Made by a program: the position numbers and the translations under genes. From the NCBI GenBank assembly GCA_016215655.1, contig JACRIT010000004.1, positions 13,492-77,491 on the forward strand: a DNA stretch of 64,000 nt. Reading direction: 5' to 3'. The notes beneath the pieces were generated by a model. That model searched no databases. It was not told the DNA's origin and worked only from the letters and a program-made list of their open reading frames with translations. Shown here one piece after another: positions 1 to 64,000 of this stretch. The stretch's first letter is position 1. The number at the start of each line of letters is the position of its first letter. This stretch comes from Acidimicrobiia bacterium (GTDB taxonomy: Bacteria; Actinomycetota; Acidimicrobiia; Spongiisociales; UBA11373).

Positions 1-87
1 CGATGGGTCTCTCGCTGGTGTTCAAGGAGTGGGATCTGGGAGCGGAGCTCGAAACGTGCGGGTGAGGGGCAAGGGGGAAGGGGCTAG

Positions 88-160
88 GGCGGACCGCAAT
101 TCGCAATTCGCAATTCGTCAGGAAGAGCGAAGGACGAAGAGCGAAGGCGAAGGGGTCGCG
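88..160. repeat. heptamer element 'A' (about 3 CGCAATT units, then about 4 GAAGRVC units)
   Basis: cgcaattcgcaattcgcaattcgtcag gaagagcgaaggacgaagagcgaaggcgaagg downstream of the DinB-like gene. Confidence 0.6.
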
Positions 161-216
161 TCGGGTTCCGGCACCCGGTGCTCGGCACCCCTGGCCTCTG
201 GCACCTGGTGCCTGGT

Positions 217-672
217 TCAGCCCTCCAGGCAGCGCCGAATCTGGTCGGCGTGGTCATGGGGATGGCTGGCGTAGATGCTCAACCAGTCATCCACCGAATA
301 CGGTCCGGACTCCGAGTGGCTGCCGCTGCGGTCCCATTCCTCTGGGGTGAGTCGTTCGAGGAGTTCCAGGCTGGCGGCGCGGACCGCCGCCACCACAGCC
401 AGCGAGGCCGCAATGGGCCGGTCGTAGTGCAGCCGGCGGGCGAACTCCGCCTCGTCGTAGCCGACGATGACGGCGTCGTCTTCGGCAATGAGGCGCCGCA
501 ATCGGATGTACGCCGTGGCCTCGCTGTCGGCGAGGTGGTGCACCACCATGCGCGCCGACCAGTCGTCGCTGGCGGGGCGCCGGTCGAGATCGGCCTCGGT
601 GGCTCCGGTGAGCGCATCGGCGACGGCTTCGTATCCGGTGCGGTAGCGCTCGAGAAGGGCGATGCGGTTCAT
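217..672 (-). CDS. DinB/YfiT-like (DinB_2 superfamily) putative metal-dependent hydrolase
   Basis: 151-aa ORF with a DinB-family four-helix-bundle signature and conserved His residues. Its start overlaps the stop of the upstream ceramidase-like gene (ATGA). Confidence 0.55.
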   Translation of the reverse strand: MNRIALLERYRTGYEAVADALTGATEADLDRRPASDDWSARMVVHHLADSEATAYIRLRRLIAEDDAVIVGYDEAEFARRLHYDRPIAASLAVVAAVRAASLELLERLTPEEWDRSGSHSESGPYSVDDWLSIYASHPHDHADQIRRCLEG

Positions 673-1505
673 GCCGGGATCATCGCAGGCGGGCCTTCAT
701 CCCGCAGGTAGCGGTACAGGCAGCCCACCGAGACTGCGGAGAGGAGATGCCACAGGGCGTGGCCCTGGATCAGGCTCGTGGGCTCACACCACACGCCACC
801 GGTGCGGGACAGGTTCCAGACGATGAAGGCCACGCCGAAGGCGCCGAGCCCTGCCCAGAACCACGGCATGCGCCGCGCATCGATGCGCACCGGAGCCCAG
901 GGGCGCAGTGCCGGCAGGCTCACCGCAGCCTCCACGATGAGGGTGACGGCGACGAACCCGGCGAAGAGGGTCTTGCCGTGCTCTGGCGGGAGGAGGAAGA
1001 CCGCCACCGAAAAGCCGGTGAACAAGGCGGCGAACCATCCCGTGAACCACGGCCAGGCCCTGGCATGGATGCGGGCGAGGTCGTAGGCGAGGATGAATGC
1101 CAGGAAGGCGTGCATCGAGACGACATCGAGGTACCCGCCCCAGGCGCGCATCGAGCCATGGAAGGCGAACGACCCCAGCCCGAGGAACACCCCGATGGCC
1201 CCGTACAGCACGGCATACCGGTCGTCGCCGGCGAGATGGGACGTACCCCGGCGCCTGCGCCCGGCGTCGAGGAGGACCATGAGACCGATCAGGGCGAAAC
1301 CGAGGTTCGACCACGAGTTGGCCGGCTGGGCGGCGATGCCCGGACCGATCGCCTCGCAGTAGCAGTCGCCGAGGCGGAGGCACTCGTCGGGTCCGCCGGG
1401 ATACCCGTCACGCGAGAGCGCCCACATCGCCGCGAAGAAGGCGGCGATGACCACGATGCCCACGAGGAAGGGGCGGAGTCGGCGCTTCTCTTCGCTTCGG
1501 GGCAT
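669..1505 (-). CDS. ceramidase-like integral membrane hydrolase
   Basis: 278-aa multi-TM protein with conserved His motifs (NSWSNLGF, GHALWH) typical of alkaline ceramidase / CREST family hydrolases. Confidence 0.5.
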   Translation of the reverse strand: MPRSEEKRRLRPFLVGIVVIAAFFAAMWALSRDGYPGGPDECLRLGDCYCEAIGPGIAAQPANSWSNLGFALIGLMVLLDAGRRRRGTSHLAGDDRYAVLYGAIGVFLGLGSFAFHGSMRAWGGYLDVVSMHAFLAFILAYDLARIHARAWPWFTGWFAALFTGFSVAVFLLPPEHGKTLFAGFVAVTLIVEAAVSLPALRPWAPVRIDARRMPWFWAGLGAFGVAFIVWNLSRTGGVWCEPTSLIQGHALWHLLSAVSVGCLYRYLRDEGPPAMIPA

Positions 1506-1569
1506 CGTGACGACGATAGGCGCCAGGCAACAGGTGTCGGGTCTCAGGTGTCAGATGCCCGAAACCGAC

Positions 1570-1630
1570 GCGACCTCTTCGCCCCTCGCTCTTCGCCCTT
1601 CTGACGAATTGCGAATTGCGAATCGCGGTC
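1570..1630. repeat. heptamer element 'B' (inverted copy of A: CTTCGCC-like units, then GAATTGC units)
   Basis: cttcgcccctcgctcttcgcccttctgacgaattgcgaattgcgaatcg is approximately the reverse complement of A. Confidence 0.6.
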
Positions 1631-1641
1631 CGCTCTCGCCC

Positions 1642-2607
1642 CTACTGCTTCGTCCCCAGCGAGCCGTGCGGAATGGTCCCCAGCTTCCCTGCCTGGAAGT
1701 CCTCGAATGCCTGCACCAGCTCCGCACGGGTGTTCATCACGAACGGTCCATACCAGGCAACCGGTTCGCGGATGGGCCGGCCCCCGAGGAGCAGCACGTC
1801 CACCTGGGGGCTGCGCGACTCCTGCCGCGCCGCCGCCGTGATCGTGATCGCACCGCTGCCGCCGAAGACGGCGAGCTGGCCGTCGCGGATCGGCCGCATC
1901 TCCGGGCCGACCGTGGCCTGGCCATTCAGCACGTAGGCGAGGGCGTTGAACTCGTCGGACCACGGCAAGCTGAGCTTTGCCCCGGGGCTGATCGTGGCAT
2001 GGATCATCGTGATCGGGGTATGGGTGTCGCCCGGTCCGGCGTGGCCATCGAGGCCTCCGGCGATGAGCCGGATCACGGAACCACCGTCGGCGGTGGTGAG
2101 AAGCGTGACCCCGGTGGCGCGAATGTCCTGGTACCGAGGTGCCAGGAACTTGTCGCGAGCCGGCAGGTTCACCCACAGCTGGAAGCCGTGGAAGAGGCCG
2201 CCGGACATCACGAGGTGCTCGGGGGGCTTCTCGATGTGGAGGATGCCGGAGCCGGCGGTCATCCACTGGGTGTCGCCGTTGGTGATGACGCCCCCGCCCC
2301 CATGGGAATCCTGATGTTCGAAGATCCCATCGATCATGTAGGTGACGGTCTCGAACCCCCGATGCGGGTGCCACGGGGTCCCCTTGGGCTCGCCGGGGGC
2401 ATACTCGACCTCGCCCATCTGATCGAGGTGGATGAAGGGATCGAGCAGTGCCAGGTCGACGCCGGCAAAGGCCCGCTTCACCGGGAATCCCTCGCCTTCG
2501 AAGCCCGACGGCGCGGTGGTCACCGACACCACGGAGCGTTCGCCGCGGTCACTCGGGGTGGCGATGCGAGGGAGCGTCAGCACGTTATTTGGGGTAATGG
2601 CGGGCAT
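1642..2607 (-). CDS. pirin family protein (bicupin)
   Basis: 321 aa with pirin N- and C-terminal cupin motifs (HPHRGFETVTY...). Confidence 0.85.
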   Translation of the reverse strand: MPAITPNNVLTLPRIATPSDRGERSVVSVTTAPSGFEGEGFPVKRAFAGVDLALLDPFIHLDQMGEVEYAPGEPKGTPWHPHRGFETVTYMIDGIFEHQDSHGGGGVITNGDTQWMTAGSGILHIEKPPEHLVMSGGLFHGFQLWVNLPARDKFLAPRYQDIRATGVTLLTTADGGSVIRLIAGGLDGHAGPGDTHTPITMIHATISPGAKLSLPWSDEFNALAYVLNGQATVGPEMRPIRDGQLAVFGGSGAITITAAARQESRSPQVDVLLLGGRPIREPVAWYGPFVMNTRAELVQAFEDFQAGKLGTIPHGSLGTKQ

Positions 2608-2804
2608 CGATGCTCCCGGAGAGTCGGCACCGTCTCAACCCGGATGGATCGCGCGCCATTCCCGGGGGACCGTCGGCCTGTGGACAACTCGAGGTCGAAC
2701 CCCACGGTTGTGATTCGCGGGCGCGGATCACGTACAGTCGGGCCGATGGGGACGGGGGCGTCCCCGGCCGAGGACATTTCGACTCACCACCGGAGGGAGA
2801 CGGC

Positions 2805-4025
2805 ATGGGGAGACAGGGTCGATGGCTGAAGCGCTTCGCGCTGCTCGCAGCGGTGTCGCTCGTCGTTGCCGCGTGCGGGGACGATGACGGCGAAGCGCCT
2901 GAGGACTTCAAGTTCGGCATGATCCTCGTTGGTCCGCAGAACGACCAGGGTTGGTCGCAGGCGCACTACGAGGCGGGGTTGTACGTGGTCGAGCAACTGG
3001 GCCTGCCCGCCGACGCGATGATCGTCCTGGACAAGGTGAACACGGCGGATCGCCCGGAGACCTCGATCGAATCGGTCGTGGACGAGATGGTCGCAGGCGG
3101 TGCGCAGATGATCTTCGCCACGTCGGATGACATGAAGGACGGCATCGAAGCTGCGGCAGCGCAGCATCCCGACATCCCGATGATCTGGTCATCGGGTGAC
3201 AGTGCCTGGGCTGACGGCAAGGGCTATCGCGCCGATCTCACCAATCTCGGCAACATCATGGGGCGCATGGAGTACGCCAAGATGATTGCCGGGTGCGCGG
3301 CGGCGCTGACCTCGCAGACCGGGAAGCTCGCCTACCTCGGTCCATTGATCAACGATGAGACCCGCAGGCTGGTGAACTCCGCGTTCCTTGGGGCGCGGTA
3401 CTGCTGGGAGAACTATCGGGAGCAGGATCCGAGCACGCTCGGTTTCGAGGTCAAGTGGATCGGCTTCTGGTTCAACATCCCCGGATTCACCCTCGATCCG
3501 ACCCAGGTGACGAATGAGTTCCTGGCGTCCGGTGCCGATGTGGTCATTTCGGGAATCGACACCACCGAGGCGATCGTGCGGGTCGGCCAGGCGTTTGCCG
3601 CCGATGAGGCCGTGTGGGCCATTCCCTACGACTTCAGAGGCGCGTGCGCAGCCGCTCCTGCTGCCTGCCTTGGGGTTCCGTACTTCAACTGGGGGCCGTC
3701 GTACGTCGATGCGATGCAGTCGGTGATCGACGACGAGTTCGAGGCGACCTGGTTGTGGCTCGGTCCGGACTGGGACGACATCAACAATCCCGACACGAGC
3801 GCGGTCGGCTGGGTGTCCGGTGAAGGACTCTCCGCCGAGGCGTCGGCCAGCCTCGACGACTTCATTGCCGGACTCGGCAGTGGCGACATCGAGCTGTACC
3901 GCGGGCCGTTGAACTGGCAGGACGGTTCCGTCTTCCTCACCGATGGTGAGGAGGCGACCGACTTCCAGATCTGGTACGCCGAGCAGCTGCTCGAGGGCAT
4001 CGTCGGCGCCAGCGCCGCCGAATAG
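2805..4025 (+). CDS. BMP-family ABC transporter substrate-binding lipoprotein (nucleoside/sugar, PnrA/Med-like)
   Basis: ATG at 2805 preceded by GGAGGGAG. Signal peptide with lipobox LVVAAC, then a BMP/PnrA-type periplasmic binding fold. The M at 2610 in the ORF track is likely upstream read-through. Confidence 0.8.
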   Translation: MGRQGRWLKRFALLAAVSLVVAACGDDDGEAPEDFKFGMILVGPQNDQGWSQAHYEAGLYVVEQLGLPADAMIVLDKVNTADRPETSIESVVDEMVAGGAQMIFATSDDMKDGIEAAAAQHPDIPMIWSSGDSAWADGKGYRADLTNLGNIMGRMEYAKMIAGCAAALTSQTGKLAYLGPLINDETRRLVNSAFLGARYCWENYREQDPSTLGFEVKWIGFWFNIPGFTLDPTQVTNEFLASGADVVISGIDTTEAIVRVGQAFAADEAVWAIPYDFRGACAAAPAACLGVPYFNWGPSYVDAMQSVIDDEFEATWLWLGPDWDDINNPDTSAVGWVSGEGLSAEASASLDDFIAGLGSGDIELYRGPLNWQDGSVFLTDGEEATDFQIWYAEQLLEGIVGASAAE

Positions 4026-4090
4026 CGAATGGGCGTCGTCCGGGGCCGGTGTCACCGGCCCCGGACGGCCGCCACGTCGCACCGCCGTCG

Positions 4091-5551
4091 ATGAGCCTCG
4101 TACTTCGCAACATCCACAAGCACTACGGGTCGGTGCGCGCCAACGATGGCGTCGACCTCGAGATCGCTCCCGGGGAGTTGCACGGTCTCCTCGGCGAGAA
4201 CGGCGCGGGGAAGTCGACCTTGATGAAGGTCGTCTCGGGCTTCATCGCCGCCGACTCGGGGTCGATCGAATTCGATGGCGCACCCCTTGGCGTCGCCTCG
4301 CCTCGCGTCGCATTGGAGCACGGCATCGGGATGCTCCATCAAGATCCTCTCGTCTTTCGTCCCTTCAGCGTCCTCGACAACTTCCTGCTGGGGAGCGCGG
4401 GCGGTGTGTTGGTCGATCGCAAGGGCGGGCGTTCGTCGCTCGCCGAGATGGCGGCCCGTTATGGGTTCGACTTCGACCCCGATGCCGATGCCCGCAGCCT
4501 CACGGTGGGCGAGCGCCAGCAACTCGAGATCACCCGCCTGCTGTGGCGCGGCGCCAGGGTGCTCATCCTCGACGAGCCGACCACCGGGATCTCGGAGCCG
4601 CAGCGGGTCAAGCTCTTTGCGGTACTGCGCCAGCTCGCCGCCGAGCGCCTGATCGTGATCTTCGTGTCCCACAAACTCGAAGAGGTCGAGGCACTGTGTC
4701 ACCGGGTCACGGTGATGTCCCGGGGCAGGGTGGTGGGGCGGCGCGAGCTCCCCACGCCGCGTCATGACCTGGTTCGACTCATGTTCGGCGACATCACGCT
4801 GGGCGGGGCCCGGCCGGAGGTCACCCTCGGCGATCCGGCGCTGAGCCTGCGCGGTGTGGCCGCTCGCACGCGCGGCGCTCCCCTCCATGCCGATCTCACC
4901 GTGCGTCGTGGCGAGGTGCTCGGGTTGGCGGGTCTCGAAGGCAGCGGTCAGCGCACCTTCCTCCGGCTGTGCGCCGGGCTCGACCCGGTGGGCTCGGGAA
5001 CGATCGTCATCGGCGGTCATGATCTCGCCGGCAAGCCGTACCGCCGGTTCCTCGACGCCGGTGTGCACTACATCCCGGCGGGACGGCTCGAGGAGGGACT
5101 CATCGCCGGTCTCTCGGTGGCCGAGCACTTCGAATTGGTGGGACCCAATCGGTCGTTCATGGTGGATCGCGGCGCCGCCGACACCCTTGCCGCCGAGCGG
5201 ATCGCCGAGTTCTCCATCAAGGGGGAGGCGGCGACGACGGCCGAGGCGCTGTCCGGGGGAAACCAGCAGCGGTTGCTCATGGCCATGGCCCCGGACCATC
5301 CGGTGCTCCTGCTCATGGAACACCCCACCCGGGGCCTGGATCTCGGCTCGGCGCAGTGGGTGTGGGACCGGATGCTGCGGTCGCGCGCCGGCGGCACCGC
5401 GATCGTGTTCGCCTCGTCCGATCTGGAGGAGCTGCAGCGCTACAGCGACCGCATTGCGGTGTTCTACGAGGGCAGGATCATCGCGGTCATCCCGGCGTCG
5501 ACGGCGACCAGCTCATCCCTGGGGCTGCTCATCGGGGGAGTGGTGTCGTGA
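4091..5551 (+). CDS. ABC transporter ATP-binding protein with duplicated ATPase domains
   Basis: Two Walker A motifs (GENGAGKST and a degenerate GLEGSGQRT) and the LSGGNQQR signature; start MSLVLRNIHKHYG. Alternative GTG start at 4049. Confidence 0.8.
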   Translation: MSLVLRNIHKHYGSVRANDGVDLEIAPGELHGLLGENGAGKSTLMKVVSGFIAADSGSIEFDGAPLGVASPRVALEHGIGMLHQDPLVFRPFSVLDNFLLGSAGGVLVDRKGGRSSLAEMAARYGFDFDPDADARSLTVGERQQLEITRLLWRGARVLILDEPTTGISEPQRVKLFAVLRQLAAERLIVIFVSHKLEEVEALCHRVTVMSRGRVVGRRELPTPRHDLVRLMFGDITLGGARPEVTLGDPALSLRGVAARTRGAPLHADLTVRRGEVLGLAGLEGSGQRTFLRLCAGLDPVGSGTIVIGGHDLAGKPYRRFLDAGVHYIPAGRLEEGLIAGLSVAEHFELVGPNRSFMVDRGAADTLAAERIAEFSIKGEAATTAEALSGGNQQRLLMAMAPDHPVLLLMEHPTRGLDLGSAQWVWDRMLRSRAGGTAIVFASSDLEELQRYSDRIAVFYEGRIIAVIPASTATSSSLGLLIGGVVS

Positions 5552-6588
5552 AGCGACTGCGATCCGCACCCCTCGCCCTCGCCGCCGCTCTCGGAGCGAT
5601 CGTCGTGATCCTGTTCGCCGCCGGAGCGCCGCCGCTCGAGGCGATGCGGGTGATCTTCGAGGGTGCATTCGGCACCACCGATCGCCTCGGCGCCACGCTG
5701 ATGGCGTGGACCCCACTGGTGCTCGCCGCCGCCGGACTCCTCATCACCTTCCAGGCCGGCCTGTGGAACATCGGGGTCGAAGGCCAGATCGCCATGGGGG
5801 CGATCGGAGCAGCCTGGATGGCGCGCTCGGTCGAGGGGCCTTCGCTGGTCGTGGTCCCCCTCACCCTGATCGGTGGCGCGGTGTTCGGCGCGGCCTGGGC
5901 GCTCATCCCTGCCTGGTTGCGTACGCGCTTCCGGGTCCACGAGATCTTCTCCGGGGTGGCGCTCTCCTTCGTCGCCGCTGCGATCGCGGTCTATCTCATC
6001 ATCGGACCCTGGTCGCGCACCGGGGTGGCGTCGACGAGCGGCACCGACATCTTCGACCCGCGGGCGTGGCTGCCGACGATCGGTTCGTGGCGGGCGTCAC
6101 CGGTCGGCATCGGCGCGGCGGTGGCGGCGGTGGCCGCGGTTCTGGTGTTGCTGCGCGGCTCTCGGTTTGGCCTTCGCATCCGGGCGGTCGGGCGCAATGC
6201 GGAGAGCGCCCATCTCCTCGGCATCCCCACGCAGCGCTACCTCGTCGCCGCCTTTGCGATGTGCGGGGCCCTGGCGGGAATCGCCGGGACCGTGCAGGCC
6301 ACCGGGTTCCACCACAAGCTGGTGCCGTCGATCTCAGGTGGTTACGGGTTCCTCGGGGTGCTCGTCGTGCTGCTCGCCGGCTTCCGGGCGCTGTGGATCG
6401 CCCCCATCGCGCTCTTCTTTGCGGCCATCCAGGTGGGCAGCACGCAGCTGTCCCTGCGGTTGGGCATCGACTCGTCCCTCGCCGGGGTCATTCAGGGGGC
6501 GCTCGTGCTCGTGGTGCTGATCGTCGGCGGCTTCCAGGTGTACTCGGCGGCGCGCGGCCCGGTCGTCACCGGCGAGGGGGAGGCCTGA
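5548..6588 (+). CDS. ABC transporter permease
   Basis: GTG start overlapping the ATPase stop (GTGA); multi-TM permease following a BMP/ATPase pair. Confidence 0.75.
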   Translation: MKRLRSAPLALAAALGAIVVILFAAGAPPLEAMRVIFEGAFGTTDRLGATLMAWTPLVLAAAGLLITFQAGLWNIGVEGQIAMGAIGAAWMARSVEGPSLVVVPLTLIGGAVFGAAWALIPAWLRTRFRVHEIFSGVALSFVAAAIAVYLIIGPWSRTGVASTSGTDIFDPRAWLPTIGSWRASPVGIGAAVAAVAAVLVLLRGSRFGLRIRAVGRNAESAHLLGIPTQRYLVAAFAMCGALAGIAGTVQATGFHHKLVPSISGGYGFLGVLVVLLAGFRALWIAPIALFFAAIQVGSTQLSLRLGIDSSLAGVIQGALVLVVLIVGGFQVYSAARGPVVTGEGEA

Positions 6589-6589
6589 C

Positions 6590-7528
6590 GTGGAGGTGCT
6601 CGCCGGCGTCGTCGCTGCTTCGGCGCCCCTCATCTACGCCGTCGTCGGCGAGACGATCACCGAGAAGGCGGGGGTGGTGAACCTGTCGCTCGACGGAAGC
6701 ATCATGCTCTCGGCGATGGTGGGGTTTGCCGCTGCGGCGACCTCCGGGAGCGTCATCGTCGGTTTCGTGGCGGCGATCGCGGTGTCGATGACCATTGCCG
6801 GGGTGGTTGCCTTCTCCGGCATCGCGCTCCGTCTCAACCAGATCGCCGTCGGCTTCGTGCTGTTCCTCCTCGCCAAGCAGCTGGCGCTCTTCTTCGGCGA
6901 TCCCTACATAGGGCGGACCGGCCCCCAGGTGGCGGCGTGGGACCTCCCGCTGCTCTCGGACATCCCGGTGGTGGGAGAGGTCTTCTTCTCCCACAACCTG
7001 TCGGTGTACGGCAGTTTCGTCGCGGTCATCGCCACCGGGTTCTTCCTCGCCCGCACCCGTCGCGGACTCGAGGTGCGCGCCGTCGGGGAGCGGCCCGAGG
7101 CGGCGCACGCCCGCGGCATCCCGGTGAATCGGGTGCGGTACGCAGCCACCCTGGTGGGCGGTGCCTTTGTGGGAATGGCGGGGGCGGCGGTCTCCCTCGA
7201 CCAGATCGCCGGGTGGAGGGAGAACCTCACCGTGAACCTCGGTTGGATCGCTCTGGCCTTCGTCATCTTCGGTGGATGGAACCCATGGCGGGTGGCGCTC
7301 GCCTGCCTGCTCTACCGCGGCCTGCTGTTCGTGGCGGGGGAGTTCCAGGTGGAGTTCCCCGAGTTCGTGCAGGTGCTCACCCAGCTCCCCTTCCTGCTGA
7401 TGATCCTGGCCCTGACCGTCCTCAACACCGAGCGGTTCCGCGTCGTTGCCAGGCGGTTCCCGCGCTTGCGACCGTTCCTCGCCGGCGAGGCCCCTACGGC
7501 ACTGGGCACGACGTTTCATCCGGAGTGA
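6590..7528 (+). CDS. ABC transporter permease (second)
   Basis: GTG start immediately after the permease-1 stop; multi-TM protein. Confidence 0.75.
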   Translation: MEVLAGVVAASAPLIYAVVGETITEKAGVVNLSLDGSIMLSAMVGFAAAATSGSVIVGFVAAIAVSMTIAGVVAFSGIALRLNQIAVGFVLFLLAKQLALFFGDPYIGRTGPQVAAWDLPLLSDIPVVGEVFFSHNLSVYGSFVAVIATGFFLARTRRGLEVRAVGERPEAAHARGIPVNRVRYAATLVGGAFVGMAGAAVSLDQIAGWRENLTVNLGWIALAFVIFGGWNPWRVALACLLYRGLLFVAGEFQVEFPEFVQVLTQLPFLLMILALTVLNTERFRVVARRFPRLRPFLAGEAPTALGTTFHPE

Positions 7529-7717
7529 GGAATCGCTCTACCCGCTGCCCGCTGCCAGCTTCCGGCTCAAGACCTCGTTACCCGTTACCCGTTACCCGTT
7601 GCCCGTTGCCCGTTGCCCGTTACCCGTTGCCCGACCCGTGATCGTCCGGTACCCGGCACCCGGCACCCGGCACCCGGCACCATCTGGCATCTGGCATCTG
7701 GCATCTGGCATCTGGTC
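7529..7717. repeat. modular heptamer tandem-repeat element 'C' (arrays of TTRCCCG, CACCCGG, CATCTGG)
   Basis: Three contiguous heptanucleotide arrays (about 4-7 units each) between convergent gene ends. The ORF-track translations through this region (PVTRCPTRDRPVPGTRHPAPGTIWHLASGIWHL) confirm the periodicity. Confidence 0.7.
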
Positions 7718-8758
7718 TCACCGCAGCATGCTCTCCACGGCGTCCACCAGCGCTCTGATCCACGCTCGATCGTCGTCGTCGAGCCGGGCGATGCCCTGCA
7801 TGCCTTCGAGCGCCGCGATCGCTTCGGCGATGAGGTCGGGAGCGGGCACGGCGTCGACGAGGGAGAGGAGGGTGGCGACCGTGGCGGCATCGTCCGAACC
7901 CTCCCGGTCGAATCGCCATGATCGCGGAGGTGCCGTACAGGCCGCATCGATCAGGGCGGTCAGATGGTCGGCGAGCGCCGCCATCCGGGAATGGTCGAGG
8001 AGTTCGGGTCGATCGTGCGGAGAGTGGTACACAGCAGACCGACCACCCGTATAGAAGAGGTGGGGGATCCCTGCGGCGCGAAAGGCGAGGTGGTCGGACA
8101 GGGGAGTCACCACCCAGTCGGCGATGGGCCGGGGCACGATCCCGGCGATGTCGGGCACATGCACCGCCGGCACGAGACCCGGGGCGAGGTCGGCGCCGGC
8201 CACGAAGATCGTGGCCGCCACCTCGGTGGGTGTATCGGCCGTCCCGATGTCGTGGCCGACGAGGTCGAGGCAGATCATGAGCTCCACGTCGGACAGCGGC
8301 ACGGTGGGGTGGTCCACCCACCACTGCGAGCCCATGTCGGGCGAATCGAACCAGGGCGGTTCCTCGGCGTCGAAGGCGCAGACCAGGATGGAACGGCCGC
8401 GGCGGGTTTCTCTGGCCAACCGGCCCGCCACCTCGACGAGCACCGCCACCCCTGCGGCGTTGTCGTCGGCGCCGGGATGGATGGTGCCGGAGATCTCTCC
8501 GAGATGGTCGTAGTGGGCGCCGAACACCACCCAACCGGGGGCCTTGCCGGGGATGGCGCCGAGGACATTGGCGCCGGCCATGGCGGGGAGGAGTTGCAGG
8601 TACCCGTGCTCGCCCCTGGGTTCGAGACCGGAGGCTGTGAAGGCCTCCACGAGCATGGCGCGAGCCGCCGCGCCGCCTGGAGATCCAGCTGCTCGTCCGG
8701 CGAGTGCCGGGGCGCACAGGGCCTCCACGACGCGGCGCATTCGGTCGATGGGGGTCAT
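7718..8758 (-). CDS. M28 family metallopeptidase (aminopeptidase)
   Basis: 346 aa with M28 zinc-binding motifs (HYDH, DDNAAG, EE). Confidence 0.75.
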   Translation of the reverse strand: MTPIDRMRRVVEALCAPALAGRAAGSPGGAAARAMLVEAFTASGLEPRGEHGYLQLLPAMAGANVLGAIPGKAPGWVVFGAHYDHLGEISGTIHPGADDNAAGVAVLVEVAGRLARETRRGRSILVCAFDAEEPPWFDSPDMGSQWWVDHPTVPLSDVELMICLDLVGHDIGTADTPTEVAATIFVAGADLAPGLVPAVHVPDIAGIVPRPIADWVVTPLSDHLAFRAAGIPHLFYTGGRSAVYHSPHDRPELLDHSRMAALADHLTALIDAACTAPPRSWRFDREGSDDAATVATLLSLVDAVPAPDLIAEAIAALEGMQGIARLDDDDRAWIRALVDAVESMLR

Positions 8759-8762
8759 CGAT

Positions 8763-10004
8763 TCAGCCTACGGCCGGATTCGCCCCGGGTTTGTCATGAC
8801 GCCGCGCCGCGACCAGGAACGGGATCGCAATCGCCTGGGTTGCGCCAGCCACCAGATACGAAGCGCCGAACCCCCAGGCATCGGCGGATCGCCCGAGCAG
8901 CGGCTGGGCGACGACGCTCCCGGACGACCCCATGAGCGCCACGAATGACAGGACCGTGGCCCGCTCTCCGGAGGAGATGTGGCTGTTGAGGTAGGCCTGC
9001 CGCACCGGCACCGCGGCGGCGAAGCCGACCGCCCAGATCACGAGCAACGCCACCGCCCATCCGAAGTGCTCGGTGACTCCCATGAGACCGAGGGCGACGG
9101 TGCCGATCACCACGGCGCCGATGAGTACTTCGGTGCGCCGCTCCGTCATCCGCAGAACCGTGGTGGCAAGAAGACCGCCCGCGATCTGGGCGCCGGCGAG
9201 TACCGCCGCCGCCAGCCCGGCGATGCCGAATGCGGTGTCGTCGCCGTACAGCTCGAGCAGGTAGGGCTGCATCGCATAGAAGACATACAGGCTCACCCCG
9301 ACGGTGAAGGGCGTCGCCAGCATCATCCACCGCACCGGGGGATGGCGCCAGCCACCAGCGATCGAGGTCCGCAGTACCCGGCGTATCTCGTCGGCGGTGC
9401 GTTCGCCGCGCTTGGGTGCGAACCCGATGTCGTGCATCGCCACCGCCGCGACGACAAAGGTCAGGGCGAGTACTCCGCTGCGAACCAGGTAGGGGACCGC
9501 CAGATTCGTCACCTGGGCCAGGTATCCCCCGGCCACGGTCCCGGCGAGCATGGCGATGCCGCCGATGGTCTGGCCCCGACCGAACACGGCGGCGAGGTCA
9601 CCGGCGAAACCCGTGGAGGCGAGGGCGTCGACCAGCCACGCCTCGACGGCTCCGGAGAAGAACGTGAACCCGAGTCCGATGGCGGCCGAGGCCACCGCCC
9701 ATCCCCACAGGGGGGCCTCGATCTGCCACATGAGGAGATAGGCCAAGGTGGCGGCGAAGAGCGTTGCCGCACCCAGGAGAAACGAGGCACGACGGCCCCT
9801 GGTGTCGGCGACGACCCCGGTCGGCACCTCGAAGATCACCATTCCGAGAGCGAAGAAGGCGTTGGCGACGAAGGCCTCGGTGGTGGTGAGGCCGGCATCG
9901 AGCAGGAACAGGGTGTTGACCCCCCAGATGAACGACGCCGCCAGCGTGCTCAGCAGGGTCAGCAGGAGATAGGTGCGCTGCACGGCGCGTACGGCAGGGG
10001 GCAC
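8763..10004 (-). CDS. MFS transporter
   Basis: 413 aa with 12 predicted TM segments and MFS-type loops. Confidence 0.8.
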   Translation of the reverse strand: MPPAVRAVQRTYLLLTLLSTLAASFIWGVNTLFLLDAGLTTTEAFVANAFFALGMVIFEVPTGVVADTRGRRASFLLGAATLFAATLAYLLMWQIEAPLWGWAVASAAIGLGFTFFSGAVEAWLVDALASTGFAGDLAAVFGRGQTIGGIAMLAGTVAGGYLAQVTNLAVPYLVRSGVLALTFVVAAVAMHDIGFAPKRGERTADEIRRVLRTSIAGGWRHPPVRWMMLATPFTVGVSLYVFYAMQPYLLELYGDDTAFGIAGLAAAVLAGAQIAGGLLATTVLRMTERRTEVLIGAVVIGTVALGLMGVTEHFGWAVALLVIWAVGFAAAVPVRQAYLNSHISSGERATVLSFVALMGSSGSVVAQPLLGRSADAWGFGASYLVAGATQAIAIPFLVAARRHDKPGANPAVG

Positions 10005-10142
10005 GGGAAGACGCTACCGGCTTCCCGCTCCCAGCTGCCGGCTTCCGGCACGAGTCGTTGCCCGTTGCCCGTCGCCCGTCGCCTGTCGTCCGTCACCCGG
10101 AACCCAACGGGCATCTGGCATCTGCCGCGTACCTAGTCTCGC
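10005..10142. repeat. modular heptamer tandem-repeat element 'D' (same module order and orientation as C)
   Basis: Shares the leader ctaccggct.cccgct.ccagct.ccggc, then YGCCCGT units, CACCCGG and CATCTGG units; lies in a divergent promoter region. Confidence 0.65.
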
Positions 10143-10517
10143 GTGCCCACCTACGCTCGCGCCATGTACGAGACCCCGGCCGGTCCTGCTGCGGAGTTGC
10201 CACCCGGTGTGGTGCATGGTGCCGGGAGATTCGCCGTCGGCAACGACGACGGCGAACGTTTTGCCCTCACCCGGCGGTGCCGCCACCTGTTTGCCGATCT
10301 CGCTGCGGGGACGATCGATGACGGCTGCCTCACCTGCCCGTGGCATGGATCGCAATACGACATCGCCACCGGCAAGATGGTGCGCGGTCCGGGCGGAGCC
10401 TTCGGCGCCATCCCCGGGCTGGCGCAGTCGGTGAAGGCCGTGGCCAACGTCGTGCCCCTGGGACGCGGCGTGGTGGTCGAACGCGACGGCGAGCTCTTCG
10501 TGCATCGAGCCGAGTAG
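10143..10517 (+). CDS. Rieske [2Fe-2S] domain protein
   Basis: Rieske cluster-ligand boxes CRH...CPWHG; alternative ATG at 10164. Confidence 0.7.
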   Translation: MPTYARAMYETPAGPAAELPPGVVHGAGRFAVGNDDGERFALTRRCRHLFADLAAGTIDDGCLTCPWHGSQYDIATGKMVRGPGGAFGAIPGLAQSVKAVANVVPLGRGVVVERDGELFVHRAE

Positions 10518-10620
10518 CGCACCGATCCGCCGGACTCGAATCACGCCCCTGGTACCCTCAACCTCGCTCCCGACCCGCCGCACGAGGTTTGCGCGTGTTG
10601 CCACGGAGCGATCGAGGGTG

Positions 10621-11871
10621 ATGTCCGAGACCAGACCAACCGATGCCGCCGCCGACAGCTTCGCTGCTCTCGGAGTGTCTCCCGATCTCGTGGCGGCTCT
10701 CGCCGCCCAGGGGATCATCGAACCCTTCCCGGTCCAGATCATGACGATTCCCGATGGCCTCGCCGGACGCGACGTCTGCGGCAAGGCGCAGACCGGCTCG
10801 GGCAAGACGCTGGCGTTTGGCATCCCGCTGATCGAGCGGACCGCCCACGCCGGCCAGAAGCATCCGAATGCCCTCGTGGTGGTGCCCACCCGGGAGCTGT
10901 GCCTGCAGGTGTCCGAGGCGCTGCGGCCGCTCGGCAAGGCCCGGGGTCTCAAACTCGCCGCGGTGTACGGGGGGGCACCCATGGGCGCTCAGGTCGCGCA
11001 ACTCCGCGACGGCGTCGATCTGCTCGTCGCCACTCCGGGTCGACTCATCGATCTCATCGATCGCAAGGCCGTGGAGGTGACCCATGTCGCCTCGGTGGTA
11101 CTCGACGAGGCCGATCAGATGGCCGACATGGGCTTCCTGCCCCAGGTGCATCAGATCATGCGCCGCATCGGCGGCACGCCGCAGGTGATGCTCTTCAGTG
11201 CCACGCTCGACGGACAGGTGCAGGGTCTCATCAACCGCTATCTCCACGATCCGATCCGTCACGAGGTGGCCTCGGAGGGCGACATCGCCGATACCCAGAC
11301 CCATCGGTTCATCGCGGTGCACCACATGGACAAGGCAAAGGTGGCGGCGCGCATCATTCGCAGTGTGACCCGGACCCTGGTGTTCGTCTCCACCCGCCAT
11401 GGGGCGGATCGGGTCGCCGAGGACCTGCGCCGCGAGGGAGTCGATGCGCTGCCCATCCACGGCGAGCTGAAGCAGTCGGATCGAGAGCCGCGACTCGCCG
11501 ACTTCACCGACGGGCGGCTTCCTGCGCTCGTGGCGACGAACCTGGCCGCTCGGGGCCTCCACATCTCCGACGTCGACGTGGTGCTCCACTTCGAGCCGCC
11601 CCAGGACTACAAGTCGTTCGTGCATCGTTCCGGTCGCACTGCTCGCGCCGGTGAGACCGGGCTCGTCGTGACCCTGGTCGAGTGGGATCAGATCGAAGAC
11701 GTGCAGCGTATTCAGAAGGCGTCCGGTCTCACCTACGAGATCGTGAAGATGTTCTCCAACGATCCCCGTCTCGACGACCTGGTGGCGCATCAGCCCGACG
11801 TGGTCGAACTCAAGCGCACCAGCGATGTCGAGCTGTCTCGCCGGTTCCGCAGCGGACGGCGGCGCCGCTGA
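10621..11871 (+). CDS. DEAD-box ATP-dependent RNA helicase
   Basis: Q-motif, Walker A AQTGSGKT, DEAD and SAT motifs; the ORF track gives 10618 (GTG) to 11871. Confidence 0.85.
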   Translation: MSETRPTDAAADSFAALGVSPDLVAALAAQGIIEPFPVQIMTIPDGLAGRDVCGKAQTGSGKTLAFGIPLIERTAHAGQKHPNALVVVPTRELCLQVSEALRPLGKARGLKLAAVYGGAPMGAQVAQLRDGVDLLVATPGRLIDLIDRKAVEVTHVASVVLDEADQMADMGFLPQVHQIMRRIGGTPQVMLFSATLDGQVQGLINRYLHDPIRHEVASEGDIADTQTHRFIAVHHMDKAKVAARIIRSVTRTLVFVSTRHGADRVAEDLRREGVDALPIHGELKQSDREPRLADFTDGRLPALVATNLAARGLHISDVDVVLHFEPPQDYKSFVHRSGRTARAGETGLVVTLVEWDQIEDVQRIQKASGLTYEIVKMFSNDPRLDDLVAHQPDVVELKRTSDVELSRRFRSGRRRR

Positions 11872-11878
11872 GGAGCGC

Positions 11879-13069
11879 CTAGCGGCGCGTCCCCTCCAGG
11901 TCGCGCAGGGCGGCGGCAAGTCGCTCGTACTCCTCGATCCGGTTGTAGACCTGCGCCGAGATCCGCAACACCCGCTCGGGGGTGCGCGGCCAGAGCGGTA
12001 CCGGCACCTCGATCCCGTATCGCTCACGCAGTTCGCCGCCAAGCCGATCTCCGCCGGCGGCGTCGCCCTCCGGCCCCCGTCCCGGGCGAAGGGGGATGGA
12101 CGCCATGGACCCGATCATCCCCTCCGGCGGCAGCACCTCCGCGCCGCCTACCGCAGCGGCGATGATCGCCCTCCCGGCGAGGACGAGGTCCCGGTTGTGG
12201 CGGCGGACTCCGTCCCAGCCGCCGGGGAGGAGCGAGGCCATCGTCTCGAGAGCCCGCGGCACCGCCAGGTACGGCGTCGGATCGTCGGTGCCCGTCCAGT
12301 CGAAGAGCAGGTGAAAGCGGGAACGGTCGGTTCGGGTGGAGTTGAATCCGTGGCTGATGACCACGGGCATGACCGCATCCCGCAGTGGTGGCGCCACGAC
12401 GAGGAAGCCCGATCCCTTGGGGGCGCACATCCACTTGTGGCAGTTGCCCGTGTAGTACGACGCCCCGATCGCGGATATGTCGACCGGGACCATCCCCGGG
12501 GCGTGAGCGCCGTCGACGAGGACGGCGATGCCTCGCGCCTCGAGGGGGGCGACGATGCGCTCCACGGGGAGCACGAGCGCGGTGGGACTGGTGACATGGT
12601 CGACGAGGACGAGCCTGGTCCGATCTGACACCTGGGCCATGATCGCCGCCACCACGGCATCGGGGTCGACGACGGGGAAGGGGAGCGAAGCGATCCGCAG
12701 CGCGGCCCCGCTCCGAGAGGCGGCACGGTCGATGGTGTTGCGACAGGCGTTGTACCCGTGGTCGGTGATCACGATCTCGTCACCACGCTGGAGTCGCAGC
12801 GAGCCGACCACCGCGTTGACGCCGGTGGTGGCGTTGGGGACGAAGGCGAGACCTTCGGGGTCGGCGCCGATGAACCCGGCGAGGGCATGGCGCGCCTCGT
12901 CGAGCATGCCGTCGAGGCGCCGGGCGAGGAACTCGACCGGATTGTGCTCCATCCGACGGCGGAGGGCCGCCTGGTGGTCGAGGACGGGTCGCGGGCACGC
13001 CCCAAAAGACCCGTGGTTGAGGTGGACCACCTCCGGATCGAGATCCCAGAGGCGGCGGAGATCGGACAT
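11879..13069 (-). CDS. aminotransferase class V-fold PLP-dependent enzyme (isopenicillin-N epimerase / cysteine desulfurase-like)
   Basis: PLP-lysine context CHKW; fold type I; internal ATG (MSDLRRLW...) chosen because the N-terminal extension lacks homology and looks like GC-rich read-through. Confidence 0.7.
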   Translation of the reverse strand: MSDLRRLWDLDPEVVHLNHGSFGACPRPVLDHQAALRRRMEHNPVEFLARRLDGMLDEARHALAGFIGADPEGLAFVPNATTGVNAVVGSLRLQRGDEIVITDHGYNACRNTIDRAASRSGAALRIASLPFPVVDPDAVVAAIMAQVSDRTRLVLVDHVTSPTALVLPVERIVAPLEARGIAVLVDGAHAPGMVPVDISAIGASYYTGNCHKWMCAPKGSGFLVVAPPLRDAVMPVVISHGFNSTRTDRSRFHLLFDWTGTDDPTPYLAVPRALETMASLLPGGWDGVRRHNRDLVLAGRAIIAAAVGGAEVLPPEGMIGSMASIPLRPGRGPEGDAAGGDRLGGELRERYGIEVPVPLWPRTPERVLRISAQVYNRIEEYERLAAALRDLEGTRR

Positions 13070-13071
13070 GA

Positions 13072-14811
13072 CTACTGGATCGAGATGAACACCGGGATCG
13101 GCACGAGCTGCAACACCTCGGCGGCGCTGATCGGTCCGGGGATGTCCTCGTCGAGGAAGTGCTTCCACCCGTACTCGAACTGGTCGGTCGACCAGTCGGT
13201 GGTCAGATCGGAGTCCCAGCCCGTGATCGTCGACTGCCAGGTCCCCATCTTGTCGGCGATCTCCCCATGACCGTCCATCTGGATGACCAGGCTGACTTCC
13301 GGGGTCGCCTCGATCAGTTCCCGGTTGGGAATCATGTCGAACCAGAACTGGTGGAGGAGCAGCATCTTCTGCGGTAGGGCGTTGTTGCGGGTGAGCTCGG
13401 CGAGCCACTCCACCACCGCGTTGACCTCAGCGGGCTCGACCGCTCCCCAGTAGCCGCCGTGGGTCTCATCGGGGCCGAGGCGCCACTCCGGGTCAAGGGC
13501 GAGGCCGACATGGGGCTGGCGCAGCAGCTCCTCGTAGAGCATCGCCTGGGAGAGGAACGTTTCCCTCCCCGGCTGGAGGTCGAGCAACACGTACATGCCG
13601 TTGGCGGCAGCGAAGTCCACCCACGGGGTGAGCACATCGAGTCCCATCTCGTTCGAGTAGTCGCCATCATTGCCCGGGTTGGCGGCAGCCACCGTGGCGA
13701 TGAGTTCCCAGCCGGGGATCACCTGGGTGCCGTCGGCGTCGTATCCCACCGACATCGCCTCGAGACGGGCCAGCCCGCCGGCAGGATCCTGCTCCCCGAG
13801 CACTCCGAGCGATGTGGTGAGGGGATTGCCGTAGAGCGCGATGATGCGTCGTCCGGGGAACAGGAGGAATCCGCCGCCGGGGAGCTGGTCGCCGCGCAGC
13901 AGCACCATCGCCTGCCATCCGGCATCTTCGGTCCCACCGACGATCTGGATCATGCGAACGCCATCGGCGAAGGGGGCGAGATCCCGGCTCAGGGCGACCT
14001 CGTTGCGGAGGTCCGTGCCATCGACCAGACCCATGAAGCCCCCCGACGTGATCGCCCCGACGGCGGCGACCAATGCCGCCTCTGGCTCATCGAGGTCGAT
14101 GAGCCAGACCATGCCCGATTCGCCGCTGCCGGCGGTGATGTCGTTGCCGCTCACCGGTGACACCGGAACCACCGAACCGTCGGTGGCCGGGGGAGTGAGG
14201 GACCGGCCCGTGACCATCGCTTCGATGGCGATCGCCACGGTGTCGGTGCCACCACCCGCAGGAAGGAGGAGATCCTCGTCGGCTTCGATCATGGTGGCGA
14301 TCTCGGCGGCGATCTCCTGGTCGGTGCCACCGATCCGTTCGACCGTCGTCCACTCCGGAGCCGACGCTTCGGCGGACTCTCCCACGAGCCACAGGCGTTG
14401 TGGGGCGAGACGGTCGAGCTCGTAGGTGAGCTGGTTTGCGGTCTCGGCATCGCCGACGAGCAGCGGAGCCTGGAGGTTCACCGCGAGCACTGCGGCGAGA
14501 GCGATGCGATTGACGTCGGTGGCATCGACGACGACCACGTCGACGGCGCAGTCGAACATCGTCTGGGAAGCTGCCACCGCGGCGACGTGAGGGCTGTCGG
14601 CAGGAAGCCGTTCGATGGTCGGTGTCCCCGCGGTCCCCTGAGGGGCGAGCACGGTCGTGGCGGCGCACGGCCGGGGATCGATCGTCGTGGTCGTCGCATC
14701 GGCGCTCACCGTCGAAGGTGGTCCGGTGGGGAGGGTCTCGGGAACGGTGCCCCCGGAGGAGCACGACGAGGCGGCCAGGGCGAGGGCGAGGAGGGGTATG
14801 AAACGGCGCAC
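13072..14811 (-). CDS. secreted lipoprotein with cell-wall-binding-like repeats and a C-terminal glycoside-hydrolase-like domain
   Basis: Signal peptide plus lipobox LAASSC and a Thr/Pro-rich linker; the C-terminal domain resembles uncharacterised GH-like TIM-barrel families; function unassigned. Confidence 0.4.
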   Translation of the reverse strand: MRRFIPLLALALAASSCSSGGTVPETLPTGPPSTVSADATTTTIDPRPCAATTVLAPQGTAGTPTIERLPADSPHVAAVAASQTMFDCAVDVVVVDATDVNRIALAAVLAVNLQAPLLVGDAETANQLTYELDRLAPQRLWLVGESAEASAPEWTTVERIGGTDQEIAAEIATMIEADEDLLLPAGGGTDTVAIAIEAMVTGRSLTPPATDGSVVPVSPVSGNDITAGSGESGMVWLIDLDEPEAALVAAVGAITSGGFMGLVDGTDLRNEVALSRDLAPFADGVRMIQIVGGTEDAGWQAMVLLRGDQLPGGGFLLFPGRRIIALYGNPLTTSLGVLGEQDPAGGLARLEAMSVGYDADGTQVIPGWELIATVAAANPGNDGDYSNEMGLDVLTPWVDFAAANGMYVLLDLQPGRETFLSQAMLYEELLRQPHVGLALDPEWRLGPDETHGGYWGAVEPAEVNAVVEWLAELTRNNALPQKMLLLHQFWFDMIPNRELIEATPEVSLVIQMDGHGEIADKMGTWQSTITGWDSDLTTDWSTDQFEYGWKHFLDEDIPGPISAAEVLQLVPIPVFISIQ

Positions 14812-14841
14812 GGGTGCTCGGAGGCTAACCGCCCGCGGGGT

Positions 14842-15618
14842 CTACTCCGGCGGAATGACCATTGCCGGGCCGGTACCCGGTGGCGGGGGGATGTAGGGAC
14901 GGGTGTCCCACACATGGATGGGCATGCCGATGAAGAGATGGGGCTCGAGCCAGTCGGCGTCGGCGATCGTGACGCGCACACAACCGTGAGAGGCCGGGTA
15001 GGTGGGAACACTGCGATAGCCGTGGACCCCGTAGAAGCGAGAGAATCCCCAGTACTTGTAGACGCACCATCCCGTCACCGAGTCGCAGCCCCACCCGTAC
15101 TGATGGTTCTGCAGGACGAAGTCGCCGCGTGGAGTCCGCGACGTGGCCCATGATCCGTTGCGGACGCTCCAGTACACATTGCCCGAGCCGGTCGACACGG
15201 GGAGGATCTGGGTGACCCTTCCACCGCGCACGAGAAACAGCAACTGCCGGGCGATGTCGATCTCGATGTAGTCCTTCTCGTTCCAACGATTCGGGATGCC
15301 GGGGGGCGGGAGCTGCGCCAGCCGCACCCAATCGAGGGAGTCGAACGTCGCCGTACGATCGATGCCGAGGTACTTGTGGAGGGCGATGACTGCCGTCTCG
15401 GTCCCGCGCCCGAAGACGCCGTCGATCTCGAAGTGGTAGAACCCGGCGTCGGCGAGGGCCTGCTGCATCCTGGCGACATCGGGGCCAGAGTCACCGGGCT
15501 CGAGACGCACCAGGGTCGAGTCGAGCGACGGAGGGAGCGGCGACTCCTCTGCCGCCGCGGGAGCGGCGTTCAGCGCCGTGGCAAGGAGCACGGCAGTGGC
15601 GGCGAGTCGGCGAATCAT
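14842..15618 (-). CDS. L,D-transpeptidase with peptidoglycan-binding domain
   Basis: PG_binding_1-type domain plus YkuD catalytic motif SHGCVRV; start taken at MIRRLAAT (signal peptide). Confidence 0.8.
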   Translation of the reverse strand: MIRRLAATAVLLATALNAAPAAAEESPLPPSLDSTLVRLEPGDSGPDVARMQQALADAGFYHFEIDGVFGRGTETAVIALHKYLGIDRTATFDSLDWVRLAQLPPPGIPNRWNEKDYIEIDIARQLLFLVRGGRVTQILPVSTGSGNVYWSVRNGSWATSRTPRGDFVLQNHQYGWGCDSVTGWCVYKYWGFSRFYGVHGYRSVPTYPASHGCVRVTIADADWLEPHLFIGMPIHVWDTRPYIPPPPGTGPAMVIPPE

Positions 15619-15748
15619 CGGTTTCCCCCTACAGGGCACCACACAGCATACGGGACGGCAAGGATCTGTTTCGCGCTTTTCGGATCATCGCGGCCCGATC
15701 TGAAGCCTTTCGGCCGGAAGCCGCGCACTGTGGTGCGTCGGCTCCGCC

Positions 15749-16501
15749 CTATCCAGCGAGCGTCCCGGCGAACACCTGCCAGGCGAGCAGGGACTTGGCG
15801 ACCAGGCTGAGGGTCATGTACCCCTTCTCGCCGTAGGCGTAGTCCGCCCACTTCCCGACGCGGCGGTACTGCAGCCACATGTTCACCGCGAAGGCGTTGA
15901 AGAACACGAAGAGCGACCCGTAGATGGCGTAGACGAAGCCGGGCGGCTCGGCGGCGGAGCCGGGGGACAGGAGGTAGATGCCGATGACGATCCAGGGGGC
16001 GGCGCCGATGGCGGAACCGAGCCAGAACGGCAGCAGGCTCCCGCCGGGGCGCTCGTACCGCTCCTGGACCAGACCGAAGAGGATCATGGCGGCATTGGCG
16101 GCGAAGATGGCTCCGAGGGCGGCGACATCGGAGATCCCCGTGAGCATGGCGATGAGCACGATCATCACCGAGGCGCTCAGGGAGTACTCGATCCAGCGGG
16201 CGTAGTTGCGTCCCGCGATCAGATTGGCCGTGTACCAGCGGAACACGCGCGGGGCGACGATGGTGAAGTGGGCGATCGCCGAGAGGAACAGGAAGACGGC
16301 GACCCCGACGGCGAAGGAGACCTCGAAGAGCACCCGGGCATCGCCCAGTCCGCTCCCGGGGGGTCCCTCCATGAAGCTCCCCGTCACGGGAAGGGCGAAG
16401 CCGTTGCCGAGGGCAAGTACCGCCACGCCCTGGCCGGCGTGGAGGATTCCGAGCAGAAGGTTGGTGCGGCGCAGCCGCGCCGGAACGAATGCGGTGGTCA
16501 T
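15749..16501 (-). CDS. heliorhodopsin
   Basis: 7-TM protein closely matching heliorhodopsin 48C12 as recalled from memory: helix-3 region FRWVEYSLSSSVMIVLIAQ versus ARWIEYSLSASVMIVLIAM, and helix-7 Schiff-base lysine context SLVAKSALAWQIFSGTL versus SLVAKSLLAWQVFAGTL. Confidence 0.85.
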   Translation of the reverse strand: MTTAFVPARLRRTNLLLGILHAGQGVAVLALGNGFALPVTGSFMEGPPGSGLGDARVLFEVSFAVGVAVFLFLSAIAHFTIVAPRVFRWYTANLIAGRNYARWIEYSLSASVMIVLIAMLTGISDVAALGAIFAANAAMILFGLVQERYERPGGSLLPFWLGSAIGAAPWIVIGIYLLSPGSAAEPPGFVYAIYGSLFVFFNAFAVNMWLQYRRVGKWADYAYGEKGYMTLSLVAKSLLAWQVFAGTLAG

Positions 16502-16548
16502 GACCTCGGAATGTAGAGAGCGGCGGTTTCCACTCAAATCAGAGCGGC

Positions 16549-17439
16549 CTACAAGAGGCGGTCGGCCAGCGCCCTGAGGTCGGCGAGGGGGAAGGGTTCG
16601 GCCGACAGGACCTGGATGGCGACGTGATCGGCTCCCGCCTCCAGGTGGTCACGGATCCTGGCGGCGACGGTGTCGGCGTCGCCCCAGGCGACGATGGCGT
16701 CGACGAGGGCGTCGGTGCCACCCTGATCGAGGTCTGCCTCGGTCCAACCGAGTCGAAGCAGATTGCGGCGGTAGTTGTCGAGGCGCAGGTAGCCCTGCAT
16801 ATGGGAGCGGGCCAGGGTCCGGGCGCGCGCTGCATCGGGCTCGATCACCACGGCTTGTTCCGGTGCCAGCCACGGTTCCGGTCCGAGCACCCGGCGGGCG
16901 AAACGGGTGTGTTCGATCGGGGAGAAGTAGGGGTGGGCGCCCGACGTGCGGGTGCCGGCGAGCCGCAGCATCTTGGGCCCGAGGGCGGCCAGGATCACCG
17001 GAACCTCGGGCAACGCCCCGGGTCCGACGAAGGAGGCAGCCTGGATCCCGTCGAGGTAGGCCTCCATGCGGGCGACGGGATGGGCGTAGGAGCCGCCCCG
17101 GCGCGAAACGGATGGTGCGTGGCTCACTCCGAGACCGAGCACGAACCGTCCCGGCCATGCCTCTCCCAGCGCCGTGGCTCCGGAGGCGGCAGCGTTGGCG
17201 TCGCGGGCCCACATGCTGGCGATGCCGGTGACGGCCGCCAGCCGTGGTGTCGCCGACAGGATGAGGGCCGACGTGACCATGGCCTCGCGGCCGCGACTCT
17301 CCGGATACCACACCGCCCGATACCCCATGTCCTCGATGGCGGCGGCGGCCCGGCGAACCTCGGCGGCCGGCTGATCCACCATGGACCAGGACCACACCCC
17401 TACCGATCCGAGGTCGGGCAGGGGAGCGTCGAGGCGCAT
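16549..17439 (-). CDS. LLM-class F420-dependent oxidoreductase (luciferase-like monooxygenase family)
   Basis: TIM-barrel LLM motifs; probable F420-dependent subgroup. Confidence 0.7.
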   Translation of the reverse strand: MRLDAPLPDLGSVGVWSWSMVDQPAAEVRRAAAAIEDMGYRAVWYPESRGREAMVTSALILSATPRLAAVTGIASMWARDANAAASGATALGEAWPGRFVLGLGVSHAPSVSRRGGSYAHPVARMEAYLDGIQAASFVGPGALPEVPVILAALGPKMLRLAGTRTSGAHPYFSPIEHTRFARRVLGPEPWLAPEQAVVIEPDAARARTLARSHMQGYLRLDNYRRNLLRLGWTEADLDQGGTDALVDAIVAWGDADTVAARIRDHLEAGADHVAIQVLSAEPFPLADLRALADRLL

Positions 17440-18773
17440 CAGCGGGCCAGTTCGTGGAGGGCGATCGCCTCGGAGAGCACGAATCGCCGCAGTTCATCGA
17501 GGTGGATGCTCTCGTTGGGGCCATGAGCCCGGCACTCGGGGTCGGCGGCGCCGGTCAGGACGATGGCGGCATTCGGATACGCCGCGGAGAACGCCGCCAC
17601 GAAGGGGATCGAGCCTCCCACGCCGATGTCCACCGGGGGCCGTTCCCAGGCCTCCTCGAAACCCCGCCGAAAGGCCTCCACCCGCGGGTCCTTGCCGCCG
17701 AGGCGGAAGGGCTCACCCGACTCGTGCGGGGTCACGGTGACCGTGGCTCCCCACGCCGGCTGGCTCTCGAGATGGGCGACGAGTGACGCCATCGCCCGGG
17801 CCGGCGAATCGCCCGGGGCGAGACGGACACTCACCTTGGCGCGTGCTCGTGGAATGAGCTGGTTGATCGCCTCGGCGACCGGCGGGGCGTCGATGGCGAG
17901 CACGGCCGCGGCGGGACGCGTCCACAGCCGCGAGGTGAGGCTTCCCTTTCCGATGAGCTCGACACCGGGTAGCACTCCGGCCTGGGAGCGGAGTTCGGCC
18001 TCGGTGAGGTCGAGCGGTTCGGTCTCCTCCGATACCAGCCCGGGAATCGCCACATTGCCTGCGGCGTCGTGAAGCGACGCCAGGACCCGGGTGAGAGTCG
18101 TGAGGGCATCGGGGATGGCACCGCCGAATTGTCCCGAGTGCACTCCGGATTCGAGCACCCGCACCTCGACGAACAACGAGATCAGTCCGCGCAGCGAGAT
18201 GGTGAGTGCCGGGGTTCCCACACGCCAGTTGCCCGAGTCGGCGATGACGATGACGTCGGAGGCGAGGAGGGCGCCGTGGGTGGTGATGAACTCCGCGAGG
18301 TGGGATGACCCCACCTCCTCTTCGCCCTCCACGAACACCTTGATGCTCACCGGGGGATTGGGCCCGAGCAGCCTTGCCACCGCCGCATGGGTGACGACGC
18401 CGCACTTGTCGTCGGAAGACCCGCGCCCCTGGAGTCTGCCGTTGCGCTCGATCGGTTCGAACGGGGGTGTCGTCCATTCCGAGTTTGGGCCGGGAGGCTG
18501 CACATCGTGGTGGGCATAGAGGAGCACCGTGGGAGCGCCCGGAGGCCCGGCGATCTCGCCGTAGACGGCGGGGTGGGCACCGGGCAGTTCGAGGATCTGG
18601 ATCCCCGTGAACCCGGATCGGGCGAGGAGATCGGCGGTGGCCTCCGCCGATCGCCGCACCTGCGCGGAGTCGTAGCCGGCGGCACTCACGGATGGGATGC
18701 GGATGAGGGCTTCGAGCTCGGTACGAATCCAGGGGAAGAGGTCGTCGACGGCGGCGGCGAGTCCGGTGTGCAC
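17439..18773 (-). CDS. M20 family dipeptidase
   Basis: M20 metal-binding motifs (HHDVQP, GSSDDK, EGEEE); GTG start chosen at 18773 to avoid a divergent overlap; the track ORF extends to 19019. Confidence 0.65.
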   Translation of the reverse strand: MHTGLAAAVDDLFPWIRTELEALIRIPSVSAAGYDSAQVRRSAEATADLLARSGFTGIQILELPGAHPAVYGEIAGPPGAPTVLLYAHHDVQPPGPNSEWTTPPFEPIERNGRLQGRGSSDDKCGVVTHAAVARLLGPNPPVSIKVFVEGEEEVGSSHLAEFITTHGALLASDVIVIADSGNWRVGTPALTISLRGLISLFVEVRVLESGVHSGQFGGAIPDALTTLTRVLASLHDAAGNVAIPGLVSEETEPLDLTEAELRSQAGVLPGVELIGKGSLTSRLWTRPAAAVLAIDAPPVAEAINQLIPRARAKVSVRLAPGDSPARAMASLVAHLESQPAWGATVTVTPHESGEPFRLGGKDPRVEAFRRGFEEAWERPPVDIGVGGSIPFVAAFSAAYPNAAIVLTGAADPECRAHGPNESIHLDELRRFVLSEAIALHELAR

Positions 18774-18864
18774 AGCGGGGAGGCTAGCGATGGCCCCGGC
18801 CCGCCCTGTCAATCGGCGACCGGGAGAGAATCCCGTACGATTCGGCTTTCGATGAGGAGGCACG

Positions 18865-20124
18865 GTGAGTCGGGACCGGGCGGACGTCGTCATCGTCGGG
18901 GGCGGGATCATGGGGTTGTCGATCGCCCACCAGATCGCCCGGCGCGACGCGCGGCGGATCGTGCTGCTGGAGAAGGCACTCAACGTCGGTGAAGGGAGCA
19001 CCGGCGCCTCGTGCGCCATCCTTCGTCAGCGCTACACCCACCCCGAGGCGATCACGATGGCGCGCGACGGATTGCGCGCCCACCGCAACTGGGCGAAGTA
19101 CACCGGCATCGCCCAGCCGCGCGCCCGCTTCCACCACACCGGGGTGCTGTGGATGATGGGTGAGACCCCTGCCGCCATCGAGAGGAGCCGGGCCACGATG
19201 GCGGGTCTCGGCATCGGGGTGGAGGTCCTCGATGCCGCCGAGATGCGGCGGCGCTTCCCGGCGTTGAGCGCCTGCAATCGCCCGTTCGATCTCACCGGCG
19301 CCACAGAGCACGAGTGCGCCGATCATCCGTCGTTTCTCTTCGAGACGGAGAGCGGCTTCTTCGACCCGGTGTCCGCCGCCCAGGATCTGCTCGAGGCAGT
19401 GCGCGCCGAAGGAGTCGAGGTTCGGCTGCGGACCAAGGTGACCGGGATCCGCACTGCTGGGGGGCGGATCGCGGGTGTGGACCTCGCCGACGGGACCGGC
19501 ATCGACACCCCGGTGGTGGTCAACACGGCCGGGCCGTGGGCGCCGCAAGTGGCTCGGATGGCCGGCTTCGACTACAAGACCCATGGGTGGACGATTCGCC
19601 CCATTCGAGCGCAGGTGATCTACCGGGAGTGGCCCCGCGACGCCGTACCCGGTCCGCTGCCGGTGGTGGCGGACTCATCGGGTGGGATCTACTTCCGTCC
19701 CGAGGCAGGCGGGCAGCAGATCCTGATGGGATCGATTCGCGAAGAAGACGAGCAGGAGGTGGTGGCCGACCCCGATGTGTTCAACGGCAACATCGATGCC
19801 GCCTTTCGCGATGTGAAGATCCATGCCCTCCATCACCGCATTCCCGCTTTGCCCTACCGGGGGCAGGTCACCGGCGTGGCGGGGATGTATGACATGAACA
19901 TCGAAGACGTCCACGCCGTGATCGGCCCGACCTCCCTTGAGGGCTTCATCGTCGCCAACGGTTTCAGCGGCCACGGGTTCAAGGAGTCGCCGGCGGTGGG
20001 ATCGATGGTGGCTCGTCACCTCACCGGAGCCGCCCCCGACGAGTGGGACACCGAGGCCCCCATGGAGTTCTTCTCCATCGAGCGCTCGCCGATCGTGCTG
20101 CACGAAAAGGCCGTGCTGGCGTAG
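18865..20124 (+). CDS. FAD-dependent oxidoreductase (DAO / glycine-sarcosine oxidase-like)
   Basis: GTG start 5 nt after GAGGAGG; N-terminal VVIVGGGIMGLSIA FAD-binding fold. Confidence 0.8.
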   Translation: MSRDRADVVIVGGGIMGLSIAHQIARRDARRIVLLEKALNVGEGSTGASCAILRQRYTHPEAITMARDGLRAHRNWAKYTGIAQPRARFHHTGVLWMMGETPAAIERSRATMAGLGIGVEVLDAAEMRRRFPALSACNRPFDLTGATEHECADHPSFLFETESGFFDPVSAAQDLLEAVRAEGVEVRLRTKVTGIRTAGGRIAGVDLADGTGIDTPVVVNTAGPWAPQVARMAGFDYKTHGWTIRPIRAQVIYREWPRDAVPGPLPVVADSSGGIYFRPEAGGQQILMGSIREEDEQEVVADPDVFNGNIDAAFRDVKIHALHHRIPALPYRGQVTGVAGMYDMNIEDVHAVIGPTSLEGFIVANGFSGHGFKESPAVGSMVARHLTGAAPDEWDTEAPMEFFSIERSPIVLHEKAVLA

Positions 20125-20150
20125 GCACCAGGCAACGGGTAACGCCTAGC
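20125..20150. repeat. short copy of the heptamer element (GGCAACGGGTAACG, reverse of the TTRCCCG units)
   Basis: Between convergent stops of the FAD oxidoreductase and the M3 peptidase. Confidence 0.45.
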
Positions 20151-22089
20151 TCGCCGCTATCCCCATCAGCTTCAAGAACGCCTCCTGGCTCGGTTCACGG
20201 CCGAGGAAGTCCCGCAGGAGATCCATCGGGTCCCGTGAGCCACCGGGGGCGAGCACCTTGGATCGATAGTCGGCGCCGACGGTGGGGCTGACCACGCCCT
20301 CCGCCTGGAACCGGCTGAACATGTCATCGCCGTAGACCTTGGCCCACAGATACCCGTAGTACCCGGCGTCGTAGCCGAACAGGTGACCGAACGACGCCGG
20401 ATAGAAGGTGCCCTCCTGGAAGGGGAACCCGGCGATCTCGGAGGTGGTCTTCGTGATGGCGTCGAGATCCTTCTCGGCTCCCGGGCCGTGGAATGCCATG
20501 TCGAGCGCTCCGAAGGACACCTGACGCAGCATGGCGAGGGCGATGTGCAGGTCGCGCGCCGCCACGAGCTGTTCGACCAGGTCGTCGGGGATGGGGGCAC
20601 CGGTTTGGTGATGGCGGGCAAAGCGCCGCAACACATCGGCGTTCCAGCACCAGTGCTCCATGATCTGTGATGGTGCCTCGACGAAGTCCCACTCGGTGTT
20701 GTACCCGGCGAAGCGCGCCAGCTGGGTATGACCGAGGCTGTTGTGCAGCACATGACCGAACTCGTGGAAGAGCGTCACCACCTCGTCGTGGCGTAGCAGC
20801 GACGGGGCCGTGGCACTCGGCTTTGTGAGGTTGGCGAGAATCGCGGTCACGGGGAGCACATACCCCTCGCCCTCGGCGCGGGCCGAGCGGAGGTCGAACG
20901 CGGCGGCGTGACCGAACTTCCCCTCCCGGGGGAACAGGTCCATGTAGAAGGTCGCCAGCATGGCGCCATCCCCGGCGTCGAGGATGTCGTAGGCGACGAC
21001 ATCGGGATGCCATGCGGCCAGCTCCGGGTGCTTGCGGTACTCGAGTCCGAGCACCTCCCCGGTGATGGCGAACATGCCGTCGAGGACCTGCTGGAGCGGG
21101 AAGTACGCCGCCACCTGGGAGGGGTCGACGCCGAACCGTTCACGGCGGATCTTCGTGTGGAGGTAGCGGTGATCCCACGGCTCCAGGTCGTCGCTGCCGA
21201 GGGCGGCGGCGAGATCGGCGAGCTCCTCGCGGGCCTTTGCGGTGAGGCCGGGGACGATGCCGGCGTAGAGGCGTTCCACGGCGGCGGGCTCCTTTGCCAT
21301 CTTCAACTCCATGGCGTAGTGGGCCCAGGAGGCGGCACCGAAGATCTCGGCGATGCGCTGGCGCAGCCGGATGGCTTCGGCAAGCAGCGGACGGTTGATG
21401 TCGACGGCCTTGTTGAAGAACTTGAATTGGAGTGCCCGCCGGAGCTCCCGATCGTGGGCCTGGTCCATGAACGGGTAGTAATCGGGGTAGTCGAGACTGA
21501 CGCGATAGGTCCCCGGCTCCTTGCCGGCGGCGAGCCGGGCGAGCGCGTCGTCGGGCAGGCCGGCGAGCTGGTCTTTCGTGAGGTCGAGTCCATCTTCGAA
21601 CTCGTCGATGTTGCGGGAGAAGGCGACTTCGAGCTCGACGAGCCGAGTACGGTGGCGCTGCACCTCCCCACGAGCCTCCGCCGACAGCCCATGGCCGGCG
21701 CGGCGGAAGTCGCGCCGGGTGAATTCCAGGAACCGCCTGCGCTCGTCCCCGAGTGCCGCCGCCTCGGGAGTGGCCGCGAAGGCCTCGATGGCTTCGTACA
21801 GGTCGCGGCGGAACACGAGGTCGGATTGCCATTTGGAGAGCGTCTCTTCCGCCGCCTGGGCAGCCTCGCGAACCGCCCGATCCGGGTGGGCGCGAGCCAT
21901 GAACGGACCCTTGCCGTAGGCGTCGACCATGCGTGCCCCGAGCCGGTCGAGTGGGGCCATGGTGCGGTCCCAGGTGGGGGCCGGGGAGGAAGCGACGATG
22001 CCGGCGACGAGCTCTTCGCCGGCGACGATGGCGTCGGCGACCGCAGCCGTCACCGACTCGGGTGTCGTGGTGGTGTAGTCGTGGAGCAC
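20146..22089 (-). CDS. M3 family metallopeptidase (oligopeptidase A / dipeptidyl carboxypeptidase-like)
   Basis: HEFGH zinc motif and M3 fold over about 650 aa; start uncertain. GTG at 22089 chosen; the track ORF starts at 22260, which would overlap the upstream gene by 117 nt. Confidence 0.75.
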   Translation of the reverse strand: MLHDYTTTTPESVTAAVADAIVAGEELVAGIVASSPAPTWDRTMAPLDRLGARMVDAYGKGPFMARAHPDRAVREAAQAAEETLSKWQSDLVFRRDLYEAIEAFAATPEAAALGDERRRFLEFTRRDFRRAGHGLSAEARGEVQRHRTRLVELEVAFSRNIDEFEDGLDLTKDQLAGLPDDALARLAAGKEPGTYRVSLDYPDYYPFMDQAHDRELRRALQFKFFNKAVDINRPLLAEAIRLRQRIAEIFGAASWAHYAMELKMAKEPAAVERLYAGIVPGLTAKAREELADLAAALGSDDLEPWDHRYLHTKIRRERFGVDPSQVAAYFPLQQVLDGMFAITGEVLGLEYRKHPELAAWHPDVVAYDILDAGDGAMLATFYMDLFPREGKFGHAAAFDLRSARAEGEGYVLPVTAILANLTKPSATAPSLLRHDEVVTLFHEFGHVLHNSLGHTQLARFAGYNTEWDFVEAPSQIMEHWCWNADVLRRFARHHQTGAPIPDDLVEQLVAARDLHIALAMLRQVSFGALDMAFHGPGAEKDLDAITKTTSEIAGFPFQEGTFYPASFGHLFGYDAGYYGYLWAKVYGDDMFSRFQAEGVVSPTVGADYRSKVLAPGGSRDPMDLLRDFLGREPSQEAFLKLMGIAAS

Positions 22090-22142
22090 GGGGGCGAGGT
22101 TACCGTCGGTCGGCCCGGACTCGTTTGGCTCGTCGCGCCGAA

Positions 22143-23729
22143 TCAGCCATCGAACTCGCCGATCCCGTACATGAACCCATCGCGGTTGCCCACGTAGATC
22201 ATTCCCTTCCACACGGCTGGAGTGGCCTCGACGTTTCCGGTGCCCACCTTGAAGCTCCACACCAAGCTCGGGCTCCGCGGGTTGCCGAGATCGAACCGGC
22301 GGAGGACCCCATCGTTCGAGGCCACGACCAATTGGTTGTCGACGATCACCGGTGAAGCCCAGGAACCCGGGCTGAGCGTGTAGACCCAGAGCTCCTCACC
22401 TGTCGCCTGATCGACGGCGACGAGGTATCCCTTGTGCGTGACCGCGTAGATCACGCCGTCGCCGAGGGCCGGCGTCGACCAGAGCCCTCCCTTGTTCGGG
22501 GACTCCGTGAGCGAGTACATGCCCCACACCCACGGGTTGTCCGGGTTGTACGGATCGAGCTTGATGAGCTGCCCGACCTCGCGAGCTCGGGGGAGATATC
22601 GCTCGTATTCGGCAGAGACGTAGATGAACCCCTCCTGGTCCACGAAGATGGTGGCGTCGACATCGTCGCCCACCCAGTAGTCGAACACCACCTCGGGGTC
22701 GTTGCCGATCTCGAGGCCGGTGATGTCGAGCCCGATGACGCGGCCTCCGGAGTTGGCGAAGTACACCCTGCCCTCGTACATCGCGGTGGAGTTCTCCACG
22801 CTCACCGCTGGGTACGTCGAGCCGATGGCGGAAAGCAGCTCGTCGGTCCAGGTCTCCATCTCGAAGACGACCTCCGGGCTGAGGCTCACCAGCCCGAGGC
22901 TGTCATAGCCGCGATTGAGCTTGAAGATGTAGTAGATCGAGTTCTCGCCGCCTTCGAACATGAAGTCGTTCATGATGAGCGGGCTCGAGTCCCAGTCGTC
23001 GTTCCAGCGTCCGGTCCCGGTGGCGTCGAACTCCCAGATCACCACCGGGTCGGAGCGATCGAGGGCCACGGCGCGGATCTTGTTGTCGCGGCTGCCGAAG
23101 TAGACGATCGGATACCCGTCGGGATCGATGGTCGGTGTGCCTTTGATGATGTCGCCGGTGAGGATGGGCGATCGGGTGCGGGTGCCGGTGTCGGCGTCGA
23201 TGAAGTGCAGCCGTCCGTCATAGGCGCCGAAGATCATCTCGGTGACGCGATCGGGCCGCTCCCAGATGACGGGCTGACCCGTCCAGCCATTGCCGCACCA
23301 CGTCGCAGTCACCCCCAGGTCCGTCGACGTGGAGCACATCGCCGTGTCCGGGTAGGTCCACTTCAGGTCGGGTGCATCGGGAACCGGCCCCTCGCCGTAG
23401 TAGGTCCGTGTCGGATTGCCCCGAAAGGTGAGCAGACCCTCGACCTCGGTGCCGTAGGGGGCGCCCACGAACCGGGAGTCGCTCCACGCGCTGAAGGCCT
23501 CGCCGGGGAGCGTCGTGGTGGTGGTGCCGGGAACGGTCACCAGCGTGGTGTCGGTACCCGTGGTGGCGTCGGTCGACGGCGTGGTCAGGGTCGTGAAGGC
23601 CTCGATGGGAGTGGTCGTTGGTGACCCTTCTCCGTCCGCGGCGAAGACCCAGAACGACATCACGCTCGAGACCAGCAGCAGACCGCCAACGGCCGCGCCG
23701 ATCTGCCAGGGATGCCGGTGGGGCCGCAT
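22143..23729 (-). CDS. PQQ-like beta-propeller repeat protein, membrane-anchored
   Basis: N-terminal TM segment, Thr-rich linker, then repeated PQQ/WD-like blades (BamB-like propeller); internal ATG at 23729 chosen. Confidence 0.65.
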   Translation of the reverse strand: MRPHRHPWQIGAAVGGLLLVSSVMSFWVFAADGEGSPTTTPIEAFTTLTTPSTDATTGTDTTLVTVPGTTTTTLPGEAFSAWSDSRFVGAPYGTEVEGLLTFRGNPTRTYYGEGPVPDAPDLKWTYPDTAMCSTSTDLGVTATWCGNGWTGQPVIWERPDRVTEMIFGAYDGRLHFIDADTGTRTRSPILTGDIIKGTPTIDPDGYPIVYFGSRDNKIRAVALDRSDPVVIWEFDATGTGRWNDDWDSSPLIMNDFMFEGGENSIYYIFKLNRGYDSLGLVSLSPEVVFEMETWTDELLSAIGSTYPAVSVENSTAMYEGRVYFANSGGRVIGLDITGLEIGNDPEVVFDYWVGDDVDATIFVDQEGFIYVSAEYERYLPRAREVGQLIKLDPYNPDNPWVWGMYSLTESPNKGGLWSTPALGDGVIYAVTHKGYLVAVDQATGEELWVYTLSPGSWASPVIVDNQLVVASNDGVLRRFDLGNPRSPSLVWSFKVGTGNVEATPAVWKGMIYVGNRDGFMYGIGEFDG

Positions 23730-23803
23730 GACCACGAAGTGTATGGGCGGATGCGGACAACGGACCGTCACAGCGAAAGGCGACGGGACGTTGCCGATCC
23801 GTC

Positions 23804-24238
23804 TCAGGTCGTGGGGCGGCGTCGGATCATCCAGCGGTCGGGCCGCTCGAGGATCTCGAACCCGGCCCGACGGTAGAGATCGTGGGCATCGGCGGTGGCG
23901 AGGACGAAGCGCTGGATGCCCGCCAGGTCGGGGTGATCGACGGCCGCGGTCACCAGAGCCTTGCCGAGACCGCGGCCCCGATGGTCTGGGGTGACGAACA
24001 CGTCGCACAACCAGGCGAATGTCGCCCGATCGGTGACGACTCGCGCCATGCCGACCATGGTGCCGCGGTGATACCCGCCCAGGGTCAGGCTGTGGCGGAG
24101 GGAGCGCTCGACGACGGCGCGAGATCGTCCGCGCGCCCAATAGGACTCCTCGCTGAGCCATCGGAAGACGGTGTCGCCATCGACGAGGGCCGGGTCGTCG
24201 GACACGAGGTACTCACCCACCTCGGCCGAATACGTCAT
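23804..24238 (-). CDS. GNAT family N-acetyltransferase
   Basis: 144 aa with acetyl-CoA-binding motif RGRGLGKALV; start overlaps the ADH stop (ATGA). Confidence 0.75.
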   Translation of the reverse strand: MTYSAEVGEYLVSDDPALVDGDTVFRWLSEESYWARGRSRAVVERSLRHSLTLGGYHRGTMVGMARVVTDRATFAWLCDVFVTPDHRGRGLGKALVTAAVDHPDLAGIQRFVLATADAHDLYRRAGFEILERPDRWMIRRRPTT

Positions 24239-25254
24239 GGGATCACCATGAGCCGGCCCATAGCGGGCGACTCGCCCCGGCTGAGCGAGAGGATGGCGTC
24301 GGCGGCCTCCGCCAGCGTGGCCCGAGCCAACGGTGGCGACTGCAGCGATCCGTCGGCGAGGCCGGCGAGGACTCGTTCGGTGTCTCCGGGCAGGCTGCCG
24401 TATGACCCGCGCAGGGTGTACTCGAAGTTGGACCAGAGCACCGGGGGGAGGGTGACGAGCGGTTCCGGACCGACACCGACCGCCACGGCGCGGCCTCCGG
24501 GCCGGATCGACTTCACCGCCGCATCGACCGTGGCGGCGCGGCCCACGAACTCGAGGGCGACATCCACGCCGCCGTCGGTGAGCATCTTCACCGATCGGCC
24601 CAGAGAGCCCCCGGCCTCGACGAGGACGCAGTCGTCGGCCCCCAGGAGCGCCGCCCGGTCGAGGGCGGCCGGGTCGATGTCGGCGGCGATCACCCGTGCC
24701 GCTCCGAGATTGCGGGCGATCTGCGCGGCATAGGTGCCGAGGCCGCCGAGGCCGATCACGAGGACGGTTTCGCCGGGCTGCAGTGCCGCGGTACGGGTGA
24801 CGGCGTGAAGCGCGGTGGCCCCGGCATCGACCGCGGTGGCGGCGGCGGCGGGCTCCACACCGGTCGGAATGGGGACGACCGCAGCCACCGGAACCGACAC
24901 GGCATCGGCGAGGCCCCCATCGGCATGGATGCCGATCACCGTCGCCGATTCGCAGAGGTTGGGACGACCCTCGGAGCAGCGCCGGCAGGATCCGCACGAT
25001 GCGCCCACGGTCACCACCACCGCGATGCCGGGGCGAAGGCCCGAGGAGGCCGGGTCGTCGATCACGCCGGCGATCTCGTGACCCAGGGTGATCGGCACGT
25101 GTCCGGTGCGTGCGGTTCCGTCGAGGAAGTGGAGATCGGAACCACAGACCCCGCAGGCCATCACCGAGATCACCACCGTGTCGGGTGAGGGCCGGGGATC
25201 GGCGACGTCTTCGAGGCGGAGTTCGCCCGGACCATGAAAACGCAGTGCACGCAT
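24235..25254 (-). CDS. zinc-dependent alcohol dehydrogenase (MDR family)
   Basis: GHE..G...C...C zinc motifs and Rossmann GLGGLG; start at MRALRFHG. Confidence 0.8.
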   Translation of the reverse strand: MRALRFHGPGELRLEDVADPRPSPDTVVISVMACGVCGSDLHFLDGTARTGHVPITLGHEIAGVIDDPASSGLRPGIAVVVTVGASCGSCRRCSEGRPNLCESATVIGIHADGGLADAVSVPVAAVVPIPTGVEPAAAATAVDAGATALHAVTRTAALQPGETVLVIGLGGLGTYAAQIARNLGAARVIAADIDPAALDRAALLGADDCVLVEAGGSLGRSVKMLTDGGVDVALEFVGRAATVDAAVKSIRPGGRAVAVGVGPEPLVTLPPVLWSNFEYTLRGSYGSLPGDTERVLAGLADGSLQSPPLARATLAEAADAILSLSRGESPAMGRLMVIP

Positions 25255-25468
25255 GCCGGCAAGTGTCCCAGATGGCGCTGGCTGGGGCCGGACTAGTCCC
25301 GAGGCGTCTGGGGGAATGGCGAGGACCGAACACCCTGAGCGGTGTGTCAATCGGGCAACGTCCTGCCCATCGGTGGGGACACGACGAAGACGGTGTGCCG
25401 CACGGCGTCAGCGGCCGGAGTCGACCACGCTCTACGATGCCCGGCAACGCCGGGGAGGAGGGACCCGC

Positions 25469-26524
25469 ATGAGCAACATCGTCCACGTGGTCGGCACCGG
25501 CACGATCGGCGAGCCGCTGATCGGACTGCTCGCCGATCACGCCGCCGACTTCGGCATCGACGAGGTGTCGTTCCACAAGCGGACCCCGATGATCGAGGAG
25601 CGAGCCAAGGTCAAGGACCTCGTGGGACGCGGCGCCACCCTCGCGGTCGACGACGATCGTCGGGCCTCGTTCGAGGAGATCGGCCATGCACCCAAGCTGG
25701 GCACGATGGAGGCGATCGAGCGCGCCGCCGTGGTCATCGACTGCACGCCGGCGGGCAACGCCAACAAGCTCGAGTACTACCAGAAGGCGCGCGGACCCCG
25801 GGGGTTCCTCGCTCAGGGCTCGGAGTTCGGATTCGGGAAGATGTACGCGCGGGGGATCAATGACGAGGCCCTCGACCACGAGACCGATCGCTATGTGCAG
25901 GTGGTGTCGTGCAACACCCACAACATCGCGGTCCTCATCAGGACGCTGGCGATGGGTTCAGACGGCACGTCCCACCTCGAAAGCGGCCGATTCCTGTGCA
26001 TGCGGCGGGCGAACGACATCAGCCAGGACGGATCGTTCATTCCCAGCCCCAGCGTCGGGCGGCACGACGACCCGCGCTTTGGCACCCACCACGCCCGAGA
26101 CGCCCATCACCTCTTCGAGACCCTCGGCTACGACCTGCCGATCTTCTCATCTGCGGTGAAGCTCAACACCCAGTACATGCACGCCCTGCACTTCAGCCTC
26201 CAGCTCGACCGCGCCGTCACCGTCAAGGAGGCGATCGACCTCCTTGCCGCCAACCCCCGTGTGGCGCTCACCCACAAGCGGTCCGCCAACCAGATCTTCT
26301 CGTTCGGCCGCGACCACGGGTACTACGGGCGAATCCTCAGCCAGACCGTCGTGCCCATCGACACGCTGGCGGTGCGCAACGGGAACGAGCTGGTCGGCTT
26401 CTGTTTCACGCCTCAGGACGGCAATGCCTTGTTGTCGTCGATCGCGGCGACGCTGTGGTACCTCCACGGCGAGGTCGGCGACCGCCTCGAGGTGCTGCGG
26501 CGGTTCCTGTTCCAGGAGGTCTAG
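25469..26524 (+). CDS. type II (archaeal-type) glyceraldehyde-3-phosphate dehydrogenase-like NAD(P)-dependent dehydrogenase
   Basis: ATG after GGAGGAGGG; N-terminal GTGTIG Rossmann fold; VIDCTPAGNA and catalytic-Cys box VVSCNTHN line up with the archaeal GAPDH motifs VIDCTPEG and VVSCNTTG. Confidence 0.6.
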   Translation: MSNIVHVVGTGTIGEPLIGLLADHAADFGIDEVSFHKRTPMIEERAKVKDLVGRGATLAVDDDRRASFEEIGHAPKLGTMEAIERAAVVIDCTPAGNANKLEYYQKARGPRGFLAQGSEFGFGKMYARGINDEALDHETDRYVQVVSCNTHNIAVLIRTLAMGSDGTSHLESGRFLCMRRANDISQDGSFIPSPSVGRHDDPRFGTHHARDAHHLFETLGYDLPIFSSAVKLNTQYMHALHFSLQLDRAVTVKEAIDLLAANPRVALTHKRSANQIFSFGRDHGYYGRILSQTVVPIDTLAVRNGNELVGFCFTPQDGNALLSSIAATLWYLHGEVGDRLEVLRRFLFQEV

Positions 26525-26553
26525 GAGGCTCAGCGGATAGGGAGCCCCGGAAT

Positions 26554-26585
26554 CTGAAGCCAGCCCGATCCTGGGCTGGCTTCAG
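26554..26585 (+). terminator. GC-rich hairpin (13-bp stem ctgaagccagccc / gggctggcttcag) downstream of the GAPDH-like gene
   Basis: Perfect inverted repeat 30 nt after the stop codon; no U-tract, as is common in high-GC actinobacteria. Confidence 0.4.
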
Positions 26586-26680
26586 ATCGAACCAGCGCCC
26601 CATCCGCAGAGCCTCTCGAGCGCCAACCGGCTCCTTGCCCCAGGCAATGCAGACCCTTCAGGCCGGCCAGGAGTCGGCCG

Positions 26681-27691
26681 ATGACAGGTGGAGTCATGTC
26701 CACCGAGGTCCACCGCGGTTCCGGATCATTGCTGACACCCGGCCATCCCCAGCCGACGATCAGCGCCGCCCGTGACCTCGCCGTGGTCACCGTGGCGGTG
26801 TGGCTGGCGGCGTTCGTCATCCACCACTTTCGCATTCCCGAAGCGCTCGATGCGTGGAACCGGGCACACGAGCAGTGGGCCATCGACGAAGTCACGCTGG
26901 TGTCGTTGTGCGCCGTCGCCGGTCTCGGGGTGTTCTCGTGGCGGCGCTGGCAGGAGTCGTTGCGCACCATCGCACGGCACCAGGCGACGCTGCAGCGGCT
27001 TCGCACGACCGAGAGTGAGATCGCCTCGAAGGACCAGCTGATCCGCACGGTGTCCCACGAACTGCGAACCCCGCTGACCGCCATCCTCGGGTACGCCGAA
27101 CTCCTCGGCGAGTCACGGGATCGGTCGGTCGACCGCGACGAGATGATCACCACCATCCTCCGGCAGGGTCGTGACCTCTCCGACATCGTCGAAGATCTCC
27201 TCACCCGGGCACAGAGCGAGGCGAAGACCCTCAAGGTCGTGGCCGTGCCGGTGAATCTCGTGGCCAATGTCAACCAGGTGCTCGAGTCGTGGAACTCTGC
27301 GGAGCGTGCCCGCGTCACCGTTTCCGGCTCACCCGCCGGAGCCGTCGGGGATCCTGCCCGGGTCCGCCAGATCGTGCGTAATCTGCTCACGAACGCGTTG
27401 CGTTACGGGGCGGGAGCCATCGAGGTCGCCACCGGTGTCCGAGCCTCGGGGGCGTGGCTCGCCGTCTCCGATGAGGGCCCCGGCATTCCCGCCGAGGAGG
27501 CCGAGCGGGTGTTCGAGCCCTATCACCGCGTCGGCGTCGCTCCGACCGCACCGGGGAGCATTGGTCTCGGCCTGGCGATCTCGCGCGAGTTGGCACGCCT
27601 CATGGGCGGGGACCTCACCTATCGGCGCGTGCGGGGTCGGACGGTGTTCGAACTCGGTCTGCCAGTGAATCCGGAGTACGGGGCCGATTGA
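26681..27691 (+). CDS. sensor histidine kinase (orphan)
   Basis: TM N-terminus, HisKA H-box SHELRTPL, and an HATPase_c domain; no response regulator adjacent. Confidence 0.75.
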   Translation: MTGGVMSTEVHRGSGSLLTPGHPQPTISAARDLAVVTVAVWLAAFVIHHFRIPEALDAWNRAHEQWAIDEVTLVSLCAVAGLGVFSWRRWQESLRTIARHQATLQRLRTTESEIASKDQLIRTVSHELRTPLTAILGYAELLGESRDRSVDRDEMITTILRQGRDLSDIVEDLLTRAQSEAKTLKVVAVPVNLVANVNQVLESWNSAERARVTVSGSPAGAVGDPARVRQIVRNLLTNALRYGAGAIEVATGVRASGAWLAVSDEGPGIPAEEAERVFEPYHRVGVAPTAPGSIGLGLAISRELARLMGGDLTYRRVRGRTVFELGLPVNPEYGAD

Positions 27692-27699
27692 GCCGGCGG

Positions 27700-27927
27700 C
27701 TACGTCTTGTAGCGCCACACGATGCGGCCACGGCTCGGGTCGTAGACCGAGAGGTCGAGATCGACCTTGTCACCGGGAAGAATGCGGATGTAGCGTCCGC
27801 GGCGCATCTTGCCGGACGCACGCGCCAGCACCTCGAGACCGCCCTCGATCTCGACGCGGAACATGGCGTTGGGAAGGGTCTCGAGGACCGTTCCCTGCAC
27901 GCGTACGACGTCGTCCTGTTTCGTCAA
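27700..27927 (-). CDS. infA: translation initiation factor IF-1
   Basis: 75 aa matching IF-1 ([13 protein letters not shown]...GKMR..YIRIL.GDKV); TTG start after AGGGAG. Confidence 0.85.
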
Positions 27928-28004
27928 CGAAGCTCCCTGCCGCGGGCGACGTTGCGCCCGATGGACACAACTCTCCCACTGTGCGCGGTGCTGGTCAAAC
28001 ACGA

Positions 28005-28451
28005 TCAGAGGCGATCGGCCTCGTCGAGGGCGGCGACCTGGGCTGCGATCTCGTCCTCGGTTCGACCTGCGGTCGGCACCACGGCCACCTGCGCTCGGCC
28101 GCGGAGGGGGAGGTGGGCAGCCTCCCCGACGACGATGAGCCGGGTGACCCCGGCGTCATCGGCGGCGCGGAGCCACCCCACCACCGCATCCGCCGGGGTG
28201 CCGAACGACAGGAGGCGACCGTCGGTGGCGGCGGCAGTCACCACGACCGCGGTGAAGGCTCCGGTCGCCGCCCCTCCCACGTGGGATGCGTCGCTGAGGT
28301 CGCCGACCGCGACCTTGATGCCGCGACTCCGCCAGGCCTCGGCCTCATCGGGCGCCGAGACGAATGCCCGGACTTCGCCACCCCCTTGGGCGAGGCGGTG
28401 CACGATCGCACGACCGGCGGGGGTGTCGGCTCCGATCACGATCACCGGCAT
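28005..28451 (-). CDS. NAD(P)-binding domain protein (short NmrA/SDR-like)
   Basis: N-terminal [15 protein letters not shown] Rossmann motif; 148 aa. Confidence 0.5.
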
Positions 28452-28702
28452 GCGAAAAGACTAGGACCGGGATGGAAAACCCAAGGAAATCAACGAAAAC
28501 TCCCGGGGCCATGAGCTGACCCGAGGTGGGTTGGCACCACATAGCGGGGGGAAGGTGTTGTAATAGAGGTGAGCGGTCGGCGCCGGACACGGATCGGTCT
28601 TCCCCCACTCCCCAGTTCCGTGCCGGCGCTACCGCTTATTTCCCCCTTGTGTCGGTGCCACCCCCTGCCACAATCCCTGGTTCACGACACGGATGGAGTC
28701 AC

Positions 28703-30109
28703 ATGGCCAAGGCCAACATCGATCTCGGGAAGTACCAGCTGGGCTGGTCGGACACCGAGGCCGAGTACGTCTTCAAGCCCAAGAAGGGCTTGAACGAGGC
28801 CATCATCCGCGAGATGTCCGCCATGAAGCGCGAGCCCGCCTGGATGCTCGCCTTCCGGCTCAAGGCCTACGAGCGGTTCCTGCGCAAGCCGGTTCCCACC
28901 TGGGGCGGCGGAGGCATGCTCGACGAGATCGACTTCGACGACATCTACTACTACATCAAGCCGATGGAGGGCCAGGCGAAGGACTGGGACATGGTGCCCG
29001 AGTCCATCAAGAACACCTACGAGAAGCTGGGGATCCCTCAGGCCGAGCGCAAGTATCTCGCCGGCGTCACCGCCCAGTACGAGTCGGAGGTCGTCTACCA
29101 CCGCAATCGGGAGGACCTCGAGGGCCTCGGCGTGCTGTTCTGCGACATGGACACCGCGCTGCGCGAGTACCCCGACATCGTTCGACAGTACTTCGGGACG
29201 ATCATCCCTCCCAACGACAACAAGTTCGCCGCGCTGAACTCGGCGGTGTGGTCCGGGGGATCGTTCATCTACGTACCGCCTGGGGTCCATGTCGATCAAC
29301 CGCTTCAGGCGTACTTCCGCATCAACGCCGAGAACATGGGCCAGTTCGAGCGCACGCTGATCATCGTCGATGAGGGGGCCTACTGCCACTACGTCGAGGG
29401 GTGCTCTGCCCCGACGTACTCGAGCGACTCGCTCCACTCCGCGGTGGTGGAGATCGTGGTGAAGGCGGGCGGCCGGTGCCGGTACACGACGATCCAGAAC
29501 TGGTCGAACAACGTCTACAACCTGGTCACGAAGCGTGCTGCCGCCTACCGCAATGCCACGATGGAGTGGATCGACGGGAACCTGGGGTCGAAGCTGACCA
29601 TGAAGTACCCGGCCGTCTGGCTGATGGAAGAGGGCGCTCACGGCGAGGTGCTCTCGATCGCCTTCGCCGGCAAGGGCCAGCATCTCGATGCCGGGGCCAA
29701 GATCGTCCATGCCGCTCCCCGCACGACGTCGCTGATCACCTCGAAGTCCATCTCGAAGGATGGGGGTCGCGGCGGATATCGCGGGCTGGTCCGGGTGGAA
29801 AACGGCGCCGAAGGGGTGAAGTCGTTCGTCCGCTGTGACGCCCTCATCCTCGACGACAAGAGCCGGTCCGACACCTACCCGTACATGGAGATCGAGGAGG
29901 CCGATGCCCAGATCGGCCACGAGGCCACGGTGTCGAAGGTGGGCGACGACCAGTTGTTCTACCTGATGAGCCGCGGGCTCACCGAGCCTCAGGCGACGGC
30001 GATGATCGTGGCGGGCTTCATCGAGCCGATCGTCAAGGAGCTCCCCATGGAGTACGCCGTCGAACTCAACCGCCTCATCGAACTGCAGATGGAGGGGTCG
30101 GTCGGCTAG
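28703..30109 (+). CDS. sufB: Fe-S cluster assembly protein SufB
   Basis: ATG after GGATGGAG; canonical SufB sequence over the full length. Confidence 0.9.
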
Positions 30110-30182
30110 GAACCCGGTCTCCGGTCACCAGGCCGGACTGGAGACTGGTGACTGGTGACCTCTGGACGAGTAGCCTCGCCCG
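30110..30182. repeat. heptamer element 'F' (GACTGGW units)
   Basis: ggactggagactggtgactggtgacc immediately after the sufB stop. Confidence 0.6.
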
Positions 30183-30665
30183 ATGTACCTCGACCTCATC
30201 GCCCGTGCCTTTCGTCGCAACGATCGGATCGTCGCGGCCCACGCCGAAGGCCTCACGGATACCGATGCCCTGCGCCAGTCGGGCTTCAACACGAACTGCC
30301 TCAACTGGGTGCTTGGGCACATCGTGGCCGGACGCGACGAGATCCTGAGCGTGCTCGGCCAACCCGTCGTCGCCGGGGATCGCGTGGCCCGCTACCACCG
30401 GGAGTCCGATCCGATTCGCGAGGACGGTCCGGGTGTGATCCCGATGACCGAGTTGCTCGTGCTCCTCAACCAGCAGAGCGATCGCATCGTCGCCGCTCTC
30501 GATGGCGCCGACGACGCCTTCATGGAGGTCGAGGTCGCCGCCGGAGAAGGACGGGCGGTGAGCCGTGCCGGGCAGGTGCTCTTCTTCTACTTCCACGAGA
30601 CCTATCACGTCGGACAGACCGACGTGATCCGACAGCTCAGCGGGAAGTCGGACAAGATCATCTGA
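30183..30665 (+). CDS. DinB_2 family (mycothiol-dependent-enzyme-like) protein
   Basis: 160 aa with a DinB-type helical bundle and His triad. Confidence 0.55.
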   Translation: MYLDLIARAFRRNDRIVAAHAEGLTDTDALRQSGFNTNCLNWVLGHIVAGRDEILSVLGQPVVAGDRVARYHRESDPIREDGPGVIPMTELLVLLNQQSDRIVAALDGADDAFMEVEVAAGEGRAVSRAGQVLFFYFHETYHVGQTDVIRQLSGKSDKII

Positions 30666-30782
30666 GCGAGGAAGTCGCCAGTCCCCAGTCTCCAGTCCCC
30701 ATCAGGAACACGAGCAAGCTCTGTCGGGTAGCGGGCAACGGGCAACGCAACCGAGGACTGGTGATCGCCTAGGGGTGACTGC
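30666..30782. repeat. heptamer element 'G' (CCAGTCY units, inverted relative to F, plus GGGCAAC units)
   Basis: ccagtccccagtctccagtcccc, then gggcaacgggcaacg, then ggactggtga. Confidence 0.6.
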
Positions 30783-31598
30783 TCATTCCAGCAAGTGCCT
30801 CAGCGCCTCGCGGAAGTCCTCGGCGAGGTCGGGGCGGGCGAGGCCGACGGCGGCGGTGGCTTCGAGAAGGCCGGCGGGACGGCCGATATCGAGAAGGTCA
30901 TCGCCGACGATGAGTCCGAATGCCCCGCCGCGGCGGGCGGCGCGATCGAGCGCATCGGTGAGCTGGATCTCGCCGCCGTGGCCGGGGGAGAGTGCGGCGA
31001 GGTCGGCGAAGATCTCGGCGGTGAACACATATCGTCCGACAAGGCCGAGGTCTGACGGTGCTTCGGCGCCAGGCTTCTCCACGGCCGCCTCGATCTCGAC
31101 GACGTCACCCATCACGTTCTCCCCGATCGCCACGATGCCATAACGGTCGAAGAAGTGGGCGGGGACCCGTCGCACCGCCGCCACGGGGCGGCCATCGAAG
31201 AGCGACACGAGGCGTGGGGTGAATGATCGGCCGGGTCGGGGGAACATGTCCGAGAGCAGGCAGACGAAGGGTCGATCACCGACCGCATCGCGGGCTCGCA
31301 GCACCGCATCACCCAGGCCGAGCGGGTGGGTCTGGATGACCGACCGGAACGTCACGGACTCCAGGCCCGGCACCGCATCCCCACCGACGAAGTGGGCGAC
31401 GACCGGATCCCCGGGGCGCTCGTCGACGATGAGGATGATCTCGGTGACCCCGGCCGCGGCGGCCTCTTCGACGACATATTGGATCACCGGTCGATCGACG
31501 ACGGGAATCAGGGGCTTGGGCACCACCCGCGTCGCCGGGCGCATCCGCGTGCCACTCCCGGCGCAGGGGATGACCGCGACGGTGACGGGGGTGGGCAC
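30783..31598 (-). CDS. galU: UTP--glucose-1-phosphate uridylyltransferase-like sugar nucleotidyltransferase
   Basis: N-terminal VIPCAGSGTRMRP nucleotidyltransferase motif; GalU-like length. Confidence 0.7.
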   Translation of the reverse strand: MPTPVTVAVIPCAGSGTRMRPATRVVPKPLIPVVDRPVIQYVVEEAAAAGVTEIILIVDERPGDPVVAHFVGGDAVPGLESVTFRSVIQTHPLGLGDAVLRARDAVGDRPFVCLLSDMFPRPGRSFTPRLVSLFDGRPVAAVRRVPAHFFDRYGIVAIGENVMGDVVEIEAAVEKPGAEAPSDLGLVGRYVFTAEIFADLAALSPGHGGEIQLTDALDRAARRGGAFGLIVGDDLLDIGRPAGLLEATAAVGLARPDLAEDFREALRHLLE

Positions 31599-31604
31599 GG
31601 GGCA

Positions 31605-31705
31605 AGGGTACCGGAAGGAGTATTCAGTCCTCAGTCTTCAGAATGAGAACCTTGTTCGGGCTGACGACTGATGACTGATGACTGATGACTGATGACTGAT
31701 GACTC
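31605..31705. repeat. heptamer element 'H' (CAGTCYT units plus about 6 CTGATGA units)
   Basis: In the divergent region between galU and nucS; the array ends 18 nt upstream of the nucS ATG. Confidence 0.7.
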
Positions 31706-31722
31706 GTTTACCCTCCGACGCC

Positions 31723-32388
31723 ATGCGACTGCTGGTGGCCAGGTGCTCGGTCGACTACACGGGTCGCCTTGCGGCGCATCTCCCCATGGCGATACGACTC
31801 ATCATGGTGAAGGCCGACGGATGCGTGGCGATCCATGCCGACGGCGGCGCCTACAAGCCCCTCAACTGGATGAACGCGCCGAATCACCTCGAGGAATCGC
31901 CGGGACGGTGGGTGGTCACCAATCCCAAGGGCGAGAGCCTGGTGATCACCCTCGAGGACGTCATCGAAGACCGGTCCATCGAACTGGGGCCGGATCCGGG
32001 CCTCGAGAAGGACGGTGTCGAGAGGACGCTGCAGCATCTGCTCGCCGACCGGGCCGCGGTGATCGAGCCCGGCCTGGAGATCCTCGAGCGGGAGTACGCC
32101 ACCGACCTCGGTCCCGTCGACCTGTTGTGCCGCGACATCGGCGGCCAGGTCGTCGCCGTGGAGATCAAGCGTCGCGGTGAGATCGACGGTGTCGAGCAAC
32201 TCACCCGGTACCTCGAACGTCTCAATCGCGACACCACGCTCGCTCCCGTGCGCGGCATCCTTGCCGCCATGACCGTCACCCCGCAGGCCCGGACGCTGGC
32301 CGCGGCGAGGGGCATCGGCTGGGTCGAGGTCGACTACGACCTGCTGCGCGGCCTGGAGGGCAGGGCGCCGCGGTTGTTCGAGGTGTGA
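31723..32388 (+). CDS. nucS: endonuclease NucS (EndoMS, mismatch-specific)
   Basis: [16 protein letters not shown]... aligns over the full length with mycobacterial NucS; an alternative ATG at 31699 lies inside the last CTGATGA unit. Confidence 0.85.
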
Positions 32389-32466
32389 GTCCTCAGTCCT
32401 CAGTGAGAGGATCGAAGAGCGGAGAGAGCCGACGATCACTCTGTCTGATGACTGATGACTGATGAC
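32389..32466. repeat. heptamer element 'I' (CAGTCCT units plus about 3 CTGATGA units; direct repeat of H)
   Basis: Between the convergent nucS and sigma-factor stops. Confidence 0.65.
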
Positions 32467-33399
32467 TCAAAGCAGGCTCTCCAGGTCGAATCCGCTCGAG
32501 GGGTGGCGCAGCTTGGCGAGGGCCCTGCCTTCGATCTGTCGGACTCGTTCCCGGGTGAGATCGAATGCCTTGCCGACATCGGACAGGGTTCGCGGCGGGG
32601 TCCCATTCAGGCCATATCGCTGCACGATCACGGCGCGCTCCTGTTCGTCGAGCGCGGTCATCGCCGATTCGAGTTGGCGGCGGGCGGAAGCACCGGCGGC
32701 GACCTCAAAGGGGTCGAGTGCTGCCTCGTCTTCGACGAAGTCACCGAGTTCGGCATCGCCGTCCGTTCCGACGGGACGCTCCAGCGACACGGTGTCACCG
32801 GGAGTCGTGAGCGCAAAGGCGACCCGTTCCAGGTCGAGACCCGACACCAGGGCGATCTCCTGCATGGTCGGCTGGCGCCGGAGCCGCTCTTGCAGGCTCA
32901 GCGCCGTCTCCTGGACGGTGCGCACCACATCGACCATGTGCACCGGGAGGCGGATCGTCCGGCCCTGGTTTCCCAGACCGCGGGTGATGGCCTGGCGAAT
33001 CCACCACGTCGCATATGTGGAGAACTTGAAGCCCTTTCGCCAGTCGAACTTCTCCACGGCTCGGATCAGTCCGAGGTTGCCCTCCTGCACGAGGTCGAGC
33101 AGGTCGAGGCCACGGCCGGTGTAGCGCTTGGCGATCGAGATGACGAGGCGGAGGTTGCTCCGGATGAACTCCGCCTTGGCCTCGTCGGCAGCGTGGATGT
33201 CGCGATACAGGCGGGCTCGTTCCGTCGGGGTGAGGCGGCCCTTGACGTCGAGGGTCTGCTGGGCACGCCGGCCGGCTTCCATCGCCCGTGACAGCCGGAC
33301 TTCATCCTCGGCGGTGAGCAGGTCATGGGCAGCGACGGATTCGAGGTACATCCCGATGCCGTCGGACAGTGGTGCCGTTTCGCGCAGCCGCTTGGCCAC
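32467..33399 (-). CDS. RNA polymerase sigma-70 family factor (group 2, SigB-like)
   Basis: Regions 1.2, 2 (DLVQEGNLGLIRAVEKFD), 3 and 4 present; GTG start after GGGAGGAG. Confidence 0.85.
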   Translation of the reverse strand: MAKRLRETAPLSDGIGMYLESVAAHDLLTAEDEVRLSRAMEAGRRAQQTLDVKGRLTPTERARLYRDIHAADEAKAEFIRSNLRLVISIAKRYTGRGLDLLDLVQEGNLGLIRAVEKFDWRKGFKFSTYATWWIRQAITRGLGNQGRTIRLPVHMVDVVRTVQETALSLQERLRRQPTMQEIALVSGLDLERVAFALTTPGDTVSLERPVGTDGDAELGDFVEDEAALDPFEVAAGASARRQLESAMTALDEQERAVIVQRYGLNGTPPRTLSDVGKAFDLTRERVRQIEGRALAKLRHPSSGFDLESLL

Positions 33400-33592
33400 G
33401 GACTCCTCCCTGGGAGGGCAAGACGGTATCACCGGCTCATTCCGGGCTGCAACCGGTGTCCCCAACCTGGGTGTGGACAGCCGGATCGACTCATCCACAG
33501 GGGATACCCCGTGCCCACTCGAATCGCGGTGAGTTGTCCACAGCGACGGCCCGGCACCTTTCCCCAAGGCCAGGGGCCCCTAGGGTGCCGCC

Positions 33593-34270
33593 ATGGACGA
33601 CCTCGCCGCCCGCATCGCCTCCTGCCGGGCTTGTCCCCGGCTGGTGTCGTGGCGGGAACGCGTCGCCCGGGAAAGGCGGGCCGCCTTTGCCGGTGAGGAG
33701 TACTGGGGACGGCCCGTGCCCGGATTCGGTGATCCCGCAGGGCGACTGCTGGTGGTGGGTCTGGCTCCGGCGGCGCACGGCGCCAATCGCACCGGCCGAA
33801 TGTTCACCGGTGACCGTTCCGGAGACTGGTTGTTCCGGGCCCTCCATCGCTCCGGTTTCGCCAGCCAGCCCACGTCGACGGGTCGAGACGATGGGCTGCG
33901 GCTGCGGGACTGCTGGATCACCGCTGCGGTGCGCTGCGCCCCGCCGGGAAATCGGCCGGAACCGGACGAGCGCGAGCGATGCCGGCACTGGCTGGAGGAG
34001 GAACTCGACCTGCTTCGGGACGTGCGGGTGGTCGTCTGTCTCGGCCAGCTGTCATGGACGGCCATGCTCGGGCTCTTCGCCGACCGTGGTGTCGTCGTGC
34101 CTCGGCCGCGACCGGCGTTTCGACACCTCGCCGTCGTGGAGACCTCGGGACCGACGATCGTCGCCTCCTATCACCCGAGCCAGCAGAACACCTTCACCGG
34201 AAGGCTCACCGAGGACATGCTCGACGCGGTGTTCACCCGGGTGCGGGCGATCCTCCCCGATCTTGGGTAG
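33593..34270 (+). CDS. uracil-DNA glycosylase, family 5 (UdgB-like, 4Fe-4S)
   Basis: GLAPAAHG motif A and Cys ligands (CRACPRL ...). Confidence 0.7.
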   Translation: MDDLAARIASCRACPRLVSWRERVARERRAAFAGEEYWGRPVPGFGDPAGRLLVVGLAPAAHGANRTGRMFTGDRSGDWLFRALHRSGFASQPTSTGRDDGLRLRDCWITAAVRCAPPGNRPEPDERERCRHWLEEELDLLRDVRVVVCLGQLSWTAMLGLFADRGVVVPRPRPAFRHLAVVETSGPTIVASYHPSQQNTFTGRLTEDMLDAVFTRVRAILPDLG

Positions 34271-34321
34271 GGGCACCCGCGCCGATACCATGCCGGGTCG
34301 TCGAGCCGAGGTCCTGCCGCG

Positions 34322-35548
34322 GTGCTCCCCATCGATCAAACCACCCACGAACGCGTGACGGCCGCACTGTCGGGGCGGGCCGCCGAGCGGGCGCGCGCCG
34401 GGTGGGTGGCGTTCCGCGAACTCGAGATGCCGTCCGAGCGTCTCGAGCAATGGCGATACGTGCACCCGGGGATCGACCTCGGCGCCTTTGGTCTTCCCGA
34501 CCGGGCAGGCAGGCCGCACCCCGCGGTGCTCGGAGGACCGTGGTCGGCATCGGCGGTGAATGTCGATGGCCGCACGGTGGCAGCCCAGGATGGTGACGGA
34601 GTCGAGGTGGCGGCGCTCGCCACCCAGTCCGACCAGGGCCCGACCGTGGCGATCGCGGACCGATTCGAGGCGATGCACGAAGCATTCAGCTCGGACGGGG
34701 TGCTCGTCACCGTTCCCCGCGGTGCCGCGGTCGCCGACCCGGTGCTCATCGATCTCCAGGCGGTCACCCCCGACTCCGCATCGGCGCCTCGTATTCGCAT
34801 CGTCGCCGCGGCATCGTCGCAAGTGGCCGTGGTGGTCCACGAGCGGTCGCCCGACGGGATGCCGGCTCTCGTCGTTCCACGATTCGAGATCGAAGTCGAC
34901 AATGGTGCCCGGGTGCATCTCATCGTCATCCAGCAATGGGGCGACGAGACTGCTGCCGTCGCCCGCCATCACTACGTGGCCGGTCGCGATGCCACCGTCG
35001 GTCTCGCCGAGGCAGGTCTCGGCGGCAGGTTCTCCCGACTCCATCTCTCGGTCGACCTCATCGGTGATGGGTCCTCGGCCGACATCGTCGGCGCCTACTT
35101 CGGTGATCACTCCCAGACACTCGACTACCGCTACTTCCTGCGCCACGCCGCCCGGGGCACCACCTCGGAGATGTTCCTCAAGGGCGCCGTCGCCGGACAG
35201 AGCCGCTCCGTGTTCAGCGGGCTCATCCGGATCGAGCGCGAAGGCCAGAAGACAAGCGCCCATCAGACGAATCGCAATCTCGTGCTCTCAGACGGGGCTG
35301 ATGCCCATTCGGTGCCGAATCTCGAGATCCTTGCCGATGATGTGCGCTGCGGGCACGGGTCGGCGGTGGGACCCCTCGACGAGGAGCAGCGCTACTACCT
35401 CATGAGCCGCGGTCTCGATCGGATGCGGGCCGATCGCCTCCAGGTCAAGGGCTTCTTCGAAGAGGCCCTGGTACGGTTCCCCGTGCTGCGGTTCGAACCG
35501 GTGCTGCGAGCGGCGCTCATGGCCAAGTATGCCGGGGTCACGGCATGA
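34322..35548 (+). CDS. sufD: Fe-S cluster assembly protein SufD
   Basis: GTG start; SufD beta-helix-like sequence over the full length. Confidence 0.8.
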   Translation: MLPIDQTTHERVTAALSGRAAERARAGWVAFRELEMPSERLEQWRYVHPGIDLGAFGLPDRAGRPHPAVLGGPWSASAVNVDGRTVAAQDGDGVEVAALATQSDQGPTVAIADRFEAMHEAFSSDGVLVTVPRGAAVADPVLIDLQAVTPDSASAPRIRIVAAASSQVAVVVHERSPDGMPALVVPRFEIEVDNGARVHLIVIQQWGDETAAVARHHYVAGRDATVGLAEAGLGGRFSRLHLSVDLIGDGSSADIVGAYFGDHSQTLDYRYFLRHAARGTTSEMFLKGAVAGQSRSVFSGLIRIEREGQKTSAHQTNRNLVLSDGADAHSVPNLEILADDVRCGHGSAVGPLDEEQRYYLMSRGLDRMRADRLQVKGFFEEALVRFPVLRFEPVLRAALMAKYAGVTA

Positions 35549-35877
35549 CCCTTCGGGTGCGCCTCGCCGCGCTTGCCGACCTTCCGGTGGGGAAGGGGAC
35601 CTGTGTCGCCGTCGCCGGACACCGCATTGCGATCTTCCGCTTCGGCGACGCCATCCATGCCATCGGTGATCGCTGCAGCCATGCCGAGGCGTCGCTCGCC
35701 GAGGGTGAGGTGTTCGATGGAACGGTCGAGTGCCCCCGGCACGGATCGGCGTTCGATCTGATCACCGGCATCCCGGTCTCGCTCCCTGCCACCCGGCCGG
35801 TGGAGGTCTACGCGATCGAAGTCGTCGACGGCGAGGTGTTCACGACGCTCGACCCGATCGTCGAGGACGAGTCATGA
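35545..35877 (+). CDS. Rieske [2Fe-2S] ferredoxin (suf-associated)
   Basis: CSH...CPRHG boxes; ATGA overlap with both sufD and sufC. Confidence 0.75.
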   Translation: MTLRVRLAALADLPVGKGTCVAVAGHRIAIFRFGDAIHAIGDRCSHAEASLAEGEVFDGTVECPRHGSAFDLITGIPVSLPATRPVEVYAIEVVDGEVFTTLDPIVEDES

Positions 35878-36635
35878 GTGCTGCCCTCAGGGTCGCCGGA
35901 CTCGACGTGCGGCTCGGTGAACTCCACATCATCCGAAACCTCGACCTCGAGGTCCCGTTCGGAGAACTCCACGTGATGATGGGGCCGAACGGGTCGGGGA
36001 AGTCGACACTGTGTCACGCGCTCATGGGCCGACCCGGATACCTGGTCTCCGGAGTCGCCGAAGTGGGCGGCGTGGACGTTCTTGGACTCGAGGTCGACCG
36101 GCGCGCCGCAGCCGGCCTCTTCGAGGTGTTCCAGTATCCCGTCGAGATCCCGGGGGTGACCCTGCGCGACCTGATCGCCGAGATGGCCGAGGCAGGGGGA
36201 GAGGCGATCGGTCATCGTGCCGTGGAGGTGGCGGCGCGACTCGACACCTCGTCGTTCTGGGACCGACCCGTCAATGTCGGCCTCTCCGGAGGAGAGAAGA
36301 AGCGCTCCGAGATGACGCAGTTACTGGCGCTGGCGCCGCGTATGGCCATCCTCGACGAACTCGACTCCGGCCTCGACGTGGACGCGGTGCGCGAGGTCGC
36401 CGAAGCAGTGCAGCACATGCGTGGCCCGGATCTCGGGGTCCTGGTGATCACCCACTACACCCGGGTGCTGCGATATCTCGAGGTCGACCGGGTGCACGTC
36501 ATGCTCGACGGTCGCATCGTCCAGAGTGGCGATCGCAGCCTCGCCGACCGCCTCGACACCGAGGGCTACGACGGTCTGCGCACCAGTCTCGGCATGAGCC
36601 ATCCGGAGGGTGATTCCTTTCTGACGGGGCTGTAG
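35874..36635 (+). CDS. sufC: Fe-S cluster assembly ATPase SufC (divergent paralog 1)
   Basis: Walker A GPNGSGKST, signature LSGGEKKR, Walker B ILDELDSGLD, H-loop ITHY. Confidence 0.8.
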   Translation: MSAALRVAGLDVRLGELHIIRNLDLEVPFGELHVMMGPNGSGKSTLCHALMGRPGYLVSGVAEVGGVDVLGLEVDRRAAAGLFEVFQYPVEIPGVTLRDLIAEMAEAGGEAIGHRAVEVAARLDTSSFWDRPVNVGLSGGEKKRSEMTQLLALAPRMAILDELDSGLDVDAVREVAEAVQHMRGPDLGVLVITHYTRVLRYLEVDRVHVMLDGRIVQSGDRSLADRLDTEGYDGLRTSLGMSHPEGDSFLTGL

Positions 36636-36894
36636 GAAGCGCGATGCGCAATGCGCAATGCGCAATGCGCAAGTCCCGGAGGCCGCAATTCGCAACTCGC
36701 AATTCGCACGACGCGTGCCACACACCGGGCGCGTCTGGCGAATTGCGCCGAGAACCGCTCTCTGTCCCGGATCCCGAGCCATGCGACTACGTCCCAAGAG
36801 CGGACAGGGACTGACGAATTGAGCATTGCGGGCTCTGACAGACGGCCGTGCGGAGACGCCTAGCCTTCCCTCAGATTGCGAAGGAGGACGCCGG
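36636..36894. repeat. structured repeat 'J' (GCGCAAT and GCAATTC arrays plus a GAATTGC-box core, inverted relative to K and M)
   Basis: The reverse complement of J's core aligns at about 80% with the core of M (cccgcaatg..caa.tcgtcagtccc...atggctcgggatc.gggac...ggttctcggcgcaattcg). Confidence 0.65.
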
Positions 36895-38274
36895 ATGCGC
36901 ACCGAACGTGACTCGATGGGGGAGATGCTGGTTCCCGACGATGCCTACTACGGCGCCTCCACCCAGCGGGCGGTGGAGAACTTCCCGATCTCGAACCTCC
37001 GTCTCGGCAGGCGGATGATCGCCGCACTCGGCATGATCAAGTCGGCGGCCGCCGAGGAGAATGCCGCCCGCGGCATCGTGGCGGGAGAGATCGCCGGAGC
37101 CATCCGTGCCGCTGCCGAGGAGGTGGCGGCGGGGACCCTCGACGACCAGTTCGTCCTCGACGTGTTCCAGACCGGGTCCGGCACTTCATCGAACATGAAC
37201 GCCAACGAGGTGATTGCCAACCGCGCCAACGAGCTGCTCGGCGAGCCCCGAGGCAGCAAGAAGGTGCACCCCAATGATCACGTGAACGCGGGCCAGTCCT
37301 CGAATGACGTGATCCCCACCGCGATCCATATCGCCGCCGTGGCCGCTATGCGTGAAGACACCATTCCGGCCCTCGAGCGGCTCGCCGCCGCCCTCGAGCA
37401 CAAAGCCGAGGAGTTCGATCACATCGTGAAGGCCGGCCGCACCCACCTCATGGATGCCACTCCGATCCGTCTGGGCCAGGAGTTCAGCGGGTATGCAGCC
37501 CAGGTCCGGCTGGGAGTGCGTCGCCTCGAGGCCGCCCTTCCGGGCCTCGAGGAGCTCGCCCTGGGCGGAACGGCGGTTGGGACCGGCATCAACACGCCGG
37601 CCGGATTCGCCGCCGGGGTGATCGGGCGCATGGCCGAGCGCACCGGCTACCCGTTCACGGAAGCCGCCAATCACTTCGAGGCACAGGCGGCCAAAGACGC
37701 CACCGTGTTCGCCAGCGGAGCACTGAAGACCGTGGGGGTGTCGCTCTTCAAGATCGCCAACGATCTGCGATGGCTCGGCTCGGGGCCGCGCACCGCCATC
37801 GGGGAGATCAGCCTGCCGGCCACCCAGCCCGGCTCATCGATCATGCCCGGAAAGGTGAATCCGGTCATGGCCGAGTCGGTGATGCAGGTGGTGGCCCAGG
37901 TGGTCGGCAACGATGCCACCGTGACCTGGGCGGGCGCCAACGGCAACCTCGAGCTCAACGTGATGATGCCGGTGCTGGCCCACAACCTCATCGAGTCGGC
38001 GGAGCTGATCGGCTCGGTCTGCGATGCCTTCCGGGAGAAGTGCGTCGAGGGCATCAAGGCGAATGAGGAGCGGGCGGCGATGCTGCTCGACCAGAACATC
38101 TCGATCGTCACCGCCCTCGCTCCGAAGATCGGATACGACAAGTCCGCCGAGATCGCCAAGAAGGCGTTTGCCACCGGCAAGGGCGTCCGTGAGGTTGCGC
38201 TCGAGGTCTCCGGACTCAGCGCCGCGGAGCTCGACCGCGCCCTCGACCTCTACCCGATGACCGAGGGCGGGTAG
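36895..38274 (+). CDS. fumC: class II fumarate hydratase (fumarase C; aspartase not excluded)
   Basis: ATG after GAAGGAGG; signature [11 protein letters not shown] within context [10 protein letters not shown], closer to FumC. Confidence 0.75.
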
Positions 38275-38443
38275 GCAGGGCGGCCGCCGGAGGCGGCCAC
38301 CGCAATTCGTCAGTCCCGCGGCTCGCGTCGGGTCGGTTCGATTGGCTTGGGACCTGGGACTGCGGCCGCCGCTCGGCGCAATTCGTTAGGCGCCCCAGGC
38401 CCAGGCGCGACGCTCTGACGAATTGCGAATTGCGAATTGCCTT
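38275..38443. repeat. structured repeat 'K' (GAATTGC-box core ending in about 3 GAATTGC units)
   Basis: About 70% identical to M over about 140 bp; abuts the left inverted repeat of the IS30 element. Confidence 0.65.
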
Positions 38444-39645
38444 GGCTTCAAGTGGTGGTCGCGACGTCTGACCTCGAGGAGGGGTTATGGGACGTCGGAA
38501 GACCGGCTGGGGCGTGGCGCGGGTGGCGTTGTTCGAGTTGGGTCGGGGGGCGACGTTGCTGGTGGCGGCGCGGGCCGCCGGGGTGTCGGTAGCGACGGTG
38601 ATCCGGTTGGCGGCCGAGTATGGGGTGATGCCACTGCCAGCTGCCAGGCCCCGAGAGAACGCGTTGACGGTTGCCGAGCGTGAGGAGGTTTTGTTGGGTA
38701 TCAGTCGGGATGAGTCGGATGCTTCGATCGGCCGCCGGTTGGGGCGGCATCGGGGCACCATCGGCCGTGAGATCCGTGCCGGTGGAGGCAGGGGACGGTA
38801 TCGGGCTCACCTCGGTCAGGATCGGGCGGAACGGGCGGCGCGGCGGAACCGGCCGAGGTGGTGGCAGACCCGCCCCTGGTTGTGGGACGAGGTGTGCCGG
38901 CTCTTGGAGGAGAAGTGGTCGCCGCAACAGATCGCCGGACGGTTACGCACCGATCATCCCGATGAGCCAGCATGGTGGGTGTCGCACGAGTCGATCTACC
39001 AGGCGATCTACGTCCAGCCCAAAGGTGAGCTGAAAAGCCGCATCGTCAAGGCCTTGCGCCAACCACGAGAGCGTCGACGGCCCCGGGCCAAGGTGGCCCC
39101 AACCCCGGGTCAGGGTCGTATCCCCGAGATGATCAACATCTCCCAACGGCCCGCCGAAGCCAACGACCGGGCGGTGCCCGGCCACTGGGAAGGAGACCTA
39201 CTCATCGGCGCCCACGGCAGCTCCGCGGTCGCCACCCTGGTGGAACGCTCTACCCGCTTCGGAGTCCTCATCGCCCTCGACAACCACACCGCCACCCATG
39301 TCGCCGAACGAATCGCCCAAGCCGCCGCCACCCTGCCCGAACATCTGAAACGATCCCTCACCTGGGACCAAGGCAAAGAACTCGCCACCCACACCAGCTT
39401 CTCGACCGCCACCGACATCCCGGTGTTCTTCTGCGACCCCGCCTCACCATGGCAACGAGGCACTAACGAGAACTGGAACGGTCTCGTCCGCCAATACCTC
39501 CCCAAAGGCACCGACCTCAGCCACCACACCCAAGACCAACTCGACGCCATCGCCGCCAGCCTCAACAACCGACCACGCCAAACCCTCGGATGGAATACTC
39601 CCGCCGAACGATTCAACCAACTCGTCGCGGCCAACCCTTGAGACC
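38444..39645 (+). mobile_element. IS30-family insertion sequence (about 1.2 kb) with imperfect terminal inverted repeats
   Basis: IRL ggcttcaagtggtggtcgcgacg versus reverse complement of IRR ggtctcaagggttggccgcgacg (19 of 23 match); IRR overlaps the transposase 3' end as in IS30; both flanks carry GAATTGC arrays. Confidence 0.75.
38487..39641 (+). CDS. IS30 family transposase
   Basis: HTH N-terminus and DDE catalytic core with IS30 hallmarks ([28 protein letters not shown]); RBS GAGGAGGGG. Confidence 0.9.
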
Positions 39646-39675
39646 GCAGCGAATTGCGAATTGCCAATCGCCGCC
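39646..39675. repeat. GAATTGC array 'L' (right flank of the IS30 element)
   Basis: gcagcgaattgcgaattgccaatcgcc. Confidence 0.6.
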
Positions 39676-40584
39676 CTAGTGCTCCCGGCGCGACGTCACC
39701 CACGCTCCCACGAGGATCAGCACCATGCCCACGGCGGCGATGGCATGGATCGACTCGTGGCGCACCACCACTCCGAGGATGATGGCGACCACGGGGACGA
39801 AGTAGATCGCCACCGAGCCGCGGGTGCTGCCGACACGGCCCACCAGATTGACCATGAGCACCAGGGCGAGGCCGGTACCCAGCACTCCCAGTGGAATCAT
39901 GGCGAGGGCGGAGTCCCACGCCCACGACGACCCCGGCACCTGGAACAGCCCGATGGGTGCGACCACGGCGATGGCGACGAGCTGGGCTCGCAGCAGCACC
40001 GGGGCTGCTCCGTAGCGCTGCTGGAGAGGTACCGCCATGTTCCCGGACAACCCGTACATGGCGACGGCGAGGACGATGAGGCTCGTGCCGAACACGGTGG
40101 CGCTCGAATCGCCGAGTTCGGGGAGGAAGATCAAGACCATTCCCGTGAACCCGATGGCGATTCCCGCCAACTGGCGGCGGCCGGGCAGCCGGCGCATGAG
40201 GATGGTGGCCCAGACCGCGGTGGTGATGGGAACCGCGCCATTGATCATTCCCGCCACCGATGAGTCGATCCACTGCTGCGCTATGGGAAACAGCGAGAGC
40301 GGGATCGCCATCCAGATGATCCCGAGGGCGGCCACCCGGGTCCGATCCACCGGGTCGATGGGTCGGCGCGCCGCCGGCACGAGGGCAAGGGCACCGGCGC
40401 CGAGGACGAGGCGGGCCAGGGTCACAACCCCGGGTTTGAAGGCGTCGAGGCCGATGGCCATGAACAGGAACGACGATCCCCAGATCAGTGCGATGCCTCC
40501 GAGGAGGCCCCAGTCGGCGAGCGTGAAGGCGTCCTTGTGGGTGCCGTGAGCGGTCAGTGCAGAGGCGGCTCGAGTCGTGGTCAT
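39676..40584 (-). CDS. DMT superfamily (EamA-like) transporter
   Basis: 10-TM protein with two EamA domains; internal ATG (MTTTRAAS...) chosen. Confidence 0.7.
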   Translation of the reverse strand: MTTTRAASALTAHGTHKDAFTLADWGLLGGIALIWGSSFLFMAIGLDAFKPGVVTLARLVLGAGALALVPAARRPIDPVDRTRVAALGIIWMAIPLSLFPIAQQWIDSSVAGMINGAVPITTAVWATILMRRLPGRRQLAGIAIGFTGMVLIFLPELGDSSATVFGTSLIVLAVAMYGLSGNMAVPLQQRYGAAPVLLRAQLVAIAVVAPIGLFQVPGSSWAWDSALAMIPLGVLGTGLALVLMVNLVGRVGSTRGSVAIYFVPVVAIILGVVVRHESIHAIAAVGMVLILVGAWVTSRREH

Positions 40585-40622
40585 GCCGGGTACCAACCCC
40601 GCTCCGGGCTCCGGGGTTGCAC

Positions 40623-41102
40623 TCACGTGGGGGTGCCGGAATGCGGGGCAAGGGCTTCGGCGAGCGTGGTCCAGGCCAGGTCGGCGCACTTGACCCGTAC
40701 GGGGAAGCGGCGCACTCCAGCGAGGGACTCGATGTCGCCCAGCACCGCTCCCGGGCGCTCCGGGTCGAGTCCCGGGTCGCCTTCTTCGATGTCGAGGAGG
40801 CGCTTCACCTGATGGGTGAGCGCGTCGATCTCGGCGAGCGTCTTCCCCACGATGCGGTCGGCCATCATCGAGGCCGAGGCCTGGCTGATCGAGCATCCCC
40901 GTCCGGTGATGGCGACGTCGATCACCCGACCGTCGCGCAGCGCCAGGTCCAGGGCGATCTCGTCGCCGCACAACGGGTTGTTGCCATCGGCGTGGGCATC
41001 GGGCGCGGCGAGGCTGCCCGAGCGCCGCGGGTTGCGGTAATGATCGAGAATCACCTGGCGGTAGAGCTCGTCAAGCGACACCGAACAGCCTCCGAGCCTC
41101 AT
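40623..41102 (-). CDS. sufU: SufU / NifU-like Fe-S scaffold (zinc-dependent sulfurtransferase)
   Basis: VILDHYRNPR...CGDE...GCSISQAS...RVKCA conserved cysteines; alternative GTG start at 41081. Confidence 0.8.
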   Translation of the reverse strand: MRLGGCSVSLDELYRQVILDHYRNPRRSGSLAAPDAHADGNNPLCGDEIALDLALRDGRVIDVAITGRGCSISQASASMMADRIVGKTLAEIDALTHQVKRLLDIEEGDPGLDPERPGAVLGDIESLAGVRRFPVRVKCADLAWTTLAEALAPHSGTPT

Positions 41103-42300
41103 GGAGTGCAGCGACGAGCACGTCGACCTCGCCCGGCACGTTGTAGAGATAGAACGACGCCCGGGCGGTGGCCGGGACGTCGAGCACCCGCATGAGGGGC
41201 TTGGCGCAATGGTGCCCGGCGCGCACCGCGACCCCGGATTGATCGAGGATGGTCGCCAGATCGTGGGGGTGGATGTCGGCAAGGGTGAACGACACGGCAC
41301 CGCCGCGCTGGGCGGTGTCGTCGGGTCCATACACGGTGAGGTCGGGGATCTCCGCAAGCCGGTCGAGGGCATACCGGGTGATCTCACGCTCGTGGTCGCG
41401 GACCCGATCCATGCCCACGGCCTCCAGGTAATCGACCGCGGCGCCGAACCCCACCGCTTCGGCGATGGGCGGGGTCCCTGCCTCGAACTTGTGCGGGAGA
41501 TCGGCCCAGGTGGAGGAGTGGAGCTGGACGTCACGGATCATCTCACCGCCGCCCTCGGCGGGTTCCATCTCCTCGAACCGATCGCGACGACCCCACAGCG
41601 CTCCGACGCCGGTGGGACCAAGCATCTTGTGGGCGCTGAAGGCGAGGAAGTCGGCACCGATGGCTCGAACATCGGTGGGGTGATGGGGGACCAACTGGGC
41701 AGCATCGATCACGGAGATCGCACCGACCGCGCGCGCCGCCGCCACGGCTTCGGCGAGCGGGCCGATCGTGCCGAGGACGTTCGACATGCCCGAGAAGGCA
41801 ACGATCTTGACGCGAGAGTCGATGACATCGCCGATGGCGCCCACATCGACGCGGAAGTCGGCGGTCAATGGCAGGTACGTCAGTTCGGCACCGGTCACCC
41901 GGGCGACCAGCTGCCAGGGCACGATGTTGGCGTGATGTTCCATCGTCGTGAGGGCGATGCGGTCACCGGGTTGGAGGTGGTGCAGCCCCCAGCCATAGGC
42001 GACGGCATTGATCGCCGACGTGGTACCCCGGGTGAAGACGACCTCTTCGGGCGCCGCCGCATTGATGAAGCGGGCCACGCGGCGGCGGGCCCCCTCGTAG
42101 AGCTCGGTCGCCTCCTCGGCCATGGTGTAGGCCCCGCGGTGCACATTGGCGTTGTGATGGCGGTAGTAGTCGTCCATGGCATCGAGGACTTGAACCGGCT
42201 TCTGGGTGGTGGCGGCGCTGTCGAGGTAGACGAGCGGCTTGCCATGCACCTGCCGGTCCAGGATGGGGAAGTCGGCGCGGAGGTGGGAGAGATCTAGCAC
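41071..42300 (-). CDS. sufS: cysteine desulfurase SufS
   Basis: ADFPIL N-terminus, PLP lysine SAHKMLGPTG, active-site HHCAKPL; GTG start chosen; the track ORF extends to 42462. Confidence 0.85.
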   Translation of the reverse strand: MLDLSHLRADFPILDRQVHGKPLVYLDSAATTQKPVQVLDAMDDYYRHHNANVHRGAYTMAEEATELYEGARRRVARFINAAAPEEVVFTRGTTSAINAVAYGWGLHHLQPGDRIALTTMEHHANIVPWQLVARVTGAELTYLPLTADFRVDVGAIGDVIDSRVKIVAFSGMSNVLGTIGPLAEAVAAARAVGAISVIDAAQLVPHHPTDVRAIGADFLAFSAHKMLGPTGVGALWGRRDRFEEMEPAEGGGEMIRDVQLHSSTWADLPHKFEAGTPPIAEAVGFGAAVDYLEAVGMDRVRDHEREITRYALDRLAEIPDLTVYGPDDTAQRGGAVSFTLADIHPHDLATILDQSGVAVRAGHHCAKPLMRVLDVPATARASFYLYNVPGEVDVLVAALHEARRLFGVA

Positions 42301-42349
42301 GGCCCCAGCCCCCAGTCCCCGGTCCCCAGTCCGGGGGGGTGAAGCCTCA
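42301..42349. repeat. heptamer array (CCCCAGT/CCCCGGT, about 3 units) in the sufC-sufS intergenic spacer
   Basis: ccccagtccccggtccccagtcc lies between two genes of the same operon. Confidence 0.55.
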
Positions 42350-43105
42350 TCACGATCCCGAACCGCCGCGAAAGGAGTCGTAGCCTTCGAGTTCGATCCT
42401 GCGGGCGAGTTCGGGGCCAGCGGTATCGACGATGCGGCCGTCCACGAACACGTGCACGACATCGGGGGTGATGTGCTCGAGCAGGCGCTGATAGTGCGTG
42501 ATCACGAGGAACCCTCGATCCGGTGACTGCAGGCGCTCGACGCCCTCCGCCACGACCCGTAGGGCGTCGACATCGAGACCGGAGTCGGTCTCGTCCATGA
42601 TCACCATCTCCGGCTCGAGCACCGCCATCTGCAGCACCTCGTTGCGCTTGCGTTCGCCGCCCGAGAAGCCCTCATTGAGGTAGCGGTCGGCGAACCCGGA
42701 GTCCATGCCGAGGGCGCGCATCGTGTCGGCGACCTTGAGGCGCAACTCCAGGACCGTGTACTCCGTCCCGGTGCGGTTCGACAATGCCGCCCGGAGGAAG
42801 TTGACCACCGTGACTCCCGGTATCTCCTCGGGATACTGGAAGGCGAGGAACATGCCGGCCCGGCCGCGGGCATCGGCGGTCCAGTGGGTGGCATCTTCGC
42901 CCTTATAGCGGATCGCCCCGCGGGTGACCTCGTAGCCGGGATGTCCCATGAGGACGTTGCCGAGGGTCGACTTCCCCGACCCGTTGGGGCCCATGAGGGC
43001 GTGGGTTTCGCCCCGTCCGATCTCCAACGACACGCCGCGGAGGATGGGGACGCCACCCGCAGAGGCATGGAGGTCGTCGATCACGAGGAGAGGGGAGTCG
43101 GCCAT
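42350..43105 (-). CDS. sufC: Fe-S cluster assembly ATPase SufC (canonical paralog 2)
   Basis: GPNGSGKST, FSGGERKR, IMDETDSGLD, ITHY; the longer track ORF to 43978 is read-through of the repeat region. Confidence 0.85.
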   Translation of the reverse strand: MADSPLLVIDDLHASAGGVPILRGVSLEIGRGETHALMGPNGSGKSTLGNVLMGHPGYEVTRGAIRYKGEDATHWTADARGRAGMFLAFQYPEEIPGVTVVNFLRAALSNRTGTEYTVLELRLKVADTMRALGMDSGFADRYLNEGFSGGERKRNEVLQMAVLEPEMVIMDETDSGLDVDALRVVAEGVERLQSPDRGFLVITHYQRLLEHITPDVVHVFVDGRIVDTAGPELARRIELEGYDSFRGGSGS

Positions 43106-43359
43106 CGGGGTTGGAGGATACGGGTGGGTTGGTCGGTAGCCAAGGTCGGCCGCCTGGGGGCGGCCTCCCGCAATGTGCAACTCGTCAGTCCCGGTCCTCG
43201 CGCTGGATCGGGTCGTATGGCTCGGGATCTGGGACCGACAGTGGTTCTCGGCGCAATTCGTCAAACGTGCGCTGGCTCCCGGACGCGTCTCACGAATTGC
43301 GAATTGCGCTCCCGGGATTGACGAGCTGCGGATCTGGCGTCTCGCCTGTCCGCTCACCC
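43106..43359. repeat. structured repeat 'M' (GAATTGC-box core plus GAATTGC units)
   Basis: Aligns with K (direct orientation) and with the reverse complement of J. Confidence 0.65.
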
Positions 43360-44292
43360 CTATCCGCGCAGAAGCCCAAACGTCTCCTCGAGCATCTCGG
43401 TCTCGAAGCCTCCGAACCTCTGCACATAGAGCCGGTTCATTCCGAGCGCCTCGAGTTCGGCGAGCCGGTGGCGCGCTTCTGCGGCGGTGCCGATCGGGAA
43501 TCCCCGTTCCCGGTGATGGGCCTCGATCTCGTCCGCTGTGGAGTTCCACGGGTCGCCGGAGGCTTCGCGGGCGAGGTTGCGCTCGAAGTCCGCCCGGGTG
43601 GCCCCGATGATGACGTCGCACATCACACTGAAGCGGAGGGCACTCGGGTCTCGCCCGGCACGTTCCGCCGACTCGCGGGCGCGGGCGATGCGGAGCGGGA
43701 TGTCGCTGTCGGGCCTCAGGGTGATGTTGTACTCGTCGCCGTAGATCCCGGCGAGGCGGGGGGTGCGGCGATCCCCCGCTCCTCCGACGATGATGCGAAG
43801 GTTCGGCGCCTGGGGCTCCACCGCCGCGGCGTCGAGGGTGTAGTGGGTGCCGCGGAAGGCGCCCCCCGTGCGCCCCAGGGCATGGGAGAGGTACCCCAAC
43901 GCCTCTTCGAGACGGGAGAATCGTTCGGGGAGCTCGGGGAAGGGGATTCCGAACCGGGCGTGCTCGTGCTCGTTCCATCCGGTGCCGATGCCGAGGACGA
44001 AGCGTCCCATCGACATCTCATCGAGCGTCGCGGCCACCTTGGCGATCACTGCCGGATGCCGGAAGGTGATGGGGGTGACGAGCACCACGAGTTCGACGCG
44101 CGAGGTCTCCCGGGCCAACCCGGCGAGGGTGGCAAAGGCGTCGAGCGTGTGCAGGCCGGGCAGGCGCGCGGTGGCGTAATGGTCGGATCGGGCGAACGCC
44201 GCCAACCCGGTGCGGTCGGCAAACCGGGCGAGATCGAGCATGGTCCGATAGGTCATCCCGAGGTGCGGTTCGGTCATGAGGGCGAGCTGCAT
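43360..44292 (-). CDS. LLM-class flavin / F420-dependent oxidoreductase
   Basis: Luciferase-like TIM-barrel motifs. Confidence 0.7.
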   Translation of the reverse strand: MQLALMTEPHLGMTYRTMLDLARFADRTGLAAFARSDHYATARLPGLHTLDAFATLAGLARETSRVELVVLVTPITFRHPAVIAKVAATLDEMSMGRFVLGIGTGWNEHEHARFGIPFPELPERFSRLEEALGYLSHALGRTGGAFRGTHYTLDAAAVEPQAPNLRIIVGGAGDRRTPRLAGIYGDEYNITLRPDSDIPLRIARARESAERAGRDPSALRFSVMCDVIIGATRADFERNLAREASGDPWNSTADEIEAHHRERGFPIGTAAEARHRLAELEALGMNRLYVQRFGGFETEMLEETFGLLRG

Positions 44293-44447
44293 GAAATCCT
44301 TCCCGGTGGGAGGTCGGGGACACTGTGGCAGACGGCCGAGCCACCTGTCTCCTGCCGGCGCACGCCCGTGGGGTTGGTGACATCCCGCGCCTTGGCTCGC
44401 GAACCGGTGGATATCCCGGGGCGCGGGTTCACTAGCCTGTCGCCTTC

Positions 44448-45638
44448 ATGGAACTCCCCGGCTCCACGGGCGCCGCTCCGACGAACCTGATCTTCAGCGA
44501 GGAGCAGGTGATGCTCCGCGACACCGCCCGGCGCTTCCTCGAAGCCAAGACGCCCTCCACGGAGGTCCGCCGGCTCATGGAGACCGACGAGGGCTTCGAT
44601 GCCGGACTGTGGTCCGAGATCGCCCAACAGGGCTGGCAGGCGATGGCCATTCCCGAGGTCTACGGCGGCGCCGGGTTCTCCGTGATCGAGCAGGGGATCC
44701 TCATGGAGGAGATGGGTCGGTCGCTCTTCCCGGCTCCGTTCCTCTCCACGGTCGTGCTCGGAGCCGACCTCATCGTCCACGCCGGCACCGAGTCGCAGAA
44801 AAAGGATCTCCTCCCCGAGGTGGCCTCCGGAGCGCGCCGGGTGGCGTTGGCACAACTCGAGCCCCGCGGCGGGTGGGATGCCTCCGGCGTCACGATGGCC
44901 GCCCGTCGCGTCGGCGACGACCTCGTCATCACCGGCACCAAGTCGTTCGTCCTCGACGGCCATACCGCCGACACCCTGCTCGTGGCAGTCCGCACCGAGC
45001 CGGGTGCGACGGGAGTGGATGGCATCAGCCTCGTCGTGGTCGATGCCACCGCCCCGGGCGTGACCCGGCGCCGGCTGGAGACGATGGACATGACCCGCAA
45101 GCAGGCCGAGATCCAATTCGACGGCGTGCGAGTACCGGTGACGGCCATCCTTGGTGACTCCGGATCGGGCTGGCGGGCGATCGCCGACACGATGACCCGG
45201 GCGGTCGTCGCCCTGGCCTTCGAACAGGTCGGGGGTGCCCAGCGGTGCCTGGAGATGGCCGTCGAGTACGCCAAGGTCCGGGTGCAGTTCGGACGTCCGA
45301 TCGGATCGTTCCAGGCGATCAAGCACAAATGTGCCGACATGCTGGTGCTCGTCGAGTCGGCGAAGTCGGCGGCCTATCACGCCGCATGGGCGGTGGCGGC
45401 GGGCGACCCCGAGGCGGCGATCGCGGCCCCGCTGGCCAAGTCGTATTGCTCCGAGGCCTACTTCCACTGCGCCGCGGAGAACATCCAGATCCACGGCGGC
45501 ATCGGGTTCACGTGGGAGCACGACGCCCACCTCTATTTCAAGCGAGCCAAGACGGATGAGCTGCTGTTCGGTTCTCCTGCCGAGCACCGGGCGATGCTGG
45601 CAGAGGCTCTCGGGTTCGGAGCGAAGCCGAAGGGTTGA
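44448..45638 (+). CDS. acyl-CoA dehydrogenase
   Basis: ACAD N-terminal, middle and C-terminal domains, including the catalytic-base region YAKVRVQFGRPIGSFQAIKHK. Confidence 0.85.
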   Translation: MELPGSTGAAPTNLIFSEEQVMLRDTARRFLEAKTPSTEVRRLMETDEGFDAGLWSEIAQQGWQAMAIPEVYGGAGFSVIEQGILMEEMGRSLFPAPFLSTVVLGADLIVHAGTESQKKDLLPEVASGARRVALAQLEPRGGWDASGVTMAARRVGDDLVITGTKSFVLDGHTADTLLVAVRTEPGATGVDGISLVVVDATAPGVTRRRLETMDMTRKQAEIQFDGVRVPVTAILGDSGSGWRAIADTMTRAVVALAFEQVGGAQRCLEMAVEYAKVRVQFGRPIGSFQAIKHKCADMLVLVESAKSAAYHAAWAVAAGDPEAAIAAPLAKSYCSEAYFHCAAENIQIHGGIGFTWEHDAHLYFKRAKTDELLFGSPAEHRAMLAEALGFGAKPKG

Positions 45639-45644
45639 TCGGGA

Positions 45645-45705
45645 CTGCCGCGAGCAGCTTGCGGCCGGTGTGACCTTCCGCGGGACTGCGAGCTGCTCGC
45701 CCCTC
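45645..45705. repeat. GC-rich hairpin with duplicated GGGACTGC motif (related to the GAATTGC-box core)
   Basis: Inverted repeat ccgcgagcagc ... gctgctcgc sits between two direct gggactgc copies. Confidence 0.4.
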
Positions 45706-45730
45706 TCTCGGAGCTCCGGAACTCTGCGAC

Positions 45731-46360
45731 CTAGCCCGCCGGCGTCATGGCCACCAGCGTTGCCGCGATCTCGGTGATCGTCTCCGGCGGCAGTTCACCA
45801 GACGTCCTGCCCGCCACCAAGCCGTCTGGGCTCACGAACACCCAGAAGGGGAAGGCGTCCAGACCGAAGGCGGAGCCGACCGAGTACGAGGTGTCATCCA
45901 CGATCGTGGGGACATTCCAATCCTCGCCCGCGAGCCACTCCGACGGAGGGAAGTTCACCCGCGTCGAGGAGGTCGACGTGGCGACGGCGATGAGATCGAG
46001 GCCCTCGGGAAGGTTCCCCGCCTCGACCCAATCTTGCACCACCGGCACTTCTGCCTGGCAGTGGGAACACCAGTGGGCGAGGAAGATGATGATCTTGGGT
46101 CGCCCGTCGTGGGCGATGCGCACCTCGGTGCCGTCGAAGTCGGCACCGACCACTTCGGGGATGACGAAGCCCAGCGCAGGATCCGTGCCGGTGGTGGCGG
46201 GAGGCAGCGCGGTCCCCGTGACCTCGGGAGTGCCGAACTCGCCTTCCTCGCTGACCCCCTCCTTGTCCATGGTGAGGATGACCGTGGCGATGAGCGCTAT
46301 GGCGCCGATGCCGATCAATACGGGGAGGAGCGGGAACTTCCGGGGCGCCTGCGTGGTCAT
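45731..46360 (-). CDS. TlpA/ResA-like thiol-disulfide oxidoreductase (thioredoxin fold)
   Basis: N-terminal TM anchor and CxxC motif WCSHC. Confidence 0.75.
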   Translation of the reverse strand: MTTQAPRKFPLLPVLIGIGAIALIATVILTMDKEGVSEEGEFGTPEVTGTALPPATTGTDPALGFVIPEVVGADFDGTEVRIAHDGRPKIIIFLAHWCSHCQAEVPVVQDWVEAGNLPEGLDLIAVATSTSSTRVNFPPSEWLAGEDWNVPTIVDDTSYSVGSAFGLDAFPFWVFVSPDGLVAGRTSGELPPETITEIAATLVAMTPAG

Positions 46361-46953
46361 GGTGTCGGGTCCTCCGAGGGGTGTACGGCGGCGTCGGGGG
46401 CATCGGCCGACGGCTCCACGCCGCGGTCGAGCAGGAGCACGGTCACGATCACTGCAAAGCAGACGAATGCCATGAAGGCGATCGACACCAGATCGAACTT
46501 CCAGACCCACACCTGGCTGCAGGGGATCTGGAGACTGCACTCACCCACCTGGAGATCGGGGAACCGTTCCACGGCGTAGTGGTACATCGAGATGATCCCC
46601 CCGGGAACCGCCAAGGCGAGAACGTACCGGCGGATGGCGTAGTCGCGTCGCACCATGGCGATGCCGAGGATCACCACCAGGGGGTACATGGCGATGCGCT
46701 GGTACCAGCAGTACTCGCAGGGCGGGAACCCGGCCACCTCCGAGTAGTAGAGGCTGCCCAGCATGGCAATCGTCGCCATGCCCCAGGCGAGGCGCAGACC
46801 CTGTCCCGCCACCGAGAGCCGGATCGACGCGAAGAGTCTTGCGGCTCGACTCGAGGCGAGGGCGACGAGACGCACCACCCACACCGCGACCACGCAGGCC
46901 AGCAGCATCAAGGCCCCGACCGCGAGGAAGGTGGAGACGGTGTCGATCGTCAT
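46357..46953 (-). CDS. DsbB/BdbC-like disulfide bond formation protein
   Basis: 4-TM protein with PPCEYCWYQR motif (DsbB PCxLCxYQR); stop overlaps the tlpA start (ATGA). Confidence 0.6.
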   Translation of the reverse strand: MTIDTVSTFLAVGALMLLACVVAVWVVRLVALASSRAARLFASIRLSVAGQGLRLAWGMATIAMLGSLYYSEVAGFPPCEYCWYQRIAMYPLVVILGIAMVRRDYAIRRYVLALAVPGGIISMYHYAVERFPDLQVGECSLQIPCSQVWVWKFDLVSIAFMAFVCFAVIVTVLLLDRGVEPSADAPDAAVHPSEDPTP

Positions 46954-47203
46954 CGGCGGGATGCAGGGTACCGTGGGCGGCGAGGAGGTATCTTCACCTC
47001 GTGCTCGTGCATTCGGGCCAGCGGGTCGAAATCGGAGGGTGGTATCTCGACGCCCACCGCCACCCGGTGTTCTTGCGCAGCGGCGACCCGGCTCCCATCT
47101 GTCCTCGATTCGGGCCATCGGCGGTGATGTGGCGGTTGGTGATCCCGCTTCCCCTTCCCACCCCGCGGCGATAACGGCCCCTGCCCGCAGGTACCATCCC
47201 GGC

Positions 47204-47620
47204 ATGAGCGCATTGGCCGGGGGACTGTTGTTGGCCGCCGTCCTGGTGGCGATCGTTGCGGCCTTCCTGTGGCAGGGCGGGCGCCGCTTTCGGGACGGCG
47301 GAGCCGTCATCTACGCCCTCGATGATGCGAGTCGCTTCGTCCACGGGCGTCTCGATCCGGCGACCCGGGACCGAGTGACGCCTGGCCAGGTGCGACGGGT
47401 GCTCGAATGGCAGATCGAGTACCAGCAGGTGGTGGCACCACGAGCCGGGCTGCGTCCCGTCATCGGTGGTGGTGACGCGATGGAGCACATCCTCGAGCGT
47501 GCCGGGGAGCGTGGCGACACCCTCGATCCCGTGGATGTGGCCGAGATCATGGCTGCCGACGTCGAGTACCTCATGTCGATCCACGCCGTCGGGGCTCCGG
47601 CCGAGGGTGGCGTCGGATGA
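47204..47620 (+). CDS. hypothetical membrane-anchored protein
   Basis: 138 aa with an N-terminal TM segment; stop overlaps the next ORF's start. Confidence 0.4.
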   Translation: MSALAGGLLLAAVLVAIVAAFLWQGGRRFRDGGAVIYALDDASRFVHGRLDPATRDRVTPGQVRRVLEWQIEYQQVVAPRAGLRPVIGGGDAMEHILERAGERGDTLDPVDVAEIMAADVEYLMSIHAVGAPAEGGVG

Positions 47621-47892
47621 TCGTGCGGTGCGGCCGATGCCGCGCAGGGTTCGACGTGCCCGGCCCGGGTCGTCACGGTTGTCCGGCGTGCGGCACCGTC
47701 AACGAGGTCCGCGCGGCGACGGCGCCCGTGGTACCCACACCACCGCCGGTGCCGACCTACGAGCCTCCCTCCCCGCGGGTGACCTGCCCCGAGTGCGGGT
47801 TCTCCTTCATCGTCGGTGCCGTCGCCGCGGTTCCCTGCCCGAATTGCCGCAACCCCGTTACGGTGGACCACACCGAGGAGGGGCAGGCATGA
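47617..47892 (+). CDS. zinc-ribbon domain protein
   Basis: Two CxxC...CxxC pairs (CGRC...CPAC; CPEC...CPNC); translationally coupled on both sides. Confidence 0.5.
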   Translation: MIVRCGRCRAGFDVPGPGRHGCPACGTVNEVRAATAPVVPTPPPVPTYEPPSPRVTCPECGFSFIVGAVAAVPCPNCRNPVTVDHTEEGQA

Positions 47893-49532
47893 ACCGCGCC
47901 GAGTGGGAACGGGAGTACGCCGAGGCGGCGAAACGCCGCGACCACTGGGTCACCCTGTCGTTCGAGGACCTTCCCGCCCTCGGTCTCCCCGAAGACGGCG
48001 CCGAGCCGCCGGAGCGAGTCGGGTATCCGGGTGGCTTCCCCTATACGCGCGGCATCCACAGCACCGGATACCGGGGCAAGCCGTGGACGATCCGCCAGTT
48101 CGCCGGGTTCGCCGGTGTGGCAGAGACGAATGCCCGGTTCCGCCACCTGCTTGCCGAAGGACAGCACGGACTGTCGGTGGCCTTCGACATGCCCACGCTG
48201 ATGGGACTCGACTCCGACAGCCCGCTGGCACTCGGCGAGGTGGGGCACTGCGGCGTCGCCATCGACACCGCCGACGACATGGCCGATTTGTTCGATGGCA
48301 TCCCGCTTGGCGAGGTGTCGGTGTCGATGACGATCAATGGACCCGCCCAGGTGCTGTTCGCCTTCTTCCTGGTGGCCGCCGAGGAGCAGGGCGTTCCCTG
48401 GGCGCGGGTGCGCGGAACGCTCCAGATCGACATCCTCTAGGAGTACATCGCCCAGAAGGAGTGGATATACCCACCCCTCCCGCACCTGCGGCTCATCACC
48501 GACATGATGTCGTTCTGTGCCTCTGAGGTTCCGCAGTGGAACACCATTTCGGTGAGCGGGTACCACATCCGCGAAGCCGGGGCCAACGCTCACGAGGAAC
48601 TCGCCTTCACCCTTGCCGACGGGTTCGCCTACGTCGAGGCGGCGATGCGGGCGGGGATGCCCGTCGACCAGTTCGCCCCGCGGCTTTCGTTCTTCTTCGA
48701 CTCCCACCTCGACTTCTTCGAGGAGATCGCCAAGTTCCGGGCCGCTCGCCGGATCTGGGCGAGGTGGATGCGGGACCGGTATGCGGCGGGCGACGAGCGC
48801 TCCTGGAAGTTGCGCTTCCACACCCAGACCGCGGGGGTGTCGCTCACCGCCCAGCAGCCCGACAACAACGTCGTGCGTACCGCCATCGAAGCCCTGGCGG
48901 CGGTCCTCGGTGGCACCCAGTCGTTGCACACGAATGCTCTCGACGAGGTCTACGCGCTCCCCACCGAGCGCGCCGCCGAGATCGCACTGCGGACCCAGCA
49001 GGTGATCGCGGAGGAGACCGGTGTGGCGGACGTCATCGACCCTCTCGGGGGATCATGGTTCGTGGAAGCGATGACCGACGCGATGGAGGATCGGGTGGAG
49101 AGGCTGCTCGCCGAGATCGATCGCATGGGATCGGGCTCGATGCTCGATGGCGTGTTGCGGGGCATCGAGGATGGATGGTTCCAGAACGCTCTCGCCGACT
49201 CGGCGTATGCCTTCGAGAAGGCCCTCGGGTCGGGGGAGCGTACGATCGTCGGAGTCACCAAGTACGCCGCGGCCGACGAAGACCACCTCGACATCCTCCG
49301 CATCGGGTCGGACGTGGAGACGATCCAGCGCCGGCGCATCGCCGAGGTCCGTGGACGGCGCGACGGGGCCGCGGTGGCCGCGGCGCTCGAGGAGCTCGCC
49401 TCGGCAGCGGCCTCCGGGGCGAACCTGATGCCGTTGCTCGTCGCCGCCGCCCGGGTGCGTGCCACCGAGGGCGAGATGACGGCGGCCATGAAGGCGGTGT
49501 TCGGTGGGTATCGGGAGCCACCCCGTGTCTGA
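47889..49532 (+). pseudogene. methylmalonyl-CoA mutase family catalytic (N-terminal TIM-barrel) domain gene, interrupted by an in-frame TAG at 48438-48440
   Basis: Full-length alignment to the MCM alpha-chain substrate-binding domain. TAG replaces the conserved Lys in ...NDIL(K)EYIAQKEW...; the frame is otherwise intact; no B12-binding domain follows. Confidence 0.6.
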
Positions 49533-49721
49533 CCGGACCGAGTCGATGCGCGGGCGGCTCGCCGAAGCCGTGCTCGTGGGAATGCTGACACTGTCGCCCG
49601 TGGAGCTGCGCTCCTCCGGGATCGAGTCGCCGCCGGCGTTGGTGCTTCCCGTGGGCGATCTCATGCCCGGTCTCGATCCTTCCCTGCGGCGCCTCAGCGC
49701 CTCGATCCGGCTGGCGGTGCC

Positions 49722-50141
49722 ATGAGCAACGTCCGATGCCTTCCAGCGGTCGTGATCGTGGCCCTGTTGCTCGCCGCGGGGTGCGGCGGTGACGGCGGTT
49801 CGACCGCGACCGTTGGTGAGCAGGTGGTGTTCGGCGAGGGTGAGCCGCCGCCGGCCTTCCCCGGTGATTTCCCCATTCCGGCGAATGCCGTCATCGGGAC
49901 GACGCTGGTGGATCGGATCAACCACCGCAGCGAGATGGCGCTCCAGATCGAGGGGGTGCTCGACGCCGCCGTGCAGAACTTCACCATCGGCCTCGTCAGC
50001 CAGGGCTACGTCATCACCAACTCCGAGGGGACCGACGAGTCCTGGACGATCGCATTCAACCGCGGCGAATTGCAGGGCGAGGTCGTCTTCCAGGCGGTGG
50101 GTGGATTCACCCAGGCCGTGGCCAGTGTGAACCGGACCTGA
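49722..50141 (+). CDS. hypothetical lipoprotein
   Basis: Signal peptide plus lipobox LLAAGC; 139 aa. Confidence 0.5.
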   Translation: MSNVRCLPAVVIVALLLAAGCGGDGGSTATVGEQVVFGEGEPPPAFPGDFPIPANAVIGTTLVDRINHRSEMALQIEGVLDAAVQNFTIGLVSQGYVITNSEGTDESWTIAFNRGELQGEVVFQAVGGFTQAVASVNRT

Positions 50142-50453
50142 CATGGCGCGGCTCCGTCATTTCGAGCACCACCGGTTCATCGGATTGCGAGACACCATGC
50201 TCGTCTTCGACACGGATGATCCCGATCAGGCTCGGCGAGCCGACGATCTGGTCGGTCCCGGTGGGGCACTGGGTCGCCTGGCGGTGGCCACGTTCGCCCC
50301 GGATTCTCTCGTCGAGGCTCGCAACCGCGGTTTCCGTCCCGTTCCATCGCGGCGCCCCGCCCCCTGAGGGCGCTCGCACCCGGAACCCCCTCATCGGCAG
50401 GCGGCCAGGGTCGGACCAGCAGGCGGCCGAGCGCTCGCCCGTACGGGTGCGAG

Positions 50454-51083
50454 CTAGGCGGGAGTGGGGGTGCGGCCTCCGAAGTGCGCTGCCACCACCT
50501 CGCCGACCTTCCGCTCGCGATAGAGGAAGAAGTGGTCCGAGCCCGGGAGCACCGTCATCTCGGCATGACACCGTGCCGCGAAGTGCTCCATGTCGGCCAC
50601 GGTGGCGAACTGATCGCGGTCACCGATCACGATCCTGCGCCGTGCCGGGACGAGCAGGGCGAGATCCGGCGGGAGCGATCCGCGATACGGGCGGATTCCG
50701 GGAGCGATCCCGACCCAGGGCAGCGACGATCCGGACTCGGCCTGCCATGCGAGCGACACGCTGGCCCCAAATGACCACCCGGCAACCCCGAGGGGCAGAC
50801 CGGGGTGGGTGGCCGCGGCGAGCTCGACGGCGGCGGCGACATCGAGGACTTCCCCGCTGCCACCACCCCAGGTGCCCTGGGAGGCGCCAACACCACGGAA
50901 GTTGAACCGCAACACGGCGAGTCCGGCATCTCCCACCGTCGCGGCCACGGTGCGCATCAACGGGGTCGTCATCGTCCCGCCGTCGAGCGGATGCGGATGG
51001 CACAGCACGATCGCTCCCAGCGGCTCCGAATCGGGCGTGGTCCAGATCCCCTCGAGCACCACCCCGTCCGCGGTGGTGATCAT
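50454..51083 (-). CDS. alpha/beta hydrolase
   Basis: GWSFG nucleophile elbow plus a later conserved His; start at 51083 or 51104. Confidence 0.65.
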   Translation of the reverse strand: MITTADGVVLEGIWTTPDSEPLGAIVLCHPHPLDGGTMTTPLMRTVAATVGDAGLAVLRFNFRGVGASQGTWGGGSGEVLDVAAAVELAAATHPGLPLGVAGWSFGASVSLAWQAESGSSLPWVGIAPGIRPYRGSLPPDLALLVPARRRIVIGDRDQFATVADMEHFAARCHAEMTVLPGSDHFFLYRERKVGEVVAAHFGGRTPTPA

Positions 51084-51275
51084 CCGGCGACCCGGAGTAA
51101 CCACGCCACCGAGGCCGTCAGGATCAACAGGGCGGTCACCAGGGCGGCAACGATGAGGTAGCGGGTCTGCATTCGCGCCGAGAGGGTACCGGCGCCCCCG
51201 GTGGAGGCATCCCCATCTTCTCTTGGTTCGAGATCGCGCACCGATCTAGGCTCTGGCGAACCGACTGGAGGCGCT

Positions 51276-52649
51276 GTGTACGACGTCGCGATCATTGGGG
51301 GCGGTCCGGGCGGATACGCCGCCGCCCTGTACGCGCACAATTTCGGTCTCTCGGTTGCCCTGGTCGAGAAGGCGCAGGTCGGTGGCACCTGCCTGCACCG
51401 GGGCTGCATCCCCGCCAAGGCGTGGATTCACACCGCCGAAGTGTTCGCCGAGGTCGCCGGTGCGGCCGAGTTCGGGGTCATCGCATCGGCTCCGCAGCTC
51501 GACTGGGGGCGGGCTCTGGAACGCAAGAACGCCGTGGTCGGCCAGCTGTACAAGGGCTTGCAGGGCCTCCTGAAGCAGCGCAAGGTGGACATCGTCGCCG
51601 GGACCGGCCGCCTCTCCGGTCCGGGGATCGTCGATGTCGCCGAGATCGCCGGTGGGGCGCGGCGCATCGAGGCGCGCAAGGTCATCATCGCCACCGGATC
51701 CGTGCCTCGCACCCTGGCCGGGTACGAGCCCGATGGGGAGCGGCTCGTGACGTCGGACGTCGCCCTCGACTGGACCAGCCGGCCGGACCGGGTGGCGGTC
51801 ATCGGGGCCGGGGCGATCGGGGTCGAGTTCGCCTGCATGCTTGCCGAACTCGGGACCGAGGTTCACCTCTTCGAAGTCTTCGACCAGGTGCTGCCCGGCG
51901 TCGAGCCCGAGGCAGCCAAGCTCATCACCCGGCTGCTGGGGCGCAAGGGCATCCGGGTGGCCACCGGCGTCAAGGTCGACCCCCCGGTGATGACCGCGGC
52001 GGGGGTCAAGGTGTCGGCAGGTGGATCCGAGGTCGAGGTCGATGTCGTCCTGGTCGCGGTCGGCCGGGCTCCGCTCACCGCCGGGATCGGCCTCGAGGAG
52101 GCAGGTGTCCGACTCGACCGTGGGTACGTCGTCGCCGATCGGGCCACGATGCTCACCGATGCCCCCGGTGTCTACGCCGTCGGTGACATCGTGGCCGCGA
52201 CCCCGCAGCTCGCCCACGCCGGGTTTGCCGAAGGGATATCGGCCATCACCCATATCGCCACTGGAACCCCTGCTCCGGTCGACTATCGGGCCATTCCGCT
52301 CGTGGTGTACTCGATACCCGAAGTCGCCTCGGTGGGTCTCACCGAAGCTCAGGCCCGCACCGCCGGCCACGACGTGGTCACGACCGACCACGGCATGGGC
52401 GGCGTTGGCCGGGCGATCATCCGGGGGCAGGCCCAGGGTCTGGTCAAGATCGTTGCCGAGCGGGGTGGTCCCATCCTCGGTGCCACCATCGTCGGGCCGG
52501 AGGCGGGAGAGCTCATCCACGAGCTGATGTACGCGGTCGGCTGGGAGGCTCTGCCCTCGGAGGCGGCGGCCTTCATCCATGCCCATCCCACACTCGCCGA
52601 GGCGGTGGGCGAGTCGCTCCTCGCCGCCTCAGGCCGGAGTCTGCACTGA
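51276..52649 (+). CDS. lpdA: dihydrolipoyl dehydrogenase (E3)
   Basis: GTG after GGAGG; redox disulfide GGTCLHRGCIPAK; C-terminal dimerisation domain. Confidence 0.85.
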   Translation: MYDVAIIGGGPGGYAAALYAHNFGLSVALVEKAQVGGTCLHRGCIPAKAWIHTAEVFAEVAGAAEFGVIASAPQLDWGRALERKNAVVGQLYKGLQGLLKQRKVDIVAGTGRLSGPGIVDVAEIAGGARRIEARKVIIATGSVPRTLAGYEPDGERLVTSDVALDWTSRPDRVAVIGAGAIGVEFACMLAELGTEVHLFEVFDQVLPGVEPEAAKLITRLLGRKGIRVATGVKVDPPVMTAAGVKVSAGGSEVEVDVVLVAVGRAPLTAGIGLEEAGVRLDRGYVVADRATMLTDAPGVYAVGDIVAATPQLAHAGFAEGISAITHIATGTPAPVDYRAIPLVVYSIPEVASVGLTEAQARTAGHDVVTTDHGMGGVGRAIIRGQAQGLVKIVAERGGPILGATIVGPEAGELIHELMYAVGWEALPSEAAAFIHAHPTLAEAVGESLLAASGRSLH

Positions 52650-52671
52650 TCATGGCCATGCTGAGGCGATC

Positions 52672-54669
52672 GTGATCGAAGCGAAGGGACACTCCGCGGA
52701 GCTCGACTCGTCGCGCTTGCTTGCGATGTACGAGCTCATGATCACGGGCCGTCTGCTCGAAACTCGACTGCACACGATGTACCGCGGTGGCCGGCTTCCC
52801 GGAGCCGTCTACCCGGGGGTCGGCCAAGAGGCCGCACAGGTCGGGTTCGCCTCGGCGTTGGAGGCGGGAGACATCTTCGGCCCGACGCATCGCGATCTTC
52901 TCGCCCAGCTCACCCGCGGTGTGACGCTGGAGGAGACGATGCTGAACTTCTTCGGCAAGGTCACCGGGCCGACGAAGGGTCGCGACGGCAACAGCCACTT
53001 CGGGGTGCTCGACAGGGGGACCCTCATGGTGGTTTCGCCGCTCCCCGACGCCTATCCCGTCGCCATGGGGGCTGCCCTTGCCTTCAAGCAGCGCGGCGAA
53101 CGGCGCGTGGCCCTCGCCGACTGTGGGGAGGGGTCCACGGCCACCGGCACCTGGCATGAGGCGGTGAACATGGCAGCGGTCCTGCGGCTGCCCATCGTGT
53201 TCACCGTCCAGAACAACCAGTACGCCTACTCGACCCCCAATGATCTCGAGTTCAGCCTCGCCTCCGCCGGGCACCGCGCCGACGGGTACGGGATTCCGGG
53301 TGTCGTGGTCGACGGCAACGATGTGCTCGAGTGCTACGCCGCGGCGCGAGAGGCGGTCGAACGAGCCCGCAACGGTGAAGGGCCGACCCTCATCGAGGCG
53401 GTCACCTTCCGTCACTTCGGACATGCCGGTCACGACCCTGCCGAGTACGTCAAGCCCGACGAGCGCGAGGCATGGCTCGCCAAGGATCCGATCCCGCGCT
53501 TCGAGGAGTTCCTCGGCACGCGCGGCCTGCTCGATCAGGCCGGGCGAGAGGCCATCGCCGCCCGGATCGAAGAGCGGATCCGCGGCGTCATCGAGTGGGC
53601 GCAGACCCAGCCCGACCCGACGATCGCCGATCTCGCCACCGACTTGTTCGCGGTGGCGCCCGAGCCATCGGCTCCGGGACCCGGTGAGGGGGTCGGCGAG
53701 CCTGTGACGATGATCGATGCCATCACCCAGGCCCTCGACGAGGAGATGGAGCGCGACGAACGGGTGTTTCTCCTGGGTGAGGATGTCGGTCCCTTCGGCG
53801 GAGCCTTCAAGGTCACCAAGGGCCTGTTCGAGAAGTACGGCCCGATGCGGGTCATCGACACCCCCATCGCCGAGTCCGCCATCGTTGGTGGCTCGGTGGG
53901 AGCCGCCCTCATGGGTCAGATTCCGGTGGCCGAGCTGCAGTACACCGACTTCATCTACCCCGGCCTCGATCAGCTCTTCAACGAGGCAGCCAAGTACCTC
54001 TGGAAGGGCGGGAGATCGGTGCCGATGGTGCTGCGCGGCCCCAGCGGCGCCGGCCTGCGGGCGGGCCCGTTCCATTCGATCAGCCCCGAGGGGATGCTTG
54101 CCCATCACCCCGGGATCAAGATCGTCGTGCCCAGCACGCCCACCACCGCCAAGGGTCTCCTGGTGGCGGCAATCCGCGACCCCAATCCCGTCGTGTACCT
54201 CGAACACAAGAAGCTCTACCGCAGCATCAAGGAGGCCTTGCCGGCCGGACGGTTCGAACTTCCGCTCGGCAAGGCCCGGCTGGTGCGCACAGGCGACGAT
54301 GTGACCATCGTGACCTGGGGGGCGATGGTGCACACGGCGACGGCAGCCGCCGAACTCCTCGATGCGGATGGCGTATCGGTGGAGATCCTCGATCTGCAGA
54401 CGATCGTGCCCCTCGACTGGGACGCGGTATTCGCCTCGGTGCGCAAGACGTCCCGGCTCGTCGTCGTCCAGGAAGATGTGCCGTTTGCCTCGGTCGCCTC
54501 GGAGGTGGCAGCCCGGATCGCCGCCGAAGCCTTCTGGGACCTCGACGGGCCGATCATCCGCGTGACGCCTCCTCACACCCACATTCCGTTCGCCACGATT
54601 CTCGAAGACGCCTTCATCCCGCAAGTCGCCGACATAGTCACCGCCGTCAATACACTCGCGGCGTCGTAG
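52672..54669 (+). CDS. 2-oxoacid dehydrogenase E1 component, fused alpha-beta (TPP-dependent)
   Basis: N-terminal half carries the E1-alpha TPP-binding region; C-terminal half carries E1-beta transketolase-like and C-terminal domains; single 666-696 aa ORF. GTG start tentative. Confidence 0.75.
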   Translation: MIEAKGHSAELDSSRLLAMYELMITGRLLETRLHTMYRGGRLPGAVYPGVGQEAAQVGFASALEAGDIFGPTHRDLLAQLTRGVTLEETMLNFFGKVTGPTKGRDGNSHFGVLDRGTLMVVSPLPDAYPVAMGAALAFKQRGERRVALADCGEGSTATGTWHEAVNMAAVLRLPIVFTVQNNQYAYSTPNDLEFSLASAGHRADGYGIPGVVVDGNDVLECYAAAREAVERARNGEGPTLIEAVTFRHFGHAGHDPAEYVKPDEREAWLAKDPIPRFEEFLGTRGLLDQAGREAIAARIEERIRGVIEWAQTQPDPTIADLATDLFAVAPEPSAPGPGEGVGEPVTMIDAITQALDEEMERDERVFLLGEDVGPFGGAFKVTKGLFEKYGPMRVIDTPIAESAIVGGSVGAALMGQIPVAELQYTDFIYPGLDQLFNEAAKYLWKGGRSVPMVLRGPSGAGLRAGPFHSISPEGMLAHHPGIKIVVPSTPTTAKGLLVAAIRDPNPVVYLEHKKLYRSIKEALPAGRFELPLGKARLVRTGDDVTIVTWGAMVHTATAAAELLDADGVSVEILDLQTIVPLDWDAVFASVRKTSRLVVVQEDVPFASVASEVAARIAAEAFWDLDGPIIRVTPPHTHIPFATILEDAFIPQVADIVTAVNTLAAS

Positions 54670-54680
54670 GAGAAACCACC

Positions 54681-56198
54681 ATGTCGCTCACGGTCACGAT
54701 GCCGCAACTCGGGGAGACGGTCACCGAAGGCACCATCTTGCGATGGGCCAAGAAGGCCGGTGACACGATTCGCGAAGACGAGACGCTGCTCGAGATCTCG
54801 ACGGACAAGGTGGATACCGAGGTGCCGTCGCCGATCGCCGGCACCATCCTGCAGATCCTCGTGGCGGAAGGCGCCACGGTATCGGTGGGCACCCCGCTCG
54901 TCATCATCGGTCAGGCCGGGGAGGCAGCGGCTTCGCCGGCGGCCATGTCCGCGGCGCCGCCGGCCCCCGTTGCGGCTCCCGTGGCGCCGGTGGCACCGAC
55001 CGTGTCCGCCACACCGCCGGTGGCAGCGCCTCCTGTGGCGGCCCCGGTGGCGGCGCCCCCAGCCACCGTGTCGATGCCACAACCCCAGGTGATGAACGTG
55101 ACCGTGACGCGCGATCCGGGGATGCTGTCTCCGGTCGTGCGCCGCCTCGCTGCCGAGCACGGGATCGATCTGTCTCGGGTCATCGGCACGGGAATCGACG
55201 GGCGGATCACCCGACGCGACGTGGAGGCGCATGTCGCCTTGGCCGCGGCGGTGCCGAGGTCCCAGCCCGAGCCGTCACGCACCGTGCTCGGGCGTGGCAT
55301 CCAGGATCTCATCTCCGAGGAACCCGCCCCGGCGGACCATGTGCTGTTCACCCCGGCGGCCCCGGTGGCAGCGGCCACGGTGCCCCCGGTGCCGGTGGCC
55401 CCGGTCCCGGCCACGACGACGACACCGTCGCCGGCGACGGTGGCTCCAGCAACGGCACCCGTCCCGGTCTTCTCGGCGGAAGGTTCGGTCGAGGACCTCT
55501 CCCGACTCCGCATGCGCATCGCCGAGAACATGATCCGGGCCAAGCAGACCGCGGCTCACGTGTGGACGTCGGTCGAAGTCGACTTCGAGCACGTCGAGCG
55601 GATACGTTCTCGCCATCGCGAAGGCTTCAAGGCGCGCGAGGGCTTCTCGCTCACCTACCTCCCGTTCATCAGCCGGGCGACGGTGGATGCCCTCAACACG
55701 TTCCCGGTGGTCAACTCGAGTCTCGATCTGCCCAACCGGGTGCGGATCATGCATGGTGGGGTGAACCTCGGCATCGCCATCGATCTGAACGAGGATGGCC
55801 TCGTCGTGATGACCCTCCGGGGTGCCGATGGGCTGCGCCTGCGCGGCATCGCCCGCGAGGCGCGCCGACTCGCCGACAAGGCGCGAACGGGCAAGATCGA
55901 GCCGGACGATCTCGCCGGGTCGACATTCACCATCACCAATCCAGGACCGTTCGGGTCGTTCATGTCGGCTCCCATCATCAACGTGCCAAACGTCGCGATT
56001 CTGTCCACGGACACGGTGGTGAAGCGACCGGTGGTCGTCACCGACAAGGATGGCAATGACGCCATCGCCATCCATCACATCGGGTATCTCGGTTTGAGCT
56101 GGGACCACCGCGCCTTCGATGGATCCACCGCGGTCATGTTCCTCAGTCGCATCAAGCAGAACCTCGAGACCTGGGACTGGGAACAGGAACTGGCGTGA
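54681..56198 (+). CDS. dihydrolipoamide acyltransferase (E2)
   Basis: Lipoyl domain with lipoyl-Lys (ISTDKV), peripheral subunit-binding domain, Ala/Pro linkers, catalytic DHRAFDG motif. Confidence 0.85.
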
Positions 56199-57829
56199 CC
56201 CTCCTCAGGGTTCGCTGGCTCGGCCGGCTGCCCTATGCGGAGGCCTGGGATCTGCAGCGGGCGCTCCACGAGGGCCGGGTGGAGGGCCGATCGGCTGACG
56301 ACTACCTGCTCCTCCTCGAGCACCCCCACGTGTTCACCGTCGGCCGGTTCTCGGCAGGTGCGAACGTATTGCTGTCCGCGGAGGACGCCACTGCAGTTGG
56401 CGCCGAAATCCACCGAGTGGATCGTGGTGGCGACGTCACCTATCACGGCCCAGGTCAACTCGTTGGGTACCCCATTCGCCATCTCGGAGATCGGCCTGCC
56501 AGTGCCGATCACGTGCACCGGATCGAGGAGATGCTCATCGCCGTGCTTGCCGACCTGGGCCTGCGGGGATGGCGCGAGCCGGGCTTGCCCGGGGTGTGGA
56601 CCGAGCAAGGAAAGGTCGCCGCCATCGGGGTGCGAACGGCACATCGGGTCACGACGCACGGCTTTGCGCTGAATGTCGCTCCGGACCTCGACTACTTCCG
56701 TCACATCATTCCCTGTGGCATTCCGGATCGTCCGGTGACCAGCCTCGCCGCACTGCTGGGGCGAGCGATCTCGATCGAAGAGGTCGTGGACGTGTTGGTG
56801 CCGCACTTCGCCGCGGTCTTCGGCTACGAGGCCGTCGAGCAGCAGCGCGCCGCCTTTGTCCGCGGTGCGGGCCGCAACGGTGCCCGGTTCGAGATCGACG
56901 AGCTGGTTGCCTCAGGCGCGTTCTCGCCGGAGGGGCGTGGTTCGCTTCCGATCACCACCCGCGGCAGGCTGCCCGGCGAGCCCGACAAGCCCGAATGGAT
57001 GAAGGTGCGTCTCGACCTGGGTCCGGGATACCGCGACCTCAAGCGCCTCGTCGAGGGGATGCGTCTCAACACGGTGTGCGAGGAGGCGTCATGTCCCAAC
57101 ATCTCCGAGTGCTGGGGGAGTGGCACGGCGACGTTCATGCTCCTCGGGGAGGTATGCACCCGAGCCTGCAGCTTCTGTGACGTTGCCACCGGGCGGCCTG
57201 GTGAGGTCGATCGGGATGAACCGAAGCGTGTCGCCGAGGCCATCACCGAGATGCGATTGGAGCACGCCGTGCTCACGTCGGTGAACCGTGATGATCTCGA
57301 TGACGGTGGCGCGGAGATCTTCGCCGAGACCATTCGCCAGATCCGGGCGCGACTCGCCTGCGAGGTCGAAGTGCTCATCCCCGACTTCAAAGGCGACCGG
57401 GATGCTCTCCAGACGGTGATGGACGCTTCCCCCGACGTGCTCAATCACAACACCGAAACCGTGATACGCCTGCAGCGCGAGGTTCGCACCGCGGCGAACT
57501 ATGGCCGGTCGCTCGCCCTCTTGGCCCGGGCGCGGTGGATGCGACCCGAGTCCCGCATCAAGTCAGGGCTCATCGTCGGCATGGGCGAGACGCACGACGA
57601 GGTGCTCGGTGCGCTTGCCGATCTGCGGGCAGTTGGCGTGAGCATCGTCACCATTGGCCAGTACCTTCGGCCGACCGCCCGACACCGGCGCATCGACAGG
57701 TACGTGCATCCCGACGAGTTCGCCGAGTACAAGGCGGTCGGCGAGGCGCTCGGGCTGCGCCATGTGGAGAGCGGCCCCTTGGTGCGTTCCTCGTATCACG
57801 CCAAGGAGGCTGCTCGGGCCGGGGTTTGA
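56195..57829 (+). CDS. lipB/lipA: fused octanoyltransferase LipB - lipoyl synthase LipA (single 544-aa ORF)
   Basis: N-terminal about 230 aa matches LipB; C-terminal about 300 aa matches LipA with radical-SAM box CTRACSFC and the auxiliary-cluster cysteines [12 protein letters not shown]; no stop codon between the two. Confidence 0.8.
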
Positions 57830-57874
57830 GTGGCGGGTCGCGAAGTGTCATTGGTGCGGGGTACCTTCTGAGTC

Positions 57875-59008
57875 ATGACCACCCTCTTGGGCGGGCCCGT
57901 GGCAGGCTCGCTGCTCGAGGAGGACGATGGGTTGCCGCTCGATCTGATCGGCGACACCGAACTCAACGACCGCTACGTTGGGCTCCGTCGGAGGCTCACC
58001 CGACTCGAAGCGGAAGCCGCTCGGATCCTCGCGGAGATCGATCGTCGCCGATCGTTCGAGCCGGATCACTTCACTGCGGAGGCGTTTCTCCAGAACCGAG
58101 TCGGTGATTCCGGCCGCGCAGCGAGGCGAAACGTCGCCGAGGCGCGCGGCCTGGACGAGTACGCCGCCGTGCGTGAGGCCTTCGCCGCAGGTGAGATCGA
58201 CCGTCCCAGGGTGGCGATGCTCCTGGCGTCGTCGCGGGTCTCGCCGGACCACTTCCGGCGGGATCAGAGCATGCTCGTCGAGACGGCGATGAGCCAGTCC
58301 ATGGCGGCCACCCATCAGGCGCTCGAGTACTGGAAACAACACGTCGATCGCGAAGCGGCCGATGCCGACCGCGAGCACCTCTATCGGAGGCGGCACCTTC
58401 ACGTTGCTCCGGCCCTTGGCGGCATGGTCCGAGTCGATGGGGAATTGGACCCGGTGGGTGGGAAGACGGTGCTCCTTGCCCTCCGCGCACTCACCGATTA
58501 CACCAACCTCGAGCCAGGAGATCCACGGACTCCCGGGCAGCGGCGCGCCGACGCGCTCGTCGACCTCTGTTCCGACCACATGGTGCACGGCGACACGACG
58601 GAAACCGGTGGATCGCGACCGGGGATGGTCGTGACGGTGGCCCTCGATGTCCTTCAGGGCCGAGCGGTGGCGCCCTGCGAACTCGAAGATGGCACGGTGA
58701 TCGCACCCGAGACGGCGAGGCGCATCGCCTGCGACGCAGGGGTGAGTCGGGTGCTCACCAAGGGCGAATCCGAGATCCTCGACGTCGGGCGGGCCAGCCG
58801 TGTCGTCCCCGCGGCCCTGCGCCGCGCCCTCGCCCTGCGAGACAAGGGGTGTACCCATCCAGGATGTACGCGGCCGCATCACTGGTGCGACGCCCATCAC
58901 ATCGTCCATTGGGCCGATGGAGGAGAGACCTCACTCGCCAATCTGGTCTTGCTTTGCAGACGCCACCACCGAATGGCGCATGAGGGAGCCTTGCGGCGGC
59001 TGGAGTAG
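57875..59008 (+). CDS. DUF222 domain plus HNH endonuclease (actinobacterial 13E12-repeat-type)
   Basis: C-terminal HNH motif HHIVHWADGG...N...LLCRRHH. Confidence 0.7.
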   Translation: MTTLLGGPVAGSLLEEDDGLPLDLIGDTELNDRYVGLRRRLTRLEAEAARILAEIDRRRSFEPDHFTAEAFLQNRVGDSGRAARRNVAEARGLDEYAAVREAFAAGEIDRPRVAMLLASSRVSPDHFRRDQSMLVETAMSQSMAATHQALEYWKQHVDREAADADREHLYRRRHLHVAPALGGMVRVDGELDPVGGKTVLLALRALTDYTNLEPGDPRTPGQRRADALVDLCSDHMVHGDTTETGGSRPGMVVTVALDVLQGRAVAPCELEDGTVIAPETARRIACDAGVSRVLTKGESEILDVGRASRVVPAALRRALALRDKGCTHPGCTRPHHWCDAHHIVHWADGGETSLANLVLLCRRHHRMAHEGALRRLE

Positions 59009-59040
59009 GCGCTCCGGCGAGGTCACTACCCTCGGCGGAC

Positions 59041-60138
59041 ATGTTTCCCGATGCCGACTACTCAGGCCGACTCGACCGGGCGCGGGCGCTCATGGACGAG
59101 CGCGATGCAGACGTAATGCTGCTTTCGGTGGGTGCCGACCTGCCCTACTTCGCCGGGTACGAGGCGATGCCCCTGGAGCGGCTCACGATGCTCGTGGTGC
59201 CGAAAGACGCAGGCGCGGTGCTCGTGGTCCCACGACTCGAGGCTCCACGGATCGCGCTCCGCGGGGGCGCGTTCGAAGTGTGGCCATGGGACGAGCTCGA
59301 CGATCCCGTGGGCGTTGTGGCGCGGCATGCCGGCAAGGCGGACCTCGCGTTGATCGGTGAGCAGACATGGTCGCGCTTTCTCCTCGAGCTGCAGCGGACG
59401 ATGCATCGCACGCGATTTGAGTCCGCGTCTGCTGTCACGCGCCAGCTGCGGATGCGGAAGGATGCCGCTGAGATCGAATTGCTGCGCGCTGCCGCGGCCG
59501 CCACGGACCGGGTCGTGGCCGCACTCGATGGTGTGGCCTTCGGCGGGCGAACGGAGCGTGATCTTGCTGCGGAAGTGCAGCGCCTGGTCATGGCCGAGGG
59601 TCACGACATCGCCTCGTTCGCCATCATCGCCTCCGGTCCCAATGCGGCATCGCCCCACCACGAGCCAACAGATCGGATGATCGAGGAGGGTGACACCGTG
59701 GTCGTGGACTTCGGCGGCAGGTGGCACGGGTACTGCTCGGACACGACACGCACCTTCGTCGTCGGCGAGCCGTCTCCCGAGATCGCGGCGGCCCATTCCG
59801 TGCTCGAGGCCGCCCAGGCCGCCGGAAGGGCTGCGGTGCGCCCCGGCGCCACCGGGGAAGATGTCGATGCGGCTGCCCGGAAGGTCATCGACGCCGCCGG
59901 GTATGGCGACCACTTCATCCACCGCACCGGCCACGGCATCGGCCTCGAGGTGCATGAGCATCCATACATCGTGGCTGGCAATAGCGAGCCGTTGGAAGCA
60001 GGCATGACGTTCTCGATCGAGCCGGGGATCTATCTGCCCGGCCGATTCGGGATGCGTATCGAGGATATCGTCGCCTGCTCGACCGACGGCATCGATGAGC
60101 TCAATCGCTCGCCGCGCACGCTGCACGAGGTGAGTTGA
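59041..60138 (+). CDS. M24 family metallopeptidase (Xaa-Pro aminopeptidase/dipeptidase)
   Basis: Pita-bread-fold metal ligands (D, D, H, E, E) in conserved spacing. Confidence 0.8.
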   Translation: MFPDADYSGRLDRARALMDERDADVMLLSVGADLPYFAGYEAMPLERLTMLVVPKDAGAVLVVPRLEAPRIALRGGAFEVWPWDELDDPVGVVARHAGKADLALIGEQTWSRFLLELQRTMHRTRFESASAVTRQLRMRKDAAEIELLRAAAAATDRVVAALDGVAFGGRTERDLAAEVQRLVMAEGHDIASFAIIASGPNAASPHHEPTDRMIEEGDTVVVDFGGRWHGYCSDTTRTFVVGEPSPEIAAAHSVLEAAQAAGRAAVRPGATGEDVDAAARKVIDAAGYGDHFIHRTGHGIGLEVHEHPYIVAGNSEPLEAGMTFSIEPGIYLPGRFGMRIEDIVACSTDGIDELNRSPRTLHEVS

Positions 60139-62102
60139 CCAAGGCGGTAACCTTCCCGCTCGTGGATCACGAGCAACTCGCCGTCGACACCATCCGGGTT
60201 CTCGCGATAGACGCCGTCCAGCGTGCAGACAGCGGACATCCCGGGATGCCGATGGGCATGGCCGACATCGCCGCAGTGCTGTGGGGCCGTCACCTCACGG
60301 TCGATCCGGATGTCCCGCAGTGGCCGAATCGTGATCGATTCGTGCTCAGCAACGGTCACGGCTCGATGTTGTTGTACGCGCTGCTGCATCTCAGCGGGTT
60401 CGAGGTGACGATGGACGACATTCGCTCGTTCCGCCAGCTCGGATCGATCACTCCGGGCCATCCCGAGCGTGAGCCTCACCTCGGTATCGAGACCACCACG
60501 GGGCCTTTGGGGCAGGGCTTCGGGACGGCGGTGGGGATGGCGATGGCAGAGGCACACCTGCGAGCGGTGTTCGGCCCGGACCTTGTCGATCACCGCACGT
60601 TCGTGTTCGCCGGCGACGGCGACCTGATGGAGGGGGTCTCGTCGGAGGCCGCCTCGTTGGCGGGCCGTCTCGGTCTCGGCAAGCTGATCTGTCTCTACGA
60701 CGACAACGAGATCTCGATCGGTGGGAACACCGTGGTCACCTTCACCGAGGACGTGCCGTCCCGATTCGCGGCGATGGGCTGGCACACCCTGGACGTCGAC
60801 GGCCACGATCGCCCTGCTGTCGACGAGGCCGTGGTCACCGCGCTCGGCGACCCACGGCCCTCGCTCGTGTCCTGCCACACCAAGATCGCCTTTGGTGCTC
60901 CAACGCTGGAGGGCTCGGCCAAGAGCCATGGCAGCCCGCTCGGAGAGAAGGAGATCGCCGGGTTCAAGGAGCGCATCGGTTGGACCCTGCCACCGTTCAC
61001 CGTGCCCGAAGAGGTCTATCGCTACTTCCACACGGCGATGGACCGAGGACGCGCCGCGCGGGACGCGTGGGAGCATCGTCGCGGCTCGGTTGATGCCGCC
61101 ACCGCCGCCAAGTGGGAGGCCTACTTCGACCCGAAACCCCCGCGGGTCGGCCGTCTCGACTACGCCGTCGGGTCCTCGGTCGAGACCCGAAAGGCCTCGG
61201 GCAAGGCGATCAATCTCCTCGCCGCGCAACTTCCGGGTCTCGTCGGGGGTTCTGCCGACCTCGAGCCATCGACGAACACGCTGATCGAGGCGACACCGGA
61301 CTTCCAGGATGATCCCCTGGGCCGCAACTTCCGGTTTGGGGTGCGCGAGCACGCCATGGGTGCTGCCGTCAATGGCCTCGCCATCCACGGTGGGCTGCGT
61401 CCGTTCGGCGCGACCTTCTTCGTGTTCAGTGACTACCTCCGTCCGGCCATCCGACTCGCCGCGTTGATGTCGGCACCGTCGATCTTCGTACTCACGCACG
61501 ACTCGGTGTTTCTCGGCGAGGACGGACCCACCCATCAGCCGGTCGAACACCTGGCGGCCCTGCGGGCGATGCCCGGTCTGTGGGTCATCCGCCCCGCCGA
61601 TGCCGGAGAGACGGCGGAGGCATGGGAAGTGGCGATCGCTCGTACCGACGGACCGACGGCGCTGGTGCTGACCCGACAGGCGGTTCCGGTTCTGGAGCGT
61701 TCCGGCACCGAGGGCATGGTGCGACGTGGAGGTTATGTGCTTCGCCCAGGAAGTGATGCGGTGCTCGTGGCCACGGGATCCGAGGTGGCGGTGGGTGTCG
61801 CCGCCGCGGATCGGCTGGAGGCGGAGGGCGTGTCACTACGAGTGGTGTCGCTGCCGTGTTGGGAGGCCTTCTTCAGCCAGGACGCCGGGTACCGAGCCGC
61901 CGTGCTCGGCCCGGGGCTTCCGGTGGCGTCGCTCGAGGCCGGCGCCACGTTCGGATGGGAGCGAATCGTGGGCGACGGCGGATTGAGCATCGGCATCGAC
62001 CGATTCGGCGCGTCGGCCCCCTACCAGCACCTTGCCACCGAGTTCGGATTCACGCCGGATCGGGTCGCGGCACGACTCCTCGAGTGGTTGGGTTCTCGCT
62101 GA
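60135..62102 (+). CDS. tkt: transketolase
   Basis: TPP motif GHPGMPMG; transketolase pyrimidine-binding and C-terminal domains; TTG start overlapping the upstream stop. Confidence 0.85.
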   Translation: MTKAVTFPLVDHEQLAVDTIRVLAIDAVQRADSGHPGMPMGMADIAAVLWGRHLTVDPDVPQWPNRDRFVLSNGHGSMLLYALLHLSGFEVTMDDIRSFRQLGSITPGHPEREPHLGIETTTGPLGQGFGTAVGMAMAEAHLRAVFGPDLVDHRTFVFAGDGDLMEGVSSEAASLAGRLGLGKLICLYDDNEISIGGNTVVTFTEDVPSRFAAMGWHTLDVDGHDRPAVDEAVVTALGDPRPSLVSCHTKIAFGAPTLEGSAKSHGSPLGEKEIAGFKERIGWTLPPFTVPEEVYRYFHTAMDRGRAARDAWEHRRGSVDAATAAKWEAYFDPKPPRVGRLDYAVGSSVETRKASGKAINLLAAQLPGLVGGSADLEPSTNTLIEATPDFQDDPLGRNFRFGVREHAMGAAVNGLAIHGGLRPFGATFFVFSDYLRPAIRLAALMSAPSIFVLTHDSVFLGEDGPTHQPVEHLAALRAMPGLWVIRPADAGETAEAWEVAIARTDGPTALVLTRQAVPVLERSGTEGMVRRGGYVLRPGSDAVLVATGSEVAVGVAAADRLEAEGVSLRVVSLPCWEAFFSQDAGYRAAVLGPGLPVASLEAGATFGWERIVGDGGLSIGIDRFGASAPYQHLATEFGFTPDRVAARLLEWLGSR

Positions 62103-62105
62103 GGT

Positions 62106-63833
62106 CTAGTCGCGTGCCGCGTCGATGAATCCCTCGGATTCCAGGTGGAGGATGATCCGCTGAGCCGCCTGCTCCGGGGAGATGTCGGTGGTGTCGATCA
62201 CGACTTCCGCGTCGGTGGGACTCTCGTAGGGGTCGGATATCCCGGTGAACTCCTTGACGATGCCGGCCCGCGCCTTGGCATACAGACCCTTGCGGTCCCG
62301 CTGCTCGCAGACTTCCAGCGGGGTGGCGACATGAACGAGCGCGAACCCGCCCATCGGTGTGATCAGGTCGCGAACCTGCTGACGAACCGCGGCGTACGGA
62401 GCGATCGGGGCGCAGATGGCGATCCCCCCGTTCTTGGTGATCTCCGATGCCACGTATCCGATACGAAGGATGTTCAGGTCGCGGTGTTCCTTGGAGAAGC
62501 CCAGCTCCGACGACAGATTCTTGCGAACGAGGTCGCCGTCGAGCAACGTCACCGGCCTCCCGCCCATCTCGAGCAGCTTCACCCGGAGCACGTTGGCTAT
62601 CGTGGACTTCCCCGAACCGGACAAACCGGTGAAGAAGACCGTGAAGCCCTGTTTGCTGCGTGGGGGGTGGGTCTTGCGAAGCTCCTCGGCCACCTGTGGG
62701 AACGTGAACCACTCTGGGATCTCTCGCCCGTCCTGCAGGCGGTCGCGAAGCTCTGTTCCTGAGATCGAGAGCGTCCGGGTACCCGCCGCGATCTCGTCGT
62801 CGGGCGCGTAGGCGTCCTGATCGGGGAGATACACCATGTTCCTGAAGTCGACCATCACCACACCGAGCTCGGCCTCGTGGGCAGCCAGCAGAGTCTGAGC
62901 GTCGTACGGACCGTAGAAGGGCTTGCCCGTGGAGTCGGACCCGGGACCGGCGTGATCGCGTCCCACGATGAAGTGGGTGCAGCCGTGGTTCTTGCGGATG
63001 ATGGCATGCCACACCGCTTCACGGGGTCCAGCCATGCGCATGGCGAGAGGGAGCAGGGCCAACTCGGCAGTATTGGCGGGGTATCGCGGCATGATGGCTT
63101 GATAGGCACGCACCCGGGTGTAGTGATCGACGTCGCCGGGCTTCGTCATCCCGACCACGGGATGGATGAGCAAGTTGGCCTCGACCTCACGGGCAGCACG
63201 AACGGTGAGCTCGAGGTGGGCGCGGTGCATCGGGTTTCGAGTCTGGAAAGCGACGATCCGACGCCAGCCGCGGCGACGGAATCGCTCCCGAACCTCGGCG
63301 GGAGTCATGCGCAGCGTGGCGAAGTCGTAGTGGGGGGGAAGGCTCAGCGCCTCGATGGTTCCTCCGACGTACCAGGGTGCAGTCCGATCCAGGAGGGCGG
63401 CGACCCCGGGATGCTCCCGGCTGGTCGTGCCGAATACCAGGCGGGCTTCGCGCTCCCGATCCGGTTCCCACACCTCGGAGACGCGGAGCACCCCGACCAT
63501 GACCCCCTCGTCGTCACGCAGCGCCAGGGCGCCGCCGGGTTCGAGGCGGGCGGCAAGGTCCGGCATGACGTCGAGCGTGATCGGGATCGGCCACAGGGTG
63601 CCGTCTGCGAGCCGCATTTCGGTGACGACCCGGTCGTAGTCGGAGCGGCCGAGGAAGCCCCGTAACGGCGAGAAGCCGCCATTGATGAGCAGTTCCAGGT
63701 CGCAGGTCTGGCGTGGGGTGAGGTCGTGTGACGGCAAATCGCGCGACTCGGCCTTGATCTCGGCGGCCCGGACCGGATCGACGATCAGGTCCACGAGGGT
63801 GCCTCCGTGGGGGGCGATCAGGCTGTCGGGCAT
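62106..63833 (-). CDS. bifunctional sulfate adenylyltransferase (ATP sulfurylase) / adenylylsulfate kinase
   Basis: N-terminal Sat domain (QTRNPMHRAH, GRDHAG) fused to a C-terminal APS kinase (FTGLSGSGKST); internal ATG chosen at 63833. Confidence 0.8.
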   Translation of the reverse strand: MPDSLIAPHGGTLVDLIVDPVRAAEIKAESRDLPSHDLTPRQTCDLELLINGGFSPLRGFLGRSDYDRVVTEMRLADGTLWPIPITLDVMPDLAARLEPGGALALRDDEGVMVGVLRVSEVWEPDREREARLVFGTTSREHPGVAALLDRTAPWYVGGTIEALSLPPHYDFATLRMTPAEVRERFRRRGWRRIVAFQTRNPMHRAHLELTVRAAREVEANLLIHPVVGMTKPGDVDHYTRVRAYQAIMPRYPANTAELALLPLAMRMAGPREAVWHAIIRKNHGCTHFIVGRDHAGPGSDSTGKPFYGPYDAQTLLAAHEAELGVVMVDFRNMVYLPDQDAYAPDDEIAAGTRTLSISGTELRDRLQDGREIPEWFTFPQVAEELRKTHPPRSKQGFTVFFTGLSGSGKSTIANVLRVKLLEMGGRPVTLLDGDLVRKNLSSELGFSKEHRDLNILRIGYVASEITKNGGIAICAPIAPYAAVRQQVRDLITPMGGFALVHVATPLEVCEQRDRKGLYAKARAGIVKEFTGISDPYESPTDAEVVIDTTDISPEQAAQRIILHLESEGFIDAARD

Positions 63834-64000
63834 CGTCTCTCCTTGGGCGCGTCGGGTTGCCGGGAAGGCGGGGGATCGGCCGGAGTGTAGAACGGGAGTG
63901 GAGGGCATCCCCTTCGGTCGTACACTCGCCGGCCGTGGAACCATCTGCAGTGCTCGCCGCCTGGGCCGCCGGCATCGCCGCCGGCACGGCATTCGTGACG

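What the first reader, a model, noticed from the sequence alone, without database searches (positions are those of the whole stretch)
7529..10142. Family of modular intergenic elements made of tandem heptanucleotide arrays; direct copies C and D bracket an M28-peptidase plus MFS-transporter gene pair
Elements C (7529-7717) and D (10005-10142) share the same architecture and orientation: a leader ctaccggct.cccgct.ccagct.ccggc, then a YGCCCGT/TTACCCG array, a CACCCGG array and a CATCTGG array, with different copy numbers. Related modules recur at 14 or more other intergenic sites in this 64-kb window (A, B, E, F, G, H, I, J, K, L, M, the suf spacer, and 45645-45705), using at least eight different 7-nt units. 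A dense, polymorphic heptamer-array repeat family of this kind is not a standard annotated feature class. Its units are much shorter than mycobacterial MIRU-type tandem repeats, and the family differs from REP/BIME-type elements in being built from several array types; it could be a MITE-like mobile or recombinogenic element, or an RNA/DNA structural element.
Basis: seen in the sequence. Interest (0 to 1): 0.8.

Follow-up and report, generated by a model that had tools for sequence, protein, structure and literature searches.

The report
Heptamer satellite arrays filling intergenic spacers
The spacers between genes in this Acidimicrobiia genome are packed with fast-changing tandem arrays of 7-base units, a bacterial microsatellite of a kind already known from cyanobacteria and a few other groups, and not a mobile cassette around the peptidase and transporter genes.

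Summary
The window (67.8% GC, an Acidimicrobiia MAG) has 29 period-7 tandem blocks against 3.5±2.2 in shuffles. Of the 708 array bases, 702 lie in the 7% of the window that is intergenic. C and D are paralogous composites in the same order and strand: CCCGCTN, then CCCGTYR, then CACCCGG, then CATCTGG.

The arrays change by whole-unit slippage. In five near-identical sequence pairs from different samples, every indel inside an array is a 7-nt step (+7, −7, −14, +21) or sums to one.

Orthologous spacers in relatives also hold arrays. They differ in units, copy numbers and sometimes orientation, while neighbouring spacers within one genome share units. This looks like satellite-type concerted evolution.

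The M28+MFS pair is not a cassette. The gene order is kept in relatives, and one relative has MFS without M28, Rieske or arrays at these two spacers.

No inverted ends, target duplications or Rfam match were found, and C and D show no RNA structure.

The class is known: cyanobacterial STRRs, Mrázek's heptanucleotide long SSRs, and the Xanthomonas/Nostoc and Beggiatoaceae heptamers. I found no description of it in Acidimicrobiia. Function is unproven and is probably near-neutral, with side effects on transcript ends and promoter spacing.

The parts
7529..7717 (+). Element C. It fills the whole spacer between the convergent permease and M28 genes. Module order is L, T, P, H.
   Evidence: lag-7 autocorrelation 0.73; RNA fold z +1.84 (+ strand) and -0.55 (- strand), so unstructured
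7538..7567 (+). C module L ('leader'): CCCGCTG CCCGCTG CCAGCTT CCGGCT, a degenerate CCNGCTN array
7574..7633 (+). C module T: CCCGTTA/CCCGTTG x8.3
   Evidence: (score 88-102)
7646..7682 (+). C module P: CACCCGG (= CCCGGCA) x5.1
7680..7716 (+). C module H: CATCTGG (= TCTGGCA) x5.0, perfect. It ends 1 nt before the M28 stop codon.
10005..10163 (+). Element D. It fills the whole divergent spacer between the MFS start and the Rieske start. Same order and strand as C, with fewer and more decayed units.
   Evidence: lag-7 0.56; fold z -0.15 and -0.85
10014..10048 (+). D module L: CTACCGG CTTCCCG CTCCCAG CTGCCGG CTTCCGG
10055..10099 (+). D module T: CCCGTTG x2, CCCGTCG x2, then the decayed units CCTGTCG and TCCGTCA
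10108..10126 (+). D module H: CATCTGG x2.1-2.7
65..216 (.). Element A: AGGGGCA x3.6, CGCAATT x3.3, GAAGAGC x4.6, then degenerate GGCACCY units. It is an inverted homologue of B.
   Evidence: A versus rc(B): local alignment of about 90 nt that includes non-repeat linkers, score 106 against a shuffle maximum of 31
1506..1641 (.). Element B (Pirin | ceramidase spacer): CTTCGCC x3.6 and CGAATTG x3.3, the inverse of A
30110..30182 (.). Element E (SufB | DinB_2 spacer): GGTCWCC x2, a loop, then GACTGGW x3.4, forming a hairpin
   Evidence: fold z -2.6 and -3.2
30666..30782 (.). Element F (DinB_2 | NTP-transferase spacer, convergent): AGTCNCC x4.1 (same unit as CCCCAGT) and CGGGCAA x2.3
31599..31722 (.). 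Element G (NTP-transferase | NucS spacer, divergent): TCAGTCY x2.6, a loop, then CTGATGA x6.3
   Evidence: fold z -3.75 on the - strand
32389..32466 (.). Element H (NucS | sigma spacer, convergent): TCAGTCC x2.4, a loop, then CTGATGA x3.3. It is a direct copy of the G architecture.
   Evidence: fold z -3.8
36636..36825 (.). Element I (SufC | FumC spacer): GCGCAAT x4.9 and CGCAATT x3.6, with an inverted CGAATTGCG partner that makes a hairpin
   Evidence: fold z -2.6
38275..38441 (.). Element J (downstream of FumC): an inverted homologue of I over about 140 nt, ending in CGAATTG x3.1
39650..39672 (.). Element K: CGAATTG x2 plus a decayed unit. It is the other half of the J array, split off by the IS30-family insertion.
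   Evidence: (direct repeat D3, 91% identity, spacing 1231)
42298..42349 (.). Element L (SufS | second SufC spacer): CCCCAGY/CCCCGGT x4.3
43230..43330 (.). Element M: a CGCAATTCG ... CGAATTG x2.3 hairpin element, homologous to I and J
6590..7528 (+). Context gene: ABC permease (BPD_transp_2). Its stop codon abuts C.
7718..8758 (-). Context gene: M28 peptidase
8763..10004 (-). Context gene: MFS transporter
10164..10517 (+). Context gene: Rieske [2Fe-2S] protein, 117 aa as in its homologues

Best explanation
C, D and the other array-bearing spacers are a bacterial satellite: STRR-like heptanucleotide long simple-sequence repeats.

**Shown.** Arrays gain and lose whole 7-nt units between near-identical strains. 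This is the signature of strand slippage at replication or repair.

**Inferred from the sequences.**
- Point mutations create variant units, and slippage then amplifies them locally. Blocks of related units ('modules') therefore lie side by side.
- The C/D units form a chain of single-base steps: CCCGCTG, CCCGTTG, CCCGTTA or CCCGTCG, CCCGGTA, CCCGGCA, TCCGGCA, TCTGGCA (= CATCTGG).
- Whole composites, linkers included, are copied or homogenised between spacers 1-3 kb apart, in either orientation. Short-range recombination or template switching would do this. As a result each genome has its own locally uniform set of units, while orthologous spacers in relatives differ.

**Trait level.** The 7-nt preference belongs to a lineage, not to a unit sequence. 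Relatives range from very rich to chance level. This points to a trans-acting property of replication or repair, which was not identified here.

**Effect on the cell (inferred, not tested).** Probably close to neutral filler of unconstrained spacers, with side effects. Arrays make up whole 3' regions and the whole divergent MFS/Rieske promoter spacer. Array-plus-inverted-array pairs form hairpins at gene ends. Inverted copies flanking genes are possible substrates for rearrangement.
For: **Period specificity and location**
-.

**7-nt step indels in five near-identical pairs**
- L001/L081, 98.5% nt identity over 3.08 kb: +7, -6, -14, +1, all four inside C or D.
- L096/L114, no mismatches: +7 in the array, plus a 1-nt change in a C run outside it.
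- L142/L162: +7, -7, +21.
- L106/L124: +7 in the array; the other small indels lie in a poorly aligned stretch near the alignment end.
- L113/L163: 3+4 in the array; four other indels lie outside it.

**Unit turnover at orthologous spacers**
- C in L001/L081 keeps L and T but has GCGCATT in place of P and H.
- Spacers F, G and H carry different units in the window, L090, L091 and L093.

**Uniformity within a genome and similarity of neighbours**
- The three best of 91 element pairs are all adjacent pairs (A-B, I-J, C-D). My arithmetic gives about 0.002 for that by chance.
- L091 uses GCTGTCA in F, G and H, its complement in I, and related units in the EamA|NifU spacer.

**Lineage-level trait**
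- Rich loci have 7-84 array bases per kb. Seventy-four other Acidimicrobiia-like loci pooled (1.18 Mb) have 0.76 per kb.

**Unit identity is not special**
- Permuted control heptamers occur as x3 arrays in viral contigs about as often as the window's units: 0, 2, 4 and 40 hits against 2, 3, 5 and 5.

**Dispensability**
- L002/L092 has short spacers with decayed relics at C, F, G and H.

**Precedent**
- Heptamers are the most abundant long-SSR class in many genomes, and polymerase slippage has been proposed as the cause. These are Mrázek et al. 2007 as summarised in PMC4679880 and PMC4692102.
Against: **Slippage alone does not cover everything**
- It does not explain the L-then-T-then-(P/H) polarity that recurs in at least four non-orthologous spacers: C, D, L093 F, and G of L093, L090 and L121.
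- It does not explain the recurrent 'CAAGAG'-type punctuation between modules, seen in roughly a quarter of 54 junctions by my reading of the list.
- It does not explain why C and D are flipped relative to their flanking genes in L084.

**Hints that function may matter**
- The same spacers (F, G, H) hold arrays in nearly every relative although the units differ. A function that does not depend on unit sequence could produce this.
- CGCAATT x3 recurs in a distant MAG, L029, whose permease is 57% identical.

**Gaps**
- No trans-acting factor was identified.
- No expression data exist.
Confidence: 0.6

Rival explanations
1. The composites are non-autonomous mobile elements (MITE- or REPIN-like). 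A related reading is that they mark a mobile M28+MFS cassette. On this view an enzyme encoded elsewhere inserts them into spacers.
For: - The same ordered composite occurs in non-orthologous spacers and in several genomes.
- Copies occur in both orientations: A/B, I/J and E/F are inverted pairs, and C and D are flipped in L084.
- Non-repeat linkers are shared between copies.
- A metagenome scan found matches to the L-then-T pattern in at least 120 contigs, a few of them chance matches in coding sequence.
Against: - No terminal inverted repeats or target duplications were found in C or D, and homology between copies runs from gene end to gene end with no defined element ends.
- Gene order around C and D is ancestral, and MFS exists without arrays in L002, so there is no cassette.
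- L and T units differ by one transition and are often interleaved within one array (L111, L118, L157). Their adjacency therefore needs no transposition.
- Other module orders exist (L167, L169).
- The only transposase in the window is an IS30-family element that has inserted into an array and has its own ends.
Confidence: 0.15
2. The arrays are G-quadruplex or i-motif forming regulatory repeats of the Xanthomonas/Nostoc GGGNATC type. They would act on transcription or on mRNA ends.
For: - On the minus strand, modules L, T and P of C and D read (CAGCGGG), (YAACGGG) and (CCGGGTG). That gives 15 or more G3 tracts spaced 4 nt apart in C.
- AGGGGCA (element A) and ACTGGGG (elements F and L) also qualify.
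- ACTGGGG is the same unit as Nostoc GGGGACT (PMC4692102).
- The G-rich strand is the sense strand downstream of M28 and the antisense strand upstream of the Rieske gene, as in the positional rule reported in that paper.
Against: - About half of the units have no G3 or C3 run: CATCTGG, CGCAATT, GCGCAAT, CTGATGA, GACTGGT, TCAGTCC, GAAGAGC.
- G-strand orientation relative to genes is inconsistent across spacers. A and F are C-rich on the sense strand of one flanking gene.
- Copy numbers show no preference for four.
- Relatives replace G3 units with non-G3 units at the same spacer.
Confidence: 0.1
3. The arrays are selected cis-elements whose function does not depend on unit sequence. Candidates are transcript-end hairpins or terminators, Rho-loading sites, insulators between convergent or divergent genes, or contingency-type tuners of promoter spacing.
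For: - E, G, H and I fold well below shuffles, with z from -2.6 to -3.8.
- L029 has many hairpins made of an array and its inverted copy.
- No canonical intrinsic terminators or sigma-70 promoters are found in these spacers.
- Spacers F, G and H keep arrays in nearly all relatives although the units change.
- D occupies the whole divergent promoter spacer.
- C is C-rich and unstructured directly after the permease stop codon, which is rut-like.
Against: - C and D have no structure.
- C-rich versus G-rich orientation relative to the upstream gene is inconsistent: B and L are G-rich on the transcript, A and F are mixed.
- Arrays occur in convergent, divergent and tandem spacers alike.
- L002/L092 and L083 manage with short spacers that lack arrays.
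- The flanking genes are housekeeping genes, not the surface or antigenic genes typical of contingency loci.
Confidence: 0.12
4. The arrays are an assembly artefact.
For: Some contigs end inside arrays (L082, L100, L146, L163). Short-read assemblers do struggle with these repeats.
Against: Orthologous arrays appear in independent assemblies from different samples and pipelines (NCBI MAGs, JGI, ENA, Logan). Their flanks are conserved and their differences are in 7-nt steps.
Confidence: 0.01

Closest known systems
Cyanobacterial STRR sequences (short tandemly repeated repetitive heptamers such as STRR1 CCCCAGT; Mazel et al. 1990, cited from my own knowledge; mentioned in PMC4692102)
   Same: - 7-nt units in head-to-tail arrays.
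- Many dispersed intergenic sites.
- Several unit types per genome.
- Copy number varies between strains.
- The STRR1 unit itself is present here: CCCCAGT at 42303-42332 and AGTCCCC at 30673-30701.
   Different: - The host is a high-GC Acidimicrobiia bacterium, not a heterocystous cyanobacterium.
- The dominant units differ (CCCGCTN, CCCGTYR, CACCCGG, CATCTGG, CGCAATT).
- As far as I know, composite spacers with a recurring module order and 'CAAGAG' punctuation have not been described for STRRs.
Heptanucleotide long simple-sequence repeats (Mrázek, Guo and Shah 2007, as summarised in PMC4679880 and PMC4692102)
   Same: - Heptamers are the dominant long-SSR class.
- They are enriched in large, high-GC genomes of non-pathogens, some Actinobacteria included.
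- They are intergenic.
- The proposed origin is polymerase slippage.
   Different: - That work is a statistical census.
- It does not describe modular composites, similarity between neighbouring spacers, orientation flips or unit turnover between relatives.
- Acidimicrobiia were not sampled as far as I can tell (the paper is not held).
GGGNATC / GGGGA(C/T)T quadruplex-forming repeats of Xanthomonas and Nostoc (Rehm et al. 2015, PMC4692102)
   Same: - Intergenic heptamer arrays of 2 to 26 units.
- Transcribed, and under-represented in ORFs.
- One unit is shared (GGGGACT).
- The L, T and P modules are G3N4 on one strand.
   Different: - Half of the units here cannot form G-tracts.
- There is no preference for four copies.
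- Several unit families sit in one spacer.
TAACTGA direct repeats of marine Beggiatoaceae, cyanobacteria and Bacteroidetes (MacGregor 2015, PMC4679880)
   Same: - Intergenic heptamer arrays with a patchy phylogenetic distribution.
- The window's CTGATGA/GACTGAT unit is one mismatch from AACTGAT.
- That unit also places stop and start codons in all three frames next to a start codon (nucS).
   Different: - There, one unit dominates and sits just upstream of start codons in one orientation.
- Here there are many units, in all spacer types and in both orientations.
REP/BIME/REPIN elements and MITEs
   Same: - Dispersed and intergenic.
- Sometimes arranged as inverted pairs.
- The CGCAATT elements I, J and M contain hairpins.
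   Different: - C and D have no palindromic unit.
- There are no terminal inverted repeats or target duplications.
- The repeat unit is 7 nt and tandem.
- No RAYT-like gene was seen in the window.
Eukaryotic satellite and minisatellite DNA, with concerted evolution and 'library' dynamics
   Same: - Variant units are amplified in blocks.
- Units are homogenised within a genome and turn over between lineages.
- A shared library of units is deployed differently in different genomes.
   Different: - The arrays are tiny (20-190 nt), lie in bacterial gene spacers, and have a strict period of 7 nt.

Membership tests
STRR-like / heptanucleotide long SSR arrays | Head-to-tail tandem repeats with a 7-nt unit | tested here: met
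   TRF finds period 7 with 83-100% matches. There are 29 blocks against 3.5 in shuffles.
STRR-like / heptanucleotide long SSR arrays | Many dispersed sites, confined to non-coding DNA | tested here: met
   13 spacers carry arrays, and 702 of 708 array bases are intergenic.
STRR-like / heptanucleotide long SSR arrays | Several unit types in one genome | tested here: met
   At least 15 canonical units are present.
STRR-like / heptanucleotide long SSR arrays | Copy number differs between strains in whole units | tested here: met
   Five near-identical pairs show 7, 14 or 21-nt indels. The window's own species was not sampled twice.
STRR-like / heptanucleotide long SSR arrays | Cyanobacterial host (STRR in the strict sense) | tested here: not met
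   The closest relatives are Acidimicrobiia MAGs. The window therefore belongs to the wider heptamer-SSR class, not to STRR sensu stricto.
MITE / composite transposon around M28+MFS | Terminal inverted repeats and target-site duplications | tested here: not met
   No inverted repeats bound C or D. Homology between copies has no discrete ends.
MITE / composite transposon around M28+MFS | Bracketed genes absent as a unit between the same neighbours in relatives | tested here: not met
   The gene order is kept in L084, L081 and L001. L002 lacks M28 and the Rieske gene but keeps MFS.
REP/BIME | Imperfect palindromic unit of about 20-40 nt that forms a stem-loop | tested here: not met
   C and D have fold z from +1.8 to -0.85. 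Only I, J and M (the CGCAATT elements) and E, G and H have hairpins.
REP/BIME | Associated RAYT transposase in the genome | not testable with these tools
   Only 64 kb of the genome is available.
MIRU-VNTR | Unit of about 40-100 bp in actinobacterial intergenic regions | tested here: not met
   The unit is 7 nt.
G-quadruplex heptamer repeats (Rehm type) | At least four G3 tracts separated by short loops | tested here: inconclusive
   Met by the L, T and P modules and by AGGGGCA and ACTGGGG. Not met by CATCTGG, CGCAATT, CTGATGA, GACTGGT or GAAGAGC.
G-quadruplex heptamer repeats (Rehm type) | Quadruplex folding shown biophysically | not testable with these tools
   This needs CD or NMR.
Phase-variation (contingency) SSR loci | SSR in the promoter or ORF of a surface or virulence gene, with copy number switching expression | tested here: inconclusive
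   D fills a divergent promoter spacer, but the genes are an MFS transporter and a Rieske protein. Arrays also sit at 3' ends. Expression was not tested.
Known RNA families (Rfam 15) | Match to a covariance model | tested here: not met
   No match at the gathering score or at E ≤ 0.1 across the whole window.

The most novel reading that the evidence does not exclude
The arrays may be more than passive slippage products. On this reading they are an actively propagated prokaryotic satellite system. Ordered composites (CCCGCTN, a 'CAAGAG' separator, CCCGTYR, CACCCGG, CATCTGG) would be copied between spacers in either orientation by a dedicated, lineage-restricted activity. That activity could be a template-switching or reiterative polymerase, a repair activity, or an unrecognised transposase. 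Its gain or loss would explain why sister lineages are either saturated with heptamer arrays or free of them. It would also explain the long-standing question of why the period is 7.
Probability: 0.12. Interest if true: 0.8.

Novelty: new member of a known kind. Interest (0 to 1): 0.4.

Why it matters
Heptamer arrays have been noted in bacteria since 1990. They are the commonest long SSR class in many genomes, yet neither the reason for the 7-nt period nor any function is established.

This clade offers a clean comparative system.
- Close relatives with conserved gene order range from very rich (7-84 array bases per kb) to chance level.
- Whole-genome comparison of rich and poor sisters could therefore identify the responsible replication or repair factor.
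- The orthologous spacers give a direct view of array birth, unit turnover, local homogenisation and decay.

In practice the arrays break short-read assemblies, and they could serve as strain markers for uncultured Acidimicrobiia.

If the arrays are only neutral slippage products, the finding is an extension of a known phenomenon to a new lineage.

Tried and rejected
**Searches that found nothing**
- Rfam at gathering score and at E ≤ 0.1: no match.
- tRNA/tmRNA scan: none.
- Consensus promoter and terminator scans of 1-11 kb and 28-46 kb: at or below shuffle level, with nothing in the spacers.
- Exact look-up of the window's M28 protein: not on record. A 100% identical NCBI protein does exist on a 79.5-kb contig.
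- Mrázek 2007 could not be read, so it is cited only through two papers that summarise it.
- Literature searches for heptamer repeats in Acidimicrobiia or Actinobacteria found nothing specific.

**Ideas tested and dropped**
- *M28+MFS as a cassette.* Rejected by synteny.
- *A Rho-loading (C-rich, unstructured) role as a general explanation.* Rejected because strand orientation relative to the upstream gene is inconsistent.
- *G-quadruplex as a general explanation.* Rejected because half the units lack G-tracts.
- *The specific units are universally favoured heptamers.* Suggested by CGCAATT, CATCTGG, CCCGCTA and CCCCAGT arrays in viral contigs of 27-65% GC. Rejected after permuted controls gave similar or higher counts: 4, 40, 0 and 2.
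- *Inversion of the NTP-transferase gene in L092 by recombination between flanking arrays.* The flanking inverted repeat is only 27 nt with score 27, within the shuffle range. Left as an observation.
- *A 21-nt in-frame echo of heptamer slippage in coding DNA.* Lag-21 autocorrelation in genes equals that of other multiples of three.

Full report
**What is there**

The window is 67.8% GC. Its proteins are closest to MAGs labelled Acidimicrobiia. The permease next to element C is 93% identical to one in CAYYIA010000118 (L001). The M28 peptidase is 100% identical to an NCBI 'Acidimicrobiia bacterium' protein on a 79.5-kb contig.

TRF reports, for element C:
- CCCGCTG x2.9 at 7541-7560
- CGTTACC x8.3 at 7576-7633
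- CCGGCAC x5.1 at 7646-7681
- CATCTGG x5.0 at 7681-7715

For element D it reports CGTCGCC x6.3 at 10056-10099 and GGCATCT x2.1 at 10110-10124.

C fills the whole 189-nt spacer between the convergent permease and M28 genes. D fills the whole 159-nt spacer between the divergent MFS and Rieske genes. The Rieske ATG is at 10164, which gives the 117 aa seen in its homologues.

C and D align directly over about 88 nt. The local score is 71, against a maximum of 31 in 300 shuffles of the A and B spacer sequences.

**More than chance**

- By one fixed criterion the window has 29 period-7 blocks, against 3.5±2.2 (maximum 12) in 40 dinucleotide shuffles. Periods 5 and 8 are at chance level. Periods 6 and 9 reflect coding periodicity.
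- Of the 708 array bases, 702 lie in the 7.1% of the window that is intergenic.
- Pooled spacer autocorrelation is 0.380 at lag 7, 0.345 at lag 14 and 0.336 at lag 21, against about 0.265 elsewhere. In genes lag 7 is 0.262.
- Thirteen of 29 spacers of at least 40 nt are strongly 7-periodic. They include convergent, divergent and tandem gene pairs.
- They cluster at 0-10 kb and 30-43 kb.
- The site at 45639-45730 is a plain hairpin, not a heptamer array.
- At least 15 canonical units are used.

**Anatomy**

The units fall into a few families in which members differ by one or two bases.

| Family | Elements | Notes |
|---|---|---|
| YCYGNNN | C, D | See the chain below |
| GACTGNN | E, F, G, H, L | GACTGGT, GACTGGG (= CCCCAGT), GACTGAG, GACTGAT (= CTGATGA) |
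| NCGCAAT | A, B, I, J, K, M | CGCAATT, GCGCAAT |
| GAAGNNC | A, B | |

The C/D units form a chain of single-base steps: CCCGCTG, CCCGTTG, CCCGTTA or CCCGTCG, CCCGGTA, CCCGGCA, TCCGGCA, TCTGGCA. The last is a rotation of CATCTGG. The intermediate TCCGGCA (= CATCCGG) is seen in L001 and L084.

Module junctions carry small phase breaks of 3-5 nt (read).

C and D have no unusual single-strand structure, with z from +1.84 to -0.85. E, G, H and I pair an array with a partly complementary array and fold well below shuffles, with z from -2.6 to -3.8. In the distant MAG L029 most arrays are built this way. No Rfam family matches anywhere in the window.

**They change by whole units**

Five near-identical sequence pairs from different samples differ inside arrays only by 7-nt steps.

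| Pair | Identity | Indels |
|---|---|---|
| L001 / L081 | 98.5% nt over 3.08 kb, 19 substitutions | +7, -6, -14, +1; all four inside C or D |
| L096 / L114 | no mismatches in 1,079 nt | +7 in the array, plus a 1-nt change in a C run |
| L142 / L162 | 97.8% | +7, -7, +21 |
| L106 / L124 | 96.3% | +7 in the array; other small indels in a poorly aligned stretch near the alignment end |
| L113 / L163 | 96.4% | 3+4 within one array; four other indels outside it |

This is direct evidence for slippage-type gain and loss of units in natural populations.

**Comparison with relatives, and the cassette idea**

The order DEAD helicase-Rieske-MFS-M28-permease-permease-ABC-Bmp-Pirin-ceramidase-DinB is kept in L084 (permease 92% identical, M28 66%). 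It is also kept in L081/L082 and L001. L002 (permease 86%) keeps MFS between the permease and the helicase. It lacks M28, the Rieske gene and arrays at these spacers. C and D therefore do not delimit a mobile M28+MFS unit.

The orthologous spacers are nonetheless array-filled in L001, L081, L084 and L104:
- C in L001/L081 keeps CCCGCTK and CCCGTTR but has GCGCATT where the window has CACCCGG and CATCTGG.
- D in L001/L081 has all four modules.
- D in L104 has L, T and P followed by ATCTGAY.
- In L084 both C and D carry the same kinds of unit (GACGGGC, CCGGGTA, CCAGATG/CCGGATG) but on the opposite strand relative to the flanking genes.

**A second orthologous region gives the same picture**

Around nucS the gene order SufB-DinB_2-NTP-transferase-NucS-sigma-UDG-SufD-Rieske-SufC-FumC-EamA-NifU-SufS-SufC-luciferase is conserved in L090 to L093. 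Spacers F, G and H hold arrays in nearly every genome, but the units are specific to each genome:
- the window has GACTGNN;
- L091 has GCTGTCA in F, G and H, its complement in I, and related units in the EamA|NifU spacer;
- L093 has CATCTGG, CCGGATG and CCTGRTR, plus full L-then-T composites in F and G;
- L090 has GCCGGGT, and CCCGCTR followed by CCCGTCG in G.

The FumC|EamA spacer of L091 carries (CGAATTG)x10 where the window has element J. The sigma|UDG spacer, which has conserved non-repeat sequence, carries arrays only in L091, where it is expanded to 571 nt. L092, from the same genome as L002, shows short spacers with decayed relics in F, G and H, and strong arrays in M.

**Neighbours resemble each other**

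Within the window, the three best-scoring of 91 element pairs are all adjacent spacers:
- A and the reverse complement of B (a local alignment of about 90 nt that includes the non-repeat linkers GGGCNAGNGCGGAC and GGTCGCGTCGG);
- I and the reverse complement of J (about 140 nt);
- C and D.

By my arithmetic the chance of that is about 0.002. G/H (direct) and E/F (inverted) behave the same way.

**A lineage trait that is widespread**

Array density is 7-84 bases per kb in the window, L001, L081, L084, L090 to L093, L029, L045, L051 and L010. It is 1.5 in L083 and 3.6 in L002. It is 0.76 (chance level) in 74 other Acidimicrobiia-like loci totalling 1.18 Mb.

Among the 80 loci examined, GC ranged from 0.40 to 0.75, with 38 between 0.65 and 0.70. 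A few hits are chance matches in coding sequence. In those loci perfect period-7 arrays number 218, against 0-32 for periods 5-11.

In these hits L and T units are often interleaved within one array. This fits their one-transition difference. A 'CAAGAG'-like separator recurs between modules in roughly a quarter of 54 distinct junctions, by my reading of the list.

The L-then-T-then-(P/H) polarity recurs in at least four non-orthologous spacers: C, D, L093 F, and G of L093, L090 and L121. Other orders also exist (L167, L169).

**Are the units special?**

CGCAATT x3, CATCTGG x3, CCCGCTA x3 and CCCCAGT x3 occur in 2, 3, 5 and 5 viral contigs of 27-65% GC. Composition-matched permuted heptamers gave 4, 40, 0 and 2 hits. 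The window's units are therefore not unusually common. Heptamer arrays of many sequences exist broadly. What is lineage-specific is the period and the density.

**Most likely mechanism**

- *Shown.* The arrays are strictly period-7, intergenic, and polymorphic in unit steps. Units turn over between relatives and are uniform within a genome.
- *Inferred.* Slippage adds and removes units. Mutated units are re-amplified into blocks. Short-range recombination or template switching copies composites between neighbouring spacers in either orientation. A trans-acting property of replication or repair sets the 7-nt preference, as Mrázek et al. proposed (via PMC4679880).
- *Effects on the cell.* These are untested. 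My best estimate is near-neutral filler with side effects on 3' ends, on promoter-proximal spacing (D, G) and on rearrangement potential.

The rivals (mobile element, G-quadruplex regulator, sequence-independent cis-function) each explain part of the data and fail on other parts. They are set out in their own entries.

**Comparison with what is known**

The class is that of cyanobacterial STRRs and heptanucleotide long SSRs. STRR1 (CCCCAGT) even occurs here as a unit. The Xanthomonas/Nostoc GGGNATC repeats and the Beggiatoaceae TAACTGA repeats are the best-studied relatives.

The arrays are not REP/BIME elements, MITEs or MIRUs. The defining features of each were tested and not met.

I found no description of this family in Acidimicrobiia. 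I file it as a new member of a known kind. It has some features that appear undescribed: module grammar, neighbour homogenisation and orientation flips. These deserve a genome-wide study.

Noticed in passing
window 38444-39646 (ORF 38487-39641, + strand): An IS30-family transposase (HTH_38 plus rve domains) with imperfect terminal inverted repeats of about 23 nt sits inside a CGAATTG array. Direct copies of the array flank it at 38419-38441 and 39650-39672. Relatives L090 to L092 have no IS at this FumC|EamA spacer. Either the IS targets these arrays or it simply landed in one.
   Followed up: partly
window 36684-36748, 38377-38441, 43252-43309; L091 7337-7571: The CGCAATT arrays belong to a dispersed element of about 80-140 nt (I, J, M). 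It has a CGCAATTCG ... CGAATTGCG hairpin and a shared non-repeat tail (CCGAGAACC.CT.TC.GTCCC). The same unit, at x10, sits in the orthologous FumC|EamA spacer of L091. CGCAATT x3 also occurs three times in the distant MAG L029. This subfamily looks more REP-like than C and D do.
   Followed up: partly
L092 9084-9899, compared with window 30783-31598: The NTP-transferase gene (75% identical protein) is inverted relative to its DinB_2 and NucS neighbours in L092, compared with the window, L090, L091 and L093. Its flanking spacers in L092 share only a weak 27-nt inverted repeat.
   Followed up: partly
window 31661-31705 and 32442-32469: nucS, the actinobacterial mismatch endonuclease, is flanked on both sides by CTGATGA arrays. 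These put TGA stops and ATG starts in all three frames. The real start is the ATG at 31723, eight codons downstream of the longest ORF, because homologues are 221 aa.
   Followed up: yes
L002 3485-3532 and 4741-4893: A relative with an 86% identical permease lacks both the M28 peptidase and the Rieske gene. These are exactly the two genes that adjoin C and D in the window. It keeps MFS and the DEAD helicase. Gene loss and array loss coincide at these spacers.
   Followed up: partly
L029 10976-11045, 11697-11757, 14049-14133, 16644-16700, 19151-19231: In this distant Acidimicrobiia MAG most heptamer arrays come as an array followed by its inverted complement. The resulting hairpins have 20-30-bp stems with 7-periodic sequence (units CAAGAGC/TCTTGRY and CGCGATA/TATCGCG). 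How both arms keep in step is unexplained.
   Followed up: no
metagenome loci L104, L127, L141, L143, L150, L158, L184 and others; window 7565-7575 and 10049-10055: A short 'CAAGAG / CAAGAC / GAAGAG'-like separator recurs between successive arrays in many unrelated contigs. In L029 and in window element A the same sequence is itself an array unit (CAAGAGC, GAAGAGC).
   Followed up: partly
viral contig IMGVR_UViG_3300032160_000019 (loci L224, L228, L234, L256, L260, L261): A heptamer chosen only as a permuted control (CACTCGC) turned out to form x3 arrays in 40 stretches of viral-contig DNA. One 40.7-kb contig carries ten matches in six stretches. Some viral or proviral genomes are themselves heptamer-rich.
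   Followed up: no
window 45639-45730: A 92-nt spacer between convergent genes folds into a long hairpin, GCGAGCAGCTTGCGGCC...CCGCGGGACTGCGAGCTGCTCGC (z -2.56).
   Followed up: yes
window 28526-43120: The suf genes are scattered. SufB is followed by DinB_2, an NTP-transferase, NucS, a sigma factor and UDG, then SufD, a Rieske-like ORF and SufC. Next come FumC, the IS and EamA, with SufS and a second SufC-like ATPase on the opposite strand. This order is conserved in relatives, so it is ancestral and was not caused by the arrays.
   Followed up: yes

Follow-up and report, generated by a model that had tools for sequence, protein, structure and literature searches.

The window, i.e., the whole 64-kb stretch of DNA that was analysed, harbors one intact insertion sequence (IS) of the IS30 family (38441..39648, + strand; 1208 bp, with the ends taken from an alignment with relatives). 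It is located between the convergent 3′ ends of two genes. The upstream neighbor, fumC (36895..38274, +), encodes a class II fumarate hydratase carrying the Pfam domains Lyase_1 and FumaraseC_C. The downstream neighbor (39676..40632, −; start codon uncertain) encodes an EamA-family transporter, assigned by the Pfam EamA match and by synteny with the related loci L120 and L121. The IS is directly bordered by tandem GAATTGC heptamers, as the earlier note on this DNA had described, with three copies on its left and two on its right.

A single open reading frame, the only long one in the interval 38200-39800, fills nearly all of the IS and encodes a transposase of 384 aa (38487..39641, +), for which both NCBIfam and Pfam matches were obtained. 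Against the NCBIfam equivalog model NF033563 transpos_IS30 (cut-off 80 bits), it reaches 287 bits and covers profile positions 2-267 of 267, so the earlier assignment to this family is borne out. According to Pfam, the protein comprises an HTH_38 domain at residues 60-97 and an rve core at 229-321; there is also an N-terminal helix-turn-helix (HTH). The putative catalytic residues, as read by motif from the translation, would be D237, D294 and E328 (in HWEGD237, TWD294QG and NE328N), giving a predicted D-56-D-33-E, i.e., DD(33)E, arrangement. Such spacing is typical of the IS30 family.

The termini of the element are inverted repeats of 26 bp each: the left one, IRL (CTTGGCTTCAAGTGGTGGTCGCGACG; 38441..38466, +), with a matched core at 38444-38466, and the right one, IRR (TGCGGTCTCAAGGGTTGGCCGCGACG; 39623..39648, −), which contains the stop codon of the transposase gene. 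Read from the sequence, IRL and IRR match at 18 of 26 positions. Within the 64-kb window, exact matches of the cores are confined to 38444-38466 (+) and 39623-39645 (−), against 0.02 such matches expected by chance; hence, both inverted repeats named in the earlier note are real, but the true termini reach 3 nt farther on each side. In relatives from public genomes and metagenomes (element lengths of ~1205-1216 bp), the termini continue for 12 nt as far as a conserved CAAG (GGCGGnTTCAAG or CTTGrTTTCAAG), and the application of this pattern to the window sets the IS at 38441-39648. Independent support comes from the Logan contig L082, which carries a copy with 93% nucleotide identity terminating precisely at ...GACCGCA. 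The end at 39675 proposed earlier has to be abandoned, as it takes in the right-hand array and spacer. The window holds one copy of the element. Inverted repeats of ~20-30 bp and one ORF across almost the entire 1.0-1.25-kb element served as the size and structure criterion for the IS30 family, and this is the organization found here; the short (2-3 bp) target-site duplication (TSD) of the family is likewise represented by a GC on each side. The element is, on every criterion that could be tested, an IS30-family member.

Of the split array, (GAATTGC)x3 at 38420..38440 (+) stands on the left and (GAATTGC)x2 at 39651..39664 (+) on the right, so that the junctions read (GAATTGC)3 | IS | GC (GAATTGC)2 C. 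The left copy of the TSD (GC, 38439..38440) also represents the final two bases of the third heptamer; the right copy (39649..39650) is its duplicate. The check for a TSD proposed earlier was thus answered with a 2-bp GC: upon removal of the IS with one GC, a perfect in-phase (GAATTGC)5 is restored. The target inside the array is a short near-palindromic motif, AATT-GCG-AATT. Owing to the periodicity of the array, the duplication in the window can also be read as 9 or 16 bp; the 2-bp reading is the economical one, since two sister copies, L118 and L089 (see below), permit 2 bp only.

Two other delimitations of the junction were considered and rejected. A 3-bp TSD, like that of the distant relatives, would include the A that follows ..CCGC in all three copies with a right junction; this A is constant while the left flanks vary at the matching position (T, C and C in three copies), and hence it belongs to the IS. 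If, on the other hand, the GC were a part of the IS and no TSD existed, the joined flanks would be out of phase (GAATT + GAATTGC).

The array is itself the 3′ part of a larger repeat. The body of this repeat element, K (38283..38419, +), carries GCAATTCGTCAG arms at 38302-38313 and 38378-38389 and the core CGTCAGTCCCG ... CTCGGCGCAAT; the whole element K comprises 38283-38440 plus 39649-39664, interrupted by the IS. Its paralogues M (43155-43345, +) and J (36625-36830, −) are, like K, copies of one intergenic element of ~150-190 nt, so three copies are present in 64 kb. The elements begin with a GC-rich hairpin followed by a GCAAT(T/G)CGTCAG arm and the conserved cores CGTCAGTCCCG and CTCGGCGCAAT; after the cores come a second arm, a variable hairpin and, in the 3′ part, CTGAC with the heptamer array. 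In the consensus fold, the array is paired at both of its ends, its first heptamers with the near arm and its last with the far arm, though the compensatory changes are few and the pairing registers ambiguous. Overall, there are several intergenic copies with conserved cores, arms pairing with the array and some compensatory changes, as in repeats of the REP/BIME type. No Rfam family matched in the window.

It had been suggested that joining the repeats from the two flanks (K on the left, L on the right) would rebuild an element similar to M. Indeed, K+L aligns lengthwise with M and with the IS-free orthologous spacers, where the array is unbroken. The related idea of a single element split by the insertion also holds, in that the consensus fold, with its ambiguous registers, has the IS parting the outer 3′ arm (L) from K. 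The heptamer itself is strongly over-represented: GAATTGC occurs 21 times in the window vs. 3.8 expected, and none of 100 shuffled sequences reached 21. Since the inverted repeats, the GAATTGC excess and the flanking tandem copies were all found, the observation reported in the earlier note is real.

The array existed at this site before the IS arrived. Three syntenic loci (L120, L121 and L122) display the order SufBD, Rieske, SufC, FumC, then EamA, NifU and SufS on the opposite strand; their FumC proteins are 91-97% identical to that of the window (e.g., 97% for P0125 and 91% for P0127), and their fumC-EamA spacers lack the IS. At the position of the insertion, these spacers hold an uninterrupted run of GCATTGC, of 3 copies in L120 and in L121 and of 6.5 copies in L122, and they carry the same repeat element as the reconstructed window spacer, as seen in the alignment. 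Because IS-free orthologous spacers hold uninterrupted arrays, the array is older than the IS, which represents a lineage-specific insertion. The array units are one base apart, GAATTGC in the window vs. GCATTGC in the relatives, and the complementary motif in the left arm shifts along with them (GCAATTC in the window, GCAATGC in L120).

The empty sites also bear on the possibility that the insertion itself made a part of the array via a long TSD of 9 or 16 bp, the earlier array having 3-4 copies and being expanded with the IS. The left flank does end in the same 9 bases, and likewise the same 16 bases, with which the right flank starts, and duplications of 16-26 bp are reported for IS1630 (PMC3317919). 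However, the IS-free orthologues already hold 3-6.5 copies, the arrays in the window greatly outnumber the ISs, and all junctions of the subclade to which the IS belongs (subclade A, transposases at least 73% identical; elements of 1208-1210 bp) are compatible with 2 bp, which is the only length permitted by L118 and L089. This makes the generation of array units by the IS highly improbable.

The earlier note proposed a search for further copies, and the outcome supports its suggestion that the repeat elements may serve as IS targets: 10 of the 11 copies that represent the window IS or a sister IS (aa identity of 73% or more) are adjoined by period-7 arrays. Besides the window IS, the set included ten copies, L081, L082, L083, L085, L116, L117, L118, L119, L123 and L089, which represent the same IS at 93-99.9% nucleotide identity together with sister ISs at 73-77% aa identity, from unrelated samples; many of these ten stem from short contigs on which a single flank is visible.

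The closest copy, on the 1240-bp Logan contig L081, encodes an identical transposase and shares 1207 of 1208 nt with the window IS (99.9%). Its right flank reads GC GAATTGC GAATTGC GAACTGC GAGCTAC; it departs from that of the window after 16 nt and is not found in the window, and L081 is counted as an independent copy in an array. The two copies with 93% nucleotide identity are preceded by (GCAATGC)4 GC (L082) and by (CGCAATA)2 CGC (L083, followed by GCG). Among the sister ISs, L085 (75% aa) lies between (GAATTGC)4, with GAATTCC as the third unit, and CC (TAATCCC)n, whereas the left and right flanks are attgc and gc in L116 and (GTATTGC)3 and GCGA in L117 (both 77% aa). Likewise, L118 (74% aa) has (TGGCTCA)6 TGGC on the left and GC TAATTGC on the right, and L119 (73% aa) (GCCAATA)2 GC on the left and GCCAACAGCC on the right. 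In L123, a decayed copy (~76% aa; protein P0015), IRL is mostly deleted, the element beginning with CGCGACG, and the right flank reads GCATTGC GACATTGC GAATTGC GAATTGC. The array-free exception is one sister copy, L089 (74% aa): its left flank is devoid of an array, and its right flank, AG TAACAGC, fits the NAAY / NAA pattern.

The junctions resemble one another in sequence as well as in periodicity. Most of the adjoining arrays are of the ATTGC type, with ATTGC or GCAAT at most 9 nt from a junction in 9 copies, and almost all junctions are of the pattern ..GC|IS|GC-N-AA.. The GC|IS|GC form is common to six copies in addition to that of the window (L081, L083, L116, L117, L118 and L119). In the flanks, AAT or CAT stands 0-2 nt ahead of the GC, and N-A-A occupies positions +1 to +3 in all seven copies with a known right flank. 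The TSD is GC wherever both junctions are readable, save for GC/CC in L085 and AG in L089. The GC/CC junction of L085 is an imperfect duplication.

Period-7 arrays constitute ~1.1% of the window according to TRF (perfect arrays 0.5%, all of them non-coding) and, on a crude map, ~5-11% of the non-coding DNA. With arrays making up ~1.1% of the window, 10 of 11 is far above chance; the probability is <1e-8 even if the insertions are limited to non-coding DNA. It is therefore quite probable that a young, intact IS30-family IS moved into an existing (GAATTGC)5 array, and that the site was not random, the lineage preferring ATTGC-type heptamers.

The same pattern could, in principle, arise with no targeting at all if roughly random insertions survived only in harmless intergenic repeat DNA. 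The location of the IS between convergent gene ends is in keeping with this, as are the non-coding position of all perfect arrays in the window and the abundance of arrays in the intergenic DNA of this genome. Nevertheless, survival alone does not readily account for 10 of 11 copies next to sequences that make up so little even of the non-coding DNA, nor for the nearly constant dinucleotide and phase of the junctions and the predominance of the ATTGC type although many heptamer types exist. Moreover, the IS in L081 is 1 nt apart from the window copy in 1208, which left little time for purifying selection to sort the insertions. Given the phase specificity and this near-identity, survivorship without targeting is improbable.

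Outside subclade A, the target seems to be of another kind. Relatives with transposases 54-64% identical to that of the window represent ISs of 1206-1227 bp with similar termini and TSDs of 3 bp. Most of these relatives are found between palindromic arms, very often CGTTCTTGCG...CGCAAGAACG or GTTCTGGCG...CGCCAGAAC, with the insertion at or near the hairpin loop (e.g., in L110, L100, L104, L087, L090, L114, L012, L006, L008 and L018). A member with 71% identity, L124, has a 3-bp TSD and is bordered on either side by one copy of a 24-nt direct repeat. Thus, the members at 54-71% identity display 3-bp TSDs, mostly in REP-like hairpins, and, as these distant members use hairpins or repeats, the IS lineage as a whole targets repeated extragenic elements. 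The subclade with at least 73% identity has gone over to tandem heptamers with a stagger of 2 bp.

The first HTH is consistently unlike between the subclades (GVSVATVxRL in the array-targeting A, GLGxRTVDxL in the hairpin-targeting B), and the identity between them is 45-48% over the N-terminal 75 residues vs. 58-80% across most of the remaining protein. This divergence may hint, suggestively at most, at the determinant of specificity; N-termini often evolve faster, so it constitutes weak evidence.

The hairpins of the distant members raise the question of whether the transposase recognizes DNA structure instead of base sequence, e.g., slipped strands, a hairpin, or bending created by the heptamers and the inverted GCAATTC/GAATTGC arms. 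The insertion points of those members are the loops or stem-loop junctions of palindromes that vary in sequence; L118 adjoins the end of an array of TGGCTCA, a heptamer that does not belong to the ATTGC type; and a change of the array unit between orthologues is matched by a change in the arms (GCAATTC/GAATTGC vs. GCAATGC/GCATTGC). On the other hand, the flanks in subclade A have a sequence in common, namely the AAT or CAT before the GC and the AA at +2/+3, and other abundant heptamer arrays of the window (CGTTACC, CATCTGG, CTGATGA) are free of ISs. The fold energies do not stand out clearly from those of shuffled sequences: the reconstructed element folds little better than shuffles, with z = -2.1 as DNA and -1.2 as RNA. 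In the DNA fold, the window insertion is placed downstream of the first array copies paired with the left arm and not in a loop, and for this reason a hairpin-loop insertion in the style of subclade B was rejected for the window copy. Recognition of structure alone is therefore unlikely, albeit with a small real chance of being correct. The idea of a palindromic hot spot, raised in the earlier note, stands as far as the near-palindrome AATT-GCG-AATT at the site is concerned, but not in the sense of a hairpin loop.

Preference for the ATTGC-type heptamer can be put in terms of what is documented for IS30 itself, which generates 2-bp TSDs and prefers near-palindromic hot spots (PMC9333248). By analogy, the window IS would move by a copy-out/paste-in pathway via a circle with its ends abutted over 2 bp, the mechanism described in PMC9333248. 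The GC duplication would result from strand transfer at the GC of a heptamer, with a stagger of 2 bp. The target consensus would be about ..AAT(T)[GC]NAAY.., which in a GAATTGC array would recur every 7 bp as the near-palindrome AATT-GCG-AATT; its presence at each unit boundary agrees with the inclination of IS30 toward near-palindromes. A tandem array would present the IS with many sites of equal value, and, with the arrays positioned at gene 3′ ends, insertions there would be harmless and for that reason retained. The target is most likely read by the N-terminal HTH of the transposase, by analogy with IS30, whose target binding is cited in PMC1525189 as requiring the H-HTH motif. Inverted-repeat targeting of the IS30 style was also considered, and comparison by eye revealed no convincing likeness between the IS ends and the target sequence.

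In other respects, the element resembles IS30 and further members of the family (IS1655, IS1630, ISApl1): it possesses one transposase with a predicted DD(33)E triad and N-terminal HTHs, inverted repeats of ~26 bp, a stop codon in the right inverted repeat, a length of ~1.2 kb, a 2-bp TSD as in IS30, and near-palindromic hot spots. It differs from IS30 in that its hot spot is a tandem 7-bp unit within a genome-wide repeat element and not one of the hot-spot sequences of IS30, and from the family in that the sister subclades of its clade have unlike TSD lengths, 2 vs. 3 bp. IS1630 of Mycoplasma fermentans, another IS30-family element, likewise selects repeat-containing intergenic targets, as stated in PMC3317919 and its reference 47; in IS1630, the duplicated 16-26 bp belong to an inverted-repeat target, whereas the window IS duplicates 2 bp in direct tandem repeats.

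The homing of certain ISs to repeated extragenic DNA is an established principle, as is the preference of IS30 for near-palindromic hot spots. The ISs targeting REP/BIME sequences include IS1397, ISKpn1 and ISPsy8 of the IS3 family, IS621, ISPpu9, ISPpu10 and ISPa11 of the IS110 family, and ISRm22 (PMC1525189). Each of these has all or nearly all of its copies at a fixed position within a single class of repeated extragenic element, the repeats at empty sites are intact, and the insertions are intergenic and apparently harmless (PMC1525189). Subclade A displays the same recurrence at a fixed position in arrays, with an intact repeat at the empty site. The families in that survey are IS3, IS110, IS4, IS256 and IS5, not IS30 (PMC1525189), and the target of the window IS is a tandem heptamer array as opposed to the loop of a single palindromic unit, although distant members of its IS30 clade do use REP-like hairpins.

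Intergenic heptamer repeats as such are known, e.g., the TAACTGA repeats of Beggiatoaceae, cyanobacteria and Bacteroidetes (PMC4679880). As judged from that paper and from the TRF map of the window, both systems consist of 2-8 heptamers, are exclusively intergenic and often combine several types in one spacer; the arrays studied here differ in their high-G+C acidimicrobial host, in the heptamers themselves and in their inclusion in a larger conserved element that has complementary arms. In PMC4679880, a search by term returned no mention of transposases or insertion sequences. The cyanobacterial STRR heptamers are intergenic heptamer arrays, too. The literature search retrieved no paper containing the present heptamer strings and no description of an association between IS30 and such arrays. 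Similarly, a search of the genome contigs collection revealed no copy above 65% aa identity, with GAATTGC arrays at 0 of 80 loci, and the closest transposases from plasmids of cultured organisms in the plasmid collection are <50% identical and bear a generic IS30-family annotation.

A more far-reaching reading, for and against which the balance appears even, is that this IS30-type lineage of Acidimicrobiia practices true homing to an ATTGC-type 7-bp unit cut at GC, the arrays of a widespread, undescribed intergenic repeat family acting as safe landing pads, while the sister lineage would use the hairpin form of related repeats with a 3-bp stagger. Target-specific DDE transposases are uncommon, and they serve as models for the study of target capture and potentially as tools. 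The sister subclades, one with heptamers and a 2-bp TSD and the other with REP-like hairpins and a 3-bp TSD, offer a ready comparison for mapping the determinants of specificity; if the above reading is true, they constitute a natural system for the retargeting of a DDE transposase through its N-terminal HTH together with a change in cut spacing. The intergenic heptamer arrays and the ~150-190-nt repeat elements represent a rich, apparently undescribed system in uncultured Acidimicrobiia, in which repeat elements shape where mobile DNA can settle. For annotation, this means that heptamer arrays are where clusters of IS copies and of assembly breaks are to be expected in these organisms.

The repeat elements do not seem to be static either. 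Two copies are present per locus in L120-L122, and the element upstream of fumC has opposite orientations, one in the window and L122 and the other in L120 and L121. Since the orientation differs among the loci, the repeat elements, too, are mobile or invertible.

Heptamer arrays represent a habit spread genome-wide: more than 20 short tandem arrays with a period of 7 are present in the window (e.g., at 65-152, 1577-1627, 7541-7715, 10056-10124, 30136-30159, 30673-30747, 31661-31704, 32388-32467, 36639-36708, 42303-42332, and 43293-43308). Their units are highly varied, e.g., CGTTACC x8, CCGGCAC x5, CATCTGG x5, CGTCGCC x6, CTGATGA x6 and x3, CCCCAGT x4, and GCGCAAT x5, and the perfect arrays are non-coding without exception. 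In this, the arrays of the window are similar to the heptamer repeats of cyanobacteria and Beggiatoa.

A heptamer array also forms the 3' end of a conserved repeat element of ~150-190 nt, which further comprises the cores CGTCAGTCCCG and CTCGGCGCAAT and two GCAATnCG arms, the arms covarying with the array unit across orthologues. Three copies of this element were found in the 64 kb, at 36625-36830 (minus strand), 38283-38440, and 43155-43345 (both plus strand); an Rfam search returned no match. In the contigs from relatives harboring the same fumC-EamA spacer without the IS, copies are located at 2915-3100 and 4539-4690 (L120) and at 5750-5950 (minus strand) and 7487-7660 (L122). The copy 5' of fumC in L120 and in another such contig, L121, is oriented oppositely to that in the window and L122. 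At the same time, the IS-free orthologous spacer of L120 carries, beside the EamA stop codon (4690-4740), an extra (GGCGACT/GGAGACT)x4 array, which is absent from its counterpart in the window (39665-39675). Hence, the array content of the fumC-EamA spacer changes fast among close relatives.

Arrays of this kind also enclose genes. Imperfect inverted repeats of ~108 nt (window 66-173 and 1556-1656), made of mirrored heptamer arrays (GCAATTC x3 + GAAGAGC.. vs. ..CTTCGCC + GAATTGC x2), surround a minus-strand two-gene unit (ORFs 217-672 and 669-1505); the whole assembly at 66-1656 looks like a cassette bordered by terminal inverted repeats. The same pattern is displayed by L085, a metagenome contig with a sister IS, where a minus-strand gene lies between a (CCCTAAT)n array and an inverted (AGGGATT)n array, with another CCCTAAT array beyond the next gene (1317-1365, 2577-2595, and 3020-3037).

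More distant members of the IS30 clade (54-64% aa identity) are inserted in hairpins, with duplications of 3 bp, as judged by the IS flanks in L087, L090, L100, L104, L108, L110, L112-L114, L012, L006, L008, and L018. The arms of these hairpins often contain CGTTCTTGCG/CGCAAGAACG or GTTCTGGCG/CGCCAGAAC, and the findings point to a REP-like element widespread in Acidimicrobiia and acting as an IS target. Relatives of 1371-1372 bp from different MAGs (L016, L017, and L019) share one insertion position, in either orientation, within the conserved sequence ..ttccagttcgaccagac.., which may belong to a gene of another mobile element. A third type of repeated target is the 24-nt direct repeat CGTCCCTTTTAACCCTGGGTACGG, two copies of which flank the 71%-identical relative in the contig L124 (flanking regions 2380-2500 and 3670-3730), where the duplication is also 3 bp long (gac).

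Follow-up and report, generated by a model that had tools for sequence, protein, structure and literature searches.

LipB octanoyltransferase and LipA lipoyl synthase are known as stand-alone enzymes, represented in the PDB by 1W66 (M. tuberculosis) and 2QHS (T. thermophilus) for LipB and by 5EXI/5EXK (M. tuberculosis) and 4U0P (T. elongatus) for LipA. In E. coli, both are separate proteins, with genes located away from the E2 genes, while other Actinomycetota carry adjacent, separate genes in the order sucB-lipB-lipA. The E. coli enzymes reportedly associate non-covalently with 2-oxoacid dehydrogenase complexes (Hassan and Cronan, J Biol Chem 2011). Covalent arrangements exist as well. The profile NF053790 (LplA_LipA_fuse) places an acyl-attachment enzyme of the LplA/LipB superfamily N-terminal to LipA, and an LplA-LipA fusion of 626 aa (P0244) is present among the cluster representatives of our searches. 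LipA-LipB fusions (e.g. P0153, P0152 and P0140) likewise hold both enzymes in one chain.

Here, we analysed a 64-kb stretch of DNA from an Acidimicrobiia bacterium, in the following called the window, on the + strand of which all features given with coordinates below are located. One ORF (56195..57829), with a GTG start and 544 aa plus stop, contains a complete LipB domain (aa 3–213, 56201..56833) followed by a complete LipA domain (aa 265–540, 56987..57814). Its N-terminal half displays the same fold and motifs as stand-alone LipB and its C-terminal half those of stand-alone LipA; it differs from these enzymes in forming one chain of 544 aa, without stop or second start and with a conserved linker of ~50 aa. 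The logic is the same as in NF053790, where, however, the N-terminal partner is the ATP-dependent ligase LplA with an accessory domain instead of the ACP-dependent transferase LipB. Membership of the window protein in this family was rejected, as its score of 366.7 bits falls short of the cutoff (800) and only profile positions 332–605, the LipA half, are matched. The LipA-LipB fusions show the opposite domain order and linkers of just 5–23 aa and must therefore be independent events. We regard it as very probable that the ORF represents a genuine single-polypeptide, bifunctional LipB-LipA lipoate-assembly enzyme of ~60 kDa, for which we infer both activities.

Domain architecture and catalytic motifs

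The preliminary description, made from the DNA letters, had recognised a complete LipB and a complete LipA within one ORF of 544 aa, and this could be confirmed by Pfam, by NCBIfam and by the catalytic motifs. Pfam assigned LplA-B_cat to aa 13–206, LIAS_N to 265–300 and Radical_SAM to 317–475. The LipB half scored above the cutoffs of the NCBIfam equivalog NF010925 (203.1 bits versus 155, aa 3–213), of TIGR00214 (142.9 versus 83.55 bits) and of Pfam PF21948 (151.6 versus 27), and matched 2QHS with E=1.1e-49 and 1W66 with E=4.5e-45. For the LipA half, NF004019 (408.2 bits versus a cutoff of 203, aa 265–540) and TIGR00510 (353 versus 310.25 bits) were likewise exceeded, and M. tuberculosis LipA 5EXI was matched with E=1.5e-85, query residues 243–537 aligning on chain residues 23–316.

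All catalytic motifs of LipB and LipA are found in the fused ORF. In the LipB half, Lys140 (AAG codon at 56612..56614) is the candidate catalytic lysine, which we take to be the lysine of the LipB Cys-Lys dyad, and Cys174 (56714..56716), located in the PCG motif of aa 173–175, is the candidate acyl-thioester cysteine. Both were presumptively equated with the E. coli and M. tuberculosis LipB residues by their motifs. The LipA half carries a CX4CX5C motif of 12 residues (aa 295–306, 57077..57112), expected to provide ligands of the auxiliary [4Fe-4S] cluster, the CX3CX2C radical-SAM motif (CTRACSFC, aa 321–328, 57155..57178) and RSSY (aa 531–534, 57785..57796), which in LipA contributes a serine ligand to the auxiliary cluster. 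No variation occurs across 66 fused homologs at K140, P173, C174, G175 or the RGGD/HGPGQ motifs of the LipB half, nor at C295, C300, C306, C321, C325, C328, R531, S532, S533 and Y534 of the LipA half.

An AlphaFold2 model of the fused protein (mean pLDDT 83, pTM 0.86) displays two well-folded domains connected by a linker of low confidence, with pLDDT values of ~90 over aa 1–215 and below 50 at 220–234 and 251–256. In Foldseek comparisons, target-normalised TM-scores of the LipB half reached 0.94 to 2QHS (rmsd 1.9) and 0.86 to 1W66, while the LipA half reached 0.90 to 5EXK (rmsd 1.8, 49% identity) and 0.88–0.91 to human LIAS.

These data also bear on the idea of a LipB-like domain that lacks catalytic activity and only recruits lipoyl domains to LipA, with octanoylation left to another enzyme such as LipM or LplA. 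No second lipA or lipB copy was found within the 64-kb window, and another transferase may be encoded outside of it. However, a dead domain would hardly be expected to exceed the LipB equivalog cutoffs, to retain K140, C174 and RGGD/HGPGQ without exception in 66 homologs, to adopt the LipB fold (target-normalised TM-score 0.94) and to evolve at a dN/dS of 0.12–0.14, so that we consider loss of transferase activity very improbable and retain the bifunctional reading.

The inter-domain linker and possible internal initiation

The linker between both domains (aa 214–264, 56834..56986) is free of stops and starts, conserved within the clade and of low structural confidence. A stop-free linker of about 40 aa had been proposed initially; the absence of stops was confirmed, while the length has to be corrected to ~50 aa according to the HMM boundaries. 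Since the N-terminal extension of M. tuberculosis LipA can be aligned with residues 243–264, only ~28 aa remain that lack LipA or LipB homology. Residues G224, D235, G241, G257, L259, G261, E262 and P263 of the linker are invariant among homologs. With a dN/dS of 0.14–0.17, compared to 0.12–0.14 for the LipB and 0.06–0.09 for the LipA domain, the linker is under purifying selection at a level similar to the LipB domain, as judged from coding-sequence comparison. In related loci, linker lengths range from 26 to 97 aa with no stops between the domains. The frame has thus been kept through many insertions and deletions, since the linkers vary in length to this extent and yet stay uninterrupted.

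Two proteins could still arise from the one ORF, if LipA were also or mainly produced by internal initiation or if the chain were cleaved in the linker, in which case the fusion would be a means of co-expression. Most of the linker is predicted to be disordered, and the segments at 220–234 and 251–256 with pLDDT below 50 would be accessible to proteases; in addition, the linkers of many relatives contain a GTG, ATG or TTG somewhere along their length. However, the positions of these codons are not conserved among the relatives, and six further loci lack them altogether. In the window, no in-frame ATG, GTG or TTG is present between aa 203 and 268. Past aa 203, an in-frame start is first encountered at the ATG of M269 (position 56999), for which no upstream Shine-Dalgarno-like sequence was found and the use of which would delete the conserved KPEW, in agreement with the earlier remark that the in-frame ATG near the LipA start would truncate the conserved N-terminus. 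The conserved linker motifs and the purifying selection are moreover more easily reconciled with a functional tether than with a disposable spacer. Production of separate LipA from this ORF is therefore improbable, and we continue with the single bifunctional chain as the preferred reading.

Recurrence of the fusion and its annotation

An uninterrupted LipB-LipA frame with zero stops between the domains was observed in 74 of 80 loci from GTDB species-representative genomes. With the window protein as query, the best 120 protein clusters were all fused, with lengths of 507–571 aa, both Pfam domains, coverage of 90–100% (98–100% in 119 of them) and identities down to 67%, and a divergent query yielded at least 120 more full-length fused clusters. 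At 50% identity, 67 LipB-LipA representatives were present among the best 150 clusters. The fusion also occurs on a contig of 4.1 Mb from the cultured isolate EGI L10123. The fused architecture is far beyond chance, since it recurs in hundreds of independent sequences, and by sequence comparison the LipB-LipA fusion is the standard state in the class Acidimicrobiia. One locus (L072) that appeared as an unfused Acidimicrobiia exception was rejected as such, because the frameshift affects the interior of the LipA domain and leaves the junction intact.

The expectation that other actinobacteria have separate genes was met by four Streptosporangiaceae loci, in which the E2-lipB-lipA gene order matches that of the window, while lipB and lipA are divided by a stop and a spacer and lipA has its own start. 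Rows of a tblastn search had suggested a fusion in this family as well, which was rejected after direct translation revealed the stop and the separate lipA start. The same loci provide a reason to consider an artefact, in which a missed stop or a frameshift in the assembly of a metagenome-assembled genome (MAG) merged adjacent lipB and lipA genes: lipB and lipA of Streptosporangiaceae share the same frame with a single stop between them, so that one substitution could mimic a fusion. Furthermore, the source of the window is itself a MAG, and one or more sites of probable nonsense mutation or error are present in the window, as the methylmalonyl-CoA mutase gene is interrupted by an in-frame TAG. 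However, such an error would have to recur in 74 of 80 independent species-level genomes obtained with many assemblers and technologies, in more than 240 protein clusters and on the 4.1-Mb contig of the cultured isolate. It would also have to produce a linker with conserved residues and a dN/dS of ~0.15 that offers no start codon for separate translation of lipA. The assembly artefact is thus effectively refuted, and the remaining probability we assign to it is negligible.

As judged from domain order in the sequences, lipB/lipA fusion arose more than once, since both LipB-LipA and LipA-LipB exist. In a neighbour-joining tree of LipA domains, which is star-like and unlabelled and in which some neighbours scored as 'LipA-only' are possibly fragments, the clade of the window protein groups coherently. 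A LipB-LipA fusion was additionally found in a Planctomycetota MAG.

The preliminary description had implied that the fusion is rare, and had held that this view would fall if the fusion turned out to be common and already described. Rarity has to be dropped, as the fusion is standard in Acidimicrobiia and the exact protein (P0001) is already deposited in NCBI under the name 'MAG: lipoyl synthase [Acidimicrobiia bacterium]'. The fusion is thus common, while no published description of a natural LipB-LipA fusion was found in full-text literature searches. Fused LipB-LipA proteins are named only "lipoyl synthase" in public records, because no curated NCBIfam model for the LipB-LipA fusion exists. 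As a variant of a known pathway, the fusion is spread across the whole class and under-annotated. Its biology is unsurprising, since the pathway and both enzymes are textbook knowledge and the fusing of consecutive pathway enzymes is common. Metagenomes from soil, the sea and wastewater are rich in Acidimicrobiia. Automated metabolic reconstructions may score LipB as missing across the class, since the proteins carry only the LipA name and lack a fusion model at NCBIfam; a curated bifunctional model would repair the annotation.

Probable coupling to the E2 gene and proposed function

Directly upstream of the fused gene, an E2 dihydrolipoamide acyltransferase of 505 aa is encoded (54681..56198, Pfam), which is the presumed substrate. 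It comprises a single lipoyl domain (Biotin_lipoyl, aa 4–76), an E3_binding domain (149–182) and the catalytic 2-oxoacid_dh domain (269–498). Lys43, whose codon lies at 54807..54809 within a translated motif of 11 residues, is presumed to be the lipoyl-lysine, since lipoyl domains canonically carry it in a DK motif. As noted at the outset, the fused gene overlaps the stop of the E2 gene: the last position of E2 is 56198 and the first of the fused ORF 56195, so that the lipBA start codon and the E2 stop codon share a GTGA (56195..56198). The contiguity of substrate and lipoylation gene claimed earlier extends to other genomes, as E2 is located directly upstream of lipBA in most related loci and an NTGA overlap of E2 stop and lipBA start is also present in 20 of them. 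From the nucleotide overlap, translational coupling of lipBA to E2 can be inferred.

We propose a model in which Cys174 of the LipB domain, paired with Lys140, would accept the octanoyl group of octanoyl-ACP. The domain would subsequently pass it to Lys43 of the upstream-encoded E2, while presumably octanoylating other lipoyl proteins too. The tethered LipA would then insert sulfur at C6 and C8, using its radical-SAM [4Fe-4S] cluster at CX3CX2C and a sacrificial auxiliary cluster that is expected to be held by CX4CX5C together with the serine of RSSY. The fusion would set LipB and LipA at a ratio of 1:1, with the second enzyme placed beside the product of the first, and the start/stop overlap would tie synthesis of the enzyme to that of its E2 substrate. 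A kinetic gain from tethering is conjecture. It should be noted that, unless the auxiliary cluster is regenerated, each turnover uses up LipA, while LipB acts catalytically, so that it is not evident that joining them 1:1 is the best arrangement. In both E. coli and the fusion organism, LipB and LipA would act on E2 inside the dehydrogenase complex or at it. Compared to the non-covalent association in E. coli, the fusion together with the coupling to E2 would represent a hard-wired version, an analogy that we treat as a lead only.

A more far-reaching version of this model is that LipB-LipA acts as a hand-off machine, in which the lipoyl domain of nascent or just assembled E2 is octanoylated and goes directly to the LipA site without dissociating, with enzyme output stoichiometrically coupled to that of E2 by the start/stop overlap. 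We put this forward tentatively and consider it rather doubtful. It appeals to the conserved tether and to the fixed domain arrangement of the predicted two-domain chain (AlphaFold2 pTM 0.86). If true, it would provide a natural covalent model for coordinating both steps of lipoate assembly and a single-chain target well suited to capturing the transfer from transferase to synthase structurally. The occurrence of a natural single-chain LipB-LipA in a cultured isolate offers a reagent for structural and kinetic studies of hand-off to lipoyl synthase, and the independent LipB-LipA, LipA-LipB and LplA-LipA fusions constitute comparative evidence that attachment and sulfur insertion gain from proximity.

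A scan for promoters and terminators between 50000 and 59200 showed nothing above shuffled expectation, such a scan being uninformative for a high-GC actinobacterium. Further upstream, the window encodes an E3 dihydrolipoamide dehydrogenase (lpd, 51201..52649; Pfam Pyr_redox_2 and Pyr_redox_dim) and an E1 of 696 aa with fused alpha and beta subunits (52579..54669; Pfam E1_dh 53–349, Transket_pyr 375–548 and Transketolase_C 564–686). The true start of E1 may be located further downstream, since its ORF overlaps E3 by 70 nt. The order E3-E2-lipBA is kept in most related loci, and an E1 between E3 and E2 is found only in the two closest of them, L001 and L002.

Domain content and predicted fold of the fused protein

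The fused lipB-lipA ORF, lipBA (56195–57829, + strand, 544 aa), opens with a GTG and was proposed in the preliminary description to hold a complete LipB and a complete LipA, which profile searches and motifs confirm. Pfam places the LplA/LipB catalytic domain at aa 13–206, LIAS_N at 265–300 and Radical_SAM at 317–475, and the NCBIfam cutoffs are passed by both the LipB equivalog models (NF010925, 203.1 bits against a cutoff of 155, aa 3–213; TIGR00214, 142.9 against 83.55) and the lipoyl synthase models (NF004019, 408.2 against 203, aa 265–540; TIGR00510, 353 against 310.25). The PCG cysteine of LipB is C174, and the LipA half carries the auxiliary-cluster CX4CX5C at 295–306, the radical-SAM CX3CX2C at 321–328 and the C-terminal RSSY at 531–534. 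Each half is a genuine representative of its enzyme family, and with the catalytic motifs intact we consider it very improbable that the LipB half is a dead docking domain.

An AlphaFold2 model built on a 66-sequence alignment reached a mean pLDDT of 83 and a pTM of 0.86, with both domains confident and low pLDDT confined to the linker (220–234 and 251–256), a LipA loop (422–433) and the cluster-ligand region 531–533, which was modelled without its cluster. With Foldseek, the N-terminal half matched LipB from T. thermophilus (2QHS, target-normalised TM-score 0.94) and M. tuberculosis (1W66, 0.86), and the C-terminal half matched M. tuberculosis LipA (5EXK, 0.90, rmsd 1.8) as well as human LIAS, while the search returned no PDB entry covering both halves. 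Taken only as a lead, the high pTM may indicate that the two domains adopt a defined orientation relative to each other.

Recurrence of the fusion and constraint on the linker

A protein identical to the product of the fused ORF is already deposited at NCBI as 'MAG: lipoyl synthase [Acidimicrobiia bacterium]'. In a search of 5.8 billion proteins, clustered at 90% identity, the best 120 clusters were examined; all comprise 507–571 aa with both Pfam domains, at identities down to 67% and query coverage of 90–100% (98–100% in 119 of them). A second search with an Iamiaceae query of ~50% identity added at least 120 further fused clusters, one of which, P0324 (LipB 2–204 and LipA 273–551 by NCBIfam), stems from a 4.1-Mb contig of a cultured isolate, 'Acidimicrobiia bacterium EGI L10123'. 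Scanning one genome per GTDB species yielded 80 loci, each translated from the LipB match through the LipA match, and 74 of these hold both in a single frame with zero stops. All four Streptosporangiaceae loci (L076, L078–L080) show a stop, a short spacer and a separate lipA start, so that the ortholog comparison called for initially did recover separate genes. L035, a fragment at a contig end, lies outside the 74 fused loci.

The linkers of the fused loci span 26–97 aa (median 55.5), and the reading frame has therefore been kept through many indels. Against the three loci closest to the window, Nei-Gojobori dN/dS amounts to 0.14–0.17 for the linker, 0.12–0.14 for LipB and 0.06–0.09 for LipA, ratios that are only approximate since dS is saturated. 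The linker is translated and constrained, assembly error as the source of the fusion is excluded for practical purposes, and an artefact is left with next to no probability. Unbroken loci, cultured isolate and linker constraint together bear out the reading as a genuine fusion gene, which is the class-wide state of Acidimicrobiia and no peculiarity of the window genome.

In the window the linker is stop-free as first described, but measures ~50 aa by HMM boundaries instead of about 40. Across the 66 sequences of its clade (≥66% identity), G224, D235, G241, G257, L259, G261, E262 and P263 are invariant and several further positions nearly so, and residues 243–264 align with residues 23–47 of M. 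tuberculosis LipA (5EXI), in its N-terminal extension. Two linker types occur among the 74 loci: the window type of 46–50 aa (consensus Q..AAF.RG.G..FEVD.L...G.FSP...P...G.LPGEP), and an Acidimicrobiales type with DVAWR..DLAPF.RGEG.G, a low-complexity insert of variable length and then GTSVRLLGRLAEAGV, which resembles the RKLLRLEVRN opening stand-alone actinobacterial LipA. The linker is thus made up of three pieces: the C-terminal tail of LipB, a tether that varies, and the former N-terminal extension of LipA.

Two proteins could also arise from the ORF by internal initiation or cleavage, and candidate start codons are frequent in the linkers of the 74 loci, as their G+C content predicts. None, however, sits at a conserved linker position, and six loci besides the window lack any potential start codon there. 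In the window ORF no in-frame ATG, GTG or TTG occurs across aa 203–268; the first beyond is the ATG of M269, which no Shine-Dalgarno-like sequence precedes and which would, as claimed at the outset, cost LipA part of its conserved N-terminus, namely KPEW. We hold two separate products to be unlikely.

L072, from a long-read Acidimicrobiia MAG (CBDBCY010000004.1), has a frame mismatch within the LipA domain only, near aa 104–107 (locus ~9088–9098), leaving LipB, the linker and the first 107 LipA residues unbroken; it is probably an indel error and possibly a pseudogene. Five Acidimicrobiia-like loci (L002, L008, L020, L023, L050; 57–77% identity, order E3-E2-lipBA) come from MAGs labelled Kiloniellaceae, Kiloniellales, Gemmatimonadales, Acidobacteriota or Acidobacteria, which suggests mis-binned contigs or mislabelled bins.

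Gene neighbourhood and proposed function

Upstream of lipBA lie the genes for E3 (51201–52649), a 696-aa E1 with fused alpha and beta subunits (52579–54669, + strand; E1_dh, Transket_pyr and Transketolase_C) and E2 (54681–56198), whose product carries a single lipoyl domain together with E3-binding and catalytic domains. The E1 ORF shares 70 nt with the end of E3, and its true start therefore probably lies downstream of 52579. The order E3-E2-lipBA recurs in nearly all related loci, but the fused E1 is inserted between E3 and E2 only in the window and in L001 and L002, its two closest relatives; the fetched flanks of the other Acidimicrobiia loci contained no E1 homolog. The overlap with the E2 stop noted initially is real, the GTG of lipBA sharing bases with the E2 TGA (GTGA, 56195–56198, + strand); an NTGA overlap is present in 20 related loci, and in most others the two codons are separated by a gap ranging from a few bases to tens of bases. 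The 64-kb window holds no further copy of lipA, lipB or E2. Scanning 50000–59200 for promoters and terminators, which says little in a high-GC actinobacterium, gave no signal exceeding that of shuffled sequence.

The gene thus keeps one conserved frame next to E2 across its relatives, and it encodes two correctly folded domains with all catalytic motifs intact, joined by a tether under constraint; its product is very likely a single bifunctional polypeptide. Following established knowledge of LipB and LipA, the LipB domain would take octanoyl from octanoyl-ACP as a thioester on C174 and pass it to the lipoyl-lysine of E2, K43 (...STDKV...), where the LipA domain would insert sulfur at C6 and C8 using two SAM molecules and the auxiliary cluster. 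Fusion would fix a 1:1 enzyme ratio and hold LipA beside the fresh octanoyl-domain, and the GTGA overlap may couple enzyme synthesis to E2 synthesis. In E. coli, both LipB and LipA are reported to purify together with the 2-oxoacid dehydrogenase complexes (Hassan and Cronan, 2011).

Downstream follow a DUF222/HNH endonuclease gene (57875–59008, + strand), directly 3' of lipBA and of a type often multi-copy in actinobacterial genomes, an M24 peptidase and a transketolase. Another fused pathway enzyme of the window is a bifunctional Sat/CysC-type ORF of 628 aa (62106–63992, − strand; PUA_2, ATP-sulfurylase and APS-kinase domains). A methylmalonyl-CoA mutase gene (47466–49532, + strand) is split by one in-frame TAG at 48438–48440 (…TLQIDIL*EYIAQKEW…) into two ORFs of the same frame, covering Pfam profile positions 24–164 and 187–512; the family has a conserved Lys at this site (AAG to TAG), and the TAG marks either a nonsense mutation or pseudogene, or else a sequencing error of the MAG.

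Related fusions and significance

The LipB-LipA fusion is present in public databases but under-annotated, the name 'lipoyl synthase' concealing its LipB function, and constitutes an undescribed and uncharacterised variant. The preliminary description named as contrary evidence a fusion that is common in orthologs and already described; it is common among orthologs, and the full-text literature searched, mostly without subscription journals so that absence is no proof, nowhere describes LipB and LipA as naturally fused. A survey of lipoate assembly published in PLoS Biology in 2023 (PMC10332631) discusses, among fusions, only LplA/LplB. The fusion offers comparative evidence that proximity benefits both lipoylation steps and a natural single-chain reagent for studying the hand-off to lipoyl synthase.

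Membership in NCBIfam LplA_LipA_fuse was rejected for the window protein, which matches with its LipA half alone and, at 366.7 bits, stays below the 800-bit cutoff, whereas the representative protein P0244, a real LplA-LipA fusion, scores 723 bits, just under that cutoff (NF053790). Among the best 150 of the 50%-identity representatives (1.84 billion searched), 67 are LipB-LipA and 7 LipA-LipB. The reverse-order proteins (P0140, P0152, P0153, P0169, P0170, P0180, P0213) have 492–542 aa and linkers of 5–23 aa, with P0153 encoded on a 7.85-Mb contig, and P0132 is a LipB-LipA protein from a Planctomycetota MAG. From these LplA-LipA, Planctomycetota LipB-LipA and reverse-order cases it follows that attachment enzyme and lipoyl synthase were fused independently several times. 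In the four Streptosporangiaceae loci (~8600–8800), the separate lipB and lipA are in frame with each other and just a single stop codon intervenes, so that one substitution would yield a read-through fusion; stop loss is therefore a plausible route by which LipB-LipA fusions arise.
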